This document shows positions 1-64,000 of a DNA stretch of 64,000 nt, piece by piece. This DNA comes from an uncultured candidatus Brocadiaceae bacterium. GTDB lineage: Bacteria > Planctomycetota > Brocadiia > SM23-32. The stretch spans positions 9,422 to 73,421 of the forward strand of contig CAYVBE010000001.1 in the NCBI GenBank assembly GCA_964448935.1, given 5' to 3'. Made by a program: the position numbers and the translations under genes. The number at the start of each line of letters is the position of its first letter. The stretch's first letter is position 1. The notes under the pieces are model-generated. The model worked only from the letters and a program-made list of their open reading frames with translations, made no database searches and was not told where the DNA came from.

Positions 1-1
1 C

Positions 2-2041
2 GCGGTGGCCGATAAGATGTTCGAGCAACTGGCCAACGACGAACGCTCCGGCCGGCCCTACCTGAACCCCGTTTACCTGATGATGGAGTCCGGGGCCAGG
101 GGCAAGTCCCAGCAGATCAGCCAGCTTGCCGGGATGCGCGGCCTGATGGCCAAGCCCAGCGGCGAAATCATCGAGCGGCCCATCAAAGCCAACTTCCGCG
201 AGGGGCTCAACGTGCTGGAATACTTCAGCTCCACGCACGGCGCCCGCAAAGGCTCCGCCGACACGGCGCTCAAGACCGCCGAAAGCGGATACCTGACCCG
301 CCGGCTGGCGGACGTGGCGCAGAACGTGGTCATCACCGAGCATGACTGCGGCACCGCCAACGGCATCACCAAGGGGCCCGTCCTGCGCGGCGACCGCATC
401 GCGGTCCCCCTCCGGGACATCATCACCGGCCGCGTGGCGCGGGACAACATCGTGGACCTGGTCAATGACGAGATGATAGTGGAAGAGAACCAGGTCATCA
501 CCGAAGAGATCGCCCGGCGGCTGGAGGAACTGGATGAGCGCATGAAGATACGCGTGCGCTCGCCGCTGACCTGCGAGTCGCGCAGAGGCGCCTGCTCCAT
601 GTGCTATGGCATGGACCTGTCCACTAAGACCCTGGCCGAACCGGGGCTGACGGTCGGCATCATCGCCGCCCAGTCCATCGGCGAGCCGGGCACGCAGCTT
701 ACCATGCGGACCTTCCACATCGGCGGCGTGGCCATAGGCGGCGCCGAAGAGAGCGAGGTGACGTGCAAGCGCGGCGGAACCGTGAGTTTCGAAGACCTGG
801 AAGTGGTCGCCGACCCGGAGGGCCGCGACGTGGCGATCAGTCGCCGCGGCGAGCTGGCCATCCTGGATGAGAAGGGCCGGTCGTTGGAACGGCACAACAT
901 CCCCCTCGGTGCCGAAGTGCTGGTCAAGGAAGGGGAGGAGATCGAGAAGAACAGCACTCTGGCCACCTGGGACACCCACTTCACCCCCATTCTGGCCGAG
1001 GTGGGCGGGACGGTGCGTTACGAGGAGATTGTGACCGGCAAGACGCTGCGGATCGAGCGCGACGAGGCTCACGGCACCAGCCGGAAGGTGATCATGGAGC
1101 ACAAGGGCGACATGCACCCGCAGATTCTCATCGAGGGTCCCGACGGGGGCATCCGCAGCCTGCACCCCCTGCCGGAGAAGGCCATCGTCGAGGTGGATGA
1201 CGGCCAGGAGATCACAGCCGGCACCCGGCTGGCCAGAACGCTCCGCGAGGTGCGCCAGACGCAGGACATCACCGGCGGCCTGCCGCGCGTCACGCAGTTG
1301 TTCGAGGCGCGCACGCCGAAATCGCCCGCCGTCATGAGCGAGATTGACGGCGTCATCACCGACATCGAGCGCAAGCGCGGCCGGACCATGATCAAGGTCC
1401 AGGACCCCGAGTCCGAAATCGAGTCCGAGCACAGCGTGCCGGCCGGAAAGCACCTGCGTGTTCACCGGGGCGACCACGTTACCGCCGGCCAGCCGCTGGT
1501 GGACGGACCACTGGTGCTGGACGAACTGCTGGAGATCTGCGGTGAGGAGGCCCTGCACGAGTACATGCTGCAGGAGATCCAAAACGTCTACCGCACGCAG
1601 GACGCAACCATTGATGACAAGCACTTCGAGGTGCTCATCGCCCAGATGACCCGCCGGGTGCGCGTCACCAGGTCGGGCGACACCTCCTTCCTGCCGCAGC
1701 AGTTGGTGGACAGGTTCGAGTTCCGGGACGTCAACGAAGAGGTGATGCAGGAGGGCGGCGACCCGGCCCAGTCGGAGCCCGTCATCCTGGGCATCACCAA
1801 GGCGGCGCTCAACAGCGAAAGTTTCATCAGCGCCGCATCGTTCCAGAACACCACCCGCGTGCTCACGCGCGCCGCGCTGGGGGGCGCCGTGGACCCGCTG
1901 GAAGGGCTGAAGGAAAACGTGATCCTGGGTCACCTGATACCCTCGGGCACGGGCTTCCCGGCCCTGAGGGGCGGCAAGGCGCAGAGGACGGAGCTGGGCA
2001 AGCCCTCCCGTGGGCTTGAAGAGCCGGCCGAAACGGGCTAA
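2..2041 (+). CDS. rpoC: DNA-directed RNA polymerase beta' subunit, C-terminal portion (5' end lies upstream of window)
   Basis: Translation carries conserved beta' C-terminal segments ([40 protein letters not shown], trigger-loop/jaw region). The frame is open to the window edge. It is followed by rpsL-rpsG-fusA, the classic str operon neighbourhood. Confidence 0.95.
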
Positions 2042-2100
2042 AATGAAACTCCGACGGTTCACCTGAAATCCCTTTGTTGAGTGACGAGAGGGCCGCGTAT

Positions 2101-2472
2101 ATGCCTACGATCAACCAGTTGGTCCGCAAGGGCCGCAGCAGAAAGAGAAAAAAGCAGAAGCGGCCCGCCCTGGGCGGCTGTCCCCAGAAAAGGGGGGTCT
2201 GCCTGTATGTGACCACGCGGACGCCCAAAAAGCCGAACTCCGCGCTGCGGAAAGTGGCGCGCGTGCGGCTGAGCAACGGCCGCGAGATTACCGCCTACAT
2301 CCCCGGCGAAGGTCACAACCTGCAGGAGCATAACATCGTGCTCGTGCGCGGCGGGCGTGTGCGGGACCTGCCCGGCGTGCGCTACCACATCGTGCGCGGC
2401 ACGCTGGACACCATGGGTGTGCCGGACCGCCGACGCAGCCGTTCGCACTACGGCACCAAGAAACCCTCGTGA
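2101..2472 (+). CDS. rpsL: 30S ribosomal protein S12
   Basis: [12 protein letters not shown]...[58 protein letters not shown] is the canonical S12 sequence. ATG at 2101 is chosen over the upstream in-frame 2074 start. Confidence 0.95.
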
Positions 2473-2502
2473 GAGCGGCCTTAGCGGAGAGACTGACAGA
2501 CG

Positions 2503-2979
2503 ATGATTACCGACTACGACTTCCCGGACCCCTACCTGAAGCCGGACCCCCGGTTCAAAAACAAACTGGTCAGTAAGTTTATCAACTACCTGATGAAGCG
2601 GGGGAAGAAGAGCACGGCCCAGAGGATCTTCTACGATGCCATGGACCTGGTGGCGGACCGCCTGGACGTGGAGCCGCTGGAGGCGTTCCAGACGGCGCTG
2701 TCCAACGTGGCGCCCATCATCGAGGTCCGCTCGCGCCGCATCGGCGGTATGACCTATCAGGTGCCCACCGAGGTGAGCGACAAACGCCGCATCAACCTGG
2801 CCATGCGCTGGATGGTGGGGGCCGCCCGCGACAAGAAGGGCCGGCCGATGCACCTGCGGCTTGCCGACGAGATAATGGACGCCTATCACCGCCAGGGCAC
2901 CGCCTACGAGCGCCGGGAGAACACGCACAAGATGGCCGAGGCCAACCGGGCCTTCGCCCACTTCTCCAGACGGCGCTGA
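2503..2979 (+). CDS. rpsG: 30S ribosomal protein S7
   Basis: KFINYLMKRGKKSTAQRIFYDAMDLV...EVRSRRIGGMTYQVPTEV are classic S7 motifs. It sits directly downstream of rpsL. Confidence 0.95.
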   Translation: MITDYDFPDPYLKPDPRFKNKLVSKFINYLMKRGKKSTAQRIFYDAMDLVADRLDVEPLEAFQTALSNVAPIIEVRSRRIGGMTYQVPTEVSDKRRINLAMRWMVGAARDKKGRPMHLRLADEIMDAYHRQGTAYERRENTHKMAEANRAFAHFSRRR

Positions 2980-3085
2980 CCGACCGGCCGAGCACGCGGT
3001 GTTCCGATGCACCATAAGGGGTGCGGGAAATTGCCCGCGCCCCTGACTTTTAGAGAGCCCCGTTGCTGCTGGAGCGTGCATCTGC

Positions 3086-5167
3086 ATGAGCACGGACCTG
3101 ACCCACCTGCGAAACATCGGCATTGCCGCCCATATTGATGCCGGCAAGACCACCGTCACCGAGCGCGTCCTCTACTACAGCGGCCGCCTGCACCGCATGG
3201 GCAGCGTGGACGAGGGCACCGCCACCATGGACTGGAAGCCCCAGGAGCAGGAGCGGGGCATTACCATCGTCTCGGCCGCCACCTCCTGTTTTTGGAAGCT
3301 TCCCCGCACCGGCAACGACTCCCAGCGGGAGCAGCAGTTCCAGGTTAACATCATTGACACGCCGGGGCACGTGGACTTCACCGTGGAGGTCGAGCGCTGC
3401 CTGCGCGTGCTGGACGGTGTGGTGGTGGTCTTCTGCGGCGTGGCCGGCGTGCAGGCGCAGAGCGAGACCGTCTGGCACCAGGCCGAGCGATACGGCGTCC
3501 CGCGCATCGTGTTCGTCAACAAAATGGACCGCGTCGGCAGCGATTTTCCGCGCGTGGTGGAGGACATTCGCGAGCGGCTGGGGGCCAACGCCGTGCCCGT
3601 CCAACTGCCCCTGCGCCGGGACGGCGAATTCGTGGGCGCCATTGACCTGATCCAGCGCGAGGCCGTCTTCTACGAGGAAGAATCTCTCGGCGCGCGCTAT
3701 GAGGTCGCGCCTATCCCCGAAGAGCGTATGGACGAGGTCGAGTACCGGCGGGAAAGTCTGGTGGAGGCCGTCTGCGAGGAGGTCGAGTGGATGGCGGACA
3801 AGTTCCTGGCCGAGGAAGCGATCACCGTGGATGACATCCACCGGGGCCTGCGCCAGGCGTGCGTGGCCGGCGACCTGCACCCCGTCCTCTGCGGCGCCGC
3901 ACTGCGCAACCGCGGCATACAACAACTGCTGGACGCGGTCTGCCGCTACCTGCCCTCGCCCGGCGACATGCCGCCCGTGCGGGGCGCCAACCCCCGCAAC
4001 GGGGATGAGGTGGAACGCCACGCCGACCCCGAGGAGCCCCTCAGCGCCATCGCCTTCAAAATCCAGGCCGACCGCCACGGGGACCTCTTCTACACCCGCG
4101 TTTACAGCGGCGTGCTGGAGGACCGCTCGCGGGTCTACAACGCCAACCAGGACCGCATGGAGAACGTCACGCGCATCTACCGGATGCACGCCAACTCGCG
4201 CCAACAGCTCGATCAGGCGGGCCCGGGTGCCATTGTTGCGCTGGTGGGCCTGCGGGAGACCGTCACCGGCGACACCCTCTGCGACCGCAGCGATCCGATT
4301 GTCTGCGAGCGGATGGAGTTCCCCGAGACCGTCATCTCCATGGCCATCGAGCCCAGGACACAGGCCGACCGCAAAAAGCTGGACCAGGCCCTGGAGGAGC
4401 TTGCCCGCGAGGACCCAACCTTCCACCAGGGTGTGGACTCACAGACCGGCCAGTTGCTCATCAGCGGCATGGGTGAGCTACACCTGGACATCATCCGGGA
4501 CCGCCTGCTGCGGGAGTTCAACGTCGAGGCGCGCATCGGCGAGCCCCGCGTCTCCTACCGCGAGAGCCTGAAGGAAGCCGTGACCGTGGGGGAGACCTTC
4601 CAGAAGGAGATGGAGGGCAACGCGCAGTTTGCGCGCGTTGAGATACACTTCGAGCCGAACCGCGGCCAGGGGCTGGTCTTCCGCAACGAGGTGCCCAAGG
4701 AGCAACTGCCCCTGCCGATGGCCCACGCCGTGGAGGAGACTCTGACCACCGCGCCGTCGGGGCCGCTCTACGGTTTTCCGTTGATTGACGTTACCGCGAC
4801 GCTTCTGCGCGCCGAGGTCCGCCCCGGTGAGTCCACCGAACTTGCGTTCGAGGCAGCGGCCGCCGGCGCGCTGCGTGAGGCACTGGAGGAGGGCGGCTGC
4901 GAGCTGTACGAGCCGTACATGCGTCTGGAAATCGTCACCGGCGAGGAGAACCTGGGCGACGTCATCAGCTACGTCACCAGTTGCCGGGGCGCCATTCTGG
5001 AGATGCACCCCCGCGATAACCTGCGGGTGATCCGCGCCGAGGCGCCCCTGTCCGAGCTGTTCGGTTTCGCCACGCAACTGCGTTCCCTCACCCAGGGACG
5101 CGGCACTCACACCATGGAACCGTGGGAATATCGCCCCGTGCCCGAAGATATGGTTGACTTTACGTGA
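3086..5167 (+). CDS. fusA: translation elongation factor G
   Basis: N-terminal G domain [22 protein letters not shown]...[13 protein letters not shown], 693 aa full-length EF-G architecture. Confidence 0.95.
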
Positions 5168-5231
5168 CGGGCCGCTATGCTTGTCACGTTTGGCACGGAA
5201 GGCTTAGACACCCATTCGGAAGGCGATTTCG

Positions 5232-7085
5232 ATGAAACGAGAAACCCACCGTGTGACCTTCGAGCCCGAAGGCCGCAGCGTCTTTGTCCTGGACGGAACC
5301 AAACTTGTGGAAGCGGCCGGGCGGGCCGGCGTCATCCTGAACCAGCCCTGCGGCGGCGAGGGCACCTGCGGCAAGTGCCGCGTGGAGGTCCTCGAACACG
5401 CTCCCCCGCCCACCGAAGCCGACCGCCGGCACCTTTCGGACCAGCAACTTGAATCCGGATGGCGGCTCGCCTGCCAGCTCTCCGTCCAGGGCGACATTGT
5501 GGTCTCCGTGCCCCAGGAAACGCGCTTCTTCGAGCAGCTTGTGCTTACCGAGGGGGAGGGGTGCAAATACCCCTTCGAGCCCTACGTGCGCAAAGTCTTC
5601 ACCGAGGTGCCGGCTGCCACCGTCGAGGACCAGCGCAGTGACCTGGACCGCGTGAAGGACGCCGTGGGCGACGGCGCCCTGAAGGCCGATCTGGCCCTCA
5701 TCCGCGCGCTGCCGGGCATTCTGCGGGAGTCCACCGATGGCGTAACAATCGTGCTGGAAGGGCAGGAAATCCAGCACGTCGAAAGCGGCAACACCGTGCA
5801 GGACATGTGGGGCGTGGCTTTCGACATCGGGACCACCACCATCGTGGGCTCGCTGATGAACCTGGCCGGGCCCCCGGGTTCGTCCTCCCACGCCGTAGCA
5901 GCGCGGACCAATCCGCAGCTCCACTTCGGCGACGACGTGGTCAGCCGAATCAGCTACGTGGAGAAGAACCGCGATGGCCTGGACAAGCTGCGCAAGCGCC
6001 TGCTGGCCTGCCTGAACGAGATCATCATCGAACTGTGCGAGGCGGTGGACACCGATCCGGAGTTCATCTACGAGGTCACCGCCGTCGGCAACACCACCAT
6101 GAGCCACATCTTTCTGGGGATTGACCCCTCGCCGATAGCGCACGCCCCCTACGTTGCCGTGGTGCGGGAGGCGGTGGACGTCAAGGCGCGGGAGGTGGGC
6201 CTGGACGTGAACCGCAATGCCAACCTCCACATGCTGCCCAACATCGCCGGTTTCGTGGGCAGCGACACCGTCGCGCTCATACTTGCTTCCGGCATGGCCA
6301 AGGAGGACGGCGTGCGGCTGGCCATTGACATCGGCACGAACGGCGAGGTGGTGCTGGGCAACCGGGACAGGCTGCTGGCCTGTTCCTGCGCGGCGGGGCC
6401 GGCCTTCGAGGGGGCGCGGATACGCTACGGCATGCGCGCCACGGAGGGCGCCATAAGCAAGGTCATCATCAACGACGAGATCGAGGTGGCCGTCATCGGC
6501 GGCGGCCGGGCCACGGGCATCTGCGGCAGCGGGTTGATTGACGCCGTCGCAGCGCTGCTGGACGCCGGGGTGATAGACGAGACGGGTCGGATTCTGAACC
6601 CGGAGGAGGCGTCGTCCGATCAGCCGGAGGCTCTGCGCGAGTCGCTCACCTCCTTCGAGGACCAGCCGGCGGTGATCCTGGTGTCCGCGCGGGAGAGCAA
6701 GACGGGCGAGCCCGTGCTGCTGACGCAGCGTGACGTGCGGGAGGTCCAACTGGCCAAGGCGGCCGTTCAGGCGGGCATACAGGTGCTGCTGGACGAGTTC
6801 GGTATACAGGCGGGGGATATCGCGCAGGTGCTGCTGGCGGGGGGATTCGGCAACTTCATCCGGCGCTCCAACGCCAAGCGCATCGGCCTGCTGCCGCAGG
6901 TCAGCAACGATCACATCGAGTTCCTGGGCAATGCGGCGTCCACCGGCTCCAAGACGGCGCTGGTCTGTGCGTCATGCCGGGAGGAGGCGGAGCGGCTGAG
7001 CCGTTCCACCGAGTACGTGGAACTGGCCACGCGGACGGACTTCCAGCTCTATTTCAGTGAAGGGATGATCTTCGGGGCAGGATAG
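5232..7085 (+). CDS. [2Fe-2S] ferredoxin-domain / ASKHA-fold ATPase (COG3894, RACo-like corrinoid-activation family)
   Basis: N-terminus has a plant-type ferredoxin Cys cluster (CGGEGTCGKCRV...C). It is followed by actin-like ATPase phosphate-binding motifs (AFDIGTTTIVG and AIDIGTNGEVVLG...SCAAGPAFEG) typical of the reductive activator of corrinoid proteins. Confidence 0.75.
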   Translation: MKRETHRVTFEPEGRSVFVLDGTKLVEAAGRAGVILNQPCGGEGTCGKCRVEVLEHAPPPTEADRRHLSDQQLESGWRLACQLSVQGDIVVSVPQETRFFEQLVLTEGEGCKYPFEPYVRKVFTEVPAATVEDQRSDLDRVKDAVGDGALKADLALIRALPGILRESTDGVTIVLEGQEIQHVESGNTVQDMWGVAFDIGTTTIVGSLMNLAGPPGSSSHAVAARTNPQLHFGDDVVSRISYVEKNRDGLDKLRKRLLACLNEIIIELCEAVDTDPEFIYEVTAVGNTTMSHIFLGIDPSPIAHAPYVAVVREAVDVKAREVGLDVNRNANLHMLPNIAGFVGSDTVALILASGMAKEDGVRLAIDIGTNGEVVLGNRDRLLACSCAAGPAFEGARIRYGMRATEGAISKVIINDEIEVAVIGGGRATGICGSGLIDAVAALLDAGVIDETGRILNPEEASSDQPEALRESLTSFEDQPAVILVSARESKTGEPVLLTQRDVREVQLAKAAVQAGIQVLLDEFGIQAGDIAQVLLAGGFGNFIRRSNAKRIGLLPQVSNDHIEFLGNAASTGSKTALVCASCREEAERLSRSTEYVELATRTDFQLYFSEGMIFGAG

Positions 7086-7095
7086 CTTCGTGTCA

Positions 7096-7127
7096 TTGCC
7101 AGCCCGCGCCGTTCGCGGGGGCGGCAA
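7096..7127. terminator. GC-rich hairpin between convergent RACo-like gene and frr (candidate bidirectional terminator)
   Basis: ttgcc-a-gcccgcg-ccgtt-cgcggggg-c-ggcaa forms a nested inverted repeat in the 70-bp gap between two convergent stop codons. There is no U-tract, which is common in high-GC genomes. Confidence 0.4.
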
Positions 7128-7158
7128 TCCGGCCGTCGGCATGCGTGCGGACGCCGGG

Positions 7159-7719
7159 TCAGACCTTCATGATATCTTCCGTCTTCTTCTCGAGCGTCTC
7201 GTCAATCTCGTCTTCGTACTGATCGGTCAGATCCTGGACCTGCTCTTTGGCGCGGCGGCAGATGTCTTCGCTGACGCCGGCCTGTTTCTCCTCCTGGTCT
7301 ACCTGGCGGTTGGCGTCCCGGCGGACGTTACGCACGGCGATGCGCGCCTCTTCGGCCAGGGTTCGGACGCGGTTGGCCATCTTCTCACGCCTTTCCTGGC
7401 TAAGGGGCGGCACGGCCAGGCGGATCACCTTGCCGTCGTTCTGCGGGTGGATGCCCACGTCGCTGGTCTGTATGGCCTTCTCGATCTCGCCCAGGGAGTT
7501 CGGATCGTAGGGCTTGATGACGATCAACTGCGGGTCGGGCACGGCGATCTGGGCTATCTGCTTCAGCGGCGTGGGGGAGCCGTAGTAATCCACGCGGATG
7601 CTGTCCACCAGCCCGGCGCTGGCCGTTCCCGTGCGGATGCCCCGCAGGTTGTCCCGTAAGACTTCCACGGCTTTCTCCATCCGCATCTCTGCGTCCAGCA
7701 GGATTTCATCAATCGGCAT
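7159..7719 (-). CDS. frr: ribosome recycling factor
   Basis: MPIDEILLDAEMRMEKAVEVLRDNLRGIRTGTASAGLVDSIRVDYYG...QLIVIKPYD is canonical RRF, 186 aa. Confidence 0.95.
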   Translation of the reverse strand: MPIDEILLDAEMRMEKAVEVLRDNLRGIRTGTASAGLVDSIRVDYYGSPTPLKQIAQIAVPDPQLIVIKPYDPNSLGEIEKAIQTSDVGIHPQNDGKVIRLAVPPLSQERREKMANRVRTLAEEARIAVRNVRRDANRQVDQEEKQAGVSEDICRRAKEQVQDLTDQYEDEIDETLEKKTEDIMKV

Positions 7720-8440
7720 CTTCCGAGCTCCGTATGAGAGTTCCCACGTTCTCGCCGGCGGCTGCGCGCCGGATATTGGCCCCTCGGGCGAAGTTGAACA
7801 CCCGCACCGGCAGGTCGTGCTGCATGCACAGGGATATCGCCGCGAGGTCCATCACCCCAAGCCTGTGCTCCAGTATCCGGCGGTAGGATATCTGGTCGAA
7901 CAGTTGCGCCCCCGCGTCCTCCTCGGGATCGGCGGAATAGACGCCGTCCACCCGTGTGGCCTTCAGCAGCAGGTCCGCGCCAATCTCCACGGCGCGCAGG
8001 GCGGCTGCGGTGTCGGTGGTCAGCAGGGGGTTACCCGTGCCGCCGGCCAGCAGGACGATGTTCCCCTCCTGCAGGTCGGCCATGCAGCGGTCGGGCTCGA
8101 AGGCTGTGGCCATGCGGGGTATGGCGAAGGCACTGTAGTGCGTGGCCGGCACGCCGCGGGCCTGCAGCACGTCGCGCAGCAGCAGGGCGTTCACCACGGT
8201 GGCCAGCATTCCGGCGTAGTCGGCCAGTATTCGGCCGCGGCCCTCGGGGCAGAAGGTGGCGCCCCGGATGACGTTGCCCCCGCCCAGGACGACAGCGAGT
8301 TGGGGCCCCGAGCCGTGAACCGCCGCCAGCTCTTCACCGAGGAACTGGAGCGCTTCCTTCTGGAAGGGCGCCGGCCCCTCGCCGGAGAGCGCGTTACCGC
8401 TCAGCTTCAGCAGCACGCGTTGTGGCGCAGGCTCCTCCAT
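7709..8440 (-). CDS. pyrH: uridylate (UMP) kinase
   Basis: RVLLKLSGNALSGEG...LAVVLGGGNVIRG...LLAGGTGNPLLTTDTAAALRAVEIGADLLLKATRVDGVYSADP is the UMP-kinase signature. The start is trimmed to the ATG at 8440 (MEEPAP...), because the longer ORF to 8659 would overlap tsf. Confidence 0.9.
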   Translation of the reverse strand: MEEPAPQRVLLKLSGNALSGEGPAPFQKEALQFLGEELAAVHGSGPQLAVVLGGGNVIRGATFCPEGRGRILADYAGMLATVVNALLLRDVLQARGVPATHYSAFAIPRMATAFEPDRCMADLQEGNIVLLAGGTGNPLLTTDTAAALRAVEIGADLLLKATRVDGVYSADPEEDAGAQLFDQISYRRILEHRLGVMDLAAISLCMQHDLPVRVFNFARGANIRRAAAGENVGTLIRSSEDAD

Positions 8441-8454
8441 CGGTCTCCCTCCCG

Positions 8455-9051
8455 CTACTCTTCGCCCATCTCCATGCGGACGAAGCGGACGATCTCGATG
8501 TTCTCCCCGAGTGTGGCAATCTGCTGCTTTACGTGTTCGGCAACGGTCAGGGAGTCGTCGCCGATGTACTCCTGTTCCAGCAGGCAGCACTGGCTGTAGA
8601 ACTTGCGCAGCTTGCCCTCGACGATTTTCTCCTGGATGTGCTCGGGCTTGTCGGCGCACTGCTGCCGGTATATCTCGCGTTCGGCCTTGACGATATCCTC
8701 GGGCAGCTCCTCGGGCCGGACCGCCTGCGGCTTCATGGCGGCTACCTGCATGGCTATCTGGCGGCCAAGCTCCTGGAATTCATCGCTTCGGGCCACGAAG
8801 TCGGTCTCGCACGCCAGCTCCACCAGGACGCCCAGGCGGTTGTTGTGGTGCACGTAGGCGAAGACGGCGCCTTCGGCGGTCTCGCGCCCGCGTTTCTCCT
8901 GCGCCATGGCCAGGCCCTTCTCGCGCAGCAGCGTGAGCGCCTTGTCCATGTTGCCTTCGGCCTCGACCAGTGCTCTTTTGCAGTCCATCAGTCCGGCGGA
9001 CGTCTGATCGCGCAACTCCTTCACCTGTTGAGCGCCGATCTCCATGTGCAT
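8455..9051 (-). CDS. tsf: translation elongation factor Ts (short form)
   Basis: [44 protein letters not shown]...[30 protein letters not shown], 198 aa. Confidence 0.93.
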   Translation of the reverse strand: [198 protein letters not shown]

Positions 9052-9118
9052 CTGTCTCCTGCGGTGTTGTTGTCCGGTTTATATTCGGTGGGTCCGTTCC
9101 GGACAGGGCGGCGGGGGC

Positions 9119-9982
9119 TCAGGCTTCCGTCGCCTGCCCGGTGGATGACTCGACTGCATCTTCCTGCTTTTCCGCTTCGTCGGCCGGTGCCTCTTCAGCG
9201 TGCTCGGAGGCTGTCTCTTCGTCGGCCGGCGCTTCCTCTGCCTCGGCCTCTTCGGCGGGTTGTGCCTCTTCCTCCGGTGCCTGCCGGGGGCCCCGCCCGC
9301 TTCTCTGCAGCCCGGCGTTCACGGCGTCGGCCATGGTCTGGAGAAATATCTCGATGGCGGCAATGGAATCGTCGTTCCCCGGCACAACCACGTCAATGTC
9401 GGCCGGGTCGGCGTTGGTGTCGGCCAGGGCCACGATCGGGATATCGAGCTTGACGGCCTCGCGGACGGCGATATGCTCGCGCGCGGGGTCCACCATGACA
9501 ATCAGGCCGGGCAGCCTGTCCATCTCGCGCACGCCGCCCAGGTTGCGCAGAATCTTGCGTTTCTCGCGGCGCAGCGCGGAGACCATTTTCTTGCTGTACA
9601 TGCCCATCTGTCCGGTGCGCTCCAGGTCTTCGAGCTCTTCCAGCCGGTCCAGCCGGTCTCGGATGGTGACGTAGTTGGTCAGCAGTCCGCCGGGCCACCT
9701 GTCGGCAACGTAAGGCATGCCACAGCGTTCCGCCTCGCGCCTGACCAGGGGGGCGGCCTGTTTTTTGGTGCCGGCGAACAGGATGTATTTCCCGCGCCCG
9801 GCGATGGCCCGGGTCAGCCTCTGCCCCACGATGAGGCCGCGCAGCGTCTCGCGCAGGTCAATGATGTGGATCAGGTTGCGGCGCTTGAAGATGTACGGCT
9901 TCATGGCCGGGTTCCAGCGGCTCGTTCGATGGCCGAAGTGGAAGCCCGCTTTGATCAGTTCTCTGATGTTGATTCTGTCCAA
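9119..9982 (-). CDS. rpsB: 30S ribosomal protein S2 with Ala/Glu-rich acidic C-terminal extension
   Basis: IRELIKAGFHFGHRTSRWNPAMKPYIFKRRNLIHIIDL...LVMVDPAREHIAVREAVKLDIPIVALADTNADP is S2. The likely start is the TTG at 9982 (GGGAGAAGAGC-TTG, giving MDRINIRELIKAG). The six-frame ORF runs on to 10186 but has no S2 homology there. The C-terminal roughly 90 aa are EEAxA/EEAPADE low-complexity. Confidence 0.88.
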   Translation of the reverse strand: MDRINIRELIKAGFHFGHRTSRWNPAMKPYIFKRRNLIHIIDLRETLRGLIVGQRLTRAIAGRGKYILFAGTKKQAAPLVRREAERCGMPYVADRWPGGLLTNYVTIRDRLDRLEELEDLERTGQMGMYSKKMVSALRREKRKILRNLGGVREMDRLPGLIVMVDPAREHIAVREAVKLDIPIVALADTNADPADIDVVVPGNDDSIAAIEIFLQTMADAVNAGLQRSGRGPRQAPEEEAQPAEEAEAEEAPADEETASEHAEEAPADEAEKQEDAVESSTGQATEA

Positions 9983-10382
9983 GCTCTTCTCCCAAAGTGC
10001 ATATGCCGTTGTGCAAGTGAAGCCGGCCCTCCACCCCGCAGCACCGCGCCGGCATATTGTTGTACGCGTAATGCCCCGTGGCGTGGAACAGGCCGAGGTA
10101 CGCAAGGAAAGCTCACACCCGAAAGGTCCAACACCGGCAATATACCCAATTGCAGTCCCTCTGTCAAGCAAACCGGCCGGCGACATCCCCGTGTCCCTCC
10201 GGTATTTGCCACCGAGCCGGGCCCCCGATTCGGTCTATATGTGTTGGGTGGCTTGCAGCGCCGTCGGGACGCTGCTATGATGGCGTGTGCTGTTTGGCAA
10301 GATGCGGGAAGGTGCGCGCAGGAGCGGCGTGCAGGAAGTGTCCCACACCTGGATGGTTTGCACGTGTTTCCGGAGGTGTCCG

Positions 10383-11432
10383 ATGAGTGACGACGAGGCG
10401 GGCCGTGATCCGGCTGCGGTGATTGACAAAGAGGACGACATCGAGACGGTCGAAGCGCTGGGCATGGCCTACCGGAAGATGGCCGAACACCTCGGTCGTG
10501 TCATCGTCGGGCAGACAGACGTCATCGAGCAGGTGATGATCACCATGTTCTGCCGGGGGCACGCGCTGCTGGTCGGCGTGCCCGGCCTGGCGAAGACCCT
10601 GCTGGTGCGCACGCTGTCGGACCTGCTCGATCTGGAATTCAGCCGAATCCAGTTCACCCCGGACCTGATGCCCTCCGACATTACCGGCACGGACGTGCTG
10701 GAGGAGGACCGGACCTCGGGCAAGAGGTTCTTCCGCTTCGTGCACGGGCCGCTGTTCGCCAACATGATCCTGGCCGACGAGATCAACCGCACCCCGCCGA
10801 AGACCCAGGCCGCGCTGCTGCAGGCCATGCAGGAGCGGGAGGTGAGCGTGGGCGAGACGACCCACGACCTGCCCGCGCCGTTCGTGGTGCTGGCCACCCA
10901 GAACCCCATCGAGCAGGAGGGCACCTATCCACTGCCGGAGGCGCAGCTTGACCGGTTTATGCTCAAGATCATGGTAGACTACCCCGACGCCCAGGAAGAG
11001 CTGGAGATCATGAAGCAGGTGACCGGCACGATGGAGCAGCGGCTGGAGCCGATCATCGGGGGAGAGGAGATCATGCGGCTGCAGCACGTGGTGCGCCGCG
11101 TGCCGGTGGCCGAGCACGTCTTCGAGTACGCCCGCGCCCTGGTGCGTGCGTCCCGTCCCGGTGAGGAGGAGGCGCCCGATTTCGTCGAGGAACTGGTCGA
11201 ATGGGGGGCCGGACCGCGTGCGAGCATCTTCCTGATCCTCACCGCCAAGGCCCGTGCCGTGCTCCACGGCCGCTATCACGCCACCACCGAGGACGTCCGC
11301 GCCCTGGCGCCGGCCGTGCTCCGACACCGGGTCATCACCACGTTCAACGCGGAGGCGGCCGGCCTGCGCTCGGACGACGTGGTCGAGCGCCTGTTGGAAG
11401 TCGTGCCCGAGCAGGCGGAACAGATCGTCTGA
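10383..11432 (+). CDS. MoxR-family AAA+ ATPase (AAA_3)
   Basis: Walker A GVPGLAKT, Walker B ILADEINR, and ...[28 protein letters not shown], typical of MoxR/RavA-like ATPases. It is the first gene of the MoxR-DUF58-vWA operon. Confidence 0.92.
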
Positions 11433-11464
11433 TGCCACCCCAGCGTCCGTAAACGGAGCCACAC

Positions 11465-12403
11465 ATGCCGGAGCAGGCCGCACCGGAGTACGCACGCCTT
11501 CTGGACCCGGACACGCTGGCCAAGGTACACCGACTGGAGCTGGTGGCGCGGGGGACGGTCGAGGGGTTCGTCAGCGGCCGCCACCAGAGCGTCTATAAGG
11601 GCGCCTCCGTCGAGTTCGCCGAGCACCGCCAGTACGTGCCCGGGGATGACGTGAAGGGCCTGGACTGGCGCGTTTACGCCAGGACCGACCGCTACTACGT
11701 GAAACAGTTCATGGAGGAGACGAACCTGCGGGCCACCATGCTGGTGGACGCCTCCGGCTCGATGGGCTACACCGGGGAGGAGGCGGCCCGGCACAACGGG
11801 ACCCGCCTCAGCAAGCTGGAATACGCCAAGTACATGGCCGCCTCGCTGATGCACATGATGATCCACCAGCAGGACGCCGTGGGGCTGGTGACCTGCGACG
11901 TGGATGTCAGGAGATACATCCCCGCCCGCAGCCGCGTCACCCACCTGCGGACGATGCTGGAGGAACTGGTCGGCACCGAACCGGGTGAGGAGACGGCCCT
12001 GGCGCCGATCTTCCACGACATCGCGGAGAGAATACACCGGCGCGGACTGGTGATCATCATATCCGACCTGTTTGACGACGCGGAGGACATCCTCAAGGCC
12101 CTGCACCATTTCCGCTACCGCAAGCACGAGGTCATCGTCTTCCACGTGATGGCCCGTGAGGAACTCACCTTCCCCTTCCGCGGGCAGGCACGCTTCCGTG
12201 ATCTGGAGGCCATGGCCCGCACGCTGCAGCTCGACGCCGGGGCGATCCGGGCCGAATACGTCGAGCGCGTGCGGGAGTTCGTGGGCCTCATGGAGCGCGG
12301 CTGCGGGCGGATGCAGGTGGATTATGTGCCCGTGTGCACGGAGGACCGCTTCGATGTCTCGTTGACCGAATACCTCGCGCGTCGGAGGCGTCGGACCAGA
12401 TGA
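11465..12403 (+). CDS. DUF58 family protein (MoxR partner)
   Basis: HRLELVARGTVEGFVSGRHQSVYKGASVEFAEHRQYVPGDDVKGLDWRVYARTDRYYVKQF is the DUF58 core. The stop overlaps the next start (ATGA at 12400-12403). Confidence 0.88.
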   Translation: MPEQAAPEYARLLDPDTLAKVHRLELVARGTVEGFVSGRHQSVYKGASVEFAEHRQYVPGDDVKGLDWRVYARTDRYYVKQFMEETNLRATMLVDASGSMGYTGEEAARHNGTRLSKLEYAKYMAASLMHMMIHQQDAVGLVTCDVDVRRYIPARSRVTHLRTMLEELVGTEPGEETALAPIFHDIAERIHRRGLVIIISDLFDDAEDILKALHHFRYRKHEVIVFHVMAREELTFPFRGQARFRDLEAMARTLQLDAGAIRAEYVERVREFVGLMERGCGRMQVDYVPVCTEDRFDVSLTEYLARRRRRTR

Positions 12404-14931
12404 CGTTTCTCAATCCCGCCATACTGATCGGACTGGTCGCGGTCTCCATACCCATCATCATCCACCTGCTGCACCGGCGCAACGCCAAGATGGTAGACTG
12501 GGCCGCGATGCGCTTTCTGCGCGACAGCCTGGCGGCGCGGAACCGGCGCATACTGCTGGAGGAGATGCTGTTGATGGCGCTGCGGTGCGTGGCGGTGGCG
12601 CTGCTTGTGATGGCGGCGGCGCGGCCGTTCCTGCCGGCGCAGTCGGCCATCCCCTGGATGGCGGTGCTGCCGGCGGCTCTGGCGGGCGCGGCGTGCGCGG
12701 GTGTGGGCACGGTCATGTGGTCGCACAGGCGGGCCGCGTGGCTGCTCATCGGGCTGGCGGTGCTGCTGCTGGGCGGCTCGGCGGGTTCCGCCGTGGCCGC
12801 GCACTTTCTGCAGGACGATCGCTGGTCTTCCGGCACGGAGGCCCGGGACATCGCCCTGGTCATTGACGGTTCCATGTCCATGTCCCTCAAGGTGGACGGG
12901 CGCACCAACTTCCAGCGCGCACTGAACGAGGCGGCGGTCCTGATCAAGCGGAGCCGGCCCGACGACGCCTTCTGCGTCATCGAGGCGGGCGCGCTGCCCA
13001 TTGCCGCCACCAGCGGCCCCATACGCGACCGCGAAAAGCTGCGGGAGGCCCTGGGCGGCCTCCAGCCCACGGGCGGCTCGATGGACCTGCTGAAGAACCT
13101 GACCTTCGCGGCCGCCAGGCTCCTGGAGGGGCAGAACCCCGGCAAGGAGATCGTGCTGCTGACCGACGGGCAGCAGGTGGGCTGGTCGCTGGACAACCGC
13201 GCGCGGTGGCAGTTCCTGGCCTCGACGCTGGACCGGTTCGGCGAACGGCCCGGGATAGTCTGTCGCACCTTCCCGCTGCCCACGGAGTGCCACAACTGTG
13301 CCGTGGGCGACGCCACGCGCTCGCGCCGCGTCGTGGGCATGGACCGGCCTGTGCACATGGGGTTCCAGGTGCTGAACGCCGGCACCGGGCGGAGCGGCCG
13401 GCTGGTGCTCAGGCTCAGCGTGGACGACGCACCGGCGCGCTCGCGCCAGCTGGCCCCCATGCGGCCGGGCGCGTCCGAGGAGATCGAGTTCGCCCATCGG
13501 TTTCTCAGGCCCGGGGCGCACGTGGTGCGCGCCGCGCTGGCCGGGCGGGACCAACTGCGGGGGGACGACGAGGCGGCGTTCGTGGTCAACGTTCTGGAAA
13601 GTCTGCCCGTGCTGATTGTCGAAGGCGCCCCGACGGGACGGCCCCTGGCCGGGGCGGCCTCGTTCATGGACGTGGCCCTGGCGCCGATGCCCGGCGAAGA
13701 GGGTGAGGAGGAGGCGGGCAGAAGGGCCGGGGAGTTCGTTGACACGACCGTGGTTCCGATCACGGAAATCGCCCGGGTCCGCAATCTGGCGGACTATTCG
13801 GTGGTCATTCTGGCCGACGTGCCCAGGCTGCCGGAGGAGACGGTCGGGCGCCTGCAGGTGTTCGTGCGCGAGGGCGGCGGCCTTCTGGTGGCGCCCGGCC
13901 GCCGGGCCGACCGCGAGTTCTACAACGGATGGCAGGTGGACGAGGGCCGGCCGATGATGCCGGCGGTCCTGGTGGAAAGAAAGGATGTCGGCGAGGACGA
14001 AGAGCCCGTCACGCCCGCTGTGAAGACCATCAGCCATCCCGCGCTTTCGCTGGTGGCCGACACCGACCGATCGGACCTGGGCTCGGCGGTCATCCGGTCC
14101 TACTGGCGGCTGCACGCGGACGAAAGCCATGGAAAGGTCATCAGGGCCGCCGCCCTGAGCAACGGGGAACCGTTCGTGATCGAGGGCAAGGTGGGCAGGG
14201 GACGGGTGCTGATGACTGCGCTGTCGCTGGACCACCGGGACAGCTCGCTGCCCACCCTGCACTGCTATGTGCCGATGGTCCATGAGCTGGTTTACCACCT
14301 GGCCGCTCCGCGGCTGCCGCAGCTCAACGTCAGCCCGGGGTCGCCGGTCAGCTTCCCGCTGTCGGAGCAGATGGCGGCCGAGGTGTTCGGGTCGGACGGG
14401 CCGTCGCAGGAGCGCTCGGTGGAGGTGCTCACGCCGTGGAACGCGGTGCGCTCCGGCGCGCTCCAGCCGGCGTCCGAGGGCTGGCGGCTGAGCTTCGCCG
14501 GCACGCGCGAGCCCGGGCTGTATCACTTCTCCTTGCCGCCTGCTCCGGGCAAGCAGAAGGCGACGCGCCTGCCGTTCACCGTGCCGCGTAAGCTGGAGGA
14601 GAGCCTGATCGCGTCGCTGTCCGAGCATGACCTGAAGATGCCGCGGGAATACGTGGAGCTGATGACGGCGGCAAGTTCGGAGGACCTGGTGGACGTCATA
14701 TCCGGAGACGTGCCCGGCCGAGAGATATGGAGGCGCCTGCTGTTCTGCGTCATCCTGGCCCTGCTGCTCGAGATCGCGCTGTCCCGGTGGATAACCCTCA
14801 CGCGCCGGACGCAACGCGTCCGGGAGGTCGAGTTCGGCCGGCAGGTGTCGGACCCGGAGACCCTCCGCGCGCGCTTCGAGCAGCAGCGCGCGGACGCCCT
14901 GGCTGAAGCGCGGGAAAGCGAAGAGAAATGA
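12400..14931 (+). CDS. BatA-type membrane protein with vWA (MIDAS) domain
   Basis: N-terminus MTFLNPAILIGLVAVSIPIIIHLL matches the aerotolerance-regulator (BatA) N-terminal motif. A vWA domain with MIDAS DGSMSMS and ...VLLTDGQQ follows. Each junction is a 4-bp ATGA overlap (12400-12403 and 14928-14931). Confidence 0.85.
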   Translation: MTFLNPAILIGLVAVSIPIIIHLLHRRNAKMVDWAAMRFLRDSLAARNRRILLEEMLLMALRCVAVALLVMAAARPFLPAQSAIPWMAVLPAALAGAACAGVGTVMWSHRRAAWLLIGLAVLLLGGSAGSAVAAHFLQDDRWSSGTEARDIALVIDGSMSMSLKVDGRTNFQRALNEAAVLIKRSRPDDAFCVIEAGALPIAATSGPIRDREKLREALGGLQPTGGSMDLLKNLTFAAARLLEGQNPGKEIVLLTDGQQVGWSLDNRARWQFLASTLDRFGERPGIVCRTFPLPTECHNCAVGDATRSRRVVGMDRPVHMGFQVLNAGTGRSGRLVLRLSVDDAPARSRQLAPMRPGASEEIEFAHRFLRPGAHVVRAALAGRDQLRGDDEAAFVVNVLESLPVLIVEGAPTGRPLAGAASFMDVALAPMPGEEGEEEAGRRAGEFVDTTVVPITEIARVRNLADYSVVILADVPRLPEETVGRLQVFVREGGGLLVAPGRRADREFYNGWQVDEGRPMMPAVLVERKDVGEDEEPVTPAVKTISHPALSLVADTDRSDLGSAVIRSYWRLHADESHGKVIRAAALSNGEPFVIEGKVGRGRVLMTALSLDHRDSSLPTLHCYVPMVHELVYHLAAPRLPQLNVSPGSPVSFPLSEQMAAEVFGSDGPSQERSVEVLTPWNAVRSGALQPASEGWRLSFAGTREPGLYHFSLPPAPGKQKATRLPFTVPRKLEESLIASLSEHDLKMPREYVELMTAASSEDLVDVISGDVPGREIWRRLLFCVILALLLEIALSRWITLTRRTQRVREVEFGRQVSDPETLRARFEQQRADALAEARESEEK

Positions 14932-17900
14932 CCTTAGCCGCAATAGATCAGACGCTGCTTCCGGCGGGCATCCCGGCGCCGCTCGTGTGGCTCGGGGCGG
15001 TCGTGGTGGCGGGCGCCTGGTACCGATCGCACCGGTCGCTGCGCCCGGAGGGCGGGCCGTGGTGGCGGGCGGGCCTGTTTGTGGCGGCCAGATTCCTGAT
15101 CGGCTCGGCGGCCCTGCTGCTGATACTGGAAGGGATCGGGCGGCTGGGCGTGTTTTCCCTGGTCACCAACCTGCCGCTGTGGGCGTTTTGCCCGCTCGGA
15201 GCGGCGGGGGTGGAGGGCGTGGTGCTGCTGTACCGGGCGGAGCGCAGCCGCGTCTCGCCCACGGCGGGCCGGCTGCTCATGGCGCTCCGGGTGGTGCTGC
15301 TACTTCTGGTAATACTGATGCTGGCGCAGCCGGTGTTCGTGGAGGAGAACAGCCGCGAGTTGAAACGCACCGTGGCCGTGCTGCTGGACGATTCGCTGTC
15401 CATGCAGGTTCCCGATACTCACCTGGCGCCGTGGGAGAAGGTGCGGCTGGTGGAGGCCCTCGGGGCGTTGCCGGCCGAGCGGCCGGTGCAGTTGGAGGAG
15501 GTGCAGTGGGTGCTGGGAGAGCTGGCGGACCGAGTGGCCACCCAGGCCGAGTGGCTGGGTATGGCGGGCGGCCTGAAGCCCGAGGTGTTGGTGGAGCACC
15601 TGCGCGACCGCGCGAAGGACCTTCGCACCACGATCGCCGACGTGCGTCGGGAACTGCGCGCCCAGGGCGACAGGCTGTCGAAGGCATCGGAGACCGCTCA
15701 GTCCGCCGGGGACGAGATCAGGGCGTCGCTGAAGACTCTCGCCGAGGGGATGGAGCAGCAGGTCCACGCGCTCCTGGAGGCGGCAAAGGACCTGCTGTCC
15801 CGAGAGCCGGCGGAACTGGCCAGGCGCCACACGGAGCTTCTGCAGAAGCTGCAGAGCGCCGCCATCGCGCTGGACGCCCTGGCACAGCAGGTGAAGGGCC
15901 ATGCGCGAGAGGTGGACGCCGCCTTCTACGCGGCCCTGCCGGCCGAGCAGCGCGAAGCGGTGGACAGCATGGCGGGAATGACCCGCCTGCAACTGGCTCG
16001 GCGCCTGCTGCTGCCGCAGGAGGACGGCGAAACGGACGAGGCAAAGGCGGAGACACTCCTCGACCTGGTGGTGCCGCAGTACGGGCTCAAGGCGTACCGC
16101 TTCGCGGAGGAGGCGACGGAGATGCGGCTGCACCGCCCCGCCGAGGGTGAGGGCGATGGGGAGGACTCACCGGAAGCGCCCCGGACGCTGGAGGCGGGAC
16201 GGGCGGACAGCACGGATTTCGCGGCCGCCGTTGACCGGGTGCTCAGGGACCTGCCGGCGGAGAGGCTGGCGGGGATCATGTTCCTGACCGACGGCCGCCA
16301 CAACGCGTCCGCTTCGGCCGAAGCGGCGGCCCGGCAGGCGGGAACGGCGGGCCTGCGCATCCTGCCCGTGATGTTCGGCGCGACGGCCCCGCCACGTGAC
16401 GCGGCGGTGGTCAGCCTGGACGTGCCGGACGTCGTGTATGAGAAGGACACCGTGTACATCGGGGCCGATGTGAAGCTGGATGGGCTGGCCGGAAAGACGG
16501 CCACGTTGACCCTCCGGCGGACAGGGGAGGAGCAACCGCTGGCGACAAGGACCATAGACGTCGTGCGTGACCGGCACCGCGAAAAGGTGGAACTGAGCTA
16601 CACCCCGGAGGAGGCCGGAATACAGAATTTCGAAGTGGCGCTGAACACCTTCGAGGACGAGGTGTTCAAGGACAACAACCGCTGGCCGCTCAGCGTGCGG
16701 GTGAGCGAGGATAAGACCAGGCTGCTGGTTATCGAGGGCTACCCGCGCTGGGAATTCCGCTACCTGAAGAATCTGTTCGCGAACCGTGACCAGTCGGTCC
16801 ATCTGCAGTACGTGCTGTTCCGGCGGGACAAGGTCGGCGGCACCCAAGAGCTGCCCGAGATACCGGCCTCGGCCACGCGCGAGGAGGCCCAGGCCACCGC
16901 GCTGCCCCGCGACGAGATGGAGTGGCTAAAGTTCGACGTTATTGTCCTGGGCGACGTGCCGCCGGACCAGTTCGATGCCGCGGACCTGGATGCGCTGCGG
17001 CGTTTCGTGGAGGACCGGGGCGGCGTGCTCGTGGTCTTAGCCGGGCCCCGACACATGCCGCACGATTACACCGGCACGGTGCTGGAGAGCATCGTGCCCG
17101 TCCGCATAGACCGCAGCCAAGAGAAGGACGTTCTGGACGTTGCGGACAAGGGATATCACATCCGCCTCAGCCCAGAAGGGCGGCAGAGCGTCGTCATGCG
17201 CCAGAGCCTGAACCCGGAGGCGAACCTGGAGACCTGGCGCGGCTTCCCGCCGATCTACTGGCGCCATCCGCTGGTGAGCGCCAAACCCGGCGCCCGGGTC
17301 CTGGGATACGCCGTCGAGGCGACGGACGATGAGGATGAGTTGGCGGACGCAGGCGCGGACAATCCGGGCCACACGCCCGTGCTGGCCAGAGAAGCGCCGC
17401 TGATTCTGCTGCAACAGGTTTCTCTGGGACGGGTTATGATGCTGTGCTTCGACCGCACCTGGCGGCTGCGCTACCGCGCCGGGGACGAACACCACCACAA
17501 ATTCTGGGGCCAGGTCATGCGCTGGGCGACCGCCGGCAAGCTGGCCGCCGGAACGAACCTGGTCAAGCTGGGAACGGACAGGGCGCGCTACGCCCCCGGC
17601 TCCACGGTCACGGTGCGGGCCAGGATATTGGAGACCGACCTGTCGCCCGTCGCGAATGCCGAGGTAGCGGTCAACGTCTACCGGGGCGAGGAGCTGACGG
17701 AGCGGAAGGTGCTGCAGTACCTGTCGGACTCGCCCGGCATCTACGAGTGCCAGTTGGAGGCACCCCGTTCCGGGTCCTACCGTGTGGAACTCGATGCGCC
17801 GCGCGCGCGGTCCATACTGGCCTCGGAGGGCGCGGAGCAGGTGGTGGCGGAGTTTGCGGTGGACCCGGCCATGTCGCCGGAGAAGGTGGAACTGAGTCCG

Positions 17901-18116
17901 GACGGGGCGCTGTTGGAGCGGCTGGCGGAGTTGAGCGGGGGGGACGTGGCGGCTCCCTGGGAAGTGGGCCGTCTCCTTGAGCTTCTGGCTCCCAGCGTCT
18001 ATGTTCAAGAGGAGCGGCGCGAATATCCTCTGTGGAATTCCTGGCCGTTCTTGCTCGCCATTATAGGGGTCGCCACGGCGGAATGGCTGCTTCGTAGAAG
18101 GAGCGCGTTACCATGA
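14928..18116 (+). CDS. large multi-pass membrane protein of the BatA-like operon (degenerate vWA end motif plus glutamine-amidotransferase-like/DUF4159-like region)
   Basis: About four N-terminal TM helices. The segment GIMFLTDGRHNAS resembles a vWA C-terminal motif. ...LLVIEGYPRWEFRYLKNLF...VIVLGDVPPDQFDAADLDALRRFVEDRGGVLVVLAG matches the class-I GATase-like fold seen in BatA-operon partners. It is translationally coupled on both sides. Confidence 0.7.
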   Translation: MTLAAIDQTLLPAGIPAPLVWLGAVVVAGAWYRSHRSLRPEGGPWWRAGLFVAARFLIGSAALLLILEGIGRLGVFSLVTNLPLWAFCPLGAAGVEGVVLLYRAERSRVSPTAGRLLMALRVVLLLLVILMLAQPVFVEENSRELKRTVAVLLDDSLSMQVPDTHLAPWEKVRLVEALGALPAERPVQLEEVQWVLGELADRVATQAEWLGMAGGLKPEVLVEHLRDRAKDLRTTIADVRRELRAQGDRLSKASETAQSAGDEIRASLKTLAEGMEQQVHALLEAAKDLLSREPAELARRHTELLQKLQSAAIALDALAQQVKGHAREVDAAFYAALPAEQREAVDSMAGMTRLQLARRLLLPQEDGETDEAKAETLLDLVVPQYGLKAYRFAEEATEMRLHRPAEGEGDGEDSPEAPRTLEAGRADSTDFAAAVDRVLRDLPAERLAGIMFLTDGRHNASASAEAAARQAGTAGLRILPVMFGATAPPRDAAVVSLDVPDVVYEKDTVYIGADVKLDGLAGKTATLTLRRTGEEQPLATRTIDVVRDRHREKVELSYTPEEAGIQNFEVALNTFEDEVFKDNNRWPLSVRVSEDKTRLLVIEGYPRWEFRYLKNLFANRDQSVHLQYVLFRRDKVGGTQELPEIPASATREEAQATALPRDEMEWLKFDVIVLGDVPPDQFDAADLDALRRFVEDRGGVLVVLAGPRHMPHDYTGTVLESIVPVRIDRSQEKDVLDVADKGYHIRLSPEGRQSVVMRQSLNPEANLETWRGFPPIYWRHPLVSAKPGARVLGYAVEATDDEDELADAGADNPGHTPVLAREAPLILLQQVSLGRVMMLCFDRTWRLRYRAGDEHHHKFWGQVMRWATAGKLAAGTNLVKLGTDRARYAPGSTVTVRARILETDLSPVANAEVAVNVYRGEELTERKVLQYLSDSPGIYECQLEAPRSGSYRVELDAPRARSILASEGAEQVVAEFAVDPAMSPEKVELSPDGALLERLAELSGGDVAAPWEVGRLLELLAPSVYVQEERREYPLWNSWPFLLAIIGVATAEWLLRRRSALP

Positions 18117-21100
18117 CCAGCGAAGCTGTTTCTGGGCCGGAAAGCACTGTCCCACGCACCATCGTCAGCGTGCTCAGAAGCGTTATCCGCCGCGTGCGAT
18201 TCGTCATCGGACTGCGTGGCGTCTGCGTCGTCGCAACGGCCACACTGGCGGCCCTGCTGATCGTGATGGCCGTTGACCGGTCCATCGTGATCCTCGCGCA
18301 GTGGCCCCGGTGGATTCTGTCCCTCTGGGTGCTGGCCGTGGCGATCGGCAGCGCCGTGTTCTTCCTGATACGTCCCCTGGCGCATAGCTTCACCCTGCCC
18401 GGCATAGCGCGGGCGCTGGAGCTGCGCCACCCGGAGCTGCACGAACGCATAAGCTCCGCGGTGGAGCTGCTGGGAAGCCACGACCGGCCCGAGGTGCGGG
18501 GGTCGGAGGCGCTGATCGCCGCTCTGGCGGAGGAGGCCAGCCGGGACGTCAGGGAGCTTCGGCCCTCCCGCGAGGTCACCTTTCGGGCGGCGCGGCCTTT
18601 CCTGCTGGCCATGGCCGGGGCCCTGGCTATCATCGTCGGACTTCTGGCGTACTGGCCGGACCAGACGCGCCGGCTGCTGGCGCGCGCCGTGGCACCCTTC
18701 GCCAACCTGCCCAACGTCGCCGCCTATCAGTTGTCCGTGAGACCCGGCGACACCGTCAGCCTGCCGGATGACGCCGTCCGCGTCGAGTTGGCGGTGTGCA
18801 ACGACAGGGTCAACAAGGCCGTTCTGTACAGGGTGAGCCCGGATGGGCAGAGAGTGCGGTCCAATATGACCCGCATCGCGGACGGCGAGGAGGGGGCGCG
18901 GCGCTTCACGGTGACCTGTCCGCCCGCCCGCGCGGACTACCGCTACCGCGTCCGTGCGGCGGACGCCCTCAGCCGCTACTACAAGGTGCGCGTGGTGCCG
19001 CCGCCCGCCGTGGAGGGGCTGACGGTGCGCTACGACTATCCCGAATACGTCGGGCTGGAGCCGCGGGTCGTTGGGGGTTCGGACGGCGAGATAGAGGCCG
19101 TCGAGGGCAGCCGCGTGACCGTGACCGCCGCGCTGAACAAGACCGTCAGTAAGGCGTTGCTGATGGTGGATGACTGGAAGGAGCCGGTGGCTGGGGGAAC
19201 CGTGAAAGAGGACAGAGACGGCCGGGTGGCCTGCACGTTCGCCTTCGAATTGATGCCGGGGGTGGACGGCTCCTGGCGTATGGAAATCGCGGACGAGCAC
19301 GGCTTCCGGAACGATCAGACCGAGTATCCCATCCGCGCCCTGCCGGACACCGCCCCCACGGTGCGCGTCGGGCACCCTGAGAAGAGGCGCATACGCTGCC
19401 GGCCCTCGGACCGCCTGCCGGTTACCTACGCGGCCGTGGACGATTTTGGACTGGGCAACATAGAGCTTCTGCTGAAGGCCGACGACGGCAAAGTGAGGTC
19501 CCGCGTGCTGCCGTTGCCCGAGGAGGACAGGGGACCGCCGCTCGGGACGAGCGGTCGAGAGACGCTGGATTTCGCCTCGCGGGCGTTCGAGGGCGTGTCA
19601 AAGCTGGAATTCCAGGTTGCCGCGCAGGACAGGCTGCCGGCGGAAGACGACGGTCCGCAGGAGGGGCTGTCCAGGGTGTTCACCGTGATTCTGCAGCGGG
19701 AGGCGCCATCCTATACCTCGCAGTTGTGGCAGGAGATATACCGCGAGATGAGCGTCGGCCTGGAGGAGGTGCTCGAGGAGCTGAAGGCGGCCAAAGAGCA
19801 ATCCGCCGAGGCCCGCAAGTCTATGGCCGAAGAGTCCGAGGAGGCGGCGCAGAAGGCCGTGGAGAAGATGAATGAACTGAGCGAGCATCTGACCGATGCA
19901 GACTCCACTGCCCGCGAACTGGCGGCCGAGATGCAGCCCGGTCCGTATCAGAGCGTGGCGGAGCGGCTGGAAGACGTGGCCGACGAGCACATCACCCCCG
20001 CCGGCGAAGCGGCGGACGAGATGAAGCTGAACGAGGATGCTGAACAGCGCGGCGAGCTGGCCGACGAGGTGGACACGCACGTGGACGGCGCGATCGCGGC
20101 CATCGAGGAGATGCAGCAGGACGTGGAAGCCCTCACCGAGATGGGGGAGCGGCTGGAACGCCTGACGGAACTCACAGAGCGGGAGAAGGAGCTTGCACAG
20201 GCGCTGGAGGAAATGAGGGAAGATGCCGCTCAGGCTGCGATGTCGGAGGAGGGCTGGGAAGAGGCCCAGAGGGGACTGACCGATGAGGTGGGTCGCCTGC
20301 TGGAGGAGACCCCCGGCGGCCTGCAGGCCCAGGCCACACAGGACAGGCAGAGACTGAGCGACTACGCCGAAGAGGCGAAGCGCCTGAGCGAGCAGCAGGG
20401 GTCCCTGGCTGAAGATGCACAGCACGAGAGCGAACTGGCCGAGGTCGAGAAGGCGTTGGACGAGCTCGCCGAGAAGCAGCAGAAGCTGGCCGAGGATACC
20501 GGCGGGGAGAAACTGACGCGGGACCTGAAGCCACCGATGTCGGAGGTCTCGGACCGGATCAAGCAGCGCGAACTGGAGCAGGCCCAGGAGGGACAGAAGG
20601 AGGCGGAGAAGGAGCTGCGAAACCGGGCAGACGCGCTCCAGCGCGAGCAGAAGACCGAGGACCTGCTGCCGGACACGAAGAAGTTGGCTGAGGAGCAGCG
20701 GCACCTGGCGGACAAGGTCCAGAAGCTCCGGGACACCGCCGAACAGGTGGACGTTGCGAAAAAGGCCAAACCCCAGGCGGACAGGCTGGGGCGAGAGCAG
20801 GAGCAGCTCGCCCGGCGAGCCAAAAACCTGGAGGACAACGTGGCCAAAAACGAGGCCGCCGCGAAGCAGGGCAAGGCCAAACCGTCACAGGAGATGGACG
20901 CCGCCGCCCGGGAACTCAAGCAGGGCAAGGCGCAGGAAGCCTCTGCGGCTGCGCAGAAGGCGGCCGAAAAGGCGGAGGAGTTGACCCGACAGCTCCGCGA
21001 GGCTCAGAAGGCGGAGGGCGCCCAAGGCGTGGACAATTTGGCCAGAGAGGCCGACCGTATCGCCGATGCCCAGGCCAAACTGGCGAAGGAGATGGCGAAA

Positions 21101-22732
21101 TTGCCGGAGGGGCTAAAGGAGGAATTTGCCGCCCCGCAGGCCACGGCGCAGAAGAAAAGTGAAGCGATAGAGTCCGCGCGCGGTCTCGCAGAGCCCCAGC
21201 AGGCGCTGCGCGAGCAGATGGAGAAGGCGCGCCGGGAGTACAACCAGGCCACGCCGGAGGCTCGCAAGGCGTTTCACGACAAGGCGCCGATCTGGCACAC
21301 CGACCAGGTGAAGAAGTCGCTCCAGCGTGGCAAGCTGGAGGATGCCGCTTCACGGGCGCAGGAGTCTGCTGAGCGCCTGGAGCAGGCGGCTGAGGAGGTC
21401 GGCGAGCAGGCGGAGCAGATGGAGGAAGTTGCCGACAGGCCGAAGAAGGCCGAGGAGGTCGGCCACCTGGCGGAGCAGCAGGAGGAGCTGCGCAGGGAGC
21501 TGGCCGAGCTGAGCGAGAGGCGCGAACGGCTCCGTGAGAACCTGCGCGACCGGCAGTTGGAATGGCTGAAGGCCGAGCAGGCAGCGGTGGCGGAGGAGAC
21601 CGCGAAGCTGGCCTACCGCGCGCAGAACGTCTCGCTACAGGAGGACGGCCTGGAGCGTAACGCCTCGCGCGCGGCCGCCCGCGCCTCGCGTCAGATCGAG
21701 TCCCTGCAGATGCACGAAGCGTCCGATAGCGCCGACCAGGCGGCCCGAGACCTGGATGAGCTGGCGGAGCGATTCGAGGAGAAGGCGGAAGCCATGGCGG
21801 AAGCGGCCCTCGATGAGGCCGCCCCCGACCAGGAGTCCGCTGCGGCGCGAGTCGAGGATACCGCCCGGCACCGTGAGATAGCCGAACAGAGCGCCGCGCT
21901 GGCGGCGCGCGAAGAGGCGGTGGCCCAGGGGCTGGAGGCGCTGGCCGGCGAGCAGCACCCGGCCGTCACGCAGGCCGCGCAGCAGGAGATGACCCGCCGT
22001 GCCCGGACGCTGCAGCAGGGCGCGCAGGGAGTGCGGGACCGCCTGGCCCAGAGTTTCCCGGAGCACAGGGCGCACCAGCAGGCCGCCGAAGGCACGGAGC
22101 GGCTGGAGCAGGCCGCCGAAGCGGCCGAGCAGGCCGAGGATTTCCTGGGCCGGGAGCAGCCCGCCGAGGCCTTGCCCCAACAGCAGCAGGCATCCGACCA
22201 CCTGCAGGCCGCCGCCCGGGCGCTGGAGGATGCGGCGCGTCAATACGACCGCGCGCTGGCCGCTGCCGAAACGCCCGATCTGGCCGCAGCTGCCGCGGAG
22301 GATAGCCAGCCCCTTGCCGCCGCCTATGACGATGCCCACCAGGCGGCGCTCTCGGCGCAGGAGCTGGACACGGCACTGGCTGCCCAACGGCTTGAAGCCG
22401 CTCGGGCGCGCGCTGCCGCGCGGGCGCAACGGATGGACATTGCGCCGTTCTCGCTGTCGCAGCAGAACCTGCCGCAGATGGCGATGAGTCAGGCCGCCGA
22501 CCCTGAAACCGGCATCAAGGCCGTGCCGGCCGAGCAGACGGTGGCGAAGCTGCAGCGTGCCGGCATTGATCTGGATGACTGGGGCCGGCTGCCCAGCCAG
22601 CTTCGCAACGACATCCTGCAGGCGCCCGAGGAGAAGAGCCCCCGGGAGTATCGGGAACTGATCCGACGGTACTTCCGCGAGATCGCCCGCCGGGGGGCCG
22701 AGGAACCGGAGGGCAGGGAGCAAGAGGAATGA
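18113..22732 (+). CDS. 1539-aa membrane-anchored protein with about 1000-aa Ala/Glu/Gln/Lys-rich coiled-coil region (possibly DUF4175-like)
   Basis: N-terminal TM segments. The mid region is beta-rich. Residues from about 520 to the C-terminus are heptad-like low complexity (AEELTRQLREAQKAEGAQ..., EQAAEEVGEQAEQMEE...). ATGA overlaps with both neighbours (18113-18116, 22729-22732). Confidence 0.7.
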   Translation: MTSEAVSGPESTVPRTIVSVLRSVIRRVRFVIGLRGVCVVATATLAALLIVMAVDRSIVILAQWPRWILSLWVLAVAIGSAVFFLIRPLAHSFTLPGIARALELRHPELHERISSAVELLGSHDRPEVRGSEALIAALAEEASRDVRELRPSREVTFRAARPFLLAMAGALAIIVGLLAYWPDQTRRLLARAVAPFANLPNVAAYQLSVRPGDTVSLPDDAVRVELAVCNDRVNKAVLYRVSPDGQRVRSNMTRIADGEEGARRFTVTCPPARADYRYRVRAADALSRYYKVRVVPPPAVEGLTVRYDYPEYVGLEPRVVGGSDGEIEAVEGSRVTVTAALNKTVSKALLMVDDWKEPVAGGTVKEDRDGRVACTFAFELMPGVDGSWRMEIADEHGFRNDQTEYPIRALPDTAPTVRVGHPEKRRIRCRPSDRLPVTYAAVDDFGLGNIELLLKADDGKVRSRVLPLPEEDRGPPLGTSGRETLDFASRAFEGVSKLEFQVAAQDRLPAEDDGPQEGLSRVFTVILQREAPSYTSQLWQEIYREMSVGLEEVLEELKAAKEQSAEARKSMAEESEEAAQKAVEKMNELSEHLTDADSTARELAAEMQPGPYQSVAERLEDVADEHITPAGEAADEMKLNEDAEQRGELADEVDTHVDGAIAAIEEMQQDVEALTEMGERLERLTELTEREKELAQALEEMREDAAQAAMSEEGWEEAQRGLTDEVGRLLEETPGGLQAQATQDRQRLSDYAEEAKRLSEQQGSLAEDAQHESELAEVEKALDELAEKQQKLAEDTGGEKLTRDLKPPMSEVSDRIKQRELEQAQEGQKEAEKELRNRADALQREQKTEDLLPDTKKLAEEQRHLADKVQKLRDTAEQVDVAKKAKPQADRLGREQEQLARRAKNLEDNVAKNEAAAKQGKAKPSQEMDAAARELKQGKAQEASAAAQKAAEKAEELTRQLREAQKAEGAQGVDNLAREADRIADAQAKLAKEMAKLPEGLKEEFAAPQATAQKKSEAIESARGLAEPQQALREQMEKARREYNQATPEARKAFHDKAPIWHTDQVKKSLQRGKLEDAASRAQESAERLEQAAEEVGEQAEQMEEVADRPKKAEEVGHLAEQQEELRRELAELSERRERLRENLRDRQLEWLKAEQAAVAEETAKLAYRAQNVSLQEDGLERNASRAAARASRQIESLQMHEASDSADQAARDLDELAERFEEKAEAMAEAALDEAAPDQESAAARVEDTARHREIAEQSAALAAREEAVAQGLEALAGEQHPAVTQAAQQEMTRRARTLQQGAQGVRDRLAQSFPEHRAHQQAAEGTERLEQAAEAAEQAEDFLGREQPAEALPQQQQASDHLQAAARALEDAARQYDRALAAAETPDLAAAAAEDSQPLAAAYDDAHQAALSAQELDTALAAQRLEAARARAAARAQRMDIAPFSLSQQNLPQMAMSQAADPETGIKAVPAEQTVAKLQRAGIDLDDWGRLPSQLRNDILQAPEEKSPREYRELIRRYFREIARRGAEEPEGREQEE
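19690..22700 (+). repeat. protein-level low-complexity/coiled-coil coding region (A/E/Q/K/R/L rich)
   Basis: About 3 kb of coding sequence that translates to continuous charged, Ala-rich heptad-like sequence. There are no exact DNA repeats, only compositional periodicity. Confidence 0.6.
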
Positions 22733-23790
22733 GTTTTCTGTGGCATTACAGTAAGTACGCGGCCTGCGTCGGCGTGGCTTTTGCCGCGCTCCTGGCGCTG
22801 GGGGCCGGCGAGCCGGCGCCGGACGAGGACTCCCTGAAGCAATACGAGGAAAAGACCGACCGGGCCGTTGATCTGGGCCTGAAGTTCCTGGCCTCACAGC
22901 AGCAGAACGACGGCGCCTTCCGGGGCAAATGGACCCACAACACCGGCATTGCTTCACTCTGCGTGATGGCGTTCCTCGCCGGGGGCTACACGCCGGGCAC
23001 CGGTCCGCACGGGGAGACCATCAACAAGGGCATTGATTACGTGCTGAGCGCCCAGAACAAGGACGGCATGATCCTGGGGCGCCAGAAGAGCCACGGGGGC
23101 ATGTACAGCCACTCCATCTCCACTCTGCTGCTCTCCGAGGTGTCGGGCATGGTGGATGGGGAGCGGCAGAAGAAGATTGACGAAGCATTGCCCAGGGCTC
23201 TGCACATCATCCTGTCGGCGCAGAAACTCGACAAGAACAATCGGTTCGACGGCGGGTGGCGCTATAACTCCAACAGCCGCGACAGCGACATCTCCTGCAC
23301 CGGCTGGCCTTTGATGGCGCTGCGGTCGGCGCGCAACAACGGCGCAGCGGTCCCGAAGGACGCCATCGAGAACGGCCTGAAATTCGTGCTGAACTGCCGC
23401 AGCGGTGATGGCGGGTTCGCCTATCAGCCGGGCAGAGGTTCGGGAGTGGCCAGGACGGGCACCGCGCTGCTGTGCCTTGAGCTCTGTGGCATGCACGAGA
23501 GCAAGGAGGCGCAAGGGGCGGCCGAATACCTGCTCAAACACGGGCACGACAATAGCTGGTTCTACTACGGCATCTACTACTGCGCGCAGGGCATGTACCA
23601 GCTCGGCGGCCGCTACTGGCAGGAGTACGGCCCGTCCATCTTCAAGACGCTTCTGGACAGGCAGAACGATGAGGGCTCCTGGCCGGACAACTCGGGCGGC
23701 GGGGGCCGCGCCGGCAAGAGCTACTCCACCGCCATGTCCGTCCTCGCCCTCAGCGTTCCCTACTGCCAGTTGCCCATCTACCAGCGCTGA
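22729..23790 (+). CDS. secreted prenyltransferase/squalene-oxidase (terpene-cyclase-like alpha/alpha-toroid) repeat protein, paralog 1
   Basis: Signal peptide, then repeated QxxDGGF/GGW motifs (QQQNDGAFRG, SAQNKDGMILG, NRFDGGWRYN, RSGDGGFAYQ, RQNDEGSWPD) characteristic of the SQHop-cyclase/prenyltransferase repeat fold. It is the last, translationally coupled gene of the MoxR/BatA operon. Confidence 0.8.
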   Translation: MSFLWHYSKYAACVGVAFAALLALGAGEPAPDEDSLKQYEEKTDRAVDLGLKFLASQQQNDGAFRGKWTHNTGIASLCVMAFLAGGYTPGTGPHGETINKGIDYVLSAQNKDGMILGRQKSHGGMYSHSISTLLLSEVSGMVDGERQKKIDEALPRALHIILSAQKLDKNNRFDGGWRYNSNSRDSDISCTGWPLMALRSARNNGAAVPKDAIENGLKFVLNCRSGDGGFAYQPGRGSGVARTGTALLCLELCGMHESKEAQGAAEYLLKHGHDNSWFYYGIYYCAQGMYQLGGRYWQEYGPSIFKTLLDRQNDEGSWPDNSGGGGRAGKSYSTAMSVLALSVPYCQLPIYQR

Positions 23791-23800
23791 CGGGGCCCGG

Positions 23801-24565
23801 TCAGCCGGTCGGATAGCCCGCCTTGCTCAGGATGCCGGCCACCGAACGGCTGGCGGGGGAGTCCTCGGGCAATTCCAGCAGGGACCGGCCCTCCCAGTCG
23901 AACTGCGGCACGGCTTCGTCCGCCTCGACGCGTCCCAGGAAGGTCGCCCCGTCCGGGCTCTCCACCCGGTCTTCCATCTCCGGCGTAAACCGGTAGTTTC
24001 CGACCAGATACATGTTCTCGAACCTTACCCCGATCTCGTCGGCAATCTCGATCAGGCGGCGGGCGTTGCGCACGGCCTTGGCGCTGGGGTCTATCATCAC
24101 GAACATGTCCTTCACGTCCCGCACCACGCGGCGGTTCACGTGTTCCAGTCCCGCCGGGGAGTCCAGGAGGGCGTAATCATAGTTCTTCGCCAGTGTCGGC
24201 AGCAGGCCCTGCAGGATATTGTTCGGCTGGCAGTAGCAGCCGCGGGTCCACTTGACCCCCAGCGTCACCAGATCGAACCCTTCGGCTTCGTACAGGCAGT
24301 CCATGCCGACCAGATACTCCATCTTCTGCGCCAGCGGCATCGAGCCCAGCTCCTCGTAGGCGTCCGGCTTCTGCAGCTTGTAGAGCACATCCGAGATGGT
24401 GTTGATCCCCTGTTCCTGAAGGTCCACGCCCAGCAGTTGCGCCAGGCTCTGGTCCGGGTCGGCGTCTATCAGCAGCGGCGCCGGGGGCAGGTGCCGCACG
24501 GCCAGCGCCGCGAAGGTGCTCTTGCCGGCTCCGCCCCGGCCGGTCACTACGGTCATCTTGGCCAT
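23801..24565 (-). CDS. CooC/AcsF-like MinD-family ATPase (CXC nickel-insertion accessory family)
   Basis: Deviant Walker A VTGRGGAGKST. The conserved CXC motif (TRGCYCQPNN) is typical of CO-dehydrogenase maturation factor CooC. GGAGGAcgtg precedes the ATG at 24565. Confidence 0.7.
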   Translation of the reverse strand: MAKMTVVTGRGGAGKSTFAALAVRHLPPAPLLIDADPDQSLAQLLGVDLQEQGINTISDVLYKLQKPDAYEELGSMPLAQKMEYLVGMDCLYEAEGFDLVTLGVKWTRGCYCQPNNILQGLLPTLAKNYDYALLDSPAGLEHVNRRVVRDVKDMFVMIDPSAKAVRNARRLIEIADEIGVRFENMYLVGNYRFTPEMEDRVESPDGATFLGRVEADEAVPQFDWEGRSLLELPEDSPASRSVAGILSKAGYPTG

Positions 24566-24600
24566 CACGTCCTCCGTGTTCTGCGGTTCCTTGTCTTACG

Positions 24601-25953
24601 TCACTTTTGCCCCGCTGCTGCAACGGTCTGTAGCTGCTCGTGCTCGAACTTGTGCGCCCGGCGGTTCTCCTCCTCCGGGTCGCATATCCGCCGCAGCTCC
24701 GCCTCCAACTCCTCGGCAATCTCCGGACGCGTTCCGTAAGCGTTCTCCAACTCCTCGGGGTCCTCCCGCAGGTTGAACAGCAGGTGGGGCGCCTCAATGC
24801 AGTATATCAGTTTCCAATCGCCTTTGCGGACCATATAGGCGCCGGAGCGCGTGCCGTGGCCGTGGTATTCGCAGAACGCCACGGACTCGGGGTCCCCCGC
24901 ACGGTCGCTCAAGGGCGTGCCGCGCCATTTCTCCGGCCTGTGGGCGTCGAAGATGCGGAACAGCTCCGCCTGCAGGTCCAGCAGTCCCACCGGGCTGCCC
25001 ACCCGTTCTCCGGCGTCGAAATCCGGCCCGCGCGCAATCAGCGGGACGCGCGCGGAGTCCTCGTACAGGCTGCACTTCCACCACATGCCGAACTTGCCCA
25101 GCATCTCCCCGTGGTCGGTGGTGTAAACAACGTTCGTTTTGCCGCCGAGTCCGGACTCCTCAAGGGCCTCCATCACGCGGCCCACCTGGCGGTCCACGAA
25201 GGTAACGCACCCCAGGTAGCCGCACCTCAGTCCGCGTATCTGCTCGTCGCTGAAATGGTCCGTCTCGAAGTGGTCGCGCAGGTCACGCGCGTAGGCATGG
25301 TTGGCCGAGGCGCACTCGCCCCCGTGCGCCGGCAGGTCGCCGTGCCCTTCGTAGAGGTCCCATAGCTCCTGCGTCACGTAGTGCGGAAAATGCGGCTTGC
25401 CCGTGTTCACCACCAGCAGCCAGGGCCTGTCCAGCCCGGGCGCCGTTTGGTTAAGCCACTCCACCGCTGCGTCCACACGTCGAAGGTCGCCGCCAAACGG
25501 GTCTTCGCGCGGCCCGAAGCCGTCGGCCCGGCCGGCGGAGCCCTCCCGGATGGAAAGGGGAGTGCGCCCGTGATTCGTGTCCCCCGGCCAGCCGCGGTCC
25601 CCGGGCAGGATCATTTCCGAGAAGCCCAGGTTCTCGCCGCGGTCGTACACGTCCACCTTGCCGATGTAGGCGGTATGGACACCTTGCTCCGCCAGCACAC
25701 GACCGTAGCTCGGCAGGTCTGATCTCAGGTTCACGGTGCAATTACTGTAAGTCTGCGTCTCGTGCACGTAGCGCCCGCTCATGAACGAGGAGCGGCTGGG
25801 CAGACAGAGGGGCGACTGGCAGTAGGCGTTCTCGTAAACCGTCCCCGAATCCGCCAGCCGCTGCAGATTGGGCGTCACCACGTCCTCGTGCCCGTAAGGA
25901 CTGCTGAAGCGCGGGTTGTGCTCGTCCGACATGAAAACCACAACGTTGCTCAA
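24601..25953 (-). CDS. arylsulfatase-family sulfatase, no signal peptide (predicted cytoplasmic)
   Basis: VVFMSDEHNP...CQSPLCLPSRSSFMSGRY carries the CxPxR formylglycine motif, with the full sulfatase fold downstream. The likely start is the TTG at 25953, preceded by GGGAGGAGGA-cgcacc. No hydrophobic leader is present. Confidence 0.85.
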   Translation of the reverse strand: MSNVVVFMSDEHNPRFSSPYGHEDVVTPNLQRLADSGTVYENAYCQSPLCLPSRSSFMSGRYVHETQTYSNCTVNLRSDLPSYGRVLAEQGVHTAYIGKVDVYDRGENLGFSEMILPGDRGWPGDTNHGRTPLSIREGSAGRADGFGPREDPFGGDLRRVDAAVEWLNQTAPGLDRPWLLVVNTGKPHFPHYVTQELWDLYEGHGDLPAHGGECASANHAYARDLRDHFETDHFSDEQIRGLRCGYLGCVTFVDRQVGRVMEALEESGLGGKTNVVYTTDHGEMLGKFGMWWKCSLYEDSARVPLIARGPDFDAGERVGSPVGLLDLQAELFRIFDAHRPEKWRGTPLSDRAGDPESVAFCEYHGHGTRSGAYMVRKGDWKLIYCIEAPHLLFNLREDPEELENAYGTRPEIAEELEAELRRICDPEEENRRAHKFEHEQLQTVAAAGQK

Positions 25954-26406
25954 GGTGCGTCCTCCTCCCGTGTCAGGAAAAGTACAGCATAAGGGCGCAG
26001 CGCCGCCGCCGCAACGGGGCCGCCCTTCGGGCGGCGAGGAAGAATGCGCTGCATTCTTCACTGCGTTGGGTTGCAGACGTTGGCGTTCAAGCCGAAAACG
26101 GCCTCAGGCGAGGGCGCCTGAGGTAAACGAGGTCCCTGCGGCGGACACGGTTGGTGTGTGGCGCAGCCGCCCTCGGCGGCAGTCGTTGCCGTCCCGTCCG
26201 TGTTTGTCCGTGTGGCGTCATTCCGCTGTGGAGCGGAATTGTGCGTTTGTGCGCCACCCGACCGTGATGTAGAATCACGCCAGCGAAAAACGAGGCTCAA
26301 AGGTATCCTGGTGTTGGCCGCGATCATCGTTCCGTTTGTGGCATCCGCTTTGAGGCTGGTCGTCATACTGCACGCGGTGTGCTCTGGCATCACGGGAGAA
26401 AACGAC

Positions 26407-26438
26407 TTGACTTCGATGGACTTAACGTGTAGGTTAAG
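26407..26438 (+). promoter_or_regulatory. candidate sigma70-like promoter plus palindromic operator of the toxin-antitoxin operon
   Basis: TTGACT (26407-12), a 17-nt spacer, then TAGGTT (26430-35). The -10 is embedded in the inverted repeat CTTAAC-gtgtag-GTTAAG (26421-26438), immediately upstream of the toxin start. Confidence 0.45.
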
Positions 26439-26440
26439 GC

Positions 26441-26833
26441 GTGATGGCGCAAGGCGGCGACAGGCAAGGAAAGTGGCGGATCGTGGAGTTCCCGGCGGAT
26501 GAGCGTCCCATCTCGCGTTTTATGAGCGAGAGGCTCCAAGAGGAGCAGTTAAAGGTCGTTGCGGCCTATCTCAGAAAATGCAAACAACATCCGAAGGGGC
26601 CATTCTGGAATTCCTACAAGTTCAAGAAACTGAGTGGGTCGGAGAATATCTGGGAGAGGAAACCCGGTGGCCAGGTCCGTCTTCTCGGTTTCTTCGACCC
26701 CGACGAGAGGCGTGTTTTTGTTCTCACAAACGGTTTTGTCAAGAAGCAAGACCGAACTCCGCGACGGGAGATTGAGCGGGCCGAAAAAGCGCATAGGCGG
26801 TTGATCCGGGCCCGAGAAGGGAGAGGGAAATGA
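26441..26833 (+). CDS. type II toxin, HigB/RelE-ParE superfamily (phage Gp49-like, DUF891)
   Basis: WRIVEF...FWNSYKFKKLSGSENIWERKPGGQVRLLGFFDPDERRVFVLTNGFVKKQDRTPRREIERAEK matches Gp49-like/HigB toxins. It is 130 aa and overlaps the downstream HTH gene by ATGA. Confidence 0.8.
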   Translation: MMAQGGDRQGKWRIVEFPADERPISRFMSERLQEEQLKVVAAYLRKCKQHPKGPFWNSYKFKKLSGSENIWERKPGGQVRLLGFFDPDERRVFVLTNGFVKKQDRTPRREIERAEKAHRRLIRAREGRGK

Positions 26834-27114
26834 GCACGAACGATCTCGGACCTTTGCTCGATGAGTTTCACGACCGGTTCAAAGACGACGCGACTTATCG
26901 GGCGCAATCCCTGTACAACGATATAACAGCGGATATCCTGAGTCATATGGACAAGCACGGCATCAGCCGGGCCGAACTCGCCCGCAGGATGGGCGTGTCG
27001 GAGGCACGCGTTTCGCAGATTTTCGGTGAGACCCAGAACTTTACGTTGGAAACCCTGGCCAGAATGGCGGCGGCTCTTGGGCTCGATCTGAAGGTCACCG
27101 TTCGCCAGGCGTAG
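26830..27114 (+). CDS. HTH XRE-family antitoxin (HigA-like)
   Basis: ...ISRAELARRMGVSEARVSQIFGETQNFTLETLARMAAALGLDL is a Cro/C1-type helix-turn-helix. Its position downstream of the toxin is the HigBA gene order. Confidence 0.8.
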   Translation: MSTNDLGPLLDEFHDRFKDDATYRAQSLYNDITADILSHMDKHGISRAELARRMGVSEARVSQIFGETQNFTLETLARMAAALGLDLKVTVRQA

Positions 27115-27196
27115 GAGCGCGCACTGCGATCCGGGGTGCCTCTCTTCACAGGGAGCAGCCGGGACACACTTAGGGGTCTTTCACGGACCGACAGGG

Positions 27197-28150
27197 ATGA
27201 TTGACTGCAAGAGTTGGCGACTCCGCATCGCCGCGATCGGTGCCGGGTGGCATAGCCGCACTTCCCATCTGCCGGCGCTGCGGTGGTGTGTGGCTGAGAA
27301 CGGGGGTGCGTTCACGCTCGCGGCGCTCTGCGACGCTGACGAAGAACGGGCGGCCGCGGCGGCCGGGGAGTTCGGCTTCGGGAAGGCATTTACCGACATC
27401 GAGGAAATGCTGGATCGGGTCCGGCCCGACGCCGTGGTGGCTGTGACGCCGATGGCACTGAACGCGCCCTGTGCGCTGGACCTGATCGAACGAGGCATTC
27501 CGGCGCTCATCGAGAAGCCGCCGGGGGCGACCCCGGAGGAGGCGCGGGCTCTGGCGCGGGCGGCCGCCGAGGCGGACATGCCGGTCATGGTCAGCATGAA
27601 TCGCCGGTTCGATCCCTCCCTGACCGCCGGCGTGGCCTGGATGGGGGAGAGGCCCGTTCATTACGTGCGCGGCGCCATGCTGCGCCCGAACCGGACGAAC
27701 CCTGAGTTCATGACGGGCACGGGTATCCACGCCGTGGACGCCGTCCGCGCGCTGGGCGGGGATGTGGCAGCGTCCGACCGCCGCACGATGGACGTGAACG
27801 GTATCACCTGGTACTCTGTATCTCTGGAGTTCGAGGGCGGCGCCTCGGGCACGCTGGAGGTCATACCCACCGCCGGCGTGGCGGAGGAGAAGTACGAACT
27901 GTTCGGCGACCGCCGGCGGGTCGTTATCCGCACCGGGACGCAGGACCGCGGGGACCTGACGTGCTGGGACGCCGGAGATCTCGCGCTGCACACGGACCCA
28001 GCCGAGGGAGAGCCGCTTTTTGTGCGCGACGGGACGTATGCCGAGACGTGCGAGTTTCTGAACGCGCTTCTGGAGGGCCGCAGGCCGCATCCCACGCCGC
28101 AGGACGTTCTGCAGTCGGTGGAGCTGTGCCACCTGTGGCGAGGGGAGTAA
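27197..28150 (+). CDS. Gfo/Idh/MocA-family NAD(P)-dependent oxidoreductase
   Basis: N-terminal Rossmann LRIAAIGAGWHS..., ...DAVVAVTPMALNAPCALDLIERGIPALIEKP, 317 aa. Confidence 0.85.
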   Translation: MIDCKSWRLRIAAIGAGWHSRTSHLPALRWCVAENGGAFTLAALCDADEERAAAAAGEFGFGKAFTDIEEMLDRVRPDAVVAVTPMALNAPCALDLIERGIPALIEKPPGATPEEARALARAAAEADMPVMVSMNRRFDPSLTAGVAWMGERPVHYVRGAMLRPNRTNPEFMTGTGIHAVDAVRALGGDVAASDRRTMDVNGITWYSVSLEFEGGASGTLEVIPTAGVAEEKYELFGDRRRVVIRTGTQDRGDLTCWDAGDLALHTDPAEGEPLFVRDGTYAETCEFLNALLEGRRPHPTPQDVLQSVELCHLWRGE

Positions 28151-28171
28151 ATCAAAAGGGAGTAACCAACG

Positions 28172-29236
28172 ATGCAGCTCAGGGCCATGAGGCTCCTGTT
28201 CGTCTGCTGTCTGGCGATCGCAGTCGCTTCGTTGCCCGTCCTCGTCGCGGAAGAGGCAGCGGAGCCCGATGAGGACCCGCTGAAGGCATACCGGGAGAAG
28301 GTGGACCGTGCCGTTGACCGCGGACTGCAATTTCTGGTCGAGCGGCAGCGGGAGGACGGTGCTTTCCGGACCGACTGGAACGACAACACCGCCGTCGTCT
28401 CCCTGTGCGTTATGGCTTTCCTTGCCAGGGGCTACACTCCGGGCGTTGGTCCCCACGGAGATGTTATCAACAGAGGCCTTGATTACGTTCTGGGCTGCCA
28501 GAAGGAAAGCGGCATGATCGTGGGCTCAAAGAAGCAGCGCGGGGGCATGTACAGCCACTCCATCTCCACCCTTATGCTCTCCGAGGTCTCCGGCATGGTG
28601 GACATGGAGCGGCAGAAGAAGATTGACGAGGTGCTGCCCGAGGCCCTGCAGGTGATCCTTTCCGCCCAGAAGGTCAACAAAAACCAGCAATATGCGGGCG
28701 GCTGGCGCTACAACTCCAACAGCCGCGACAGCGACATCTCCTGCACCGGCTGGCCGCTTATGGCGTTGCGCTCGGCGCGTAACAACGGCGCCGCCGTTCC
28801 GGAGGACGCCACCAAGAAAGGGTTGGGGTTCGTTTTAAGGTGCCGTAAAGGCGACGGCGGTTTCGCCTACCAGCCCCACCGTAATTCCGGCGTTGCCAGG
28901 ACGGGCACCGCCTTGCTTTGCCTTGAACTGTGCGGGATGCACGAGAGCGAGGAGGCCGTCGGGGCGGCCGAGTACCTGCTTGAACAGCGGCACGACGGCA
29001 AGTGGTTCTATTACGGGGTATACTACTGTGCACAGGGCATGTACCAGATCGGCGGCCGCTACTGGCGGGAATATGGGGTTTCCCTGTTCAAGACTCTTCT
29101 TGAAAGGCAGAATGATGACGGCTCGTGGCCGGCCAACAGAGGCGGCGGCGGGCGTGCAGGCAAGGCGTATTCCACCGCCATGGCCGTGCTGGCGCTCAGT
29201 GTGCCCTACTGCCAGTTGCCCATCTACCAGCGCTAA
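28172..29236 (+). CDS. secreted prenyltransferase/squalene-oxidase repeat protein, paralog 2
   Basis: Signal peptide plus the same repeat architecture as 22729..23790. It is about 75% aa identity to paralog 1, with long stretches of near-identical DNA (for example ...aactccaacagccgcgacagcgacatctcctgcaccggctggcc... and the shared 3' end ccctactgccagttgcccatctaccagcgc). Confidence 0.8.
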   Translation: MQLRAMRLLFVCCLAIAVASLPVLVAEEAAEPDEDPLKAYREKVDRAVDRGLQFLVERQREDGAFRTDWNDNTAVVSLCVMAFLARGYTPGVGPHGDVINRGLDYVLGCQKESGMIVGSKKQRGGMYSHSISTLMLSEVSGMVDMERQKKIDEVLPEALQVILSAQKVNKNQQYAGGWRYNSNSRDSDISCTGWPLMALRSARNNGAAVPEDATKKGLGFVLRCRKGDGGFAYQPHRNSGVARTGTALLCLELCGMHESEEAVGAAEYLLEQRHDGKWFYYGVYYCAQGMYQIGGRYWREYGVSLFKTLLERQNDDGSWPANRGGGGRAGKAYSTAMAVLALSVPYCQLPIYQR

Positions 29237-29261
29237 AGCGCGAGCACTTGAGGAGCGACAC

Positions 29262-30095
29262 ATGCAACCAATGCTGGCTACTATAGCCGTCGAGCCGCGC
29301 CGGTGGGCCAGCCCCCGCCGGCCGGCCATGACGCTGCTTTACCTGTTGCCCCACGTCGCCGAAACCGGCTTCACCGATATCGAGGCCTGGCAGTGGCATG
29401 TCTCCACGCTCAGCGTGGACGGCCTGCACCTGGTCCGCGACCTGGCCGATTCGTTGGGCGTCACAATCTCCACTATCGGCGTCTACCCGAGCTTCCAGAC
29501 CCGCGAGGGCGACGGCGACCTGGAGGAGATGCTGATGATGGTCGAGCGCGCGCAGGTGCTGGGCGCCACGCGGCTGAAGGCGCTCTTCCTGGGTGGGAAG
29601 GGCGCGGAGATGGACGAGGCGGCCTGGGAGCGATTCAATCGGCGACTCGATAAGTGGCACGCCGCCTGCCGAGATGCCGGTATCGAGATACTGGCCGAAC
29701 TCCACGGGGGCACGCCGTTCGATCCGCCCGAAGTGGGGCTGAAGTGGCTGGAGCAGCATCCCGAACTGGACGTGGGCATCTGCTACCAGCCCTATGATTT
29801 TGCCAACACCGGGGCGGCCATCGAGCTGGCCGAGATGTTCGCGGGGCGCATCCGCCACATCCACCTGCAGGCCCACGACCGGGAGGGCGACTTCTGCCGC
29901 CTGGCCGACAGCCCGCTGGATTACGCCGCGGTGCTCGCCGCATTGCTGGAGGCCAACGATTCGACCACCGCGGCCATCGAGTTCGTGCGCAGTTCCATAC
30001 AGGAGGGGCCGGCCTTTGATCTGGGCGCCGCTCTCGCCGATGCCCGTGCCGACGCGGCCTGGGTGCGCGGGGTGGTGGCCGGTCTGGAGGTCTGA
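29262..30095 (+). CDS. sugar phosphate isomerase/epimerase (xylose-isomerase-like TIM barrel)
   Basis: ...RLKALFLGGKG...EILAELHGGTPFD...IRHIHLQAHDREGD pattern of the AP-endonuclease-2/xylose-isomerase-like TIM fold. GAGGAG lies 6 nt upstream of the ATG at 29262. Confidence 0.75.
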   Translation: MQPMLATIAVEPRRWASPRRPAMTLLYLLPHVAETGFTDIEAWQWHVSTLSVDGLHLVRDLADSLGVTISTIGVYPSFQTREGDGDLEEMLMMVERAQVLGATRLKALFLGGKGAEMDEAAWERFNRRLDKWHAACRDAGIEILAELHGGTPFDPPEVGLKWLEQHPELDVGICYQPYDFANTGAAIELAEMFAGRIRHIHLQAHDREGDFCRLADSPLDYAAVLAALLEANDSTTAAIEFVRSSIQEGPAFDLGAALADARADAAWVRGVVAGLEV

Positions 30096-30205
30096 TCGTG
30101 CGCCATTGCTGAGAGCCGTTGCGGCTGCTATAGTACGCGTGGGGTAGCCAGAAACCGGCCGGGGGGCCGGGCCCCGTTCGTCAATCGAAGAAGCGGAGGC
30201 TGCGC

Positions 30206-31111
30206 ATGAAGTACCGTACACTCGGCAAGTCGGGTCTCAAGGTGTCTGTGGTCGGCGTCGGCACGTGGCAGTTCGGCGGTAGCTGGGGCAAGGAGTTCGA
30301 CGAGGAGGAAGCCGGCGCCATGCTGGGCCGCGCCCGCGAGCTCGGGATCAACCTGATAGACACCGCTGCGTGCTACGGTCCCGACCATCGCTCGGAGGAA
30401 CTGATCGGCGGCTTCCTGGAAGGGGAGAACCGGGAGGACTGGATCGTCGCAAGCAAGTTCGGCCATGCGCCCGGTTGGGAGCCCGCCGAGGTGGAGCAGA
30501 CGCTGGAGGACTCGCTGGCCGCGCTGCGGACCGATTACCTCGACCTCTTCCAGTTCCACTCCGGCAACGACGAGGAGTTCGACACGCCCGGCCTGTGGGA
30601 GATGCTCAACGAGAAGGTCGCGGACGGCAAGATCCGCCACCTCGGCATCTCGCTCTCACTGGGCAGCGAGAGCGCCTATCAGACCGAGCAGGCTCCGAAG
30701 GTCGGCGCGTCGGCCATCCAGGTCAACTACAGCCGCCTGCGCCGCGTCGCGGAGGAGGAGATATTGCCCGCCTGCCGCGAGCACGATCTGGGCGTTCTGG
30801 CGCGCACCCCGCTGGCCAGCGGTTTCCTGAGCGGGAAGTACGACGAAGAGGCCGACTTCCCCGAGAGTGACGTGCGCTCCAAGCGCGACCGTGAGGATAT
30901 CCGGCGCACGGTGGCCGAGGTGCAGAGCATCCGCGAGGAGGAAGTGCCCGAGGATGTGGCCATGGCACAATGGGCCCTGGCCTGGTGCCTGACCAATCCG
31001 GCCGTCACCTGCGTGATCCCCGGCTGCAAGACCGTGGGCCAGGTGGAGACCAACGCCGCGGCGGCCGATCTGGACATCGTGCCGGACGACCACCCGCAGG
31101 CGTGCGACTGA
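30206..31111 (+). CDS. aldo/keto reductase
   Basis: MKYRTLGKSGLKVSVVGVGTWQFGGSWG...GINLIDTAACYG...ASKFGH is the AKR signature. Confidence 0.9.
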   Translation: MKYRTLGKSGLKVSVVGVGTWQFGGSWGKEFDEEEAGAMLGRARELGINLIDTAACYGPDHRSEELIGGFLEGENREDWIVASKFGHAPGWEPAEVEQTLEDSLAALRTDYLDLFQFHSGNDEEFDTPGLWEMLNEKVADGKIRHLGISLSLGSESAYQTEQAPKVGASAIQVNYSRLRRVAEEEILPACREHDLGVLARTPLASGFLSGKYDEEADFPESDVRSKRDREDIRRTVAEVQSIREEEVPEDVAMAQWALAWCLTNPAVTCVIPGCKTVGQVETNAAAADLDIVPDDHPQACD

Positions 31112-31116
31112 CGCCG

Positions 31117-32538
31117 CTACTCCCCGGGCAGCAGATCGTCGGGGGCTTCCAGCAGGGCGCGTACCGTCTGCAGGAACTCCGCGGCGGCCACGCCGTCTAT
31201 GATGCGGTGGTCGCAGGCGGCGGTCAGCTTCATCAGCCGGCCCACCTCGACCGAATCGTCCTTCACCACGGCCGCCGGCAGGGCGGACGCGACCGCCAGC
31301 GTGATGGACGAGGGCGGGTTGATGATGGGCTCGAAGTGCTCCACGTCGTACATGCCCAGGTTCGTGACGGTGAAGCCCGGGTGCCGCCGCTGCTCGGCCG
31401 ATAGCTTGCCCGATCGCGCGCGCTCGACCAGCTCCTTTGCGCGAGCCGCAAGGTCTTTGAGCGATAGCTCTGCGGCATCCCGCACGACCGCCACGGTCAG
31501 GCCCTGGTCGGTCTCGATGGCCAGGCCCAGGTTTACGCCTTTCCACTTGATGACCCGCCCCCGGTCGTAGCTGCGGTTCACCTCGGGGTGCTGCTGCAGC
31601 GCCCGGATGCAGGCAAGCATGACCGCGTGGGTGATGGTGGCGCCGTGCCTGTCCTTGAGTTCTTCCTTGCGCTCCATCAGCGCGGTGACGTCCGCCGCGC
31701 GCGTCACGTAGAAGTGGGGTATGGCGTGCTGGGAGCCGATGACGCGGCGGGCCTGGGTCTTCAGGCGGAAGGGCGCATCCTCGAGCTCCGCCTCCTCTTC
31801 GCTGACCTCCAGCGCCGGCATCTCTTCGTCGGGCAGGGGCTGGCGTTCCTCGCGGACGGCCTGCCTGCGCACGCCCACCACGTCGTCCACCGTGACCCTG
31901 CCGCCGGGGCCGGTGCCCTCGATCTCGGCCAGGTCCAGCTCATAGCGGACCGCCAGTGCGGCCGCCAGCGGCTCGGCGTTCACCTTGCCGGAGGGCGCGG
32001 CTGCCGGCGCTTCGGCGGTTTCCCGCGCGGGCGCTTTCCCGCGGGCGGCTTCCTCGATGTCGCGGGCCACGATCCGGCCGTCCGGGCCGGAGCCTTCGAT
32101 GGTGCGATAGTCCACGTCTTTCTCATCGGCCAGCTTCCGGGCGTAGGGGGAGATGGCCACCCGCTCCTCTTCTTCCTCGGGCGCCTTCTCTTCGGCCACC
32201 GCTGGTTCTTCTTCAGGTTCTTCCTCAGGGGTTTCTTTGGGTTCGGGCGGGGCGGTCTCTTCTTCGGGTTCCCGTTCCTCGGCCTCCTCGGCCGGCGCTT
32301 CCTCCCCGGTGTCGATCAGGGCGATCAGCTCTCCGACCGGCACCTCTTCGTCGTCGCCGTGCACGATCTTCTCGATCACGCCGTCGCGGAAGCACTCCAG
32401 CTCCATGACCGCCTTGTCGGACTCGACCTCGGCCAGCACGTCCCCCTGGCTGACTTCCTGCCCCTCCTTGACTTTCCACTCGATAATCTTGCCCACTTCC
32501 ATGCTGTCGGACAGCTTGGGCATCGTGACTTCGTACAC
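31117..32538 (-). CDS. pdhC: dihydrolipoamide acetyltransferase (E2) of pyruvate dehydrogenase complex
   Basis: Lipoyl domain (VLAEVESDKAVMELE), E3-binding domain, and catalytic domain with ...DHRIIDGVAAAEFLQ. Confidence 0.9.
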   Translation of the reverse strand: MYEVTMPKLSDSMEVGKIIEWKVKEGQEVSQGDVLAEVESDKAVMELECFRDGVIEKIVHGDDEEVPVGELIALIDTGEEAPAEEAEEREPEEETAPPEPKETPEEEPEEEPAVAEEKAPEEEEERVAISPYARKLADEKDVDYRTIEGSGPDGRIVARDIEEAARGKAPARETAEAPAAAPSGKVNAEPLAAALAVRYELDLAEIEGTGPGGRVTVDDVVGVRRQAVREERQPLPDEEMPALEVSEEEAELEDAPFRLKTQARRVIGSQHAIPHFYVTRAADVTALMERKEELKDRHGATITHAVMLACIRALQQHPEVNRSYDRGRVIKWKGVNLGLAIETDQGLTVAVVRDAAELSLKDLAARAKELVERARSGKLSAEQRRHPGFTVTNLGMYDVEHFEPIINPPSSITLAVASALPAAVVKDDSVEVGRLMKLTAACDHRIIDGVAAAEFLQTVRALLEAPDDLLPGE

Positions 32539-32557
32539 GGTTTCCCTCCTCGATGTT

Positions 32558-33532
32558 TCAGGCCAGTGTCTTCAGGGCGGCCTCCACCACGTCCGGGGGG
32601 TGGGGTATGCATGCCTGCTCCAGCTCCTTGGCGTAGGGCAGGGGCACGTCCGCCCCGGAGACCCGTTGGATGGGCGCGTCCATCTGGTCGAAGGCCAGCT
32701 CGTAGACGTTCGTGGCCACTTCCGTCCCGATGGCGCACATGGGCGGGCATTCCTCGACCACGACCACGCGGTGCGTCTTCGACGCCGATTCCACCACGGC
32801 GTCCCTGTCCCAGGGCCTGAGGGTCAGCAGGTCGATCACTTCGGCTTCGTAGCCCTCTTCGGCCAGTTGCTCGGCCGCCTCCAGGCACACGCGGGTCATG
32901 CCCCCGTAGCCCACGATGGTTACGTCCCCGCCGCTGCGGGCGATGCGGGCCTGCCCGATCGTGCCCGGGGGCAGATCGTCTTCCACCTCGCCCTCGCTGT
33001 TGTAGAGCCCTTCATGCTCAAGGAAGATCACGGGGTTGTCGTCCCGGATGGATGCTTTCAGCAGGGCCTTCGCGTCGCGGGGCGTGCCGGGATAGACGAC
33101 TTGCAGGCCAGGGGTGTGGACGAAGTGCGCCTCGAGGCTGTGGGAGTGCTGACTTCCGAGCTGGTGGCCGCCCCCGCCGGGCATGCGGATGGTGACGGGG
33201 AGGGTCACCTGGCCGCCGAACATGTAGCGCATCAGCGCCAGGTGGTTGCATATCTGGTCCATGGCGAGGTAGGAGAAGTTGACGGTCATCAGCTCCGGCA
33301 CCGGCCGCAGCTCGCCCATGGCCGCGCCCGTGGCCATGCCCACGATGGCCGCCTCCGAGATGGGCGTGTCCACCACGCGGTCCTCGCCGAACTCGTCCAT
33401 CAGGCCCTTGGTGACCTTGAACGAGCCGCCGTAGAGCCCCACGTCCTCCCCAAGCACGACCACGGAGGAGTCGCGCTCCATCTCCTCCCAAAGCGCCTCG
33501 TTCAGTGCCTTGCGGTAACTTATCTCAGGCAT
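32558..33532 (-). CDS. pdhB: pyruvate dehydrogenase E1 beta subunit
   Basis: SYRKALNEAL...VVVLGEDVGLYGGSFKVTKGLMDEFGEDRVVDTPISEAAIVGMATGAAMGELRPV is the transketolase-like E1 beta. Confidence 0.92.
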   Translation of the reverse strand: MPEISYRKALNEALWEEMERDSSVVVLGEDVGLYGGSFKVTKGLMDEFGEDRVVDTPISEAAIVGMATGAAMGELRPVPELMTVNFSYLAMDQICNHLALMRYMFGGQVTLPVTIRMPGGGGHQLGSQHSHSLEAHFVHTPGLQVVYPGTPRDAKALLKASIRDDNPVIFLEHEGLYNSEGEVEDDLPPGTIGQARIARSGGDVTIVGYGGMTRVCLEAAEQLAEEGYEAEVIDLLTLRPWDRDAVVESASKTHRVVVVEECPPMCAIGTEVATNVYELAFDQMDAPIQRVSGADVPLPYAKELEQACIPHPPDVVEAALKTLA

Positions 33533-33553
33533 TTCTGAGCCTTCCCTCCGCTT

Positions 33554-34519
33554 TCACTCGACGTAAAGGTCCTCGTAAAGCCGCTCCGGGGGCAGTTCCG
33601 AGCCCGATTCGGCGAACTCGATGGCTTCCTCGATCTCCCGCTCCACCCGCTCGTCCACCTCGTCGAACTCCTCCTCACCAACCTCGAAGTCGTGCTTGAT
33701 GGCCTTCTTGATGCCGGGGATGGGATCGCGCTCTTTCCAGTGCTCGATCTCCTCCTCCGAGCGGTAGCCCTTGCCCGGGTCGGACATGGAGTGGCCGCGG
33801 TAACGGTAGCACCGGGCCTCTATGAAGGACGGCCCCTCGCCCGCCCGCGCGGCCTGAATGGCCCGCTGGGCGACGGACTGCATCTTGAAGAAGTCCATGC
33901 CGTCCACCGTGTAGGTGGGCATGTCGTATGCCTTGGCCTTGCGCGCCAGGCTCTCCTTGGCGCTGGAGCGCGGCACGCTGGTGCCGATGGCGTAGCGGTT
34001 GTTCTCGCACACCCACACCACCGGCAGCTTGTAGAGGCTGGCCATATTGAGTGATTCGTGGTACACGCCCTGATTCGTGGCGCCGTCTCCGAAGAAGCAG
34101 AGAACTATCCGGTCCTCCTCCTTCTGCTGGATCGAGTAGCCCAGCCCCACGGCGATGGGGCACATGCCGGCCACGATGGCGTAGCCGCCCAGGAAGTTGA
34201 TGTCCCGGTTGAACAGGTGCATCGAGCCGCCCTTGCCCTTGCAGCAGCCCTCTTTGTGGCCGAACAGCTCGGCCATCACCTCTTTGGTGTCCCCGCCGCG
34301 TATCAGGTAGTAGGCGTGGTCCCGGTAGGAGCCTATCACACAGTCCTCGTCCTTCAGGTGCCACATGGCGCCGACGGCCACGGCCTCCTCGCCCGAGTAG
34401 AGGTGGCAGAACCCGCCCACGTTGCCTTTGGTGTATTGCTCGGCGACGCGGGACTCGAAGGTGCGGGCGAGCTGCATCCGGTAGTACACTTCCATCAGCT
34501 CGGTTTTATTCATGGACAA
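33554..34519 (-). CDS. pdhA: pyruvate dehydrogenase E1 alpha subunit
   Basis: ...GGFCHLYSGEEAVAVGA...GSYRDHAYYL...GKGGSMHLF...YAIVAGMCPIAVG carries the TPP-binding motifs. Confidence 0.92.
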   Translation of the reverse strand: MSMNKTELMEVYYRMQLARTFESRVAEQYTKGNVGGFCHLYSGEEAVAVGAMWHLKDEDCVIGSYRDHAYYLIRGGDTKEVMAELFGHKEGCCKGKGGSMHLFNRDINFLGGYAIVAGMCPIAVGLGYSIQQKEEDRIVLCFFGDGATNQGVYHESLNMASLYKLPVVWVCENNRYAIGTSVPRSSAKESLARKAKAYDMPTYTVDGMDFFKMQSVAQRAIQAARAGEGPSFIEARCYRYRGHSMSDPGKGYRSEEEIEHWKERDPIPGIKKAIKHDFEVGEEEFDEVDERVEREIEEAIEFAESGSELPPERLYEDLYVE

Positions 34520-34906
34520 TCCCCCGTGGAGATGGTTCGCGGGCGTAATCCGTCAGGTGCTGAGTCGGTCCCCCGGTCGGATCAAACCCCCGTCAATCCG
34601 GCCCTGACTCTCTTATAGCACGTCCGGCCCGGCGCGGCAAGCAAACGGTTGCCGCCGTTCCGTCCAGAGGCCCGATAGGGCCGACTCACCGTTAGCCCAG
34701 GGCGTAGCGCGCCAGTACGCGCGCAAGCCCTGGGAGGACGGCAAAAAACAAGACAGAGCCCCCGGACGGGGGCGACTCAGCCGGTCTCGCACTACCCGTT
34801 CTGGGATAGCCTTGAATCGCCCGCTACGCGGGCTCTGGCGTCTTTTCTCGTCTGGTTCCCCAGGGCTCCTCCGCTTCGCGGCATCGCCCTGGGCTACCCC
34901 TGACTC

Positions 34907-34923
34907 GCCCGCCGATGGCGGGC
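34907..34923 (-). terminator. stem-loop immediately 3' of the GH10 gene stop
   Basis: gcccgcc-gat-ggcgggc is a 7-bp GC stem abutting the TGA at 34924-34926 (minus strand). There is no U-tract. Confidence 0.35.
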
Positions 34924-36189
34924 TCAACCGGCAACGGCATTGTCGCTGCCTCGTTTTCGCCCCGCCCGCGTGCCGTCATTCGCCGCCTCGCCGCCCCGCA
35001 GGTCAACCTCCGCCGTGCCGTCGGCTTTGCGCAGATACACCTTCCGGCTCTTCCCGCCGCTCTCCACCAGGTGGCGGCCGTAGAATGCCTCTACCTCGCA
35101 CCGGCCCTCGCTGTCCGCCTTTCCTTCCCGGTCCGTCCACCATTCCTCGAAAACCAGCTCCCGGTAGGCGCGGGCAGCGGGGGTGGGCGTCCAGTCGCGT
35201 TTCCACAACGCTGCCTTGGGCCGCCAGTGGGCGCCTTCCCAGAAACCCCACATCAGAATCCCCGTCACCGCGGGATGGGCGAAGCAGGTGCGGTAAAACG
35301 CTTTGAGCAGGCGCGCTTTGCGCGGCTCGTCGTCGGTGTTGATGTCGAACTCCGTGATGCGGATCGGCAGGTCGAAGCGCGCCAGCCGGTCCAGGCTGCG
35401 CTTCACCTGCCCCATGTTGATGCCGCCGCCGAAATGTCCCTGACAGCCGATGCCGCCCACGGGCGCCCCGGCCTCCAGCAGGGCGGCGATCTGCTTTTCG
35501 TAGGCGTCCAGATGCCCGCCCGAAAGGACGGAGTAGTCGTTGACGTAAAGTGTCGCCTGCGGATTCCCTTCCTGCGCCCACCGGAACATATCGGCGCGAA
35601 TGCGCTGCCCCAGGCGGCGCGCGAAGAAGTTGCCGGCGATCATCTCGTTGTTCACGTCATACTCGCCTATGCGCCCCGCGTAGCGGGCCGTGAGCTCCCG
35701 CGCATGCTGACGGACGGTCTCCCGCAGGGCCTCGTCGTCCAGCTCTTTGACCCAGTTCGGCGTGTACCGTTCCTTGGCCCAGAAGATGCAGTGGCCCCGC
35801 ATGGGGATGCCGTTTGCGTCGCACCATTCCAGGATGCGGTCGGCGGTACCGTAGGAGGCCCGATCGGGATTTTTCCCGACGGCGTACCACTTCAGGGCGT
35901 TCTCGTGGACGGCGGAGTTGAAGTTCTGTTTCAGGACGGACAGGTATTTGGCGCGCACCTCGGGGTTGCGGTCGTCCCGGAATATGCCGCTGGATATGGC
36001 GGTGCCGAACCAGAACTCGTGTGCCTGCTGGGTGACGCGGACGCCGGCGCCGGGTTCCGTGCGGACGGTGATGGTGCCCGTGCGGTGCCGTGGGATGGCA
36101 TCGTCGGGCGCGGCGGCGCAGAAGGCGGCGGGCAGCAGGGGCAGGGCGGCGAGCAGCAGGGCGACGATTACGCTGGTTTGCGCTTGCAT
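34924..36189 (-). CDS. secreted glycoside hydrolase family 10 endo-1,4-beta-xylanase
   Basis: Signal peptide MQAQTSVIVALLLAALPLLPAAFC. GH10 motifs are WDVNNEM (acid/base region) and ITEFDINT (nucleophile region), with ...GIGCQGHF.... Confidence 0.85.
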   Translation of the reverse strand: MQAQTSVIVALLLAALPLLPAAFCAAAPDDAIPRHRTGTITVRTEPGAGVRVTQQAHEFWFGTAISSGIFRDDRNPEVRAKYLSVLKQNFNSAVHENALKWYAVGKNPDRASYGTADRILEWCDANGIPMRGHCIFWAKERYTPNWVKELDDEALRETVRQHARELTARYAGRIGEYDVNNEMIAGNFFARRLGQRIRADMFRWAQEGNPQATLYVNDYSVLSGGHLDAYEKQIAALLEAGAPVGGIGCQGHFGGGINMGQVKRSLDRLARFDLPIRITEFDINTDDEPRKARLLKAFYRTCFAHPAVTGILMWGFWEGAHWRPKAALWKRDWTPTPAARAYRELVFEEWWTDREGKADSEGRCEVEAFYGRHLVESGGKSRKVYLRKADGTAEVDLRGGEAANDGTRAGRKRGSDNAVAG

Positions 36190-36325
36190 CGAGGGCCAAC
36201 TCCGTTTAGTGTCTTGTGCGGGATCGAGCCACTTCGGTAAACGTTAACCGGATTCTGCGGGAATGCAACGCGCTCCGGAGGGGCGCTGATGTGATTTCCG
36301 CACGAGCGTGCTGCGAGAACAGCAC

Positions 36326-36354
36326 TTGCACGCACCGCAAGGCTCTGCTAAAAT
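36326..36354 (+). promoter_or_regulatory. near-consensus sigma70 promoter upstream of the giant secreted-protein gene
   Basis: TTGCAC (36326-31), a 17-nt spacer, then TAAAAT (36349-54). It leaves a roughly 125-nt leader before AAGGGAG-tt-ATGATG at 36482/36485. Confidence 0.5.
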
Positions 36355-36481
36355 CGGCGCGAACAAAACCGGGATTCAGGACCACTAAGTCCTGTGAAGA
36401 TTGCCTGAGAAGAGGTGTGCCATCCGCAAGCGACCGTCGGTCATCGCTCGCATGTGCCATACAAAGCGCAGAAAGGGAGTT

Positions 36482-39400
36482 ATGATGCATAAGCAAGGCA
36501 GGAGGGCGAGTTCCTGTTTCCTTTCCGTTCTCATCGGTCTGTTTGTGTTCCTTCTGGCGCAGGGAGGGCCTTCATTCTCCGCCTATGTGGAGCGCCCCAA
36601 TCCCAGGCCTTCTTCGGCGATAGCCCTTTTTGGCGATCATAGCCGAGAATTCGAGTGGTACGATACCAACAACCCCCCAGACACCGAATACCGAGTTGGT
36701 GTGAGTGAGTTGGGCGGAGGATCGGGAGTCTGGGGTTTTTACAAGATCAGCCAGACGAAGTCAACGCCGGCCGGGGAGACCGATGGACCTTTCACGGCGA
36801 ACTGCCAGAATTTCTTGATTGGAATTTCGAGGGAATGGCCCTGGCAGAGCCCTGACCTTCCGGGTGACCCGAGGGTGGTGCCGGAGGGAGAGCCCGATCC
36901 CGACGGTGAGGACTTCTACACGGGCATGTTGCCGAACTTCACTTATGCCTGGCAGGTTCAGACGAGAGCGCCGGGAGGAGACTGGGAGGAGGGTCGCCAG
37001 TGGGTGGTTCATACCCCGATAGCGAAGCCCGGAATGAATTTTGATCCATCTCCTCACGGTGCTCTCAGCGTGGGCGTGTATCCGCGTTTTGTGTGGAGTG
37101 AGCATCCGCATCTGCCGGACTTTCCCCAGGCGAAAGTCCTGCTGGTGGATCTGGACGAGGGTGACCCTAATTATAGCAAAGGTTGGGTTGATAACGATGG
37201 CAATATCAACGAGGATAGGGTTGTAAAGACCTACGCCCCCAATGACGGGGATGCGCCTGCTATTGACAAGATCCGAGAGTTCTGGCACTTCGACGAGAAC
37301 TGGCAGCGCCTGTTGCCGAATCGCAACTACGCATGGCGGATAGTCTATTGCGACGACGAGGGGAATGCTTTGTTCGACGACAGGGAGCAGCCGGGTGAGG
37401 ACCCGGAAGACCCTCCCGAAGATCCGAACGACCAGAAGGATGCCGGAGAGCCTTACCTGTGGGCAGACGGCGGTGGGGACACCGCGGATGGCTGGCAATT
37501 CAGGACTGTCGGAGAGATTACCAGTGCGGAGTTGAACAGCCCAAACACGAGATCGCTGATAATCTATTGGCAGAGCATGTACGGTACACTGGACCCGGAC
37601 CCGTGGGAGGGGGATTTCACCTTCGCGAGCGTGGCCGAAGATATTGAGTACATTCATGAGCAGATCCACGATCCTGCCATTTCAACGGCCATCGTAGGGA
37701 CACAAGAGGTGACCGCGTCCTACGGAGGGCTGCACAACGATGATGCCAGACGTGCGAACTGTACCGATCAGGCGCCCTGGCCGGACGAAATAACAGGGTT
37801 CGAAGGTTGGTACACGATGGGGCGAAGCGCTCGGAACAATGCGGGAATGGACCCGGGGCCCACCCACGTGCGCGGGACGCAAGACCGCTACAGGGAATGG
37901 ACAGCACGGGGCATACGGACGCTGTTGCAGGACACGACCAACAAAACGGGCTTTGGCGGTATCAGTGACCGTGCGTATGCGGAGCACCTGGAGCAGGTGA
38001 CTCTCCTGGGTGACGCGGACCATGTTGCGCCAAGCTTCTATCACCATTACCAGATTGGGTCGGCCCACAAGTGGGTGGGAACGGATTTCTTCTACTCCAC
38101 TCAGAACGACACGTCCGCTGTGGAGCTACACCCCGCCTTCCAAGTTAGCCGAATTCCCTTGCAGCAGAAGAGCGAAGACAATTACCGCACCTATGAGGCT
38201 TCTTTTGCTGACCCGCGAACTACGGTCGGTCGGGCTTACGCGGATCCAGAACCTGTTGTCGAGAAAATCTGGGATTTTTCCGCCATCCTGAGTGAAAGCC
38301 ACACGGGAAATCCGGCGGCCAAGTCAGACGCTTATCAGGACTGGTTCGGCCGTGCGGTGGTTGTGGCAGGAGGGACGAATCTCTGGGAATGGTTCCAGTT
38401 TTTTCCCGCATTTGTGCAGAACCTGCTCAGTGGTCAGGTTGCTGCTGTTGGCGGACCACGTGATACATTCGCCGGTCTTAAAGTCAGGCAATACAACATG
38501 TGGGGAGCTGGCGAAGAAGCGCTTAGCCCTGCCAACGTGCTACGGCATCTGACCAAACCGGAGGCCGATGCTGTGCCCGGTTTTGTCTACTTGCTTGCTC
38601 ACGGCCAGGACTGGCAGGATCTTGGTGATCAGACAGTGCTCGATCCCTTCGGCCAGGTTATCGAAGACAATGACTTCGACCGAACCTGGGATGCTCCTCA
38701 CGGGAGGCGTCCTTTGCTCATATCGGCTGCTGGCCAAAACAATCGGTTCGACACCCATCTATGGGGTTCCAATGAGCCCTGGACGTCTCTGGGAGAGGCC
38801 GCATGTCTGGCGCGAGGTGGGCCTATTGGAATCATTGGTTTTGCAAGCGCGGATTACTGGGAGTCGGCCGAACACAGCAAAACGTATCCAGACGGTGGAA
38901 CAACCAGCCGTAGTTTCCGCAGCAGCGGTGTGGACGACATCGAAGGACATGTCTGGCCAGACATAGACCAGGGCCAGGTGTCACTTGCGGCTGCCAGCGA
39001 TCCGGCTTCGCCACTGCGCGGCAAGATTGAACTGATAAAGCTCATAGCCGAGCGATATCAGAGTAGCACAAACCCGGGTATCGGGGACGTTCTCAACAAC
39101 GCTCTTGCAGAATATGTGGAAGCGCACGCCACTGAGCTTGAAAACGCTGACGACCAGTCTGTGGTTACAACTGTCTTTGGCGCTTGCTTGTTAGGCGATT
39201 CGGCGCTTTCGCTGCCCCCACGTCAACGACCCGACTTGGATAAAGCCCGGCCAGTAATCACGGATGAGAACCTCCGCTCTGTTGCTTCACCGAGTGGATA
39301 CGATGCGACTCCGGGTTATAATTCAGCAGGTATGCCAGTGCATGTCATCGCACGGTGGGATCCGGATACCGAAACTAACCCTGGCACGCCAGTAGAACTG

Positions 39401-42175
39401 ACCATTGAAACCGACGCCGACAACGTGCGCGTCCGCGTTATGACCCCGTTCGATTTCGGACTGGATGGGCAGTGGTATGATCCGACGACGGACCATTGGT
39501 CTGACACGGAGCCAGATCAGTACCTTGACAGTTCGAGCGGTTCGTGCAACTACACGTTTACGGCATTCAAGCCTTCCATCTACCTGATTGTGGTACAGGC
39601 TGAAAACCCTGCGTGGGACGGCACTGATCCCGATGATCCGTACCGCTGGCTGAAGGAAAGGTGGTTCTATGTCCAGGTGGTCAACGAGTTCGAACGCAAT
39701 CCGGATGCGAACATTCTTGTTGTGGATATGGATCAGCCGGACCGGTACTACCTCAACGGACACGGGACATTTTACTCCCATGTCGAGGACTATTATGTAA
39801 ATCTGCAGGACATAAACGATTTGGACGGATTCAACTCTGGTGACAACGGCGAGGTCGATCCGAGAACTCTCACAGAGCAACCGGCACTGCCCATACTCAA
39901 CTACCTTACGGGGCAAAACGGGCCCGGGGCTCCCTGGCCTTGGGATTACGGATACCAGTACTGGTGTACGCAGGTGTACCATACGCTCCAGCCAAATGCC
40001 CAGGCGATTCTGGATGGCCAGAGATACTATGGCGATCTGACACCGTCCGCGATCGAGTCGTTCAGGGACACATACGGTCCATTGGTGGTGTTTACCGGCG
40101 ACTCAATCGTTTCCCGTGGTGGCGCGCTAATCTCATTCCCGCACCGTTACCTTTTCCTCTATAATTCCATGCCATTTCCGGACGTAAACTTCCTCCAGAA
40201 CTTTCTCGAAATGGGCGGGAAGCTGTTCGTCACTAATCAGACCCTGTCGAACGAGACCGACAATGTTCCGTATCTCGCTACATTCCAGGAGGACTTCCTT
40301 GGTGCCGTAACCGCCACGGAAGACTCGGATTACAGCAACATGGAGGGCCTATTCGACGACACCATGAGCAAGCTCATTCAGGACCTGGAGATCGAAGGTG
40401 GGAACGGGGAAAGCAACACCATAGTCAGCGCAGAGCTGGATCCTAACGGCACAGGGGCTGCAACCGTTTTCATCTGGGATGAACAAGCAGGTGGTGGTGA
40501 ACTGAACAGCAGCAAATCAGCGGCTATCCACAACCGCCTCATTGCCAACGCCGCGCGAACACTCTACTTCCCATGGCCTTTCGAGTCTATCGACCATGCG
40601 CTCCAGGGAAATACGCTGGACTTCTCTGGCCGGGTCAATGTGATGAAGCAGGCATTGGAATGGTTGCAAAGCGTTGCCGCAGCCGGTAACCCCATCCCTG
40701 CTAACGGCGCAGTGGATGTTCCGTTGAATATTACCTTCGAGTGGAGTGAAGTGACAGAGTCCGACGGGTACGAGGTGTATTTTGCCGAAAGCGGCCAGGC
40801 GTTGACACTGGTGGCCGACATAACCAATACGGCAGACAATGACCTGGGTCCCGGTGATGCGGGTTACCCTGGTCCCCTGACAGCTGACACTCAGTATGTC
40901 TGGCGCGTGGCCACCAAGAATCCCGGTGGCGGCACCACTACACCGGATACCTTATGGCAGTTCCGGACCGTCAGCCTCACGGCCAGTAATCCGAATCCGC
41001 CGGACGGTGCGACCGGTGTCAGCCCGGCCGTAACGCTTTCGTGGAGTGGAGCGGTCGATCTGACTGATCCCGCGGAAGTGTACGAAGTTTACCTGTGGGA
41101 GGACGGCGATCAGATACAATTGGTGGACACCATAGCCGACGCCACGGAGTACACACCTCCGGCGCCACTGGCTGAGGGCATTTTGTACAATTGGCGCGTG
41201 GACAGTGTGATAGACGGAATGAACTATGAGGGTGACCCGTGGGAGTTCGAGACTGCGACGGCCGACCAGGCGTTCAACCCCGACCCGGTTGATGGTGCAA
41301 CGGGTGTGCCTGTGGACAAGACACTATCCTGGTCTGGTCCGCCCACTGCGCAGACTTACGATGTCTTTCTCGGCCAGGGGAGCCTGCCCGGAACGCCCAC
41401 GGTGTCCGGTCTGAACACGCCACAGTTCGATCCACCGACGGACCTGACCGAGGGGGCGACATACGTATGGAGGGTGGATGTGAACCACACACCTGCCAGC
41501 GGCCTGGGCACGGTACAGGGGCTCGAATGGACGTTTACTGTAGAGACAGCGGGTGCCGCATCGAACCCCGTGCCCGCTGACGGCGCCAACGGTGTCTCGT
41601 TGATTACACTTCTTTCGTGGCTGGGTCAGGCGGATAGCTACGACATCTACTTCGGCGCCGGCAGCCTGCCGGGCACGCCTAACCAGACCGGGCTCACCGT
41701 CAACTTCTGGTATCCGGGCCAGCTTACGGCCAACACGACTTATGTCTGGCGCGTTGACAGCCACATCGGCGCCAGTACAGTGATCGGCGCCGTTTGGACC
41801 TTTACCACGGGCACGCAGCAGCAGCCCGACGACGGTGGCGGCGGTGGTGGCGGCGGTGGCGGATGCTTCATTGCTACGTCTGCCATGGAGGGCGTTGCGC
41901 CTGCAGCCCCGGGTCTGGTGGAACGCAACTGCACCGGCGAGTACGTGCTGCCCGAAGACAGGGCACGGGGGCTGGAGCTTATCCGCGGCCTGCGGGACGA
42001 CCTGCTGATGCGGGCGAAGCCCGGCCGACAGTTCAGCGCCTGGTACTACGCCTTCGGGCCCTACGCCGCCGAGGCAATACGCCACCGCGAGCCGGCCAAG
42101 GCCGTGGTGCGCGGCGTGCTGCTGCGGCCTCTGGCGGGACTGTCCGAAGACTGCCTGACAAGGGAGCAGGAGTAG
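36482..42175 (+). CDS. giant secreted multidomain protein (about 1,900 aa) with a gingipain-like (peptidase C25-like) cysteine-protease region, tandem Fn3-like repeats, poly-Gly linker and a C-terminal CFIATSA-motif domain
   Basis: Signal peptide MMHKQGRRASSCFLSVLIGLFVFLLAQG. The central region has a His...Cys arrangement (VYLLAHGQDW ... EAACLARGGPIGIIGF) and a GDADHV segment reminiscent of clostripain/gingipain-type proteases (tentative). There are four to five ~95-aa repeats (NPxPxDGATGV...LSWSG...Y[DE]VY[FL]G...TY[VN]WRVD...W[ET]F[TR]T). G10 is followed by CFIATSAMEG.... The gene has lower GC than its flanks. Confidence 0.7.
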   Translation: MMHKQGRRASSCFLSVLIGLFVFLLAQGGPSFSAYVERPNPRPSSAIALFGDHSREFEWYDTNNPPDTEYRVGVSELGGGSGVWGFYKISQTKSTPAGETDGPFTANCQNFLIGISREWPWQSPDLPGDPRVVPEGEPDPDGEDFYTGMLPNFTYAWQVQTRAPGGDWEEGRQWVVHTPIAKPGMNFDPSPHGALSVGVYPRFVWSEHPHLPDFPQAKVLLVDLDEGDPNYSKGWVDNDGNINEDRVVKTYAPNDGDAPAIDKIREFWHFDENWQRLLPNRNYAWRIVYCDDEGNALFDDREQPGEDPEDPPEDPNDQKDAGEPYLWADGGGDTADGWQFRTVGEITSAELNSPNTRSLIIYWQSMYGTLDPDPWEGDFTFASVAEDIEYIHEQIHDPAISTAIVGTQEVTASYGGLHNDDARRANCTDQAPWPDEITGFEGWYTMGRSARNNAGMDPGPTHVRGTQDRYREWTARGIRTLLQDTTNKTGFGGISDRAYAEHLEQVTLLGDADHVAPSFYHHYQIGSAHKWVGTDFFYSTQNDTSAVELHPAFQVSRIPLQQKSEDNYRTYEASFADPRTTVGRAYADPEPVVEKIWDFSAILSESHTGNPAAKSDAYQDWFGRAVVVAGGTNLWEWFQFFPAFVQNLLSGQVAAVGGPRDTFAGLKVRQYNMWGAGEEALSPANVLRHLTKPEADAVPGFVYLLAHGQDWQDLGDQTVLDPFGQVIEDNDFDRTWDAPHGRRPLLISAAGQNNRFDTHLWGSNEPWTSLGEAACLARGGPIGIIGFASADYWESAEHSKTYPDGGTTSRSFRSSGVDDIEGHVWPDIDQGQVSLAAASDPASPLRGKIELIKLIAERYQSSTNPGIGDVLNNALAEYVEAHATELENADDQSVVTTVFGACLLGDSALSLPPRQRPDLDKARPVITDENLRSVASPSGYDATPGYNSAGMPVHVIARWDPDTETNPGTPVELTIETDADNVRVRVMTPFDFGLDGQWYDPTTDHWSDTEPDQYLDSSSGSCNYTFTAFKPSIYLIVVQAENPAWDGTDPDDPYRWLKERWFYVQVVNEFERNPDANILVVDMDQPDRYYLNGHGTFYSHVEDYYVNLQDINDLDGFNSGDNGEVDPRTLTEQPALPILNYLTGQNGPGAPWPWDYGYQYWCTQVYHTLQPNAQAILDGQRYYGDLTPSAIESFRDTYGPLVVFTGDSIVSRGGALISFPHRYLFLYNSMPFPDVNFLQNFLEMGGKLFVTNQTLSNETDNVPYLATFQEDFLGAVTATEDSDYSNMEGLFDDTMSKLIQDLEIEGGNGESNTIVSAELDPNGTGAATVFIWDEQAGGGELNSSKSAAIHNRLIANAARTLYFPWPFESIDHALQGNTLDFSGRVNVMKQALEWLQSVAAAGNPIPANGAVDVPLNITFEWSEVTESDGYEVYFAESGQALTLVADITNTADNDLGPGDAGYPGPLTADTQYVWRVATKNPGGGTTTPDTLWQFRTVSLTASNPNPPDGATGVSPAVTLSWSGAVDLTDPAEVYEVYLWEDGDQIQLVDTIADATEYTPPAPLAEGILYNWRVDSVIDGMNYEGDPWEFETATADQAFNPDPVDGATGVPVDKTLSWSGPPTAQTYDVFLGQGSLPGTPTVSGLNTPQFDPPTDLTEGATYVWRVDVNHTPASGLGTVQGLEWTFTVETAGAASNPVPADGANGVSLITLLSWLGQADSYDIYFGAGSLPGTPNQTGLTVNFWYPGQLTANTTYVWRVDSHIGASTVIGAVWTFTTGTQQQPDDGGGGGGGGGGCFIATSAMEGVAPAAPGLVERNCTGEYVLPEDRARGLELIRGLRDDLLMRAKPGRQFSAWYYAFGPYAAEAIRHREPAKAVVRGVLLRPLAGLSEDCLTREQE
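40688..41850 (+). repeat. tandem Fn3-like domain repeats within the giant protein (protein-level; DNA diverged)
   Basis: The four to five consecutive ~95-aa units listed above. The motif is shared at about 35-45% aa identity. Confidence 0.65.
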
Positions 42176-42179
42176 GAAG

Positions 42180-43178
42180 ATGTTCGGCAGACGCAGGGCA
42201 CTTCTGAGGCGACTGCTGACCGCGGCCTCCATACTGCTGGCCGTTGGCACGGGCGGGGCTGCCTACCTGGCCTTCTTCCGCGCATCCGACACTACGCAAC
42301 TCACCCGACCATCGGCCGATTCGGGAATGAAGTCCCGGCAGTCGGCCGATGCACCGTCCGAGGACCGCGACCTGTCCGTGCTGTGGGAGGGGCGCGACGC
42401 GCAGAAGTCCGTCGTCCCCCCGCCGATGGGGGGAGCCCTGGATGGTGAGGCGGAACGTGAGCGGGTGCCCTTCAAGCTGCGTGGGGTTATCTACTCCGGC
42501 GCGGGGGATTCCGTGGCCTTCGTCGAGGTAGGAGACCAACTGCGGCTGCTCGGGCCGGACTCCGAGCTGCAGGGCTGGAAGGTAGCCGCCATCCATCCTC
42601 GGTCCATGGTGCTCAAGCGGGACGACGCCGAGTTCAGCATCTCCATCGAGAGCCTGTCTGTGACCGAACGGCCCGTGGCCGACCTGACCGCGGGCGACGG
42701 GGCGGCGGACACTGAGGCAACCGAAGACGCGGCCAATGTGGAGAGGAGCGTGGTGACCGCAGGAACTGACTCCGAGGGGGTTGCCGACATCCGGGAAACC
42801 GCCGAGGTAAGCAGTCGGGAACGGGAGTACTCACCGCCGCCTTTGCAGGGGGCGGAGGCGCGGGTGCGCGTGCCAAAAGACCTTGTCGAGAAGGTGCGGG
42901 AGGACCCGCGCAGCGTCGAGTACGGCGTGCGCTATAGCTGGCAGCTCAGCCCGAACGGGAAGATAGCCGGCTACAGCATAGACAAGGTCGAGCCCGGCTC
43001 GCTGGCCGCCCGCTACGGCCTGGCCCCGGGGGACCGCGTGCTGGCCGTTAACGGCGTCCCGCTGGACACTCCGACCCGCGCGCTGGAACTCTACCGGCGT
43101 TACCGCAATTCCGATTCCGCCAGGGTTACCATCAACCGCCACGGGGAAACCAAAGACGTGCTCTTCTACGTGCGGTAG
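42180..43178 (+). CDS. gspC: GspC-like protein (N-terminal TM anchor, central Ala/Glu-rich region, C-terminal PDZ domain)
   Basis: MFGRRRALLRRLLTAASILLAVGTGGAAYLAFF is the TM helix. The C-terminal ...GYSIDKVEPGSLAARYGLAPGDRVLAVNGVPLDTPTRALELYRRYRNSDSARVTI is a PDZ fold. It starts 5 bp after the giant gene stop and faces the T2SS cluster. Confidence 0.55.
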   Translation: MFGRRRALLRRLLTAASILLAVGTGGAAYLAFFRASDTTQLTRPSADSGMKSRQSADAPSEDRDLSVLWEGRDAQKSVVPPPMGGALDGEAERERVPFKLRGVIYSGAGDSVAFVEVGDQLRLLGPDSELQGWKVAAIHPRSMVLKRDDAEFSISIESLSVTERPVADLTAGDGAADTEATEDAANVERSVVTAGTDSEGVADIRETAEVSSREREYSPPPLQGAEARVRVPKDLVEKVREDPRSVEYGVRYSWQLSPNGKIAGYSIDKVEPGSLAARYGLAPGDRVLAVNGVPLDTPTRALELYRRYRNSDSARVTINRHGETKDVLFYVR

Positions 43179-43183
43179 AACGG

Positions 43184-43205
43184 CCTCAGCCGCCCCCGGC
43201 TGAGG
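43184..43205 (+). terminator. hairpin directly 3' of the gspC-like stop
   Basis: cctcagcc-gccccc-ggctgagg is a perfect 8-bp stem starting 6 nt after the TAG. No U-tract follows. Confidence 0.45.
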
Positions 43206-43695
43206 TACGGGCGGTTCGTGCAGCGCGCACGGTTGATGTGTAGCGCAGCCACCCGCGGCGGCGAAAACGGATGCATGCGGAAGCCGCGGTCGGGATCGTT
43301 TCGCCTGAAAGGCGTAAACATATCAGCCCAGGGCAGAGCCCGCAGGGCGTCGCCCTGGGAACCGTGGCCGTTCCAATTGGTAGCCCTGACAGGGCGGAAC
43401 CCGGCTCTTCAATCCTCCCGTCCCTGGTGGTGAAGACGAAGGGCGGGAACGGGCACGGATAATGACGGACGCGTGTTGGCCTACTGATGTGCCGCCCTTT
43501 CAGGGCTCGATTTTCCTTCTGCGTTTCTACCCAGGGCTGCTAAAGCAGCTGGAAGAACGCTCGGCGTTCTTCATGGGACCGAGTGGCACATGAATGCCCT
43601 TCGGTCCCCGCTGCGCCCTTCGGGCTCTGCCCCGGGCTTTTATATCGCGCCCTTTCAGGGCGCCATTTACGAACGTTCTCGGTTGGTCAGGCTAA

Positions 43696-43949
43696 CCCGG
43701 ATATTTCACGAGAGTTTTCCGTCCAGCGGACGTTTTTGCCCTCATGCGGCGCCCTCCGCGCTCGCCTGTCCTCGACGTGCCTTATGGCACGCCTGCGGTA
43801 GCTCGCTTGTGCGGGCTTGCCTGAGAGCAAAACCGTCGCCCTGGTGCGTACACAGGGTGTTGCTTGTGGCTGGCCGGTTTTTTTGCTGTAAGATGCGTTC
43901 CTTTAGACAGTTGCGTGCGGTCCCGAAAAACTCTCGTGAAATATCCGGG
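43696..43949. mobile_element. MITE-like non-autonomous element: 254 bp bounded by 23-bp perfect terminal inverted repeats and flanked by CTAA direct repeats
   Basis: Left end cccggatatttcacgagagtttt (43696-43718) is the exact reverse complement of the right end aaaactctcgtgaaatatccggg (43927-43949). CTAA occurs immediately outside both ends (43692-95 and 43950-53), which fits the YTAR 4-bp target duplication typical of IS5-family transposition. The interior has no credible ORF and contains a T7 run. Confidence 0.55.
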
Positions 43950-44077
43950 CTAAACGCCTACGCCCGAACTCGGGGGACCACCGGGCCAGGCTGCGACCCT
44001 TCTCGGTTGACCACGCTGCACGCCTGAGAAGCATCCTTCCCGGTTTGCGCGGTCCGCGCAAGCGCTCGGTGCCGGCC

Positions 44078-44752
44078 CTACTCCTGCACGGCCTCATCGG
44101 GCAGCTTTGGGCGCGGGTCCACGGTGCGGTCTGCCAGGGGCATGGCGATGCACGTGGGGTGCGGCGGGTCGGCCTCGGGGTGCAGGGCCAGCTCCATCCG
44201 CACGGCTATTGGGGGCTTGTTGAGCGACCACTGCCGGCGCCACTCCGAGCCGTCGTAGCAGTCCACCAGCACGAAGGCCACCTCGTCCACCAGGCGCTGC
44301 TCCGCCGCGTGGCGCCAGTCCGGGCTGGAGCCCGGCTCGTAGGGCGTCTGCTGGCGCAGAAGCTCGTAGCCTTCCGCCTCCTCGTCGCGCGGGCGCAGGA
44401 GGTATCGGACGCGCTGCACGTCGGGCGGGGCATCCGAATGGGGCAGGGCGGACAGGGTCGTCAGTTCAAGGACCGTCCCGCCGTCCGTGGGAAACTCGGG
44501 CGGCACCACCACCGGCGGGAGTTGCTCGTCGGGAATCGGCACGAGGGCCTCCACGTCCCACCGCAGAATGCGCGCCACGCCGTAGCCCAGGCGTGCACGG
44601 CGCAGCGTCTGCCGGGAGCGCTGCATACCGCGGACCGTCAGCCGAAGAACGCCCGAGACGGTTACCATGAGCAGGGCGGTGATCGCCAGCGCACAGATGA
44701 CCTCCATGAGCGTGAAACGCCAGCGGGGCGCACCGTGGTGGGAGGCGTTCAC
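44078..44752 (-). CDS. gspJ: type II secretion minor pseudopilin, GspJ-like
   Basis: N-terminal prepilin-type segment APRWRFTLMEVICALAITALLMV (Glu+5 present, Gly-1 replaced by Arg). It is 224 aa and the last gene of the pseudopilin run. Confidence 0.6.
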   Translation of the reverse strand: MNASHHGAPRWRFTLMEVICALAITALLMVTVSGVLRLTVRGMQRSRQTLRRARLGYGVARILRWDVEALVPIPDEQLPPVVVPPEFPTDGGTVLELTTLSALPHSDAPPDVQRVRYLLRPRDEEAEGYELLRQQTPYEPGSSPDWRHAAEQRLVDEVAFVLVDCYDGSEWRRQWSLNKPPIAVRMELALHPEADPPHPTCIAMPLADRTVDPRPKLPDEAVQE

Positions 44753-45192
44753 GGGCTCTCCTCCTCCGAGGAGCGCTGCAGCAGCCAGACGGTGGCCCGC
44801 ACCTGTTCCGCAGCGCGCCGGTCTTCAACCGCTTCGCCGGGCGGGGGGGAGACGCTGACGGTGAAGGCACTGAGTCCCGACGGCGCCCCGTGGGGCGGGT
44901 CTTCTTCCGCGATGGACCAGGTGTAGCCCTCGGCATCCGGAAAGGGGCCGGTGCCCGGCTGTGCTATGCCGGCCTTCAGGTCCGCCACGCGGCCCTGGCA
45001 GAGCCGGACGGCGGTGAGGATGCGGCCTGCCCGGCCGGTGGCTTGCACAGCCCGCGCGCGGGCGACGAGCAGCCCGGCGCAGACGAGGCCCAGTATGGCC
45101 ACCGCGGCGGCGACCTCCACCAGCGTGAAGCCCGAGCGCCGTGCCGAGTCGCTACAGCTCCGATGCGGTTGTGCGTTCATAGCTCGGCTCAC
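44749..45192 (-). CDS. gspI: type II secretion minor pseudopilin, GspI-like
   Basis: ...RRSGFTLVEVAAAVAILGLV is a prepilin cleavage/methylation motif. It is 147 aa and has an ATGA overlap with the gspJ-like gene. Confidence 0.65.
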   Translation of the reverse strand: MSRAMNAQPHRSCSDSARRSGFTLVEVAAAVAILGLVCAGLLVARARAVQATGRAGRILTAVRLCQGRVADLKAGIAQPGTGPFPDAEGYTWSIAEEDPPHGAPSGLSAFTVSVSPPPGEAVEDRRAAEQVRATVWLLQRSSEEESP

Positions 45193-45655
45193 CCGTGAGG
45201 GGGCTGAATCGTATGCGAATCACGGAATATTCGCCGGTCCCCAGCAGCACTTCGTGGTCCGTCACCGTGCCGTCCGGATAGGCGAAACAGGCGGCCACCT
45301 CCTGCTGGACCGTGTTGAAGCCGAATTTGACCCATTCGAACCGCACGCCGGCGGGCAGTTTGTGGAAGGCCTGCGCCTCCTCGTCCACCTCTACCCAGAA
45401 TTGCCCTGCGGGCACGTCGTAGAGGATGCGGGCACGGTCTCCCGACAGTGCGGCGGCATTGCGTGCCCACTGGAGCGTTGTGGCCACCTGGTGGGCGGCT
45501 GCGCGGAGGCGCCAACGGGGCAGGCGGTTGAGCCTGGGCACCATCAGCGTGAGCACCAGGGCGAGCACGGCCAGCGTGACCGTCAGCTCCAGAACGGTGA
45601 AGCCGCCGTCACTCGCCGCCCTGCGCGTGGAGTTCCCAGCTATTGATGTCGGCAT
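45152..45655 (-). CDS. gspH: type II secretion pseudopilin, GspH-like
   Basis: ...SDGGFTVLELTVTLAVLALVLTLMV is a prepilin motif. The start was chosen at ATG 45655. The longer ORF to 45895 has no support. The chosen start would overlap gspG by 47 bp, so the true start may be further downstream. Confidence 0.6.
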   Translation of the reverse strand: MPTSIAGNSTRRAASDGGFTVLELTVTLAVLALVLTLMVPRLNRLPRWRLRAAAHQVATTLQWARNAAALSGDRARILYDVPAGQFWVEVDEEAQAFHKLPAGVRFEWVKFGFNTVQQEVAACFAYPDGTVTDHEVLLGTGEYSVIRIRFSPLTGEPSYERTTASEL

Positions 45656-46079
45656 CGGGACCTTCGCCTCCCTCCGTGCCGTCGCGTCCGTAGGAGATGA
45701 TGTCGAACTTGCCTTGCGCGCCGGGGTAGATGTAGTCGTATTCGTTGCCCCAGGGGTCGCGCGGGACGGCTTCCAGGTATCCGCCCTCGGGCCAGTCGGT
45801 GACGCGCTCGTCCTCCGGCGGGGTGACCAGGGCCTCCAGCCCCTGCTGCGTGGAGGGGTAGAAGTTATTGTCCTGGTAGAACAACTCCAGGGCATCCTTC
45901 AGCTCCTGTATCTGGATGCGGGCGATGCGGGTCTTCGCGCGTTCGAGCTGCCCGCTGACCACGGTGACCACGATCCCGGCGATGAGGCCGAGTATGAGCA
46001 CGACGGTCATGACCTCCAGCAGCGTCAGGCCCTCCCGCCGCCACAGGCTCAGGCGTCCGGTGTCTTCTTTTCTTCTCAT
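45609..46079 (-). CDS. gspG: type II secretion major pseudopilin GspG
   Basis: ...[24 protein letters not shown] plus the GspG signature [41 protein letters not shown]. Confidence 0.92.
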   Translation of the reverse strand: [156 protein letters not shown]

Positions 46080-46102
46080 TAAAACTGCTCCGGTTTACGG
46101 TG

Positions 46103-47311
46103 TCAGATGTTGCTCAGTTCCAGAATCGTCATCATAAGCGACAGGGCGATGAACCCCACCACGGCGGCCATAATCAGCACCAGCACGGGCTCCAGGACCG
46201 TCAGCAGCCGCCGTGAGGCGATTTCCACCTCCAGGTCGTAGGACTCCGAGACGTGTTCGAGCACTTCTTCCAGGTTTCCGCTGCGCTCTCCGACGGCCAC
46301 CATGTAGCCCACCATGGGCGGAAACAGCCGGCTCTCGCGCATCTGCGAGGACATGTCCTTGCCCTCCACCACGGCCTGTCGTATCTGGTCTATCTCCCGG
46401 CGCAGTATCTCGTTGGGCGTCAGCGAGGCCAGCGTCTCCAGCGCCTCCAGCGCGGGCACACCGGTGCGCAGCAGCGTGGAGAAGGACATGCTGAAGCGGC
46501 CCAGCAGGCTCTTCTTCACCAGCTTTCCGATGAGCGGGATGCGCAGCACCAGCCGGTCCAGGAAGATTCGGCCCCGTTCGGTGCGCCGCGCCCAGGCCAG
46601 AGCCAGGAAGAGGAGCGCCGCGAGCGGCAGCGCCAGCCAGATGTAAGTGCGCACGAATCCGCTGGCCGCGAAAAGCATGGACGAAGTGATGGGCAGCCCG
46701 CCCTGATGCTGTGAGAGCAACGGCTGCAGCATGGGCACCACGACGGCCGAGAGGAAGATGATGAGCGCCACGGCCATGACGACGAGGATGGAGGGGTAGA
46801 TCAGGGCGGTGGCCACTTGTGAGCGCAGCATGCGTCGGCGCTCCAAAAAATCCGCCAGCCGCCGGAACACCACGTCCATCATGCCGCTCTTCTCGGCGGA
46901 GGTTACCATCTCGATGTAGGCGCGATCGAAGAAGCGGGGATAGTTCCCGAGCGCTTCGGCCAGGGAGAGTCCGGAATTGACCGCCTCGCGCGCCTCCAGC
47001 AGGGCGCGGGAGAGGCCCTTGTGCTCCACCTGCCGGCTCAGCACGTCCAGGGCCTCGGCAATGGGCACACCGCTGGCCAGAAGCACCGCGAACTGGCGCG
47101 TGAAGATGGTGACGTGCTGCGCCGCCCGCGCGCCGGCGCCGGGCAGCACGGCGGGCAGGCCGCCGCCTCCGCTCTCGGCGGGCTCGACCTTTTGGGGGAA
47201 CAGCTCCATGGAGCGCAACTGCCGGCGGGCGTCCATGGGGTTGTCCGCCACCAACATGCCGCGCACCACGTCGCCGGATTCGTTGACTGCCTTGTAGCGG
47301 AAGCTGGCCAT
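46103..47311 (-). CDS. gspF: type II secretion inner-membrane platform protein GspF
   Basis: FRYKAVNESGDVVRG..., two GspF/PilC repeats (...TRQFAVLLASGVPIAEALDVL... and ...FSTLLRTGVPALEALETLA...). The start is trimmed to the ATG at 47311 (MASFRYKA), 2 nt after the gspE stop. Confidence 0.92.
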   Translation of the reverse strand: MASFRYKAVNESGDVVRGMLVADNPMDARRQLRSMELFPQKVEPAESGGGGLPAVLPGAGARAAQHVTIFTRQFAVLLASGVPIAEALDVLSRQVEHKGLSRALLEAREAVNSGLSLAEALGNYPRFFDRAYIEMVTSAEKSGMMDVVFRRLADFLERRRMLRSQVATALIYPSILVVMAVALIIFLSAVVVPMLQPLLSQHQGGLPITSSMLFAASGFVRTYIWLALPLAALLFLALAWARRTERGRIFLDRLVLRIPLIGKLVKKSLLGRFSMSFSTLLRTGVPALEALETLASLTPNEILRREIDQIRQAVVEGKDMSSQMRESRLFPPMVGYMVAVGERSGNLEEVLEHVSESYDLEVEIASRRLLTVLEPVLVLIMAAVVGFIALSLMMTILELSNI

Positions 47312-47313
47312 GG

Positions 47314-49080
47314 TCAGGAGGAATCCCGCTGAGTCACACGCAGCACCTCTTCCACCGTTGTCACGCCGGCCATGGCCTTCTGGGCGCCGTCTTCGCGGAG
47401 GACCTTCACGCGGTCGGCCACCACCTTCTGGCGTATCTCGCTGGAGGAGGCGCGGCGGTTGATCAGGCGCTGGCACTGGTCGTCTATGGGCAGCAGCTCG
47501 AAGATGCCGATTCGCCCGCGGTAGCCGGTGCCCAGGCACGCGTCGCAGCCATCGCCGCGCCGGAAAGTGGCGTCGGCCGCCTGCTCCGGCGTGAGGCCCA
47601 GCAGGTCAAGCTGCCCCTGCGAGACCTCGGCGGGGCGCGCGCAGTCCGGGCAGATGCGCCGCACCAGCCGCTGCGCCAGCACTGCCAGCAGCGCGGAGGA
47701 GATCAGGAACGGCTCCACCCCCAGGTCCAGCAGGCGTGCGATGGCGCCCGCCGCGTCGTTGGTGTGCAGGGTGCTGAACATCAAGTGTCCGGTCAGCGAG
47801 CTCTGCACGGCCATCGAGGCGGTCTCGCCATCGCGAATCTCGCCGATCATGATGATGTCCGGGTCCTGTCGCACGATGGAGCGCAGCATGGAGCCGAAGG
47901 TCACGTTCTTGCGCGCCTGCACCTGTATCTGGCTCACGCCGTCCAGCTTGTATTCCACCGGGTCCTCGATGGTGATGATGTTCATTTCGGGGGAGTTGAT
48001 CTCCATCAGCGATGCGTAGAGCGTGGTGCTCTTGCCGCTGCCGGTGGGCCCGGTGACCAGGATCATGCCGTGGGAGTAGCGGATGAGTTCTTTGAAGGTG
48101 GCCAGGTTCTCCCGATCCAGGCCGAGTTCTTCGAGGGTCAGCAGCTTCTCCTGCTTGTCCAGCAGCCGCAGGACCGCGCGCTCGCCATCGCTGGTGGGCA
48201 CCACGGACATGCGGACGTCAATCTCCCGGTCGGCGTATCGGAACGATGCCCGCCCGTCCTGCGGCGCCCGGCGCTCGGCGATGTCCATCTTGCCCAGCAC
48301 CTTGATGCGCGACATGATGCCGTCGCGGGCGGAGCGCGGCAGGTCCAGGATGTCGTGCAGGATGCCGTCCGTGCGGAAGCGCACGCGCAGGCGGTCGCCC
48401 ATGGGCTGGAAGTGGATGTCGGTGCTGCCGGTGCGGACCGCCTGGGCGATGAGCAGGGAGACGAGTTTCACCACGGGAGCCTTGCGCATCAGCTCGCCGA
48501 AGTCGGTCACCCGCTCGACTTGCGCCACGCTCTCGGCCAGCTCCTCGTCGGTCAACTCCCCGGCGGCGCTTTCCAGATATTCCGGCCGCTGCCGCACGGA
48601 CCTGTCCACGCAGTCCGCCACCTCGGAGGCGGGGGCCAGGCGGCAGGATACCGGCACGCGGAACAGCCCGCCCATCTCGCCGATTATCTGTCCGATGTCG
48701 GGGCCGGGCGCCAGGGCCAGCTCCAGTCGCTCGTCCGTCAGGGCGGTGGCGCAGACCCCTTCGCGTCGGGCGTACTCCGGCGGCACGCGCTCGAAGAAGC
48801 CCTCTGGCACGACGCAGCCCGCCAGGCTCTCCTCGCAGGGCATGCCCAGGTAGCGGGCCAGCGCGGGCAGCAGGTCCTCCTCCGGGATGCCGCCTTCTTC
48901 CATAATGATGGTGACGGCGGGGTGCCAGTCCTTGCGCATCTGCTCGCGCAGCCGCTCCGCCTCGGCCGGCGTGATGACCTCCTCGGTCAGCAGCGCGTCT
49001 ATGAGGGTGGCGTCTCTGGCGGTTGTGCTGGAAATGGCTTGATATCCCTTCCGGTTATTCCTCGGTCTTGTTCTCGTCAC
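47314..49080 (-). CDS. gspE: type II secretion ATPase GspE
   Basis: GSPII_E N-domain. Walker A LVTGPTGSGKSTTL. Asp box, His box, and C-terminal tetracysteine CPDC...CDAC... zinc motif. Confidence 0.93.
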   Translation of the reverse strand: MTRTRPRNNRKGYQAISSTTARDATLIDALLTEEVITPAEAERLREQMRKDWHPAVTIIMEEGGIPEEDLLPALARYLGMPCEESLAGCVVPEGFFERVPPEYARREGVCATALTDERLELALAPGPDIGQIIGEMGGLFRVPVSCRLAPASEVADCVDRSVRQRPEYLESAAGELTDEELAESVAQVERVTDFGELMRKAPVVKLVSLLIAQAVRTGSTDIHFQPMGDRLRVRFRTDGILHDILDLPRSARDGIMSRIKVLGKMDIAERRAPQDGRASFRYADREIDVRMSVVPTSDGERAVLRLLDKQEKLLTLEELGLDRENLATFKELIRYSHGMILVTGPTGSGKSTTLYASLMEINSPEMNIITIEDPVEYKLDGVSQIQVQARKNVTFGSMLRSIVRQDPDIIMIGEIRDGETASMAVQSSLTGHLMFSTLHTNDAAGAIARLLDLGVEPFLISSALLAVLAQRLVRRICPDCARPAEVSQGQLDLLGLTPEQAADATFRRGDGCDACLGTGYRGRIGIFELLPIDDQCQRLINRRASSSEIRQKVVADRVKVLREDGAQKAMAGVTTVEEVLRVTQRDSS

Positions 49081-51010
49081 GGCCCTCGGGTGTCGGCACG
49101 GCTTCGGAGGGCAGCATGGCTCCCTTTTCCTCCGCTTTGTCCGCCAGTTCCTGACGGCGCCGGCGTGCTTCGGCAGTCATGGTCTCCGCCGTTCTGTGCA
49201 CGGTCGGTGTGATGAAGATGCAGAGGTGCCGTTCCTCATCGGTCTCGACCGTGCGCCGGAACAGGGCGCCCAGGATGGGAATGCGACCCAGGATGGGGAT
49301 GGCGCGGACCGTCTTGGACTTGGTGGTGCGGGTCAGGCCCCCGAAGACCACCGTGTTGCCGTCCGGCACAGTGACTTCGGTCTCGGCCGTCCGCTCGGTC
49401 TTGTTGGTCAGTCTGATCCCCTCCGAGGTGGTGGTGCTGGGCAGGAACTGGTCTACTTCGGTAAGCACCTTCAGCCGCACGGTGCCCTCGTCGTTGATGT
49501 GAGGGGTGATCTCCAGGTTGATGTTGGCCTCGTGGAAGCCGCCGCTGGTGATCTCCCGCGTTCCGGCCTCCGGGGAGAGGATGCTCTTGGCGAACTCCCG
49601 CTTCTCGGCGATTGTGACGGAGGCAGCCTTGTTGTCCACCGTTGTGATACGCGGGCCGGCCACGAAGGAGATGCCCTCGTCCTTCTGCGAAGCCCGGACC
49701 AGAGCGGCTATCTTGGTGGCCTCGTCCTTGAATATACCGGCCGTCAGTCCGCCCTCCGTCGGGGGTATGGGGACTCGGCCTGCCGTGGTGAGTTCGGACA
49801 GGCCGAAGGTGGTGCCGCCGAAGCCCCGAGGGTCGTCACTCGGTCCGTCTATGGAGTTCAGCTCGATTCCGATGTCCATCAGCCGGTTGGTACTGATTTC
49901 GATCAGCACCGCCTCGATCTCCACCTGAGCCCTGGGCCTGTCCAGGTCTTCCAGCAGGGGCAGCAGTTCCTGGTAGCGCGGCTGCGTGGCGATGAGGATC
50001 AGCGCGCTGTTGGCCGCGTCCGCGATGATCTCCAGGGGCTCGCGCGCGGCGCCGCGTACCTCGCCCTCGGGGTTGCTGGCGTTCAGGACCGCGTCCAGCG
50101 TCTGTTTCAGGTCGTCCACGTCGCGGTTCAGCACGTTGTAGATGTGGTACTGCCGCGCGGATTCGTCCGGCTTCACGTCGAAGGTCTCGATGTACTTCAC
50201 GATGCGGGGTATGTCCTGCGGGTCGCCCAGGAGCACCAGGGAGTTGCGCGGGCGGTTCAGGGTGATGGAGAACTGCTCCAGCCGCTTCTTCAGCGCCGGG
50301 CTGGCCTGGCTCTTCAGGCTGTTCAGGTAGTCGGTGGCCACCGTGTGCAGGGTCTCCACGGAGCTCTGCTGTGCCTGGTAGACCCGGTGGGTTAGCTCGC
50401 CGTCGCTGCGATCGAGCTGACGGATGAGCGCGCGCATGGCGGACACGTTGACGCCGTGATCGGTGATGACGAGCTGGTTGAGGTCCGGATAGGGCTGGAT
50501 CTTCCCTGCGGCCGACTTCAGGGGGGTCAGGACGCCGGTGAGGGCCTGGGCGTCGGCGTTCTTCAGCTCCACGGTCACGGTGCGGATGGCGTCGCTCTGC
50601 AGACCCGCTGCGGCCTCTTCGCCCACGGGCAGTCCGTCCGCCTTGCCGGACGGGGCGATCTCTATGTAGCCGCCGCGGTCCAGCACGGTGTAGCCGGCCT
50701 TGCGCAGCACGCCGCTGAAGACGCCCATGGCCTTCTCACGGGAGACCTGCACCCCGGCGCCGCTGACCACGTCCACCGGGGCCTCGCCCGGAAAGCGCTC
50801 GGGCAGCAGGACGGGCTTGCCGGTCTGCTGGCTCAGAAACTCGATCACCGAACTCAACGTCACCCCGGAGAGCGTGATCTGGTATCCCTCTTCGCCTTCC
50901 GCGGGCTGCGCGGTGTCCGGCGGCCCGTTTTCCTCCGCCGAGTGGACGCGGAAGGGCGCATGCATCAGGGCCAGAAGTGCCAGGAAGACGAGCGGACCGG
51001 TCTTTCTCAT
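49055..51010 (-). CDS. gspD: type II secretion outer-membrane secretin GspD
   Basis: Signal peptide, N0/N1-type domains, and secretin core ...VQVEIEAVLIEISTN...VVFGGL...VRAIPILGRIPILGALFR. Confidence 0.9.
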   Translation of the reverse strand: MRKTGPLVFLALLALMHAPFRVHSAEENGPPDTAQPAEGEEGYQITLSGVTLSSVIEFLSQQTGKPVLLPERFPGEAPVDVVSGAGVQVSREKAMGVFSGVLRKAGYTVLDRGGYIEIAPSGKADGLPVGEEAAAGLQSDAIRTVTVELKNADAQALTGVLTPLKSAAGKIQPYPDLNQLVITDHGVNVSAMRALIRQLDRSDGELTHRVYQAQQSSVETLHTVATDYLNSLKSQASPALKKRLEQFSITLNRPRNSLVLLGDPQDIPRIVKYIETFDVKPDESARQYHIYNVLNRDVDDLKQTLDAVLNASNPEGEVRGAAREPLEIIADAANSALILIATQPRYQELLPLLEDLDRPRAQVEIEAVLIEISTNRLMDIGIELNSIDGPSDDPRGFGGTTFGLSELTTAGRVPIPPTEGGLTAGIFKDEATKIAALVRASQKDEGISFVAGPRITTVDNKAASVTIAEKREFAKSILSPEAGTREITSGGFHEANINLEITPHINDEGTVRLKVLTEVDQFLPSTTTSEGIRLTNKTERTAETEVTVPDGNTVVFGGLTRTTKSKTVRAIPILGRIPILGALFRRTVETDEERHLCIFITPTVHRTAETMTAEARRRRQELADKAEEKGAMLPSEAVPTPEGRDENKTEE

Positions 51011-51933
51011 GATTGTTCCTCCTCTATGGCGCGGCTCACATAAAGCACGCTGACGGTGGCCTCCTCCCGCCGGACGAACGCCGTCAAAGCGGTCACCATG
51101 CCCGGATGCGATCCCCGCACCCGCACCGTGAAGTACCGGCTGGCCACGTCCAGCGCGGGCACAAGTTGCCGCACCAACTGCGGCGCGTCCAGCATGGTCA
51201 GAAATGCCTCCAAATCTTCCCGCGTCTCAAACGGCTGCTCCTCCCGGCGCTTCAGCAGCCGGGCGGTCACCTGGTCGTCGCTCCACAGGGAGTTCAGCAC
51301 CTCCCGCGGCGCGGTGTTGACGTTGACCCGCAGCGGGTGCGACGTCAGCAGTCGCAGCAGCGACGGCTTGTCCGATCCTTCCACAAACAGGTCCGTCGTG
51401 ACCACGGGCGCCCGCAGCACCTCGGAGGCCCGCAGCACGGGCTCCCGTGCTGCCACCCATTGCCGGAGGGCCCGGTAATCCTGGTCCCCGCCGCCGGCCT
51501 GCAGCACGGCCCGGTACAGCGCAGGGCGCAGGTCGGGGTAGACGCGTGAGTCCCGAGGGTTGCGGGCCGCACGGTTGACGTTCAGCAGGCGGTCTTCGTC
51601 CCATATCCGGAAAACGCACGTCACCCCGCCGATCTCGATCGAATGCTCGGGCTCCGCCCAGAGTTCATCCAGCGAGTCGAATTCGTTCTCCTCCGCGTCC
51701 TCCTTCAGCATTGCCAGAGCGTACTGCAATGCCGACTCCACCGCGCGCCCGCGCCGGAAGCCGTCGCGCGCATTCAGCGCGGTTCGACGGCTGACGCCGG
51801 CAGCATAGCTGAGCGCGTAGCCCACCAGGGCCACCACGGCCAGCACCAGCACGGTCATGATCAGCACCAGGCCGCCCCTACCGCCCGACGGACGGCGACG
51901 CTGCCCGGGCCGAAAGGGTAATCTCTGCATCAA
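51007..51933 (-). CDS. gspK: type II secretion minor pseudopilin GspK-like
   Basis: N-terminal hydrophobic GGLVLIMTVLVLAVVALV, and the central ...LRVNVNTAPREVLNSL helix-hairpin-helix-like segment characteristic of GspK. Confidence 0.7.
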   Translation of the reverse strand: MMQRLPFRPGQRRRPSGGRGGLVLIMTVLVLAVVALVGYALSYAAGVSRRTALNARDGFRRGRAVESALQYALAMLKEDAEENEFDSLDELWAEPEHSIEIGGVTCVFRIWDEDRLLNVNRAARNPRDSRVYPDLRPALYRAVLQAGGGDQDYRALRQWVAAREPVLRASEVLRAPVVTTDLFVEGSDKPSLLRLLTSHPLRVNVNTAPREVLNSLWSDDQVTARLLKRREEQPFETREDLEAFLTMLDAPQLVRQLVPALDVASRYFTVRVRGSHPGMVTALTAFVRREEATVSVLYVSRAIEEEQS

Positions 51934-52411
51934 TCAGTTGCGGCACTTCCTCGTTCGGGGTTATGCGCAGCTTCGTGGTCCGCACCGCCGGGTCCAGTCC
52001 TTCGGTGGCCTGCAGGAACCTCACCAGGGCCTTATGGCTGAGGCCGACCATATCCAGTTCCACCGTCCGCTCCAAAACGCCGTCCTCGGCGGGTCCCGAG
52101 CTGGCCTCCGGGGAGCCGTCAATCCTCTCGCGCACGTTCTCCCGCGCTGCGATCCGGGTGACGGCCCGGATGTCGAACGCCTCCGGGTCCTGCAGGGTCT
52201 GGTTGGCGCGGGCGGCGCGCTCGGTCAATTCCTCGTACTCCGTCGCCATGTTTTGGATCTCGCGGAGCTGCCCGCGGGCTCTCTGCTCCTGGGCGCGCAG
52301 GCGGCTCAGCCTCACCCACAGGGCTCCCTCCGCCGCCAGGCACACGACCAGCAGGGCGATCAGCGCCGCCGGCAGCCGGTGTTTTCGTGCCCATGCAAGC
52401 ATCGGAGTCAC
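51878..52411 (-). CDS. gspM: GspM/PilO-like bitopic inner-membrane assembly protein
   Basis: Single N-terminal TM (LPAALIALLVVCLAAEGAL) followed by a coiled-coil and periplasmic domain. Its position between the gspL-like gene and gspK also fits. Confidence 0.55.
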   Translation of the reverse strand: MTPMLAWARKHRLPAALIALLVVCLAAEGALWVRLSRLRAQEQRARGQLREIQNMATEYEELTERAARANQTLQDPEAFDIRAVTRIAARENVRERIDGSPEASSGPAEDGVLERTVELDMVGLSHKALVRFLQATEGLDPAVRTTKLRITPNEEVPQLIDAEITLSARAASPSVGR

Positions 52412-53790
52412 CTGTATTTCAGCGTCATGTCCACACGAACTCGGCCGTCCTGGAGTATCGCGGCCCCCGTGTCCCCGCTGCGCCGGAATCCCGGCGCCGA
52501 GTTCAGGATGCGCTCCAGGTCCACCTCCTGCGGTGCGACGGCCTTCAGCCGGACCCGCTGCTGGTTTATGTCCAGCAGCTCGAAGTCCACGTCCGCCTGA
52601 TTGAGGGCGGACGCCAGGTCATGCCAGCGCTGCAGGCAGGAGACGGTCATCGTCTCTTCAGCCGCCAGCGCGTCGCGCCGCGCTTGCTCGACCGCCGCGT
52701 TGAGCCGGGCATAGGTTGTTACCTCGGGGCCGACCCGGCTGAGCGCCGCGCGCCGGCTTTCCTCCAGGGTCTCAATCCGCCGGCCGGCGTCGAGCATCTG
52801 TCGCACCGTGTAAACGCCGACCAGGCAGACGATCAGAACCAGCAGGGCCAGCGCGACGGCTGCCAGGCGCTCGACCTGCCGGGCGAATGCCTGATGCGCC
52901 AGCTCGCCGCGCCGCAGGTTGACGGCCGTCTCCTTCTCCTTCGCCGCCACCCGTGCCATGCGCCGGGGCACCCCCGGGGCGCCGTCGGCCGGCATCTCTT
53001 CGGCGCGTTCCACCGCCATGCCCAGGGATTCCTGCAGCGGCGCGGCCAGGTCGTCCGTCGAGTTCGAGCGGGTCAGAACCACCCGGTCGGCTTCTTCGCC
53101 GCCATAGGTCAGTCGCGCGGAGCGAAGGGCCAGGCGCGTCCTGTCACATATCTCCCGGACGCCGTCTCCCGCCGCGCGAGCGGCGCCCAGCCACTGGACC
53201 TGGCACGTCAGCGGCCGGCCGTCCCGCACCAGGACGGCCTCGGAATGATCCCCGTCCAGTCGCAGCAGCCACGACTGGCCGGGCTGCGCGTCCCACAGCG
53301 GCTGCGTGGCCGCCACCAGGGCCGGCTGCACCACGGATGGGTCCACGCCCGCCGCCTGAAAGGCGTCCAGCAGGGACCGGATGCGCTCCCGCGGGCAGGC
53401 CGACACCAGCATCCTGGACCCCTCCGCGCCCCACGGCACGATCGGGCCCAAGGGCTCCACCACATACTCCTCGATGGCCGCGGGCAGGCGGCCTTCCAGT
53501 GAGTAGTGCAACGTCTTTTCCACCCGCGACCGGGAGCGGAAAGGGAAACTCACGACCCGGTAAAGGCACCACGCGGAGGGCACGGCCACCGCGACGGTGT
53601 GCCGCCCTCGGCCCACTTCGTCCAGCAGCCGGCCGAGTGGCTCCGACAGGCGCCCGCCGGCCTCGGACGGGTCGCCCAGCGGAGGCGTAACGGGCACTTC
53701 CACCTCCCACTGGGGCTCCCGGTTCCTGCCGAACCGCCCGTAGGCAGCGGCGCGTATCGCGCCCGCCCGTATTTCGATCCCGATGATCAT
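52408..53790 (-). CDS. gspL: GspL-like protein (actin-like cytoplasmic domain, TM helix, periplasmic domain; PilM/PilN-like fusion)
   Basis: N-terminal MIIGIEIRAGAIRAAAY... is an actin/PilM-like fold. Internal TM LAAVALALLVLIVCLVGVY. It is the first gene after the 110-bp AT-richer promoter gap (53791-53900). The start was trimmed to the ATG at 53790. Confidence 0.6.
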   Translation of the reverse strand: MIIGIEIRAGAIRAAAYGRFGRNREPQWEVEVPVTPPLGDPSEAGGRLSEPLGRLLDEVGRGRHTVAVAVPSAWCLYRVVSFPFRSRSRVEKTLHYSLEGRLPAAIEEYVVEPLGPIVPWGAEGSRMLVSACPRERIRSLLDAFQAAGVDPSVVQPALVAATQPLWDAQPGQSWLLRLDGDHSEAVLVRDGRPLTCQVQWLGAARAAGDGVREICDRTRLALRSARLTYGGEEADRVVLTRSNSTDDLAAPLQESLGMAVERAEEMPADGAPGVPRRMARVAAKEKETAVNLRRGELAHQAFARQVERLAAVALALLVLIVCLVGVYTVRQMLDAGRRIETLEESRRAALSRVGPEVTTYARLNAAVEQARRDALAAEETMTVSCLQRWHDLASALNQADVDFELLDINQQRVRLKAVAPQEVDLERILNSAPGFRRSGDTGAAILQDGRVRVDMTLKYR

Positions 53791-53900
53791 CTTGTCCCAG
53801 CCGGCCCTGTTGTCCCTGTTATCTGCATGTAGAACAATAACATACGATTGCCCGCGCCGCAACCATCCGTTCGGCGATTGCGGGCCGCTGCGCACACCGG

Positions 53901-55520
53901 TCAGGGGGCGTTCAGCCGCTGGTGGCGCAATGCGCGCGACACCGGCCCCAGCGGCACCGTAACGGCCGCGTGGACGCCTTCCGCCGACGACACGCGGACG
54001 GCGGCGGTCACGCCGCGCGGCACCGGCGCAATGGCCTGCGCAGGGACGCCGGCCAGCGCGAACCACCGCTCCAGACCCTCCGGCGCGACGTAGACCAGTG
54101 CCTGAGGCCGCTCGGGCATGCCCTCGATGGAGGCGTTGAATCGCGCCTCGTCCCGCAGCGAAAAACGCCCGCTGTCCCCGAGCGCCCGTATCTGGCGGAC
54201 GCGTCTCAGGGACTCTGCGCCCACCAGCAGCGTGGTGCGTTCTTGGCCCGCATCCAGGGCGGCCTTCGCATCCTGGCCCAGCAGCCCGCCGAAGAGGGCG
54301 GCCCAGTTATCGTGCGGCACCACGTCCGCCGTGCGCACGCCGGACATGGTCCGGTCATCCGATTCTTTCGGTTCCAGCGTCAGAGGCAGGGGACGCGCGG
54401 ACGCCGGCGTTTTCGCCAGCGCCTCCCAGAGCCGCGCAGGCCGGCCGGGGTTGCTGCCTGTAGATTGCAGCAGCAACTGGAGGCGCCGGCCGTCCCCGGG
54501 CCGGGGCAGGGCAGCCAGCACCTCGGCCGCCGGCTCCTCCGGCGCCTCGCTGTCTCCCAGAACCTGCCTCAGGCGGTTCAGCGGAGCCCTCAGCAGTTGG
54601 CGACCCGCCCGGAATCGGTGCAGCAGTGCGATGATGGCGTCGTCGGGACAGCGGTGCAGTGCGTCCAGGGAGCCGCGGGGCTGCAGCCCCAAAAGCACGG
54701 ACAGCAGCGACCCCTGCAGGGGAGCCGCGCGGACGCCCAACAGGGCGCGCTCGTCGGTCAGGTCAATCCACATCTCGGCGCGGTCCACCTGGCGGGCGAT
54801 CAGGAAAGCCCTGTCGAGCTGCGCCTGGAACTCGGCCGTCTCTCCGGCGGTGGCTTCGGGCACGAAAGGCCGGTGCAGCGTCGCCTCCATCCGTTCCTTC
54901 ATAAGCTGTATCTGACGTTCCACGTCGGCGTCGAAGACCTGCAGGAGCCGTCGGACATCCGCGCGCACGGAGACCTGCCCGCGCCGCGGCCCGGAGAGGG
55001 CCGATCTCTCCACCGCTGCCCAGAATTCTCCCGGAGCGGCGTCGGGGTTGCGGGTGGCGGTGACCAGCGTTCCGCGTTCGCAGACCAGGGCATGACTTCC
55101 GGCCAGCGCTTCGCGCAGCCGGGCGGCGTCGGTCGTTCGGAATCGGAACACCCACGGATCGGCGTGCGTCGCAGGCGCACGGTAGAAGAACTCAACGGGT
55201 TGGGACAGGTCCAGGTACGTGGCGTCCGGCAGGCCCATGTGCGCGGCCAGGGCCTGGGCCAGGTCCGCCGCCTCCGTCCGGCCGTCCGCGGCCCGCAGCG
55301 GGCGGGCAAGCCGTTGCAGAAGATCGGCCGGGTCGGCGATCCTGCCCGCCAGCAGGCATTGCGAGGGGCCGGGCGGGTCGTCTGCGGTCGCCTGTTGCCC
55401 GGGGGTGGGCTGCGCCGCGGCAGCCGACAGCAGCAGGCAGGCGGCGGCCGCCGCAACACGGTAGAACGACCGTCGTCTCCGGGTCCACAGACCGAGCATC
55501 ATGGGCTTCAGGGGGATCAT
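53901..55520 (-). CDS. hypothetical exported protein (possible twin-arginine signal)
   Basis: MIPLKPMMLGLWTRRRRSFYRVAAAAACLLLSAAAAQP leader. Ala/Arg/Leu-rich with no recognisable catalytic motifs. It lies upstream of the T2SS operon on the same strand. Confidence 0.5.
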   Translation of the reverse strand: MIPLKPMMLGLWTRRRRSFYRVAAAAACLLLSAAAAQPTPGQQATADDPPGPSQCLLAGRIADPADLLQRLARPLRAADGRTEAADLAQALAAHMGLPDATYLDLSQPVEFFYRAPATHADPWVFRFRTTDAARLREALAGSHALVCERGTLVTATRNPDAAPGEFWAAVERSALSGPRRGQVSVRADVRRLLQVFDADVERQIQLMKERMEATLHRPFVPEATAGETAEFQAQLDRAFLIARQVDRAEMWIDLTDERALLGVRAAPLQGSLLSVLLGLQPRGSLDALHRCPDDAIIALLHRFRAGRQLLRAPLNRLRQVLGDSEAPEEPAAEVLAALPRPGDGRRLQLLLQSTGSNPGRPARLWEALAKTPASARPLPLTLEPKESDDRTMSGVRTADVVPHDNWAALFGGLLGQDAKAALDAGQERTTLLVGAESLRRVRQIRALGDSGRFSLRDEARFNASIEGMPERPQALVYVAPEGLERWFALAGVPAQAIAPVPRGVTAAVRVSSAEGVHAAVTVPLGPVSRALRHQRLNAP

Positions 55521-55714
55521 GGGAGAACGCCGCACAACTTTGACACGAACATTATAGCCGTACTGCCCCCCAAAGGCCAACACGTGCCCGCCGCAGTCGG
55601 GACGGGCAGCGGCTGAAGTTGCAGTGGGGGGCGGTCCGCGGTACAATGCTCTCAGCCGGCAAACGGGCGCCCCGGCGGGGCTTTGGCACTCTTTGAGGAA
55701 GCGATGGTGACGCA

Positions 55715-56101
55715 GTGAAAAAGGCAGACCTTGAGGAATTCCGCAGGATGTTGGTCGAGCTGAAGCGCAAGCTCGCCAACAACATTGACTACCTGGAGAA
55801 AGGTGCGCTGAAGACCGGCGGGGAGAGCGGGGAGGACCTGTCGGAAGTGACGGCCGAGCACATGGCCGAGCGGGGGAGCGACAATTTCGCCCAGAGCCTC
55901 ATGGTGCGTATCCTCCAGGACTGCGACGCCGAGGTGTGCGACATCAACCGCGCCCTGCAGAGAATTGACGAGGGCACGTACGGCCGGTGCGAGAACTGCG
56001 ACGGGCAGATCGGGGAGAGGCGGCTGAAGGCCCTGCCGTTCGCCAGGTTGTGCATCGAGTGCAAACACGAGCAGGAGCGCCTGCCTGCGGCCGAGGAATA
56101 G
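55715..56101 (+). CDS. DksA/TraR-family C4 zinc-finger protein
   Basis: ...CDINRALQRIDEGTYGRCENCDGQIGERRLKALPFARLCIECKHEQE is the four-Cys zinc finger of DksA/TraR. GTG start. Confidence 0.8.
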   Translation: MKKADLEEFRRMLVELKRKLANNIDYLEKGALKTGGESGEDLSEVTAEHMAERGSDNFAQSLMVRILQDCDAEVCDINRALQRIDEGTYGRCENCDGQIGERRLKALPFARLCIECKHEQERLPAAEE

Positions 56102-56140
56102 GGCAGCCGTTCGCGCGGTTTCGGGCATTCTACCAACCAT

Positions 56141-56668
56141 TTGCAGGACATCGTTTTGGAGTCACCACTGAAGCTGTTTCATTCCGGGCGGAAGTTGTTC
56201 TGGCTGCTGGCAGGTTCTGCCGTGCTGGCGGACCAGTTGACGAAGCGGTGGCTCTACGAGAGGCCGGTGGAAGGGGCGGGGCACATCGTGCACAACCTGT
56301 ATCTGCTGCGCATTGTGCGGCACCCCGGAAACCCCGGCGGCGCGTTTGGCCTGCCCGGCGGGCCGGTTCTCTACGCGGCGGCTGCGGTGCTGGGGCTGGC
56401 CCTCATTACGTTTTTCTTCGTCAGCACGCCCGCGCACGAGTCCCGCATCCACGCCGGGCTGGGTCTGATGGCAGGCGGCGCCCTGGGCAATCTGGTGGAC
56501 CGTGTGACGCTGCGCGTGGTGCGGGACTTCATCGAGTTTCCGTTCCCCTGGCCGGCGTTCAACGTGGCGGACGCACTGATTTGCGCGGGTTTCGGGCTGG
56601 TGCTGTGGGACGTGCTGGTGGAGATATGGCCCGGGTTATCCGGGGAGGCCGTTGACGACCCGGAATGA
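56141..56668 (+). CDS. lspA: lipoprotein signal peptidase (signal peptidase II)
   Basis: ...GNLVDRV...DFIEF...FNVADALICAGFGLVLW conserved LspA boxes, with four TM segments. Confidence 0.88.
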   Translation: MQDIVLESPLKLFHSGRKLFWLLAGSAVLADQLTKRWLYERPVEGAGHIVHNLYLLRIVRHPGNPGGAFGLPGGPVLYAAAAVLGLALITFFFVSTPAHESRIHAGLGLMAGGALGNLVDRVTLRVVRDFIEFPFPWPAFNVADALICAGFGLVLWDVLVEIWPGLSGEAVDDPE

Positions 56669-56793
56669 CGTTTCTGCTTGCAACAGCGATGCTGGATGGT
56701 AGAATCCGTTTCAGCGGCAGGGCCGCCCGGCCGCCGCGCGTTTGGATGTGTTGATTTGCTGACTTTTTCTCCCGGCACGGAACCGGCGTTTTC

Positions 56794-58497
56794 ATGGCAC
56801 ATCTGATTGTCGAAAAAGGCGAGAATACCGGCGAGAAGATCCCGCTGTCGAAGCTGACGAATATTGGCCGCAGCAGCGATGCGGACCTGCAGTTGGACGA
56901 CCTGACCGTCTCGAAGCGGCACGCCCGCATCCTGCGGAACGAAAAGGCCCAGTATGTCGTGGAGGACATGGGCAGCAGCAACGGCACCTACCTGAACGGC
57001 GTCCAGGTCAAAACCAAGCCGCTCAAGGAAGGCGACCAGATTCAGGTGGGCAAGACCGTTCTGACCTTCCATCGTCCCGAGGAGGAGTCCGCCGCGATCC
57101 CCCGGACCAGCACGGAGACCATGCTGGACATCGAGCGGGGCGGCAAGGACAACTCGCAGGTAAGAAGTTCGGTGGACGTTGACCTGACCGAGCAGGACGC
57201 CGCCGCCATCGGCGAGAGCACCCTTGAGGACCTCAGCCGGACCAACTACCGGCTGCGCACGTTGCTGGAGATCGGCCAGTCCATCGGCACGGCCCTGGAC
57301 GAGGACGAGCTGCTCAACAAGATTCTGGACAGCCTGTTCGAGGTCTTCCCGGAGACGAACCGCGGCTTCATCATCCTGCGTGACCCGGAAACGGGCCGCC
57401 TGACGCCCCGTGCCTCGCGCGTGACCCGGGGGGAGGGGGCCGAGGAGACGCTGCAGATCAGTGAAACCATCCTGGAATACGTGCTGAAGCGCAAGAAGGG
57501 CGTGCTGATCGAGGACACGATGAGCGACGAGCGCCTGCCCACCAGCCAGAGCATCCTGGATTTTGAGATGCGCTCGGTCATGTGCGCTCCGCTGAAGTAC
57601 GAGGACGAGGTGCTGGGCTTCCTGCAGGTGGATACGGACCGCATCGCCACCAATTACGACGAAGAGGGGCTGACCCTGCTGGTCGGCATCGCCAACCAGG
57701 CGGCCCTGACGATAGCCAACGCCAGGCTGCACCGGCAGGTCATCCAGCGGGAACGCCTGGACAGGGACCTGCAGCACGCGCGGCGCATTCAGAACAGCTT
57801 CCTCCCGCAGGAGCCGCCGAAGGTGGAAGGCTACGCCTTCGAGGACCGCTACGCCACCGCGCTGGAGGTCGGGGGCGACTTCTATGACTTCGTCGAAACA
57901 CCGGCAGGGGACCTCCTGATCGTGGTGGGCGATGTCAGCGGCAAGGGCATCACGGCCGCCCTGATGATGGCCAAGATGGCCAGCAACGTCCGCTTCTTCG
58001 CGTCCACCGCCTCCGGGCCGGGCGAGCTCCTGGAGCGCCTCAACGAGGTGGCGCTCAGCTCCGAGACGGACATGTTCGTGACCGTTCTGGTCATGTATCT
58101 GAACCCGGCGGAGCACACGATCCGCATGTCCAACGCCGGACATTGCTATCCGGTGGTGCGCAAGCAGGACGGCGACGTCCAGCGCATCGAAGGCGCCAAC
58201 GGTTTCCCCGTGGCCATCACGATGGAGGCGGAGTTCCCGGAGATAACGTTCGAGGTGGATCCCGGCGACGTGCTCTGCCTGTTCACCGACGGCATCATCG
58301 AGGCGATGGACGAGAGCAAGAACCAGTTCGGCTATGACAAGCTCAATGACTGCCTCCGGAACGCCGAGGCGTTGCCGGAGGACGTGGTCAAGCACATCCA
58401 GCGCGGCATCCGCGACCACACCGGAATGGCGCCCCAGAGCGACGACCTGACGCTGGTCTGCTTCGGCCGCACGAACGAGGTGGATTCGGGGGAGTGA
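56794..58497 (+). CDS. FHA-GAF-PP2C (SpoIIE/RsbU-like) serine/threonine phosphatase
   Basis: N-terminal FHA (NIGRSSDADLQLDDLTVSKRHARI...SSNGTYLNG), a central GAF-like region, and C-terminal PPM motifs (GGDFYDF...VVGDVSGKGITAAL...DGIIEA). Confidence 0.85.
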   Translation: MAHLIVEKGENTGEKIPLSKLTNIGRSSDADLQLDDLTVSKRHARILRNEKAQYVVEDMGSSNGTYLNGVQVKTKPLKEGDQIQVGKTVLTFHRPEEESAAIPRTSTETMLDIERGGKDNSQVRSSVDVDLTEQDAAAIGESTLEDLSRTNYRLRTLLEIGQSIGTALDEDELLNKILDSLFEVFPETNRGFIILRDPETGRLTPRASRVTRGEGAEETLQISETILEYVLKRKKGVLIEDTMSDERLPTSQSILDFEMRSVMCAPLKYEDEVLGFLQVDTDRIATNYDEEGLTLLVGIANQAALTIANARLHRQVIQRERLDRDLQHARRIQNSFLPQEPPKVEGYAFEDRYATALEVGGDFYDFVETPAGDLLIVVGDVSGKGITAALMMAKMASNVRFFASTASGPGELLERLNEVALSSETDMFVTVLVMYLNPAEHTIRMSNAGHCYPVVRKQDGDVQRIEGANGFPVAITMEAEFPEITFEVDPGDVLCLFTDGIIEAMDESKNQFGYDKLNDCLRNAEALPEDVVKHIQRGIRDHTGMAPQSDDLTLVCFGRTNEVDSGE

Positions 58498-58509
58498 GGA
58501 CCCCGCGTC

Positions 58510-59145
58510 TTACGCGTGCGAGGGCGGCAGCACGCGCACCTTGCGGTCCGCCACCTCCAGCCGCTCCTCGGCGAACAGGTTGATGGCCTCGGGGTAGGCT
58601 TCCTTTTCCTTCTCGAACACACGGTCTGCCAGCGTGTGCTCGTCGTCCCCCTCTTCCACCGGCACCGCTTTCTGCACGATGACGGGGCCGTGGTCGTAGC
58701 GGTTGTCGGCGAAGTGCACCGTGCAGCCGCTGACCTTGCAGCCGTATTCCAGCACGGCGCGGTGCACGCGGTCGCCGTAATACCCCTTGCCCCCGAAGGA
58801 GGGCAGCAGGGCGGGGTGGATGTTCATGACCCGGCCGATGTAGCGGTCCGGAATGCGGTAGAGGAACAGGAAGCCGGCCATGGCCACCAGGTCCACGTCG
58901 GCGGAGTCGAGTTCGTCCGTGATGGCGGCGCTGAACTCCTCGGTGCCGTCAAAATCGTCGGGCCGCACCACGGCCGAGTCCACGTTGTGTTTGCGGGCGC
59001 GCAGTAGGCCGTAGGCATCGGGGTCGCTGGAGATCACTTTCACCACGGTGGCCTTGAGCCGGCCGGCTTCGGAGAGGTCCAGGAAGTTCTGCAAGGTGCG
59101 GCCGCCGCCGCTTATCAGCACGCCGAGTCTGACGGGTTCGGTCAT
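58510..59145 (-). CDS. purN: phosphoribosylglycinamide formyltransferase
   Basis: VRLGVLISGGGRTLQNF..., ...NIHPALLPSFGGKGYYGDRVH...SGCTVHFAD is the formyltransferase core. Start is the ATG at 59145, preceded by GGGAG. Confidence 0.88.
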   Translation of the reverse strand: MTEPVRLGVLISGGGRTLQNFLDLSEAGRLKATVVKVISSDPDAYGLLRARKHNVDSAVVRPDDFDGTEEFSAAITDELDSADVDLVAMAGFLFLYRIPDRYIGRVMNIHPALLPSFGGKGYYGDRVHRAVLEYGCKVSGCTVHFADNRYDHGPVIVQKAVPVEEGDDEHTLADRVFEKEKEAYPEAINLFAEERLEVADRKVRVLPPSHA

Positions 59146-59319
59146 TACGTGGCTCCCATCGAGGTTCTTTTTCCGAATGATAATCTGGCCGGAGCGGGCC
59201 CTTTTGTCAAACGGAACGCGCCCGGCCCCGGCAATCGCGGCTTGCATTGAGCGCGGTTTCGCGTACAGTGATGTGACTGCACCGCGCAACAGGCGCCCTA
59301 CGGACGCGGAGGATAATCC

Positions 59320-61491
59320 ATGCAATTGATCGCAGACGCTGCCGCCACACTGGGTGGGCGGTTCAACCTGCTCTTTCACCCGCACGCGCGGGCTCTCTAC
59401 CAGCACGCGTTCGGTCCGTTTCCGGGCAAGGCCCTGGAGCTGACCGTGGGCGTAAAGGGGGGCGACGGCACCGTGTGGGCGTTGCCGTTCTGCCCGGAGG
59501 CACAGGATTTCCCCTACGTCGAGCAGTTCGCCACGCTGACTTCCATCCGCTACCGCGCGGTCCATCCCGGGATCGGCGTGGAGCTGACCATGGAGGTCCG
59601 CGCGCCGTTCTACCCGCGCGACGTGCGCCTGTCCACCGCGCCTTTGTACTATGTGGACATCGGGGTCAAGAGGCTGGAGGCGTTCCGCCATGTACAGCCG
59701 GAGTCGCCGCTGAAGCGTGGGGAGATCGTCTTCGAGCTTGCCGGCGAAGGGGTGGAGTTCGACCGCACGGAGGGAGGGTTCCGTTACTGTTTCACGGACG
59801 CTTCGGAGAGCCCTTCGGATGCGGAACCGCTGGAGGTCGAACTGAACTCATGGGTGGAATCCGAGGAGGCGGAGCCGTTCGGCGACGCCGGGCTGCGCAG
59901 GAAGTTCGACCTCGAGGTCAACGGCGGTGCCCGGATGCGGCTGATCTGGTCGAGCTGGGTGGAGGAGCCGGTCCTGCGCGTTTTCGACGAGCCGACGACG
60001 TTGAGATACCTGGAGAGCTTCGACTCCCGCGAAGAACTGGTAGCGTGGGCACGGGAGGAGCGGGATTCGATCCTGCAGAGGTGCGGCTTTCTGGACAGTG
60101 TGTTCCGGAGCTGGAGCTTCGGCACGGCCGCCTCGGACCTGAGCGCGCTGGCGCTGCACTCCTTCCTGGCCAACACGTGGTGGACGCGCCGGAAGGACGG
60201 CTCCGATTGGTTCAGCGTCTGGGAAGGGCGGTGCTATTTCCATTCCACCGTGGACGTGGAGTACAACGACGCGCTGATCTACTTCGCCCTCTGGCCCGAG
60301 CTTCTGGAGATGCTGCTGGACGAGTGGGTCGAGTTCGAGAAGGACGGGGCGGATGTGCTGGGTGCCGATGGGAAGGGGACGGCCTTCCTGTGTCACGACA
60401 TGGGCGTGGGCCACGTGGTCGGCCGGCAGGGCTACCACCATCACATGCCCGTCGAGGAGAGCGTGAACTACCTGCTGCTGCTGGCCGCCTGGACGGCCTT
60501 CACGGGCGAGGCCAAGAAGGCGGCGCAGAAACTGCCGTTCTGCCGACGCCTGGGGGAGTTCCTGGTCAAGTCCGACACCACCGGCAACGGGGTGCCCGAT
60601 GCCGGAACGGCCAACACCATTGACGACGCCAGCCCGGCCGTGCAGTACGGCCGCGAGCAGGTTTACCTGGCGGTCAAGACGCAGGCCGCGCTCTGGGCGC
60701 TGGCCGAACTGGAGGAGAAGTGCGGGGAGAAGGAGTCACGCGCCGAGCGCTGGCGGGCCTTCGCTTCCAAGAGCATCAAGACGATTGACCAACAGGCGTG
60801 GCTGGAGGACCATTACGCCGTCACGCTTACCCGCACCACGGAGGGGCTGGAAGACCCCTGGACCGGCGAGGCCCTGGAGGCCGGAGATCTGTCCGGCTGG
60901 GACGATCACACCATCTACACCGCCAACGGGCTGCTCTACCTCTTCCTGGCCGGCGTGCGGATGCCCCGCTGGCGGTTGGGGCGGATGGCCCGCGACCTGG
61001 AGAACGCCACCCGCGCCACCATGACCGCCTACGGCTGCCGACACTCCAGCACCGGCGACCGCATCGTGTGGTTCTCCCAGAACATGTGGCGGGACTACGT
61101 CGCCGCCTACCTGCAGATTGACATGCTCAGCAACGTGGAGCGCTACTGGGACTACCAGCTCACCACCGGCGGGCAGGAGAGCGGCTCGCTGTACTACGAC
61201 ACCACCGAGCAGAATTACCTGGCCTACTATCCCAGAGGGGCCACGGTGTTCGGCATGGCGCTCTGCGCGGCGGGGATGAGCCTGGACCGGCTGGAGGGCC
61301 AGCTGACCCTGAAACCCTTGCGGCCCACGCTGCGGGTGCCCCTGCTGCCCCTGGCCGATTGGCGGCAGATGCGCGTGCCCGTGCTGACCGTCAAGACGCG
61401 CCAGGGCGCCACCAGCGCGCGGATTTCGGAGCAGGACCTCCTGGGCGACCTGACCGTCACCGTGGTGGGACCGGAGCTCGAGCCGGAGTGA
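59320..61491 (+). CDS. glycoside hydrolase family 52-like protein (putative beta-xylosidase, cytoplasmic)
   Basis: 723 aa with no signal peptide. Segments FLCHDMGVGHV, EGRCYFHSTVDVEYNDALIYFALWPE, NGVPDAGTANTID...VYLAVKTQAALWALAEL and C-terminal YYPRGATVFGM align with my recollection of GH52 XynB2-type beta-xylosidases. The family assignment is from memory and not a database hit. Confidence 0.5.
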   Translation: MQLIADAAATLGGRFNLLFHPHARALYQHAFGPFPGKALELTVGVKGGDGTVWALPFCPEAQDFPYVEQFATLTSIRYRAVHPGIGVELTMEVRAPFYPRDVRLSTAPLYYVDIGVKRLEAFRHVQPESPLKRGEIVFELAGEGVEFDRTEGGFRYCFTDASESPSDAEPLEVELNSWVESEEAEPFGDAGLRRKFDLEVNGGARMRLIWSSWVEEPVLRVFDEPTTLRYLESFDSREELVAWAREERDSILQRCGFLDSVFRSWSFGTAASDLSALALHSFLANTWWTRRKDGSDWFSVWEGRCYFHSTVDVEYNDALIYFALWPELLEMLLDEWVEFEKDGADVLGADGKGTAFLCHDMGVGHVVGRQGYHHHMPVEESVNYLLLLAAWTAFTGEAKKAAQKLPFCRRLGEFLVKSDTTGNGVPDAGTANTIDDASPAVQYGREQVYLAVKTQAALWALAELEEKCGEKESRAERWRAFASKSIKTIDQQAWLEDHYAVTLTRTTEGLEDPWTGEALEAGDLSGWDDHTIYTANGLLYLFLAGVRMPRWRLGRMARDLENATRATMTAYGCRHSSTGDRIVWFSQNMWRDYVAAYLQIDMLSNVERYWDYQLTTGGQESGSLYYDTTEQNYLAYYPRGATVFGMALCAAGMSLDRLEGQLTLKPLRPTLRVPLLPLADWRQMRVPVLTVKTRQGATSARISEQDLLGDLTVTVVGPELEPE

Positions 61492-61493
61492 TC

Positions 61494-62747
61494 TCAATAG
61501 TCCCGGCTGAAGACGTGGGCGAAGACGCGGGCGTCTCCCAGCATATCGCTTACCGAGCAGCTTTCGTTGGCCTGGTGCTCGGTGCCGTTTGAGGTCATCC
61601 AGCAGGCCGCCTGCAGGCCGTGGCGGCGGAAGAGGGAGGCCACCGTCATGCCGCCTATGCCGGCTGTCTCAGGCTCGACGCCAAGGGCTTCGCGGAGGGC
61701 GGCTTCCAACAGGCCGACCACGGGGGCGTCGGTGGGCGTGGCGTCCGGGGCGTCCATCCGGGTTCTAACCCTCACCTCCGTCCGTGTTCCCATCTGCTCG
61801 TCAATCGCGCGGCACTCCCCACGCATGGACTCCAGCACCTCGTCCAGGTCGTAGTGTGGCAATACGCGGCAGTCCAGGCAGAACAGGTCCTCGCCGGGAA
61901 TCGTGTTGACGTTCGGCACGTTGGCCGCGTGCAGCGTTGGCTCAAAGGTGGAGCGCGGCGGGCGGAAGACCTCGTCGGCCGCGTCGAAGCGGCCCGGCAG
62001 CGCCTCGTCCAGCCGGCAGACCAGGCGGGAGGCCGTGCGGAAGGTGTTCACGCCGCGCTGCGGCGCCGAGCCGTGGGCCTGCTTGCCGTGCACGTTGATC
62101 TCGACCCAGAGCACGGACTTCTCGGCCACCTCGATCATCGAGCCGTCCTCGTTACCCGCGTCCGGCACGATGTGGATGTCTTTGGGCGAGAACAGGTCGC
62201 CGTGCTCCGTCAGGACGTATTCGAGGCCCAGTTCGCTGCCGGTTTCCTCGTCGGACACGAAGAGGAGCCGGACCGGATGGGGAGGGGAGATGTCGTTCTC
62301 GACCAGCGCGCGGGCGGCGAAGACCGAGCTGACGATGCTCTGCTGGTTGTCCGTGACACCGCGGCCGTAGATCGTGTCGCCTTCGCGCCGGAGCCGGAAG
62401 GGATCCGAATCCCAGCCTTTCCAGGACCCATCTCCCCTCTGCTCGCCGGGCGGCACCACGTCCAGGTGTGTCAGCACCCAGGTGCAGGGCGCCTCTCGGC
62501 GGCCGGGCACGGTGGCGATGAAGTTAGGCCGCGTGCCCTCGGGCGTGCGCTCATCCGGGGAGTCGCAGTGCCGGATGTCCGTGATCCCGCAGTCGGCCAG
62601 GTAGCCCTCGAGGAACCGCGCCTTCTCCCACTCGCCGGGTCCCCCGTTCGTGGGACCGATGGCCGGGCGGCGGGTCAGCTCGGCCTGCAGGTTGATCATC
62701 TGGTCGCTGCGGCTTTTCAGCCAGTTGCTGAGCGCGGAGAAGTTCAT
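61494..62747 (-). CDS. M20-family metallohydrolase (ArgE/DapE/ACY1-type)
   Basis: ...NFIATVPG...WVLTHLDVVPPG..., GRGVTDNQQS, ...LLFVSDEETGSELG..., with a dimerisation-domain insert. Confidence 0.8.
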   Translation of the reverse strand: MNFSALSNWLKSRSDQMINLQAELTRRPAIGPTNGGPGEWEKARFLEGYLADCGITDIRHCDSPDERTPEGTRPNFIATVPGRREAPCTWVLTHLDVVPPGEQRGDGSWKGWDSDPFRLRREGDTIYGRGVTDNQQSIVSSVFAARALVENDISPPHPVRLLFVSDEETGSELGLEYVLTEHGDLFSPKDIHIVPDAGNEDGSMIEVAEKSVLWVEINVHGKQAHGSAPQRGVNTFRTASRLVCRLDEALPGRFDAADEVFRPPRSTFEPTLHAANVPNVNTIPGEDLFCLDCRVLPHYDLDEVLESMRGECRAIDEQMGTRTEVRVRTRMDAPDATPTDAPVVGLLEAALREALGVEPETAGIGGMTVASLFRRHGLQAACWMTSNGTEHQANESCSVSDMLGDARVFAHVFSRDY

Positions 62748-62754
62748 CGCGGCC

Positions 62755-63579
62755 TCACACCCCGCTGAAGGCGCTGAATCCGCCGTCCACGGGCACCACG
62801 ATGCCGTTTACGAACCCCGAGGAGTCGCTGACCAGCCAGAGCAACGTGCCGACCAGGTCCTCCGGGTCGCCGAACCTGCCGGCCGGCGTGTGGTCCACGA
62901 TGGTGCTGCCCCTGGGGGTGAGTTCGCCGGTGTCGCGGTCCGTCAGCAGGTAGCGGTTCTGCTCGGTCAAAAAGAAGCCGGGAGCGATGGCGTTCACGCG
63001 GAAGCCCTCGCCGTAGTTCAGATTCATATGCACGGCCAGCCACTGGGTGAAATTGCTCACCGCGCTCTTGGCCGCGCCGTAGGCCGGCACCTTGGTGAGC
63101 GGGCGCAAGGCGGTCATGCTGGAGATGTTGATGATGTGCCCCTCGCCGCGTTCGGCCATCCGCCGGCCGAAGACCTGGGAGCAGAGAAAGGTGCCGAGGA
63201 AGTTGAGGTTGAACACCCACTGCACGGCGTCCTCGGGCAGGTCGAAGAAGGACTGTTCGTCGGAGGTGGTAGCCTGTGCTTTGTTGCCGCCCGCGCCGTT
63301 GACCAACACGTCCACCGGCCCCAGTTCGGCCTCGATCTTCTCGGCGGCGTCGCCGATTTGCTCTTTGTCCAGCACGTTGCAGACGACGGCGAGTGCGCGA
63401 CCCCCTTCCTGCCGTATGTCCTCCGCCACGGTCTCCGCGGCGTCTTCCGCCACGTCCAGCACCGCCACCGAGGCCCCCCGTGCGCCGAGCGCCCGTGCCA
63501 TCGCGCCGCACAGCACGCCGCCGCCTCCGGTCAGGGTCACCACCAGGCCTTCCAGATCTACGTCCAGTTCTTGCGCCAT
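62755..63579 (-). CDS. short-chain dehydrogenase/reductase (SDR)
   Basis: TLTGGGGVLCGAMARAL (Rossmann), NGAGGN, catalytic S...YGAAK. Start is the ATG at 63579, 6 nt after the upstream stop. Confidence 0.85.
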   Translation of the reverse strand: MAQELDVDLEGLVVTLTGGGGVLCGAMARALGARGASVAVLDVAEDAAETVAEDIRQEGGRALAVVCNVLDKEQIGDAAEKIEAELGPVDVLVNGAGGNKAQATTSDEQSFFDLPEDAVQWVFNLNFLGTFLCSQVFGRRMAERGEGHIINISSMTALRPLTKVPAYGAAKSAVSNFTQWLAVHMNLNYGEGFRVNAIAPGFFLTEQNRYLLTDRDTGELTPRGSTIVDHTPAGRFGDPEDLVGTLLWLVSDSSGFVNGIVVPVDGGFSAFSGV

Positions 63580-63584
63580 CTGTC

Positions 63585-64000
63585 TCACTCCGTGTCCGTT
63601 GATTGCACGTATCTTGAGAGTATATTCCGCCACTTGTCCTGTGCCTTCAGGATGAACTCCGCCAGCTCGCGCACCGCGCCGCTTCCGCCGGCCGTGTCGG
63701 TGACCATGTGGGCGACATCGAACACTTCCTCGGATGCGCCCGGCACGGTCGCCGCCAGCCGCACGCGGGCCATCACGGGTATATCGGTCAGGTCGTCGCC
63801 GATGTAGGCCACGCCGGCGTCCTCCAGCCCGGTGCGCTCCAGGATGTCGGCGTAGGCGTCCAGCTTGACCTTGGCGCCCTGTATCACGTGTTCGATCCCC
63901 AGGGACGCGGCCCGCGCGCGGACGCCCGGCATGTCCCGACCGGTGATGATGGCGGTGCGGAGGCCGGCGCGGTGGAGGTATTTGATGCCGGTGCCGTCGT
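63585..64000 (-). CDS. kdsC: KdsC-like HAD phosphatase (3-deoxy-D-manno-octulosonate-8-phosphate phosphatase family), 5' end beyond window
   Basis: ...AYIGDDLTDIPVMARVRLAATVPGASEEV...RELAEFILKAQ is the HAD motif III region. The frame stays open to the window edge (…LHRAGLRTAIITGRDMPGV…). Confidence 0.7.
   Translation of the reverse strand, partial: DGTGIKYLHRAGLRTAIITGRDMPGVRARAASLGIEHVIQGAKVKLDAYADILERTGLEDAGVAYIGDDLTDIPVMARVRLAATVPGASEEVFDVAHMVTDTAGGSGAVRELAEFILKAQDKWRNILSRYVQSTDTE

Follow-up and report, generated by a model that had tools for sequence, protein, structure and literature searches.

A question raised by the type II secretion locus in the 64,000-nt stretch of Brocadiaceae DNA analysed here (hereafter the window) is what a 254-bp segment with perfect terminal inverted repeats (TIRs), lying between two of its genes, represents and to which family of mobile DNA its ends belong. 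The segment sits in an 899-bp spacer (43179–44077) bordered by two convergent genes. The gene to its left (42180–43178, plus strand) encodes a GspC-like PDZ protein, for which the best NCBIfam matches are GspC models, albeit below their cutoff (79 bits vs. 150). The gene to its right (44078–44752, minus strand) encodes a GspJ-like minor pseudopilin, with GspI-, GspH-, GspF- and GspE-like genes located further upstream. The element is found 517 bp past the stop codon of the GspC-like gene and 124 bp past that of gspJ, and the first-pass annotation was right to place it between convergent secretion genes. A protein of 1924 aa, weakly matching fn3 and Big_5, is encoded 4 nt before the GspC-like PDZ protein (window 36401–43178 for the two together). 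The related loci L030–L033 have this pair in synteny with the T2SS operon, which suggests that the large protein is a secretion substrate or the product of a T2SS-linked accessory gene. Elsewhere in the window, a 300-nt direct repeat with 73% identity was detected in two copies 5.4 kb apart (22814–23113 and 28260–28559), presumably representing paralogous coding sequence.

The element occupies positions 43696–43949. Its left TIR, CCCGGATATTTCACGAGAGTTTT, was read from the sequence at 43696–43718 on the plus strand, and the exact reverse complement at 43927–43949 on the minus strand. The pair is perfect over 23 nt and was extended by the repeat finder to 29 nt with two mismatches (43693–43721/43924–43952; 93%). 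The tetranucleotide CTAA abuts both ends, at 43692–43695 and 43950–43953 (both copies read from the sequence as well), forming the target-site duplication. The flanks themselves are the two halves of an interrupted host spacer repeat, the left half, CGAACGTTCTCGGTTGGTCAGGCTAA, at 43670–43695 on the plus strand and the right half, ACGCCTACGCCCGAA, at 43954–43968. The 23-mer had no further match in the 64-kb window with up to three mismatches allowed and did not occur once in 100 dinucleotide-preserving shuffles, its chance expectation being approximately zero. A search of the window with the 14-nt core, also at ≤3 mismatches, returned both element ends plus one match at the chance-expected level and nothing else. 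Moreover, this TIR pair is the sole short-range near-perfect inverted repeat among all those present in the 64 kb. The 23-bp perfect repeats with flanking CTAA, as previously described, are therefore exact in their coordinates, unique in the window and absent from the shuffled sequences.

The 208 bp enclosed by the TIRs (43719–43926) are non-coding, in agreement with the earlier description, and gave no DNA, protein or Rfam match. The GC content of the whole element is 0.59 vs. 0.66 for the window. The T7 run and the hairpins reported for the interior are present: the former is at 43878–43884, and a terminator-like hairpin followed by T5 was found by the terminator scan at 43720–43737 (a consensus match only). 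In addition, a nested imperfect inverted repeat is located at approximately 43730–43744/43822–43836, and the promoter scan returned no sigma-70-like sites. A 145-aa ORF runs through the element (43590–44027); it was searched so as to catch element copies annotated as ORFs elsewhere, and it had neither a Pfam match nor a homologue among 5.8 billion proteins. Likewise, tblastn with an IS1380 transposase revealed no IS1380-type transposase in the 64-kb window (best E 0.11). Both results agree with the proposal that the element is non-autonomous, having no transposase of its own. With a length of 254 bp and a perfect 23-nt TIR, it falls well within the size range of MITEs (under about 600 bp, with TIRs). 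Only one copy was found, both within the window and in all data searched: the interior matched nothing in the 55 loci retrieved, blastn against the plasmid collection gave no match, the 23-mer TIR had none in JGI metagenome contigs, and the terminal 19-mer had none in viral contigs. Related 19-mer ends do occur elsewhere (see below), and a second 254-bp copy was not found in the searched collections.

The affiliation of the element follows from its termini. Its outermost 19 nt, CCCGGATATTTCACGAGAG, recur unchanged at the left end of insertion sequences (ISs) of ~1570 bp in Rhodocyclales and other MAGs; exact scans with this 19-mer yielded 29 loci in a set with one genome per prokaryotic species and 19 metagenome loci. 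Five complete elements (L003, L011, L042, L051 and L053) are 1568–1572 bp long and contain one ORF of 437–448 aa each, with L003 being a 1570-bp contig running from terminus to terminus. The L003 protein (448 aa) matches Pfam DDE_Tnp_1_4 (E 1.5e-161) and the NCBIfam equivalog of the IS1380 family transposase, NF033539 (E 6.5e-125; 417 bits vs. the cutoff of 180), and the ORF of L011 is closely similar to it. The nearest annotated relative in the plasmid collection is ISPosp7 from plasmid NC_007950 of Polaromonas sp. JS666 (69% nucleotide identity over 69% of the query), which has the ends CCTGAATATTTCAC and GTGAAATATGCGGG with CTAG abutting each. As in members of the IS1380 family, the ends of the window element start with CC; the sequence CCCGGATATTTCAC is comparable to CCTGAATATTTCAC/CCCGCATATTTCAC of ISPosp7 and identical to L003 and L011. 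Because elements with an IS1380 transposase gene have identical ends, the termini mark the ISPosp7-like clade of IS1380 and not IS5. The IS5-family attribution made at first pass was consequently revised: the match over 19–20 nt is to ISs whose transposase, as scanned in L003, is recognised by DDE_Tnp_1_4 and NF033539, and this identity to the IRL of the IS1380 family links the MITE-like TIRs to an autonomous element able to supply the transposase.

The two ends of the full-length ISs differ from each other, with CCCGGATATTTCACGAGAG… on the left and CCCGGATATTTCACCAG… on the right. In the window element, the first 19–20 nt of the left TIR correspond to the IRL of the ISPosp7-like IS1380-family ISs (all five complete elements listed above), and the right TIR (…CACGAGAG) is also of the IRL type, not of the IRR type (…CACCAG) found in the full-length ISs. 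Both ends are thus of the left-end type, and similarity to the autonomous ISs is confined to the terminal 19–20 nt.

The target sites follow a clear rule. Among 47 independent ends, the four nucleotides just before the terminus were CTAG in 29, TTAG in 9, CTAA in 5, ATAG in 2, and CTAT and AATC in 1 each, whereby YTAR was present in 43 of the 47. Matched duplications were found around the complete elements L011, L042 and L051 (CTAG), L007 and L040 (CTAG), and L018 (CTAA). The sole exception among the complete elements with both flanks available was L044, a deletion derivative with CTAA/CTAG. The CTAA/CTAA pair in the window fits the YTAR rule exactly and has the 4-bp length of the duplications of this clade. 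That a YTAR site was duplicated over 4 bp, as proposed, is upheld by this pair, by the 43 of 47 YTAR ends and by the single CTAA in the relatives (see below). The interpretation of such a duplication as a hallmark exclusive to IS5 did not survive, since the IS1380 clade, including ISPosp7, makes the same duplication. YTAR duplications alone are therefore not diagnostic of IS5, and the family assignment is corrected here from IS5 to IS1380.

Relatives of the locus provided the state of the spacer in other strains. Exact-product look-ups of the window GspC-like and GspJ proteins and of P0001 gave no record, and four ENA metagenome contigs (L031–L034) were reached via members of the gspJ 90% cluster. 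Their gspJ and gspC-like genes are 95.9% and 94.9% identical to the window at the nucleotide level, and their spacers of 639–700 bp are without the element, being otherwise rearranged mosaics of short palindromic repeats. A true empty allele of the window site would read …GGTCAGGCTAA/ACGCCTACG…, with the slash marking the junction. When the two flanks of the element were fused with one CTAA between them, the resulting CGAACGTTCTCGGTTGGTCAGGCTAAACGCCTACGCCCGAA had a continuous match, CGAACCTTCTCGGTGGGCCACGCTAAACGCGTACCGCCCGAA, in all four contigs, extending across the junction with 36 of 42 positions identical (E 1.9e-7) and containing a single CTAA. CTAA is hence present on both sides of the element and once in the related uninterrupted site, as in a target duplication of a MITE. 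A second copy of the target repeat, uninterrupted but diverged, is present in the window itself at 43994–44017. In the more distant relative L030, whose GspJ is 61% identical, the spacer is only 99 bp long and also without the element.

Direct alignment of the spacers showed no clean empty site because they are rearranged: the global identity between the window and the close relatives was 51–52% in either orientation vs. 43% for shuffles, and only the local colinear blocks and the junction-spanning match are informative. The matching blocks are colinear and keep their spacing (window 43318 to 43670 vs. L031 6850 to 7201). Since window and relatives match on the same strand in these blocks but on opposite strands in the flanking genes, the spacer segment appears to be inverted between strains. 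In such a rapidly rearranging spacer, with order and orientation varying from strain to strain, the empty site in L031–L034 is called related to the window target and probably homologous, but not strictly orthologous. Contrary to what the first-pass annotation had named as telling against a mobile element, related TIRs exist elsewhere and the close relatives lack the element instead of carrying the same sequence; a single copy of it was found in the data searched.

The spacer between the gspC-like gene and gspJ has peculiarities of its own. In the window (43179–44077), in L031 (6676–7314) and in L032 (5330–6029), it is a mosaic of REP-like palindromes, and its length and content vary between strains with 95–96% identical flanking genes. 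The REP-like palindrome GCCCTTTCAGGGC occurs in the window at 43494 and 43649, arms of 46 nt are located at 43304–43349/43614–43659, and L032 has an extra tandem copy of a unit of ~61 nt (…CAGAAGAATGCCTCGCATTCTTCC…GCCCGAA…GGCCAG). A sub-threshold Rfam match to Acido-Lenti-1 RNA at 43631–43662 (25.4 bits vs. the gathering score of 37, E 0.0029) falls on one of the REP-like hairpins just upstream of the element. This spacer is a fast-evolving landing pad for repeats.

Overall, the segment 43696–43949 is very probably a 254-bp MITE with both ends being copies of the left TIR of an ISPosp7-like IS of the IS1380 family. For its mobilisation, an IS1380-family DDE transposase would be supplied in trans from a full-length copy in the genome, present or past, and would bind the CCCGGATATTTCAC… termini (~19 nt each). 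The element would then insert into CTAA in a REP-like repeat of the spacer, downstream of gspJ, and this tetranucleotide would be duplicated when the staggered cut was repaired. Mobilisation in trans and a partner transposase in the host genome are candidate features of this scheme, and an effect of the element on the transcription of the secretion genes, such as on termination or through antisense transcripts, is putative. A substrate with two left ends is plausible because of the tolerant end recognition of the IS1380 family, known from TMos and from one-ended mobilisation of the ISEcp1 type (PMC9330008). Both of these depend on the flexibility of the IS1380 transposase in the choice of ends, as the window element would. 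However, TMos retain the full IS plus neighbouring DNA, with a weak surrogate serving as the right end, whereas the window element has no IS and repeats its left end perfectly on the right.

The main alternative to a MITE, although an unlikely one, is a single-copy dead relic, for example two head-to-head IS left ends remaining after a deletion or rearrangement, never amplified and without an active partner. Such an origin would be in line with both ends being of the IRL type and with the 254-bp unit having been seen in one copy only in all searches, which covered 64 kb of the host genome. Moreover, the contig was assembled through the element, while a high-copy relative in Thermodesulfobacteriota breaks contigs. 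The perfect 23-nt TIRs together with the intact 4-bp duplication nevertheless imply that the unit was inserted as it is now built, and recently, and a single matching CTAA pair on the outside would not result from two head-to-head insertions. The dissimilarity of the interior to IS interiors also argues against a relic.

Much less probable is that the segment is a native part of the secretion locus, either as a structured non-coding RNA or as a bidirectional terminator. The whole element does fold far better than shuffles, with z-scores of −7.2 on the plus and −9.2 on the minus strand, and it has the hairpin followed by T5 at 43720–43737. But folding of the interior without the TIRs gave z-scores of only −0.74 (+) and −2.4 (−), so that the excess stems from the TIR stem. 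In the window, no match attained the gathering score of an Rfam family, with sub-threshold matches falling outside the element only, and neither the close relatives nor L030 (GspJ 61% identical, 99-bp spacer) have the element. An IS5-family-derived MITE, as initially proposed, is hardly credible and was rejected: 4-bp YTAR duplications are typical of the IS5 group, but the IS1380 clade makes them too, the TIRs are those of IS1380-encoding elements, no IS5-family element with these ends was present among the 48 loci from the terminus scans, and the complete elements that were scanned or read (L003 and L011) encode IS1380 transposases, the others being of the same size of 1568–1572 bp.

The same termini were also found on other small elements. 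Two further transposase-less elements of 168 bp have matching 4-bp duplications: one in a Rhodocyclaceae MAG (L007, 5991–6158) and a metagenome contig (L040, 630–797), flanked by CTAG/CTAG, and the other in a Desulfobacterales MAG (L018, 6257–6424), flanked by CTAA/CTAA. The L007/L040 element keeps IS positions 1–54 and 1411–1458 and is therefore an internal-deletion derivative of the IS. A larger deletion derivative of 1285 bp (L044, 192–1476) has the unequal flanks CTAA/CTAG, and a solitary left end with IS positions 1–115 is located directly beside an ammonium-transporter gene (L010, 4211–4325). The ISPosp7-like IS group thus yields small non-autonomous derivatives. The window element has the termini, the YTAR duplications and the absence of a transposase in common with the two 168-bp elements, but their interiors are unrelated, and while L007/L040 is recognisable as an IS deletion derivative, the window element is not.

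A different situation was encountered in the Thermodesulfobacteriota MAG CAYXRH01, in which 22 contig ends (L001, L004–L006, L008, L009, L012–L017, L019–L021 and L023–L029) stop inside this terminus, which always comes after CTAG or TTAG and continues into 29 nt common to all of them, CCTTAAATGAGACCTGATTGGCTGTTTTG. Such a pattern points to a high-copy element at which the assembly breaks, either a MITE with long terminal repeats or an IS. Since only one class of end was seen, its two ends must agree over at least 48 nt.

In comparison with the ISPosp7-like ISs (1570–1613 bp), the window element has in common the terminal CCYGNATATTTCAC, with 19–20 nt identical to the Rhodocyclales elements, and the YTAR duplication; it differs in its length of 254 bp, the lack of a transposase, the unrelated interior and the two IRL ends. 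PiggyBac elements have CCC… at their start and TTAA as their target, and the CCC terminus and xTAx target found here are reminiscent of them. For the window element and its kin, the resemblance would lie in the C-rich 5′ termini (CCC…GGG) and the strictly 4-bp target, xTAx. IS1380 transposases serve as the prokaryotic outgroup of piggyBac (PMC10813416). Among bacterial MITEs, MITEPye1 of Paracoccus yeei is mobilised by the IS1182 family (PMC11578231). The window element is like MITEPye1 in being small, intergenic and apparently of low copy number, with IS-matching TIRs, direct repeats, folding into a long hairpin and no transposase, but its parent family is IS1380, and no second copy of it is documented so far.

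No description of an IS1380-derived MITE was found among the papers listed by a full-text literature search, which, given its incomplete coverage, is weak evidence of novelty; ISPosp7 was not mentioned in the literature searched. With no such description found, annotators could add CCYGNATATTTCAC with YTAR flanks to repeat libraries. Three miniature elements with unrelated interiors (the window element, L007/L040 and L018) were seen in this analysis. It is a tentative suggestion that the ISPosp7-like clade of IS1380 repeatedly spawns MITEs in unrelated phyla and that these are the first IS1380-derived MITEs to be described. The window element itself is real but ordinary selfish DNA and changes no understanding of transposition or secretion. 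For the family, the analysis documents that miniature elements without a transposase have arisen from an IS1380 clade and are present in several phyla. If the reading proposed here is true, the IRL–IRL element would show that ~19 nt of a single type of end are enough for the transposase, and it could offer a minimal substrate for the study of a still-unknown transposition pathway.

Follow-up and report, generated by a model that had tools for sequence, protein, structure and literature searches.

Genes of the locus and their assignment to type II secretion

[quoted passage not shown] ORF calls and family matches place gspL-M-K-D-E-F-G-H-I-J at 44078-53790 on the minus strand (Table 1). A preliminary description of this DNA had put all of the core T2SS functions on one strand, and this has been corroborated. 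The ORFs and the motifs that it quoted are present, and in Pfam and NCBIfam profile searches T2SS is the best family for all ten L-J proteins. It had also drawn the locus as running from 44078 to 55520. gspL to gspJ do occupy this range as far as 53790, but the rest is a separate gene, gene X (53901-55520), to which it had given no assignment.

Table 1. Features of the T2SS locus and its surroundings, in order of position. A slash marks the pseudopilin cleavage site.
Feature	Position	Strand	Description	Profile matches
Giant exported protein	36482..42175	+	~1,897 aa from ATG 36482; Sec signal peptide; CFI-box-CTERM domain	NF041770 (see text)
gspC	42180..43178	+	332 aa; N-terminal transmembrane segment, C-terminal PDZ domain	GspC_delta 4e-22, 79 bits (cut-off 150); TIGR01713 1e-13, 51.6 bits; PDZ_6 1e-9
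Spacer	43179..44077		Window-specific, non-coding, ~900 nt, between convergent gspC and gspJ ends; inverted repeats	
gspJ, minor pseudopilin	44078..44752	-	224 aa; Arg at -1, PRWR/FTLMEV; GTG 44752 overlaps gspI stop (GTGA)	PF11612 9e-6
gspI-like, minor pseudopilin	44749..45180	-	Leader RRSG/FTLVEV; start ATG 45180 or GTG 45192	TIGR01707 6e-5; N_methyl
gspH-like, minor pseudopilin	45152..45655	-	Leader SDGG/FTVLEL; start ATG 45655, 47 nt within gspG	XpsH 5e-4
gspG, major pseudopilin	45609..46079	-	156 aa; leader RREG/LTLLEV	TIGR01710 152.4 bits (cut-off 88.85); PF08334 1.5e-38
gspF	46103..47311	-	402 aa; inner-membrane platform protein	TIGR02120 7e-106, 355 bits (cut-off 424); PilC 297
gspE, ATPase	47314..49080	-	Longest ORF from GTG 49080; zinc site CPDC...CDAC	TIGR02533 586 bits (cut-off 630); PilB 510; weak MshEN match at N-terminus
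gspD, secretin	49055..51010	-	651 aa; N0, three Secretin_N domains, secretin domain	TIGR02517 best, 1.9e-84, 284 bits (equivalog cut-off 351); PilQ about 155 bits; PF00263; PF03958 x3; N0 weak
gspK, minor pseudopilin	51007..51930	-	307 aa; start ~53 nt within gspM	NF037980 1.3e-25
gspM	51878..52411	-	About 174-177 aa; start GTG 52411 or ATG 52402	T2SS_M_SYNERG 6e-7; PF04612 weak, 1.6e-3
gspL	52408..53790	-	460 aa; PilM-like cytoplasmic domain, transmembrane segment, GspL_C periplasmic domain	TIGR01709 3e-16, 59.4 bits (cut-off 65); PF05134; PF12693; PilM weak
Conserved block, X-gspL gap	53817..53862	-	TTGCGG-17-TATTGT (53862-53834) overlapping inverted repeat	
Gene X	53901..55520	-	539 aa; N-terminal signal peptide, no known domain; immediately upstream of gspL	
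Sigma-70-like promoter match	55551..55580	-	TTGGCC-18-TATAAT, 10/12; consensus match only	

GspG alone passes its curated cut-off and the other components score below the NCBIfam equivalog cut-offs. The assignment therefore draws on best-match ranking, architecture and one fold match. The cluster had been read as a T2SS and not a type IV pilus, and T2SS models do outscore pilus models for every component, by 57-130 bits in NCBIfam for GspE, GspD, and GspF (over PilB, PilQ, and PilC, respectively). T2SS-specific parts are also present, namely GspC, GspK, GspM, and a GspL in which PilM-like and PilN-like domains are fused. GspG carries its signature (PRDPWGNEYDYIY) and GspK has the LNVNTA-type motif as RVNVNTAP. 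The GspK leader (GGRGG/LVLIMTV) has no Glu5, which GspK proteins usually lack. All four minor pseudopilins (H, I, J, and K) are represented, with sequence scores below the curated cut-offs; GspH is assigned from its XpsH match and gene position, and the position of gspM is conserved. PilT, separate PilM/N/O/P proteins, a PilA-type pilin and a PilY1/PilC adhesin were all absent from the locus. No scanned ORF of the 64-kb window matches Peptidase_A24 (the prepilin peptidase GspO/PilD), in agreement with the preliminary description. In many T2SSs the prepilin peptidase gene is located elsewhere. Judged by sequence comparison, the locus is confirmed as a real but divergent T2SS, complete apart from the prepilin peptidase.

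Gene order, overlaps, and candidate promoters

The order L/M/K-D-E-F-G-H-I-J is no one-off, because it recurs in five other lineages (L001, L008, L011, and L014, across which GspJ identity drops to ~30%, and L015). All of the sequences compared are from metagenome assemblies, and the clade is known so far only from uncultured bacteria, probably of the PVC/Planctomycetota type. L015 has the same order, but with a 192-aa product at the gspL position. L013, whose GspJ is more distantly related, keeps the usual arrangement F-G-H-I-J-K-...-secretin. The gene order had been called inverted relative to the canonical operon. K-L-M has indeed moved to the front, as L-M-K, but the genes D-E-F-G-H-I-J follow one another just as in the canonical operon. 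There are precedents for T2SS loci that are split or rearranged. In P. aeruginosa xcpPQ is divergent from xcpR-Z, and in the Xanthomonas xps locus D comes last. Similarly, gspC had been described as convergent and elsewhere. It is convergent with gspJ, but it is adjacent, ~900 nt from the gspJ end, across a spacer that measures 10-100 nt in relatives.

Overlaps between neighbouring genes had also been reported at three junctions. Those of gspM/gspK (~53 nt) and gspG/gspH (~47 nt) recur in relatives and in the nearest relatives, respectively. However, the 26-nt overlap of gspD and gspE is doubtful, because in L001 the orthologous gene shows an in-frame stop at this place, with no ATG, GTG, or TTG over 48 codons. 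The window and L001 gspE genes have GGA(A/G)GGA-N9-10-ATT in common, which suggests an AUU start at 49035. This ATT is probably the true start of gspE, which would remove the overlap with gspD. In other words, the overlap is probably an artefact of ORF extension that conceals a non-canonical AUU start. Use of non-ATG starts was one of the options that had been raised for these junctions, and for gspE it now has a candidate.

Gene X keeps its position upstream of gspL in L001, L008, and L014; its AF2 model is unusable (pLDDT 45). The gap that separates it from gspL (53791-53900) had been proposed as the likely operon promoter. This is plausible. TTGCG(G/C)-17-TATTGT, with a variable spacer, is common to this gap in the window and L001, and in L008 two strong terminators occupy the same gap, ahead of TTGTAA-17-TATAAT. 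In the window the gap also contains the inverted repeat TGTTAT-N14-ATAACA (53842-53817) and a weak hairpin (53866-53844). However, the only match over threshold in a promoter scan of the window lies upstream of gene X. It is ~30 nt from that gene, in the intergenic region between gene X and a divergent dksA/traR-like gene. The block in the X-gspL gap is a plausible candidate for an internal promoter or operator of gspL-J.

The GspJ leader

By the usual definition, a class III signal peptide has a short basic leader with Gly as its last residue (-1), followed by a hydrophobic stretch with Glu5 (PMC6916266). The window leaders of GspG, GspH, GspI, and GspK all have Gly at this position. In the GspJ leader, MNASHHGAPRWR/FTLMEV, the Gly is missing and the FTLMEV and hydrophobic motif is otherwise intact. 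The preliminary description had noticed the Arg that takes its place, and had allowed for a mis-called start or frame. The Arg is genuine. GTG 44752, preceded by GGAGGAGGAG, is the sole start codon upstream of FTLMEV. The Arg is kept in five strain variants (with Trp, Gln, or Arg at -2), and the 61%-identical L001 orthologue reads PARR/FTLLEV. Therefore, this is not a start or frame error. The protein has a confident predicted structure (pLDDT 89.6), and the 17 best PDB matches of the model are exclusively GspJ, EpsJ, and XcpW (E 9e-7 to 2e-5), which confirms a GspJ fold for the modelled protein.

The residue at -1 is not constant among relatives, a point that the preliminary description had not noticed. 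It is Gly in 92 of the 141 GspJ homologues with a recognisable motif, Ala in 42, Ser in 4, Cys in 1, and Arg in 2. Beyond the window with its strain variants and L001, Arg is absent from the other 139 homologues sampled. Ala at -1 is also found in GspG, GspH, or GspI of L001, L008, L014, L016, and L017, and in L008, L014, and L017 this extends to the major pseudopilin. Among these sequences, Arg is the extreme of a relaxation at -1 across the clade, where Gly is the most common residue, Ala is frequent, and Ser and Cys occur. Strom and Lory, in 1991, reportedly found that bulky or charged substitutions at -1 block cleavage by P. aeruginosa PilD. The peptidase of this lineage presumably tolerates Ala and Ser. 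Given that GspJ carries Arg, the GspJ of this sub-lineage would either be cleaved by an unusually tolerant peptidase or stay uncleaved and anchored in the membrane.

A candidate cargo, and comparison with known systems

gspC starts 4 nt past the stop codon of the giant gene, a neighbour that the preliminary description had not mentioned. A giant gene paired with a PDZ-encoding gspC, converging on gspJ, is found in six of eight lineages (the window, L001, L008, L012, L014, and L016), with 2-73 nt separating the two. The pair is missing beside gspJ in L015 and L017, where unrelated genes follow gspJ. The giants are ~1,900-2,170 aa long and homologous over ~1,900 aa at 33-35% identity, a divergence equal to that of GspL, GspJ, and GspC. 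All copies have a Sec signal peptide. The window copy also contains a poly-Gly run, fn3/Ig repeats, and a region that resembles a degenerate C25 peptidase. Scores of five of the six copies narrowly exceed the cut-off of 40 for the CFI-box-CTERM model NF041770 (40.7-41.8), and the L016 copy was read by eye. In all six copies read, the Cys of a CF[IV]AT motif that follows a Gly-rich or poly-Gly linker is invariant. By eye, the ~95 residues after this Cys include no evident transmembrane helix or basic tail. Because an evident helix is lacking, the CFI-box does not look like a classical tripartite sorting signal. Gene association suggests that the giant is probably a dedicated cargo, retained at the surface.

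How might such a system operate? We infer its secretion function, and the steps that follow, from homology with characterised Gsp systems. Cargo would be exported to the periplasm via Sec. The zinc-site ATPase GspE, docked on GspL, GspF, and GspM, would drive assembly of a short GspG pseudopilus, primed by a GspK-I-J(-H) tip complex. GspC would connect the GspD secretin with the platform in the inner membrane, and folded cargo would leave through the secretin. The clade is marked by the relaxed -1 residue of its pseudopilin leaders, by a fixed gene order (L-M-K-D-E-F-G-H-I-J) that is probably served by a promoter of its own in the X-gspL gap, and by a gspC on the opposite strand directly after the CFI-box-CTERM protein taken as dedicated cargo. 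The best explanation of the whole is a lineage-specific T2SS variant coupled to this giant cargo, and we consider it likely.

Perhaps the locus instead encodes a general-purpose T2SS that secretes many hydrolases, with the giant a mere syntenic neighbour or one substrate of many. Most characterised T2SSs are multi-substrate, the window encodes candidate secreted enzymes (GH10, a sulfatase, and a GH-like protein), and the same type of T2SS in L015 and L017 lies beside other genes. However, the giant and gspC have stayed within a few dozen nucleotides of each other in most lineages while GspJ identity fell to ~30%, and the giant has diverged at the same pace as the variable T2SS parts. This makes a purely general system possible but doubtful, and general secretion and a dedicated cargo are not mutually exclusive. 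The same locus might also be viewed as a machine for building a surface fibre and not for secreting proteins, either a type IV pilus or a "generic" type IV filament. GspE, GspD, and GspF fall short of the T2SS equivalog cut-offs and match the PilB, PilQ, and PilC models strongly too, and there are the weak MshEN and PilM matches. Nevertheless, this is very improbable in view of the GspG score, the GspK signature, the fused GspL, GspM, and the PDZ-containing GspC, a GspJ fold that matches T2SS tip pseudopilins only, and a locus with no PilT, separate PilN/O/P, or PilY1.

What if the CFI-box is a tag for surface display? Cargo with a GlyGly-CTERM or MYXO-CTERM tag depends on a T2SS, and a divergent T2SS cassette is associated with Synerg-CTERM (preprint 10.1101/2023.06.07.544157). 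In such a scenario the Cys would be modified, a CPBP protease would cleave the tail and the T2SS would move the giant to the surface. The invariant Cys after its linker fits. So do the best models for the window GspM (Synergistetes-type T2SS) and GspC (delta-type), which are T2SS variants of lineages in which tags of this kind need a T2SS or occur together with one. Furthermore, in L011 a gene for a myxosortase-family CPBP protease lies directly upstream of gspL (MrtP 2.8e-25; Mrt_core 1.1e-24). However, this gene is seen in one lineage only, its 86.6 bits are below the curated Mrt_core cut-off of 100, and there is no CPBP gene in the window or in the flanks of the L001, L008, and L014 loci. 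The stretch past the Cys does not fit either, and we found no literature on CFI-box-CTERM. We regard tag-based display as improbable. A broader combination is only slightly less so: a new subclass of single-cargo surface-display T2SS, in which GspC would recruit the co-expressed giant of ~2,000 aa, a myxosortase-like protease would process its tag in at least some lineages, and the Arg-bearing GspJ would work without being cleaved, tethered to the membrane as a tip or anchor subunit. If true, it would be the first case in nature of a T2SS in which a core pseudopilin is left unprocessed, and it would give the orphan CFI-box-CTERM domain its first functional context.

The preferred reading, a divergent T2SS with a dedicated giant cargo, can be set beside several known systems. 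The canonical Gsp/Pul/Eps/Xcp systems of Proteobacteria (gspC-O) have the same component set C-M, a collinear D-E-F-G-H-I-J, the GspE tetracysteine zinc site, the GspG and GspK signatures, and the same GspJ fold. In contrast, here the L-M-K block stands in front, gspC is on the opposite strand behind the giant gene, gspO is not at the locus, most proteins are below the equivalog cut-offs, a conserved extra gene (X) lies upstream, and the -1 residue is relaxed (Ala, Ser, Cys, or Arg). Leaders ending in Ala are a natural, processed variant in the pneumococcal Com pilins (PMC8727766). Ala is frequent in the present clade too, whereas the Arg of the window, its strain variants, and L001 is a difference.

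A divergent T2SS together with a protein bearing a Cys-containing, CTERM-named domain is also a feature of the MYXO-CTERM/myxosortase, Synerg-CTERM/MrtS, and GlyGly-CTERM/rhombosortase systems, and the L011 protease beside gspL and the delta and Synergistetes matches of GspC and GspM extend the likeness. However, the CFI-box is ~100 aa with no transmembrane anchor evident by eye, its T2SS link is putative, there is one tagged protein here and not dozens, and neither the window nor most of the related loci have a CPBP gene. The E. coli T2SS-beta also has a very large Sec-exported protein in its locus, SslE (YghJ), which is secreted by this dedicated T2SS (PMC5012682, PMC3707838) and, like the giant, is probably surface-associated. 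The window candidate is unrelated to SslE. In place of M60 it has the degenerate C25-like region, fn3/Ig repeats and CFI-box, and this putative cargo is paired specifically with gspC, while the rest of the system lies on the other strand.

Identity and gene order of the locus

On the minus strand, from 55520 down to 44078, eleven genes lie in a row (G+C of the window about 66%), and the ten from 53790 down belong to type II secretion system (T2SS) families (Table). A T2SS family is the top match for all ten proteins in Pfam and NCBIfam. The motifs quoted in the preliminary description, which was made from the sequence alone, are all present in the translations. Its reading of the locus as a T2SS rather than a type IV pilus also holds, because T2SS models outscore pilus models for every common component (586 versus 510 bits for GspE, 284 versus 155 for GspD and 355 versus 297 for GspF). 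A predicted GspJ structure (30-sequence alignment, pLDDT 89.6) has 17 significant matches in the PDB, all of them XcpW, EpsJ or GspJ (E-values 9e-7 to 2e-5). Curated equivalog cut-offs are reached by GspG alone. The remaining components fall below theirs, so the system is divergent, not textbook. As described previously, gspC is convergent and lies outside the main operon; its 332-aa product has a C-terminal PDZ domain and matches GspC_delta (4e-22) and TIGR01713. There is no Peptidase_A24 match among the plausible ORFs of the window, which bears out the reported absence of a prepilin peptidase gene (gspO).

The order L-M-K-D-E-F-G-H-I-J had been called inverted. The order itself stands and recurs in relatives. 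However, "inverted" is the wrong word, since D to J are collinear with the canonical gsp operon, while K-L-M have moved to the front, permuted to L-M-K, and gspC has left the operon. Scanning a genome collection with GspD revealed a single close relative, L001, whose proteins are 54-85% identical. Its identical synteny covers the genes from X (just upstream of gspL) through gspJ, as well as the convergent gspC with its giant neighbour. After L001 the best secretin matches are Verrucomicrobiota loci with a different order, and a metagenome scan with a GspD alignment confirmed nothing. A word-index homologue search with GspJ found two proteins only. This was too narrow to reach the family, which required an exhaustive HMMER search (635 matches). 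Gene contexts were inspected for the best of these. L008, L011 and L014 have the same order, as does L015, although its gspL position holds only a 192-aa product. L016 and L017 share the E-F-G-H-I-J end, with GspJ identity down to about 30%, and the more distant L013 has the familiar F-G-H-I-J-K-...-secretin order. Judged from these sequences, the gene order is no accident but characterises the clade, and the best-supported view of the locus is a lineage-specific T2SS variant. The preliminary observation is confirmed and its interpretation supported, with corrections. Three features had escaped it: gene X, the giant gene before gspC, and a protease gene next to gspL in L011.

Positions of features (window unless a locus is named) and family matches
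Feature	Position	Strand	Match	Score
RACo-type gene	5208-7085	+		
MoxR/BatA cluster and two large ORFs	10281-22732	+		
Low-G+C patch	26001-27100			
Toxin ORF in patch	26438-26833		Gp49/HigB-like	
Giant gene	36482-42175	+	CFI_box_CTERM	41 bits
gspC	42180-43178	+	GspC_delta	4e-22
gspC/gspJ spacer	43179-44077			
T2SS locus	44078-53790	-		
gspL		-	TIGR01709	3e-16
gspM		-	T2SS_M_SYNERG	6e-7
gspK		-	NF037980	1e-25
gspD		-	TIGR02517	2e-84
gspE		-	TIGR02533	4e-176
gspF		-	TIGR02120	7e-106
gspG		-	TIGR01710	152 bits, exceeds cut-off
gspH-like		-	XpsH	5e-4
gspI		-	TIGR01707	6e-5
gspJ		-	PF11612	9e-6
gspJ start (GTG)	44752	-		
Rejected gspJ start (ATG)	44707	-		
ATT at gspE, probable AUU start at 49035	49035-49033	-		
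ATT at gspE, L001	11954-11956			
Gene X	53901-55520	-		
Promoter match	55580-55551	-		
dksA/traR-type gene and lspA	55697-56668	+		
Phosphatase gene	56755-58497	+	FHA-GAF-SpoIIE	
SpoIIE-type gene, L015	17263-19059		PocR-GAF-SpoIIE	
CPBP protease gene, L011	191-826		MrtP	2.8e-25
Second secretin, L008	18621-20690			

Starts, promoters and upstream genes

Overlaps had been reported for three gene pairs. Two of them recur in relatives: gspK starts about 53 nt within gspM here and in L001, L008, L011 and L014, and gspH about 47 nt within gspG here and in L001 and L008. The third, the 26-nt gspD/gspE overlap, is probably not real. L001 has an in-frame stop before the conserved GspE N-terminus and no ATG, GTG or TTG for 48 codons, and both genomes carry GGA(A/G)GGA-N9-10-ATT-TCC at gspE. 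Together these features point to an AUU codon as the probable start of gspE.

The operon promoter had been placed in the gap at 53791-53900, which lies between gene X and gspL. The sole promoter match above the scan threshold lies elsewhere, upstream of gene X. Nevertheless, the window and L001 have an identical block in this gap, with TTGCG(G/C)-17-TATTGT overlapping TGTTAT-N14-ATAACA, and in L008 the equivalent gap is occupied by two strong terminator hairpins and, after them, TTGTAA-17-TATAAT. These elements make an operon promoter in the gap plausible, in which case gene X would be transcribed separately or additionally.

Gene X encodes 539 aa with a signal peptide and occupies the same place in the window, L001, L008 and L014. 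It has no Pfam match, only a chance-level NCBIfam match (E-value 0.05) and only three homologues in a homologue search; its structure is not predictable (AF2 pLDDT 45). Divergent from it, across a common 176-nt upstream region, are a zinc-finger gene of the dksA/traR type and the signal peptidase II gene, lspA. A gene for a phosphatase with FHA-GAF-SpoIIE architecture (PP2C-type) lies about 3 kb or less from the T2SS locus, and L015 has a PocR-GAF-SpoIIE gene about 7 kb or less from its own, possibly a coincidence. About 8 kb from its T2SS, L008 encodes a second secretin with TPR (1,140 aa up to the end of the locus, where it is cut off), presumably part of another pilus or secretion system.

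Farther off in the window, two very large ORFs of 1,069 and 1,544 aa, with almost no domain matches, come after a cluster of MoxR AAA ATPase, DUF58 and BatA/VWA genes. A patch of 58% G+C with poor coding signal and a toxin ORF may have arisen by a small insertion, either mobile or of the toxin-antitoxin kind. Directly after fusA, in the rpoC-rpsL-rpsG-fusA region, a gene for a RACo-type reductive activator of corrinoid proteins hints at anaerobic corrinoid-dependent metabolism.

Pseudopilin leaders

The standard class III leader ends in Gly (PMC6916266). GspJ of the window was described as having Arg at this position (-1), unless the start or frame had been mis-called. It had not. The sole possible start is a GTG 5 nt after GGAGGAGGAG, overlapping the gspI stop, and Arg is kept in five strain variants in which -2 varies (W/Q/R), and in L001, with leader PARR/FTLLEV (slash, cleavage site). 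A downstream ATG (MEVICAL..., one JGI gene call) was discarded as a start, since the residue at that point is Leu in L001. An alternative cleavage site was also rejected: the only leader Gly in the window (HHG) is not matched in L001, where the leader is Gly-free. On these comparisons of sequence, the Arg is genuine.

How unusual is it? Of the 141 GspJ homologues whose motif is recognisable, 92 have Gly at -1, 42 have Ala, 4 Ser, 2 Arg and 1 Cys. Ala also occurs at -1 of the major pseudopilin GspG (L008, L014, L017), GspI (L001, L014, L017) and GspH (L016). Although Gly is the norm, Ala is a known natural alternative in pneumococcal Com pilins (PMC8727766), so Ala and Ser in this clade are best read as signs of a tolerant prepilin peptidase. 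Arg is an outlier. GspJ with Arg would either be cleaved by a very tolerant enzyme or stay uncleaved and membrane-tethered, which raises the question of whether the tip pseudopilin needs cleavage at all. The natural Gly/Ala/Ser/Cys/Arg series, in otherwise conserved pseudopilins, offers a test set for prepilin peptidase specificity.

The giant protein and known systems

gspC starts 4 nt after the giant ORF. The encoded protein carries a Sec signal peptide at one end and a CFI-box domain at its C-terminus, and between them a degenerate C25-like region, fn3/Ig repeats and a poly-Gly run. The CFI-box domain passes the NCBIfam cut-off of 40 bits, with 40.7-41.8 bits in the five copies scanned (window, L001, L008 and L012 among them); for L014 and L016, inspection by eye confirmed the conserved motif of the tail. 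In six of the eight lineages, the giant gene and gspC form a pair that converges on gspJ. Homology between the giants extends over about 1,900 residues (33-35% identity), with similar values for GspL, GspJ and GspC. One member matches C25 peptidase (3.7e-8). However, an active C25 protease was rejected, since the His/Cys positions are not conserved across four aligned homologues. Comparing a giant profile with PDB sequences gave only spurious scFv matches, from the poly-Gly linker. The 103-aa CFI-box tail retrieved no homologues, and a metagenome scan with a tail alignment, probably swamped by the poly-Gly pattern, confirmed nothing.

The giant gene (36401-42175, especially 37000-41000) is markedly lower in G+C (55-58%) and in GC3 (0.66) than the remainder of the window, where G+C is about 66% and GC3 0.8-0.9. 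Between the convergent gspC and gspJ ends is a non-coding spacer of about 900 nt, compared with only 10-100 nt in L001, L008, L012 and L014. Within it lie an inverted repeat of 29 nt (93% complementary, 202 nt apart), an imperfect one of 46 nt, and CGCCCTTTCAGGGC hairpins that recur; the spacer could be a small inserted repeat element. Rfam has no match anywhere in the window, the spacer included.

The best-supported reading is a T2SS variant in which GspC would be co-expressed with the giant protein and would probably recruit it as a dedicated cargo. Function, peptidase specificity and cargo are all deduced from metagenomic data alone. T2SS biology is known almost wholly from Proteobacteria. 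Planctomycetes and Verrucomicrobia are absent from a survey of type IV filaments (TFF), in which the system of chlamydiae counts as atypical (PMC6668835). The locus provides comparative work with a complete, conserved T2SS from PVC-type bacteria that has its own fixed architecture. With the giant conserved beside GspC, the subunit linking cargo and secretin, one machine may be paired with one cargo here, which could bring the recognition of cargo by GspC within reach of study, and the orphan CFI-box-CTERM domain gains its first genomic context.

The locus resembles T2SS-dependent Cys-CTERM sorting (10.1101/2023.06.07.544157). The resemblance is suggestive but weak. It is reinforced by GspC and GspM, which match delta and Synergistetes variants best. 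In addition, L011 has a CPBP intramembrane protease gene directly upstream of gspL, where gene X lies in the window, L001, L008 and L014, and its best matches are myxosortases (Mrt_core 86.6 bits against a cut-off of 100). It is weakened because this neighbour occurs once, the CFI-box tail has no evident transmembrane helix by eye, and no literature on the CFI-box was found. Another comparison is SslE, which has a dedicated T2SS (PMC5012682). The pairing of the giant with the T2SS of the window would follow an analogous logic.
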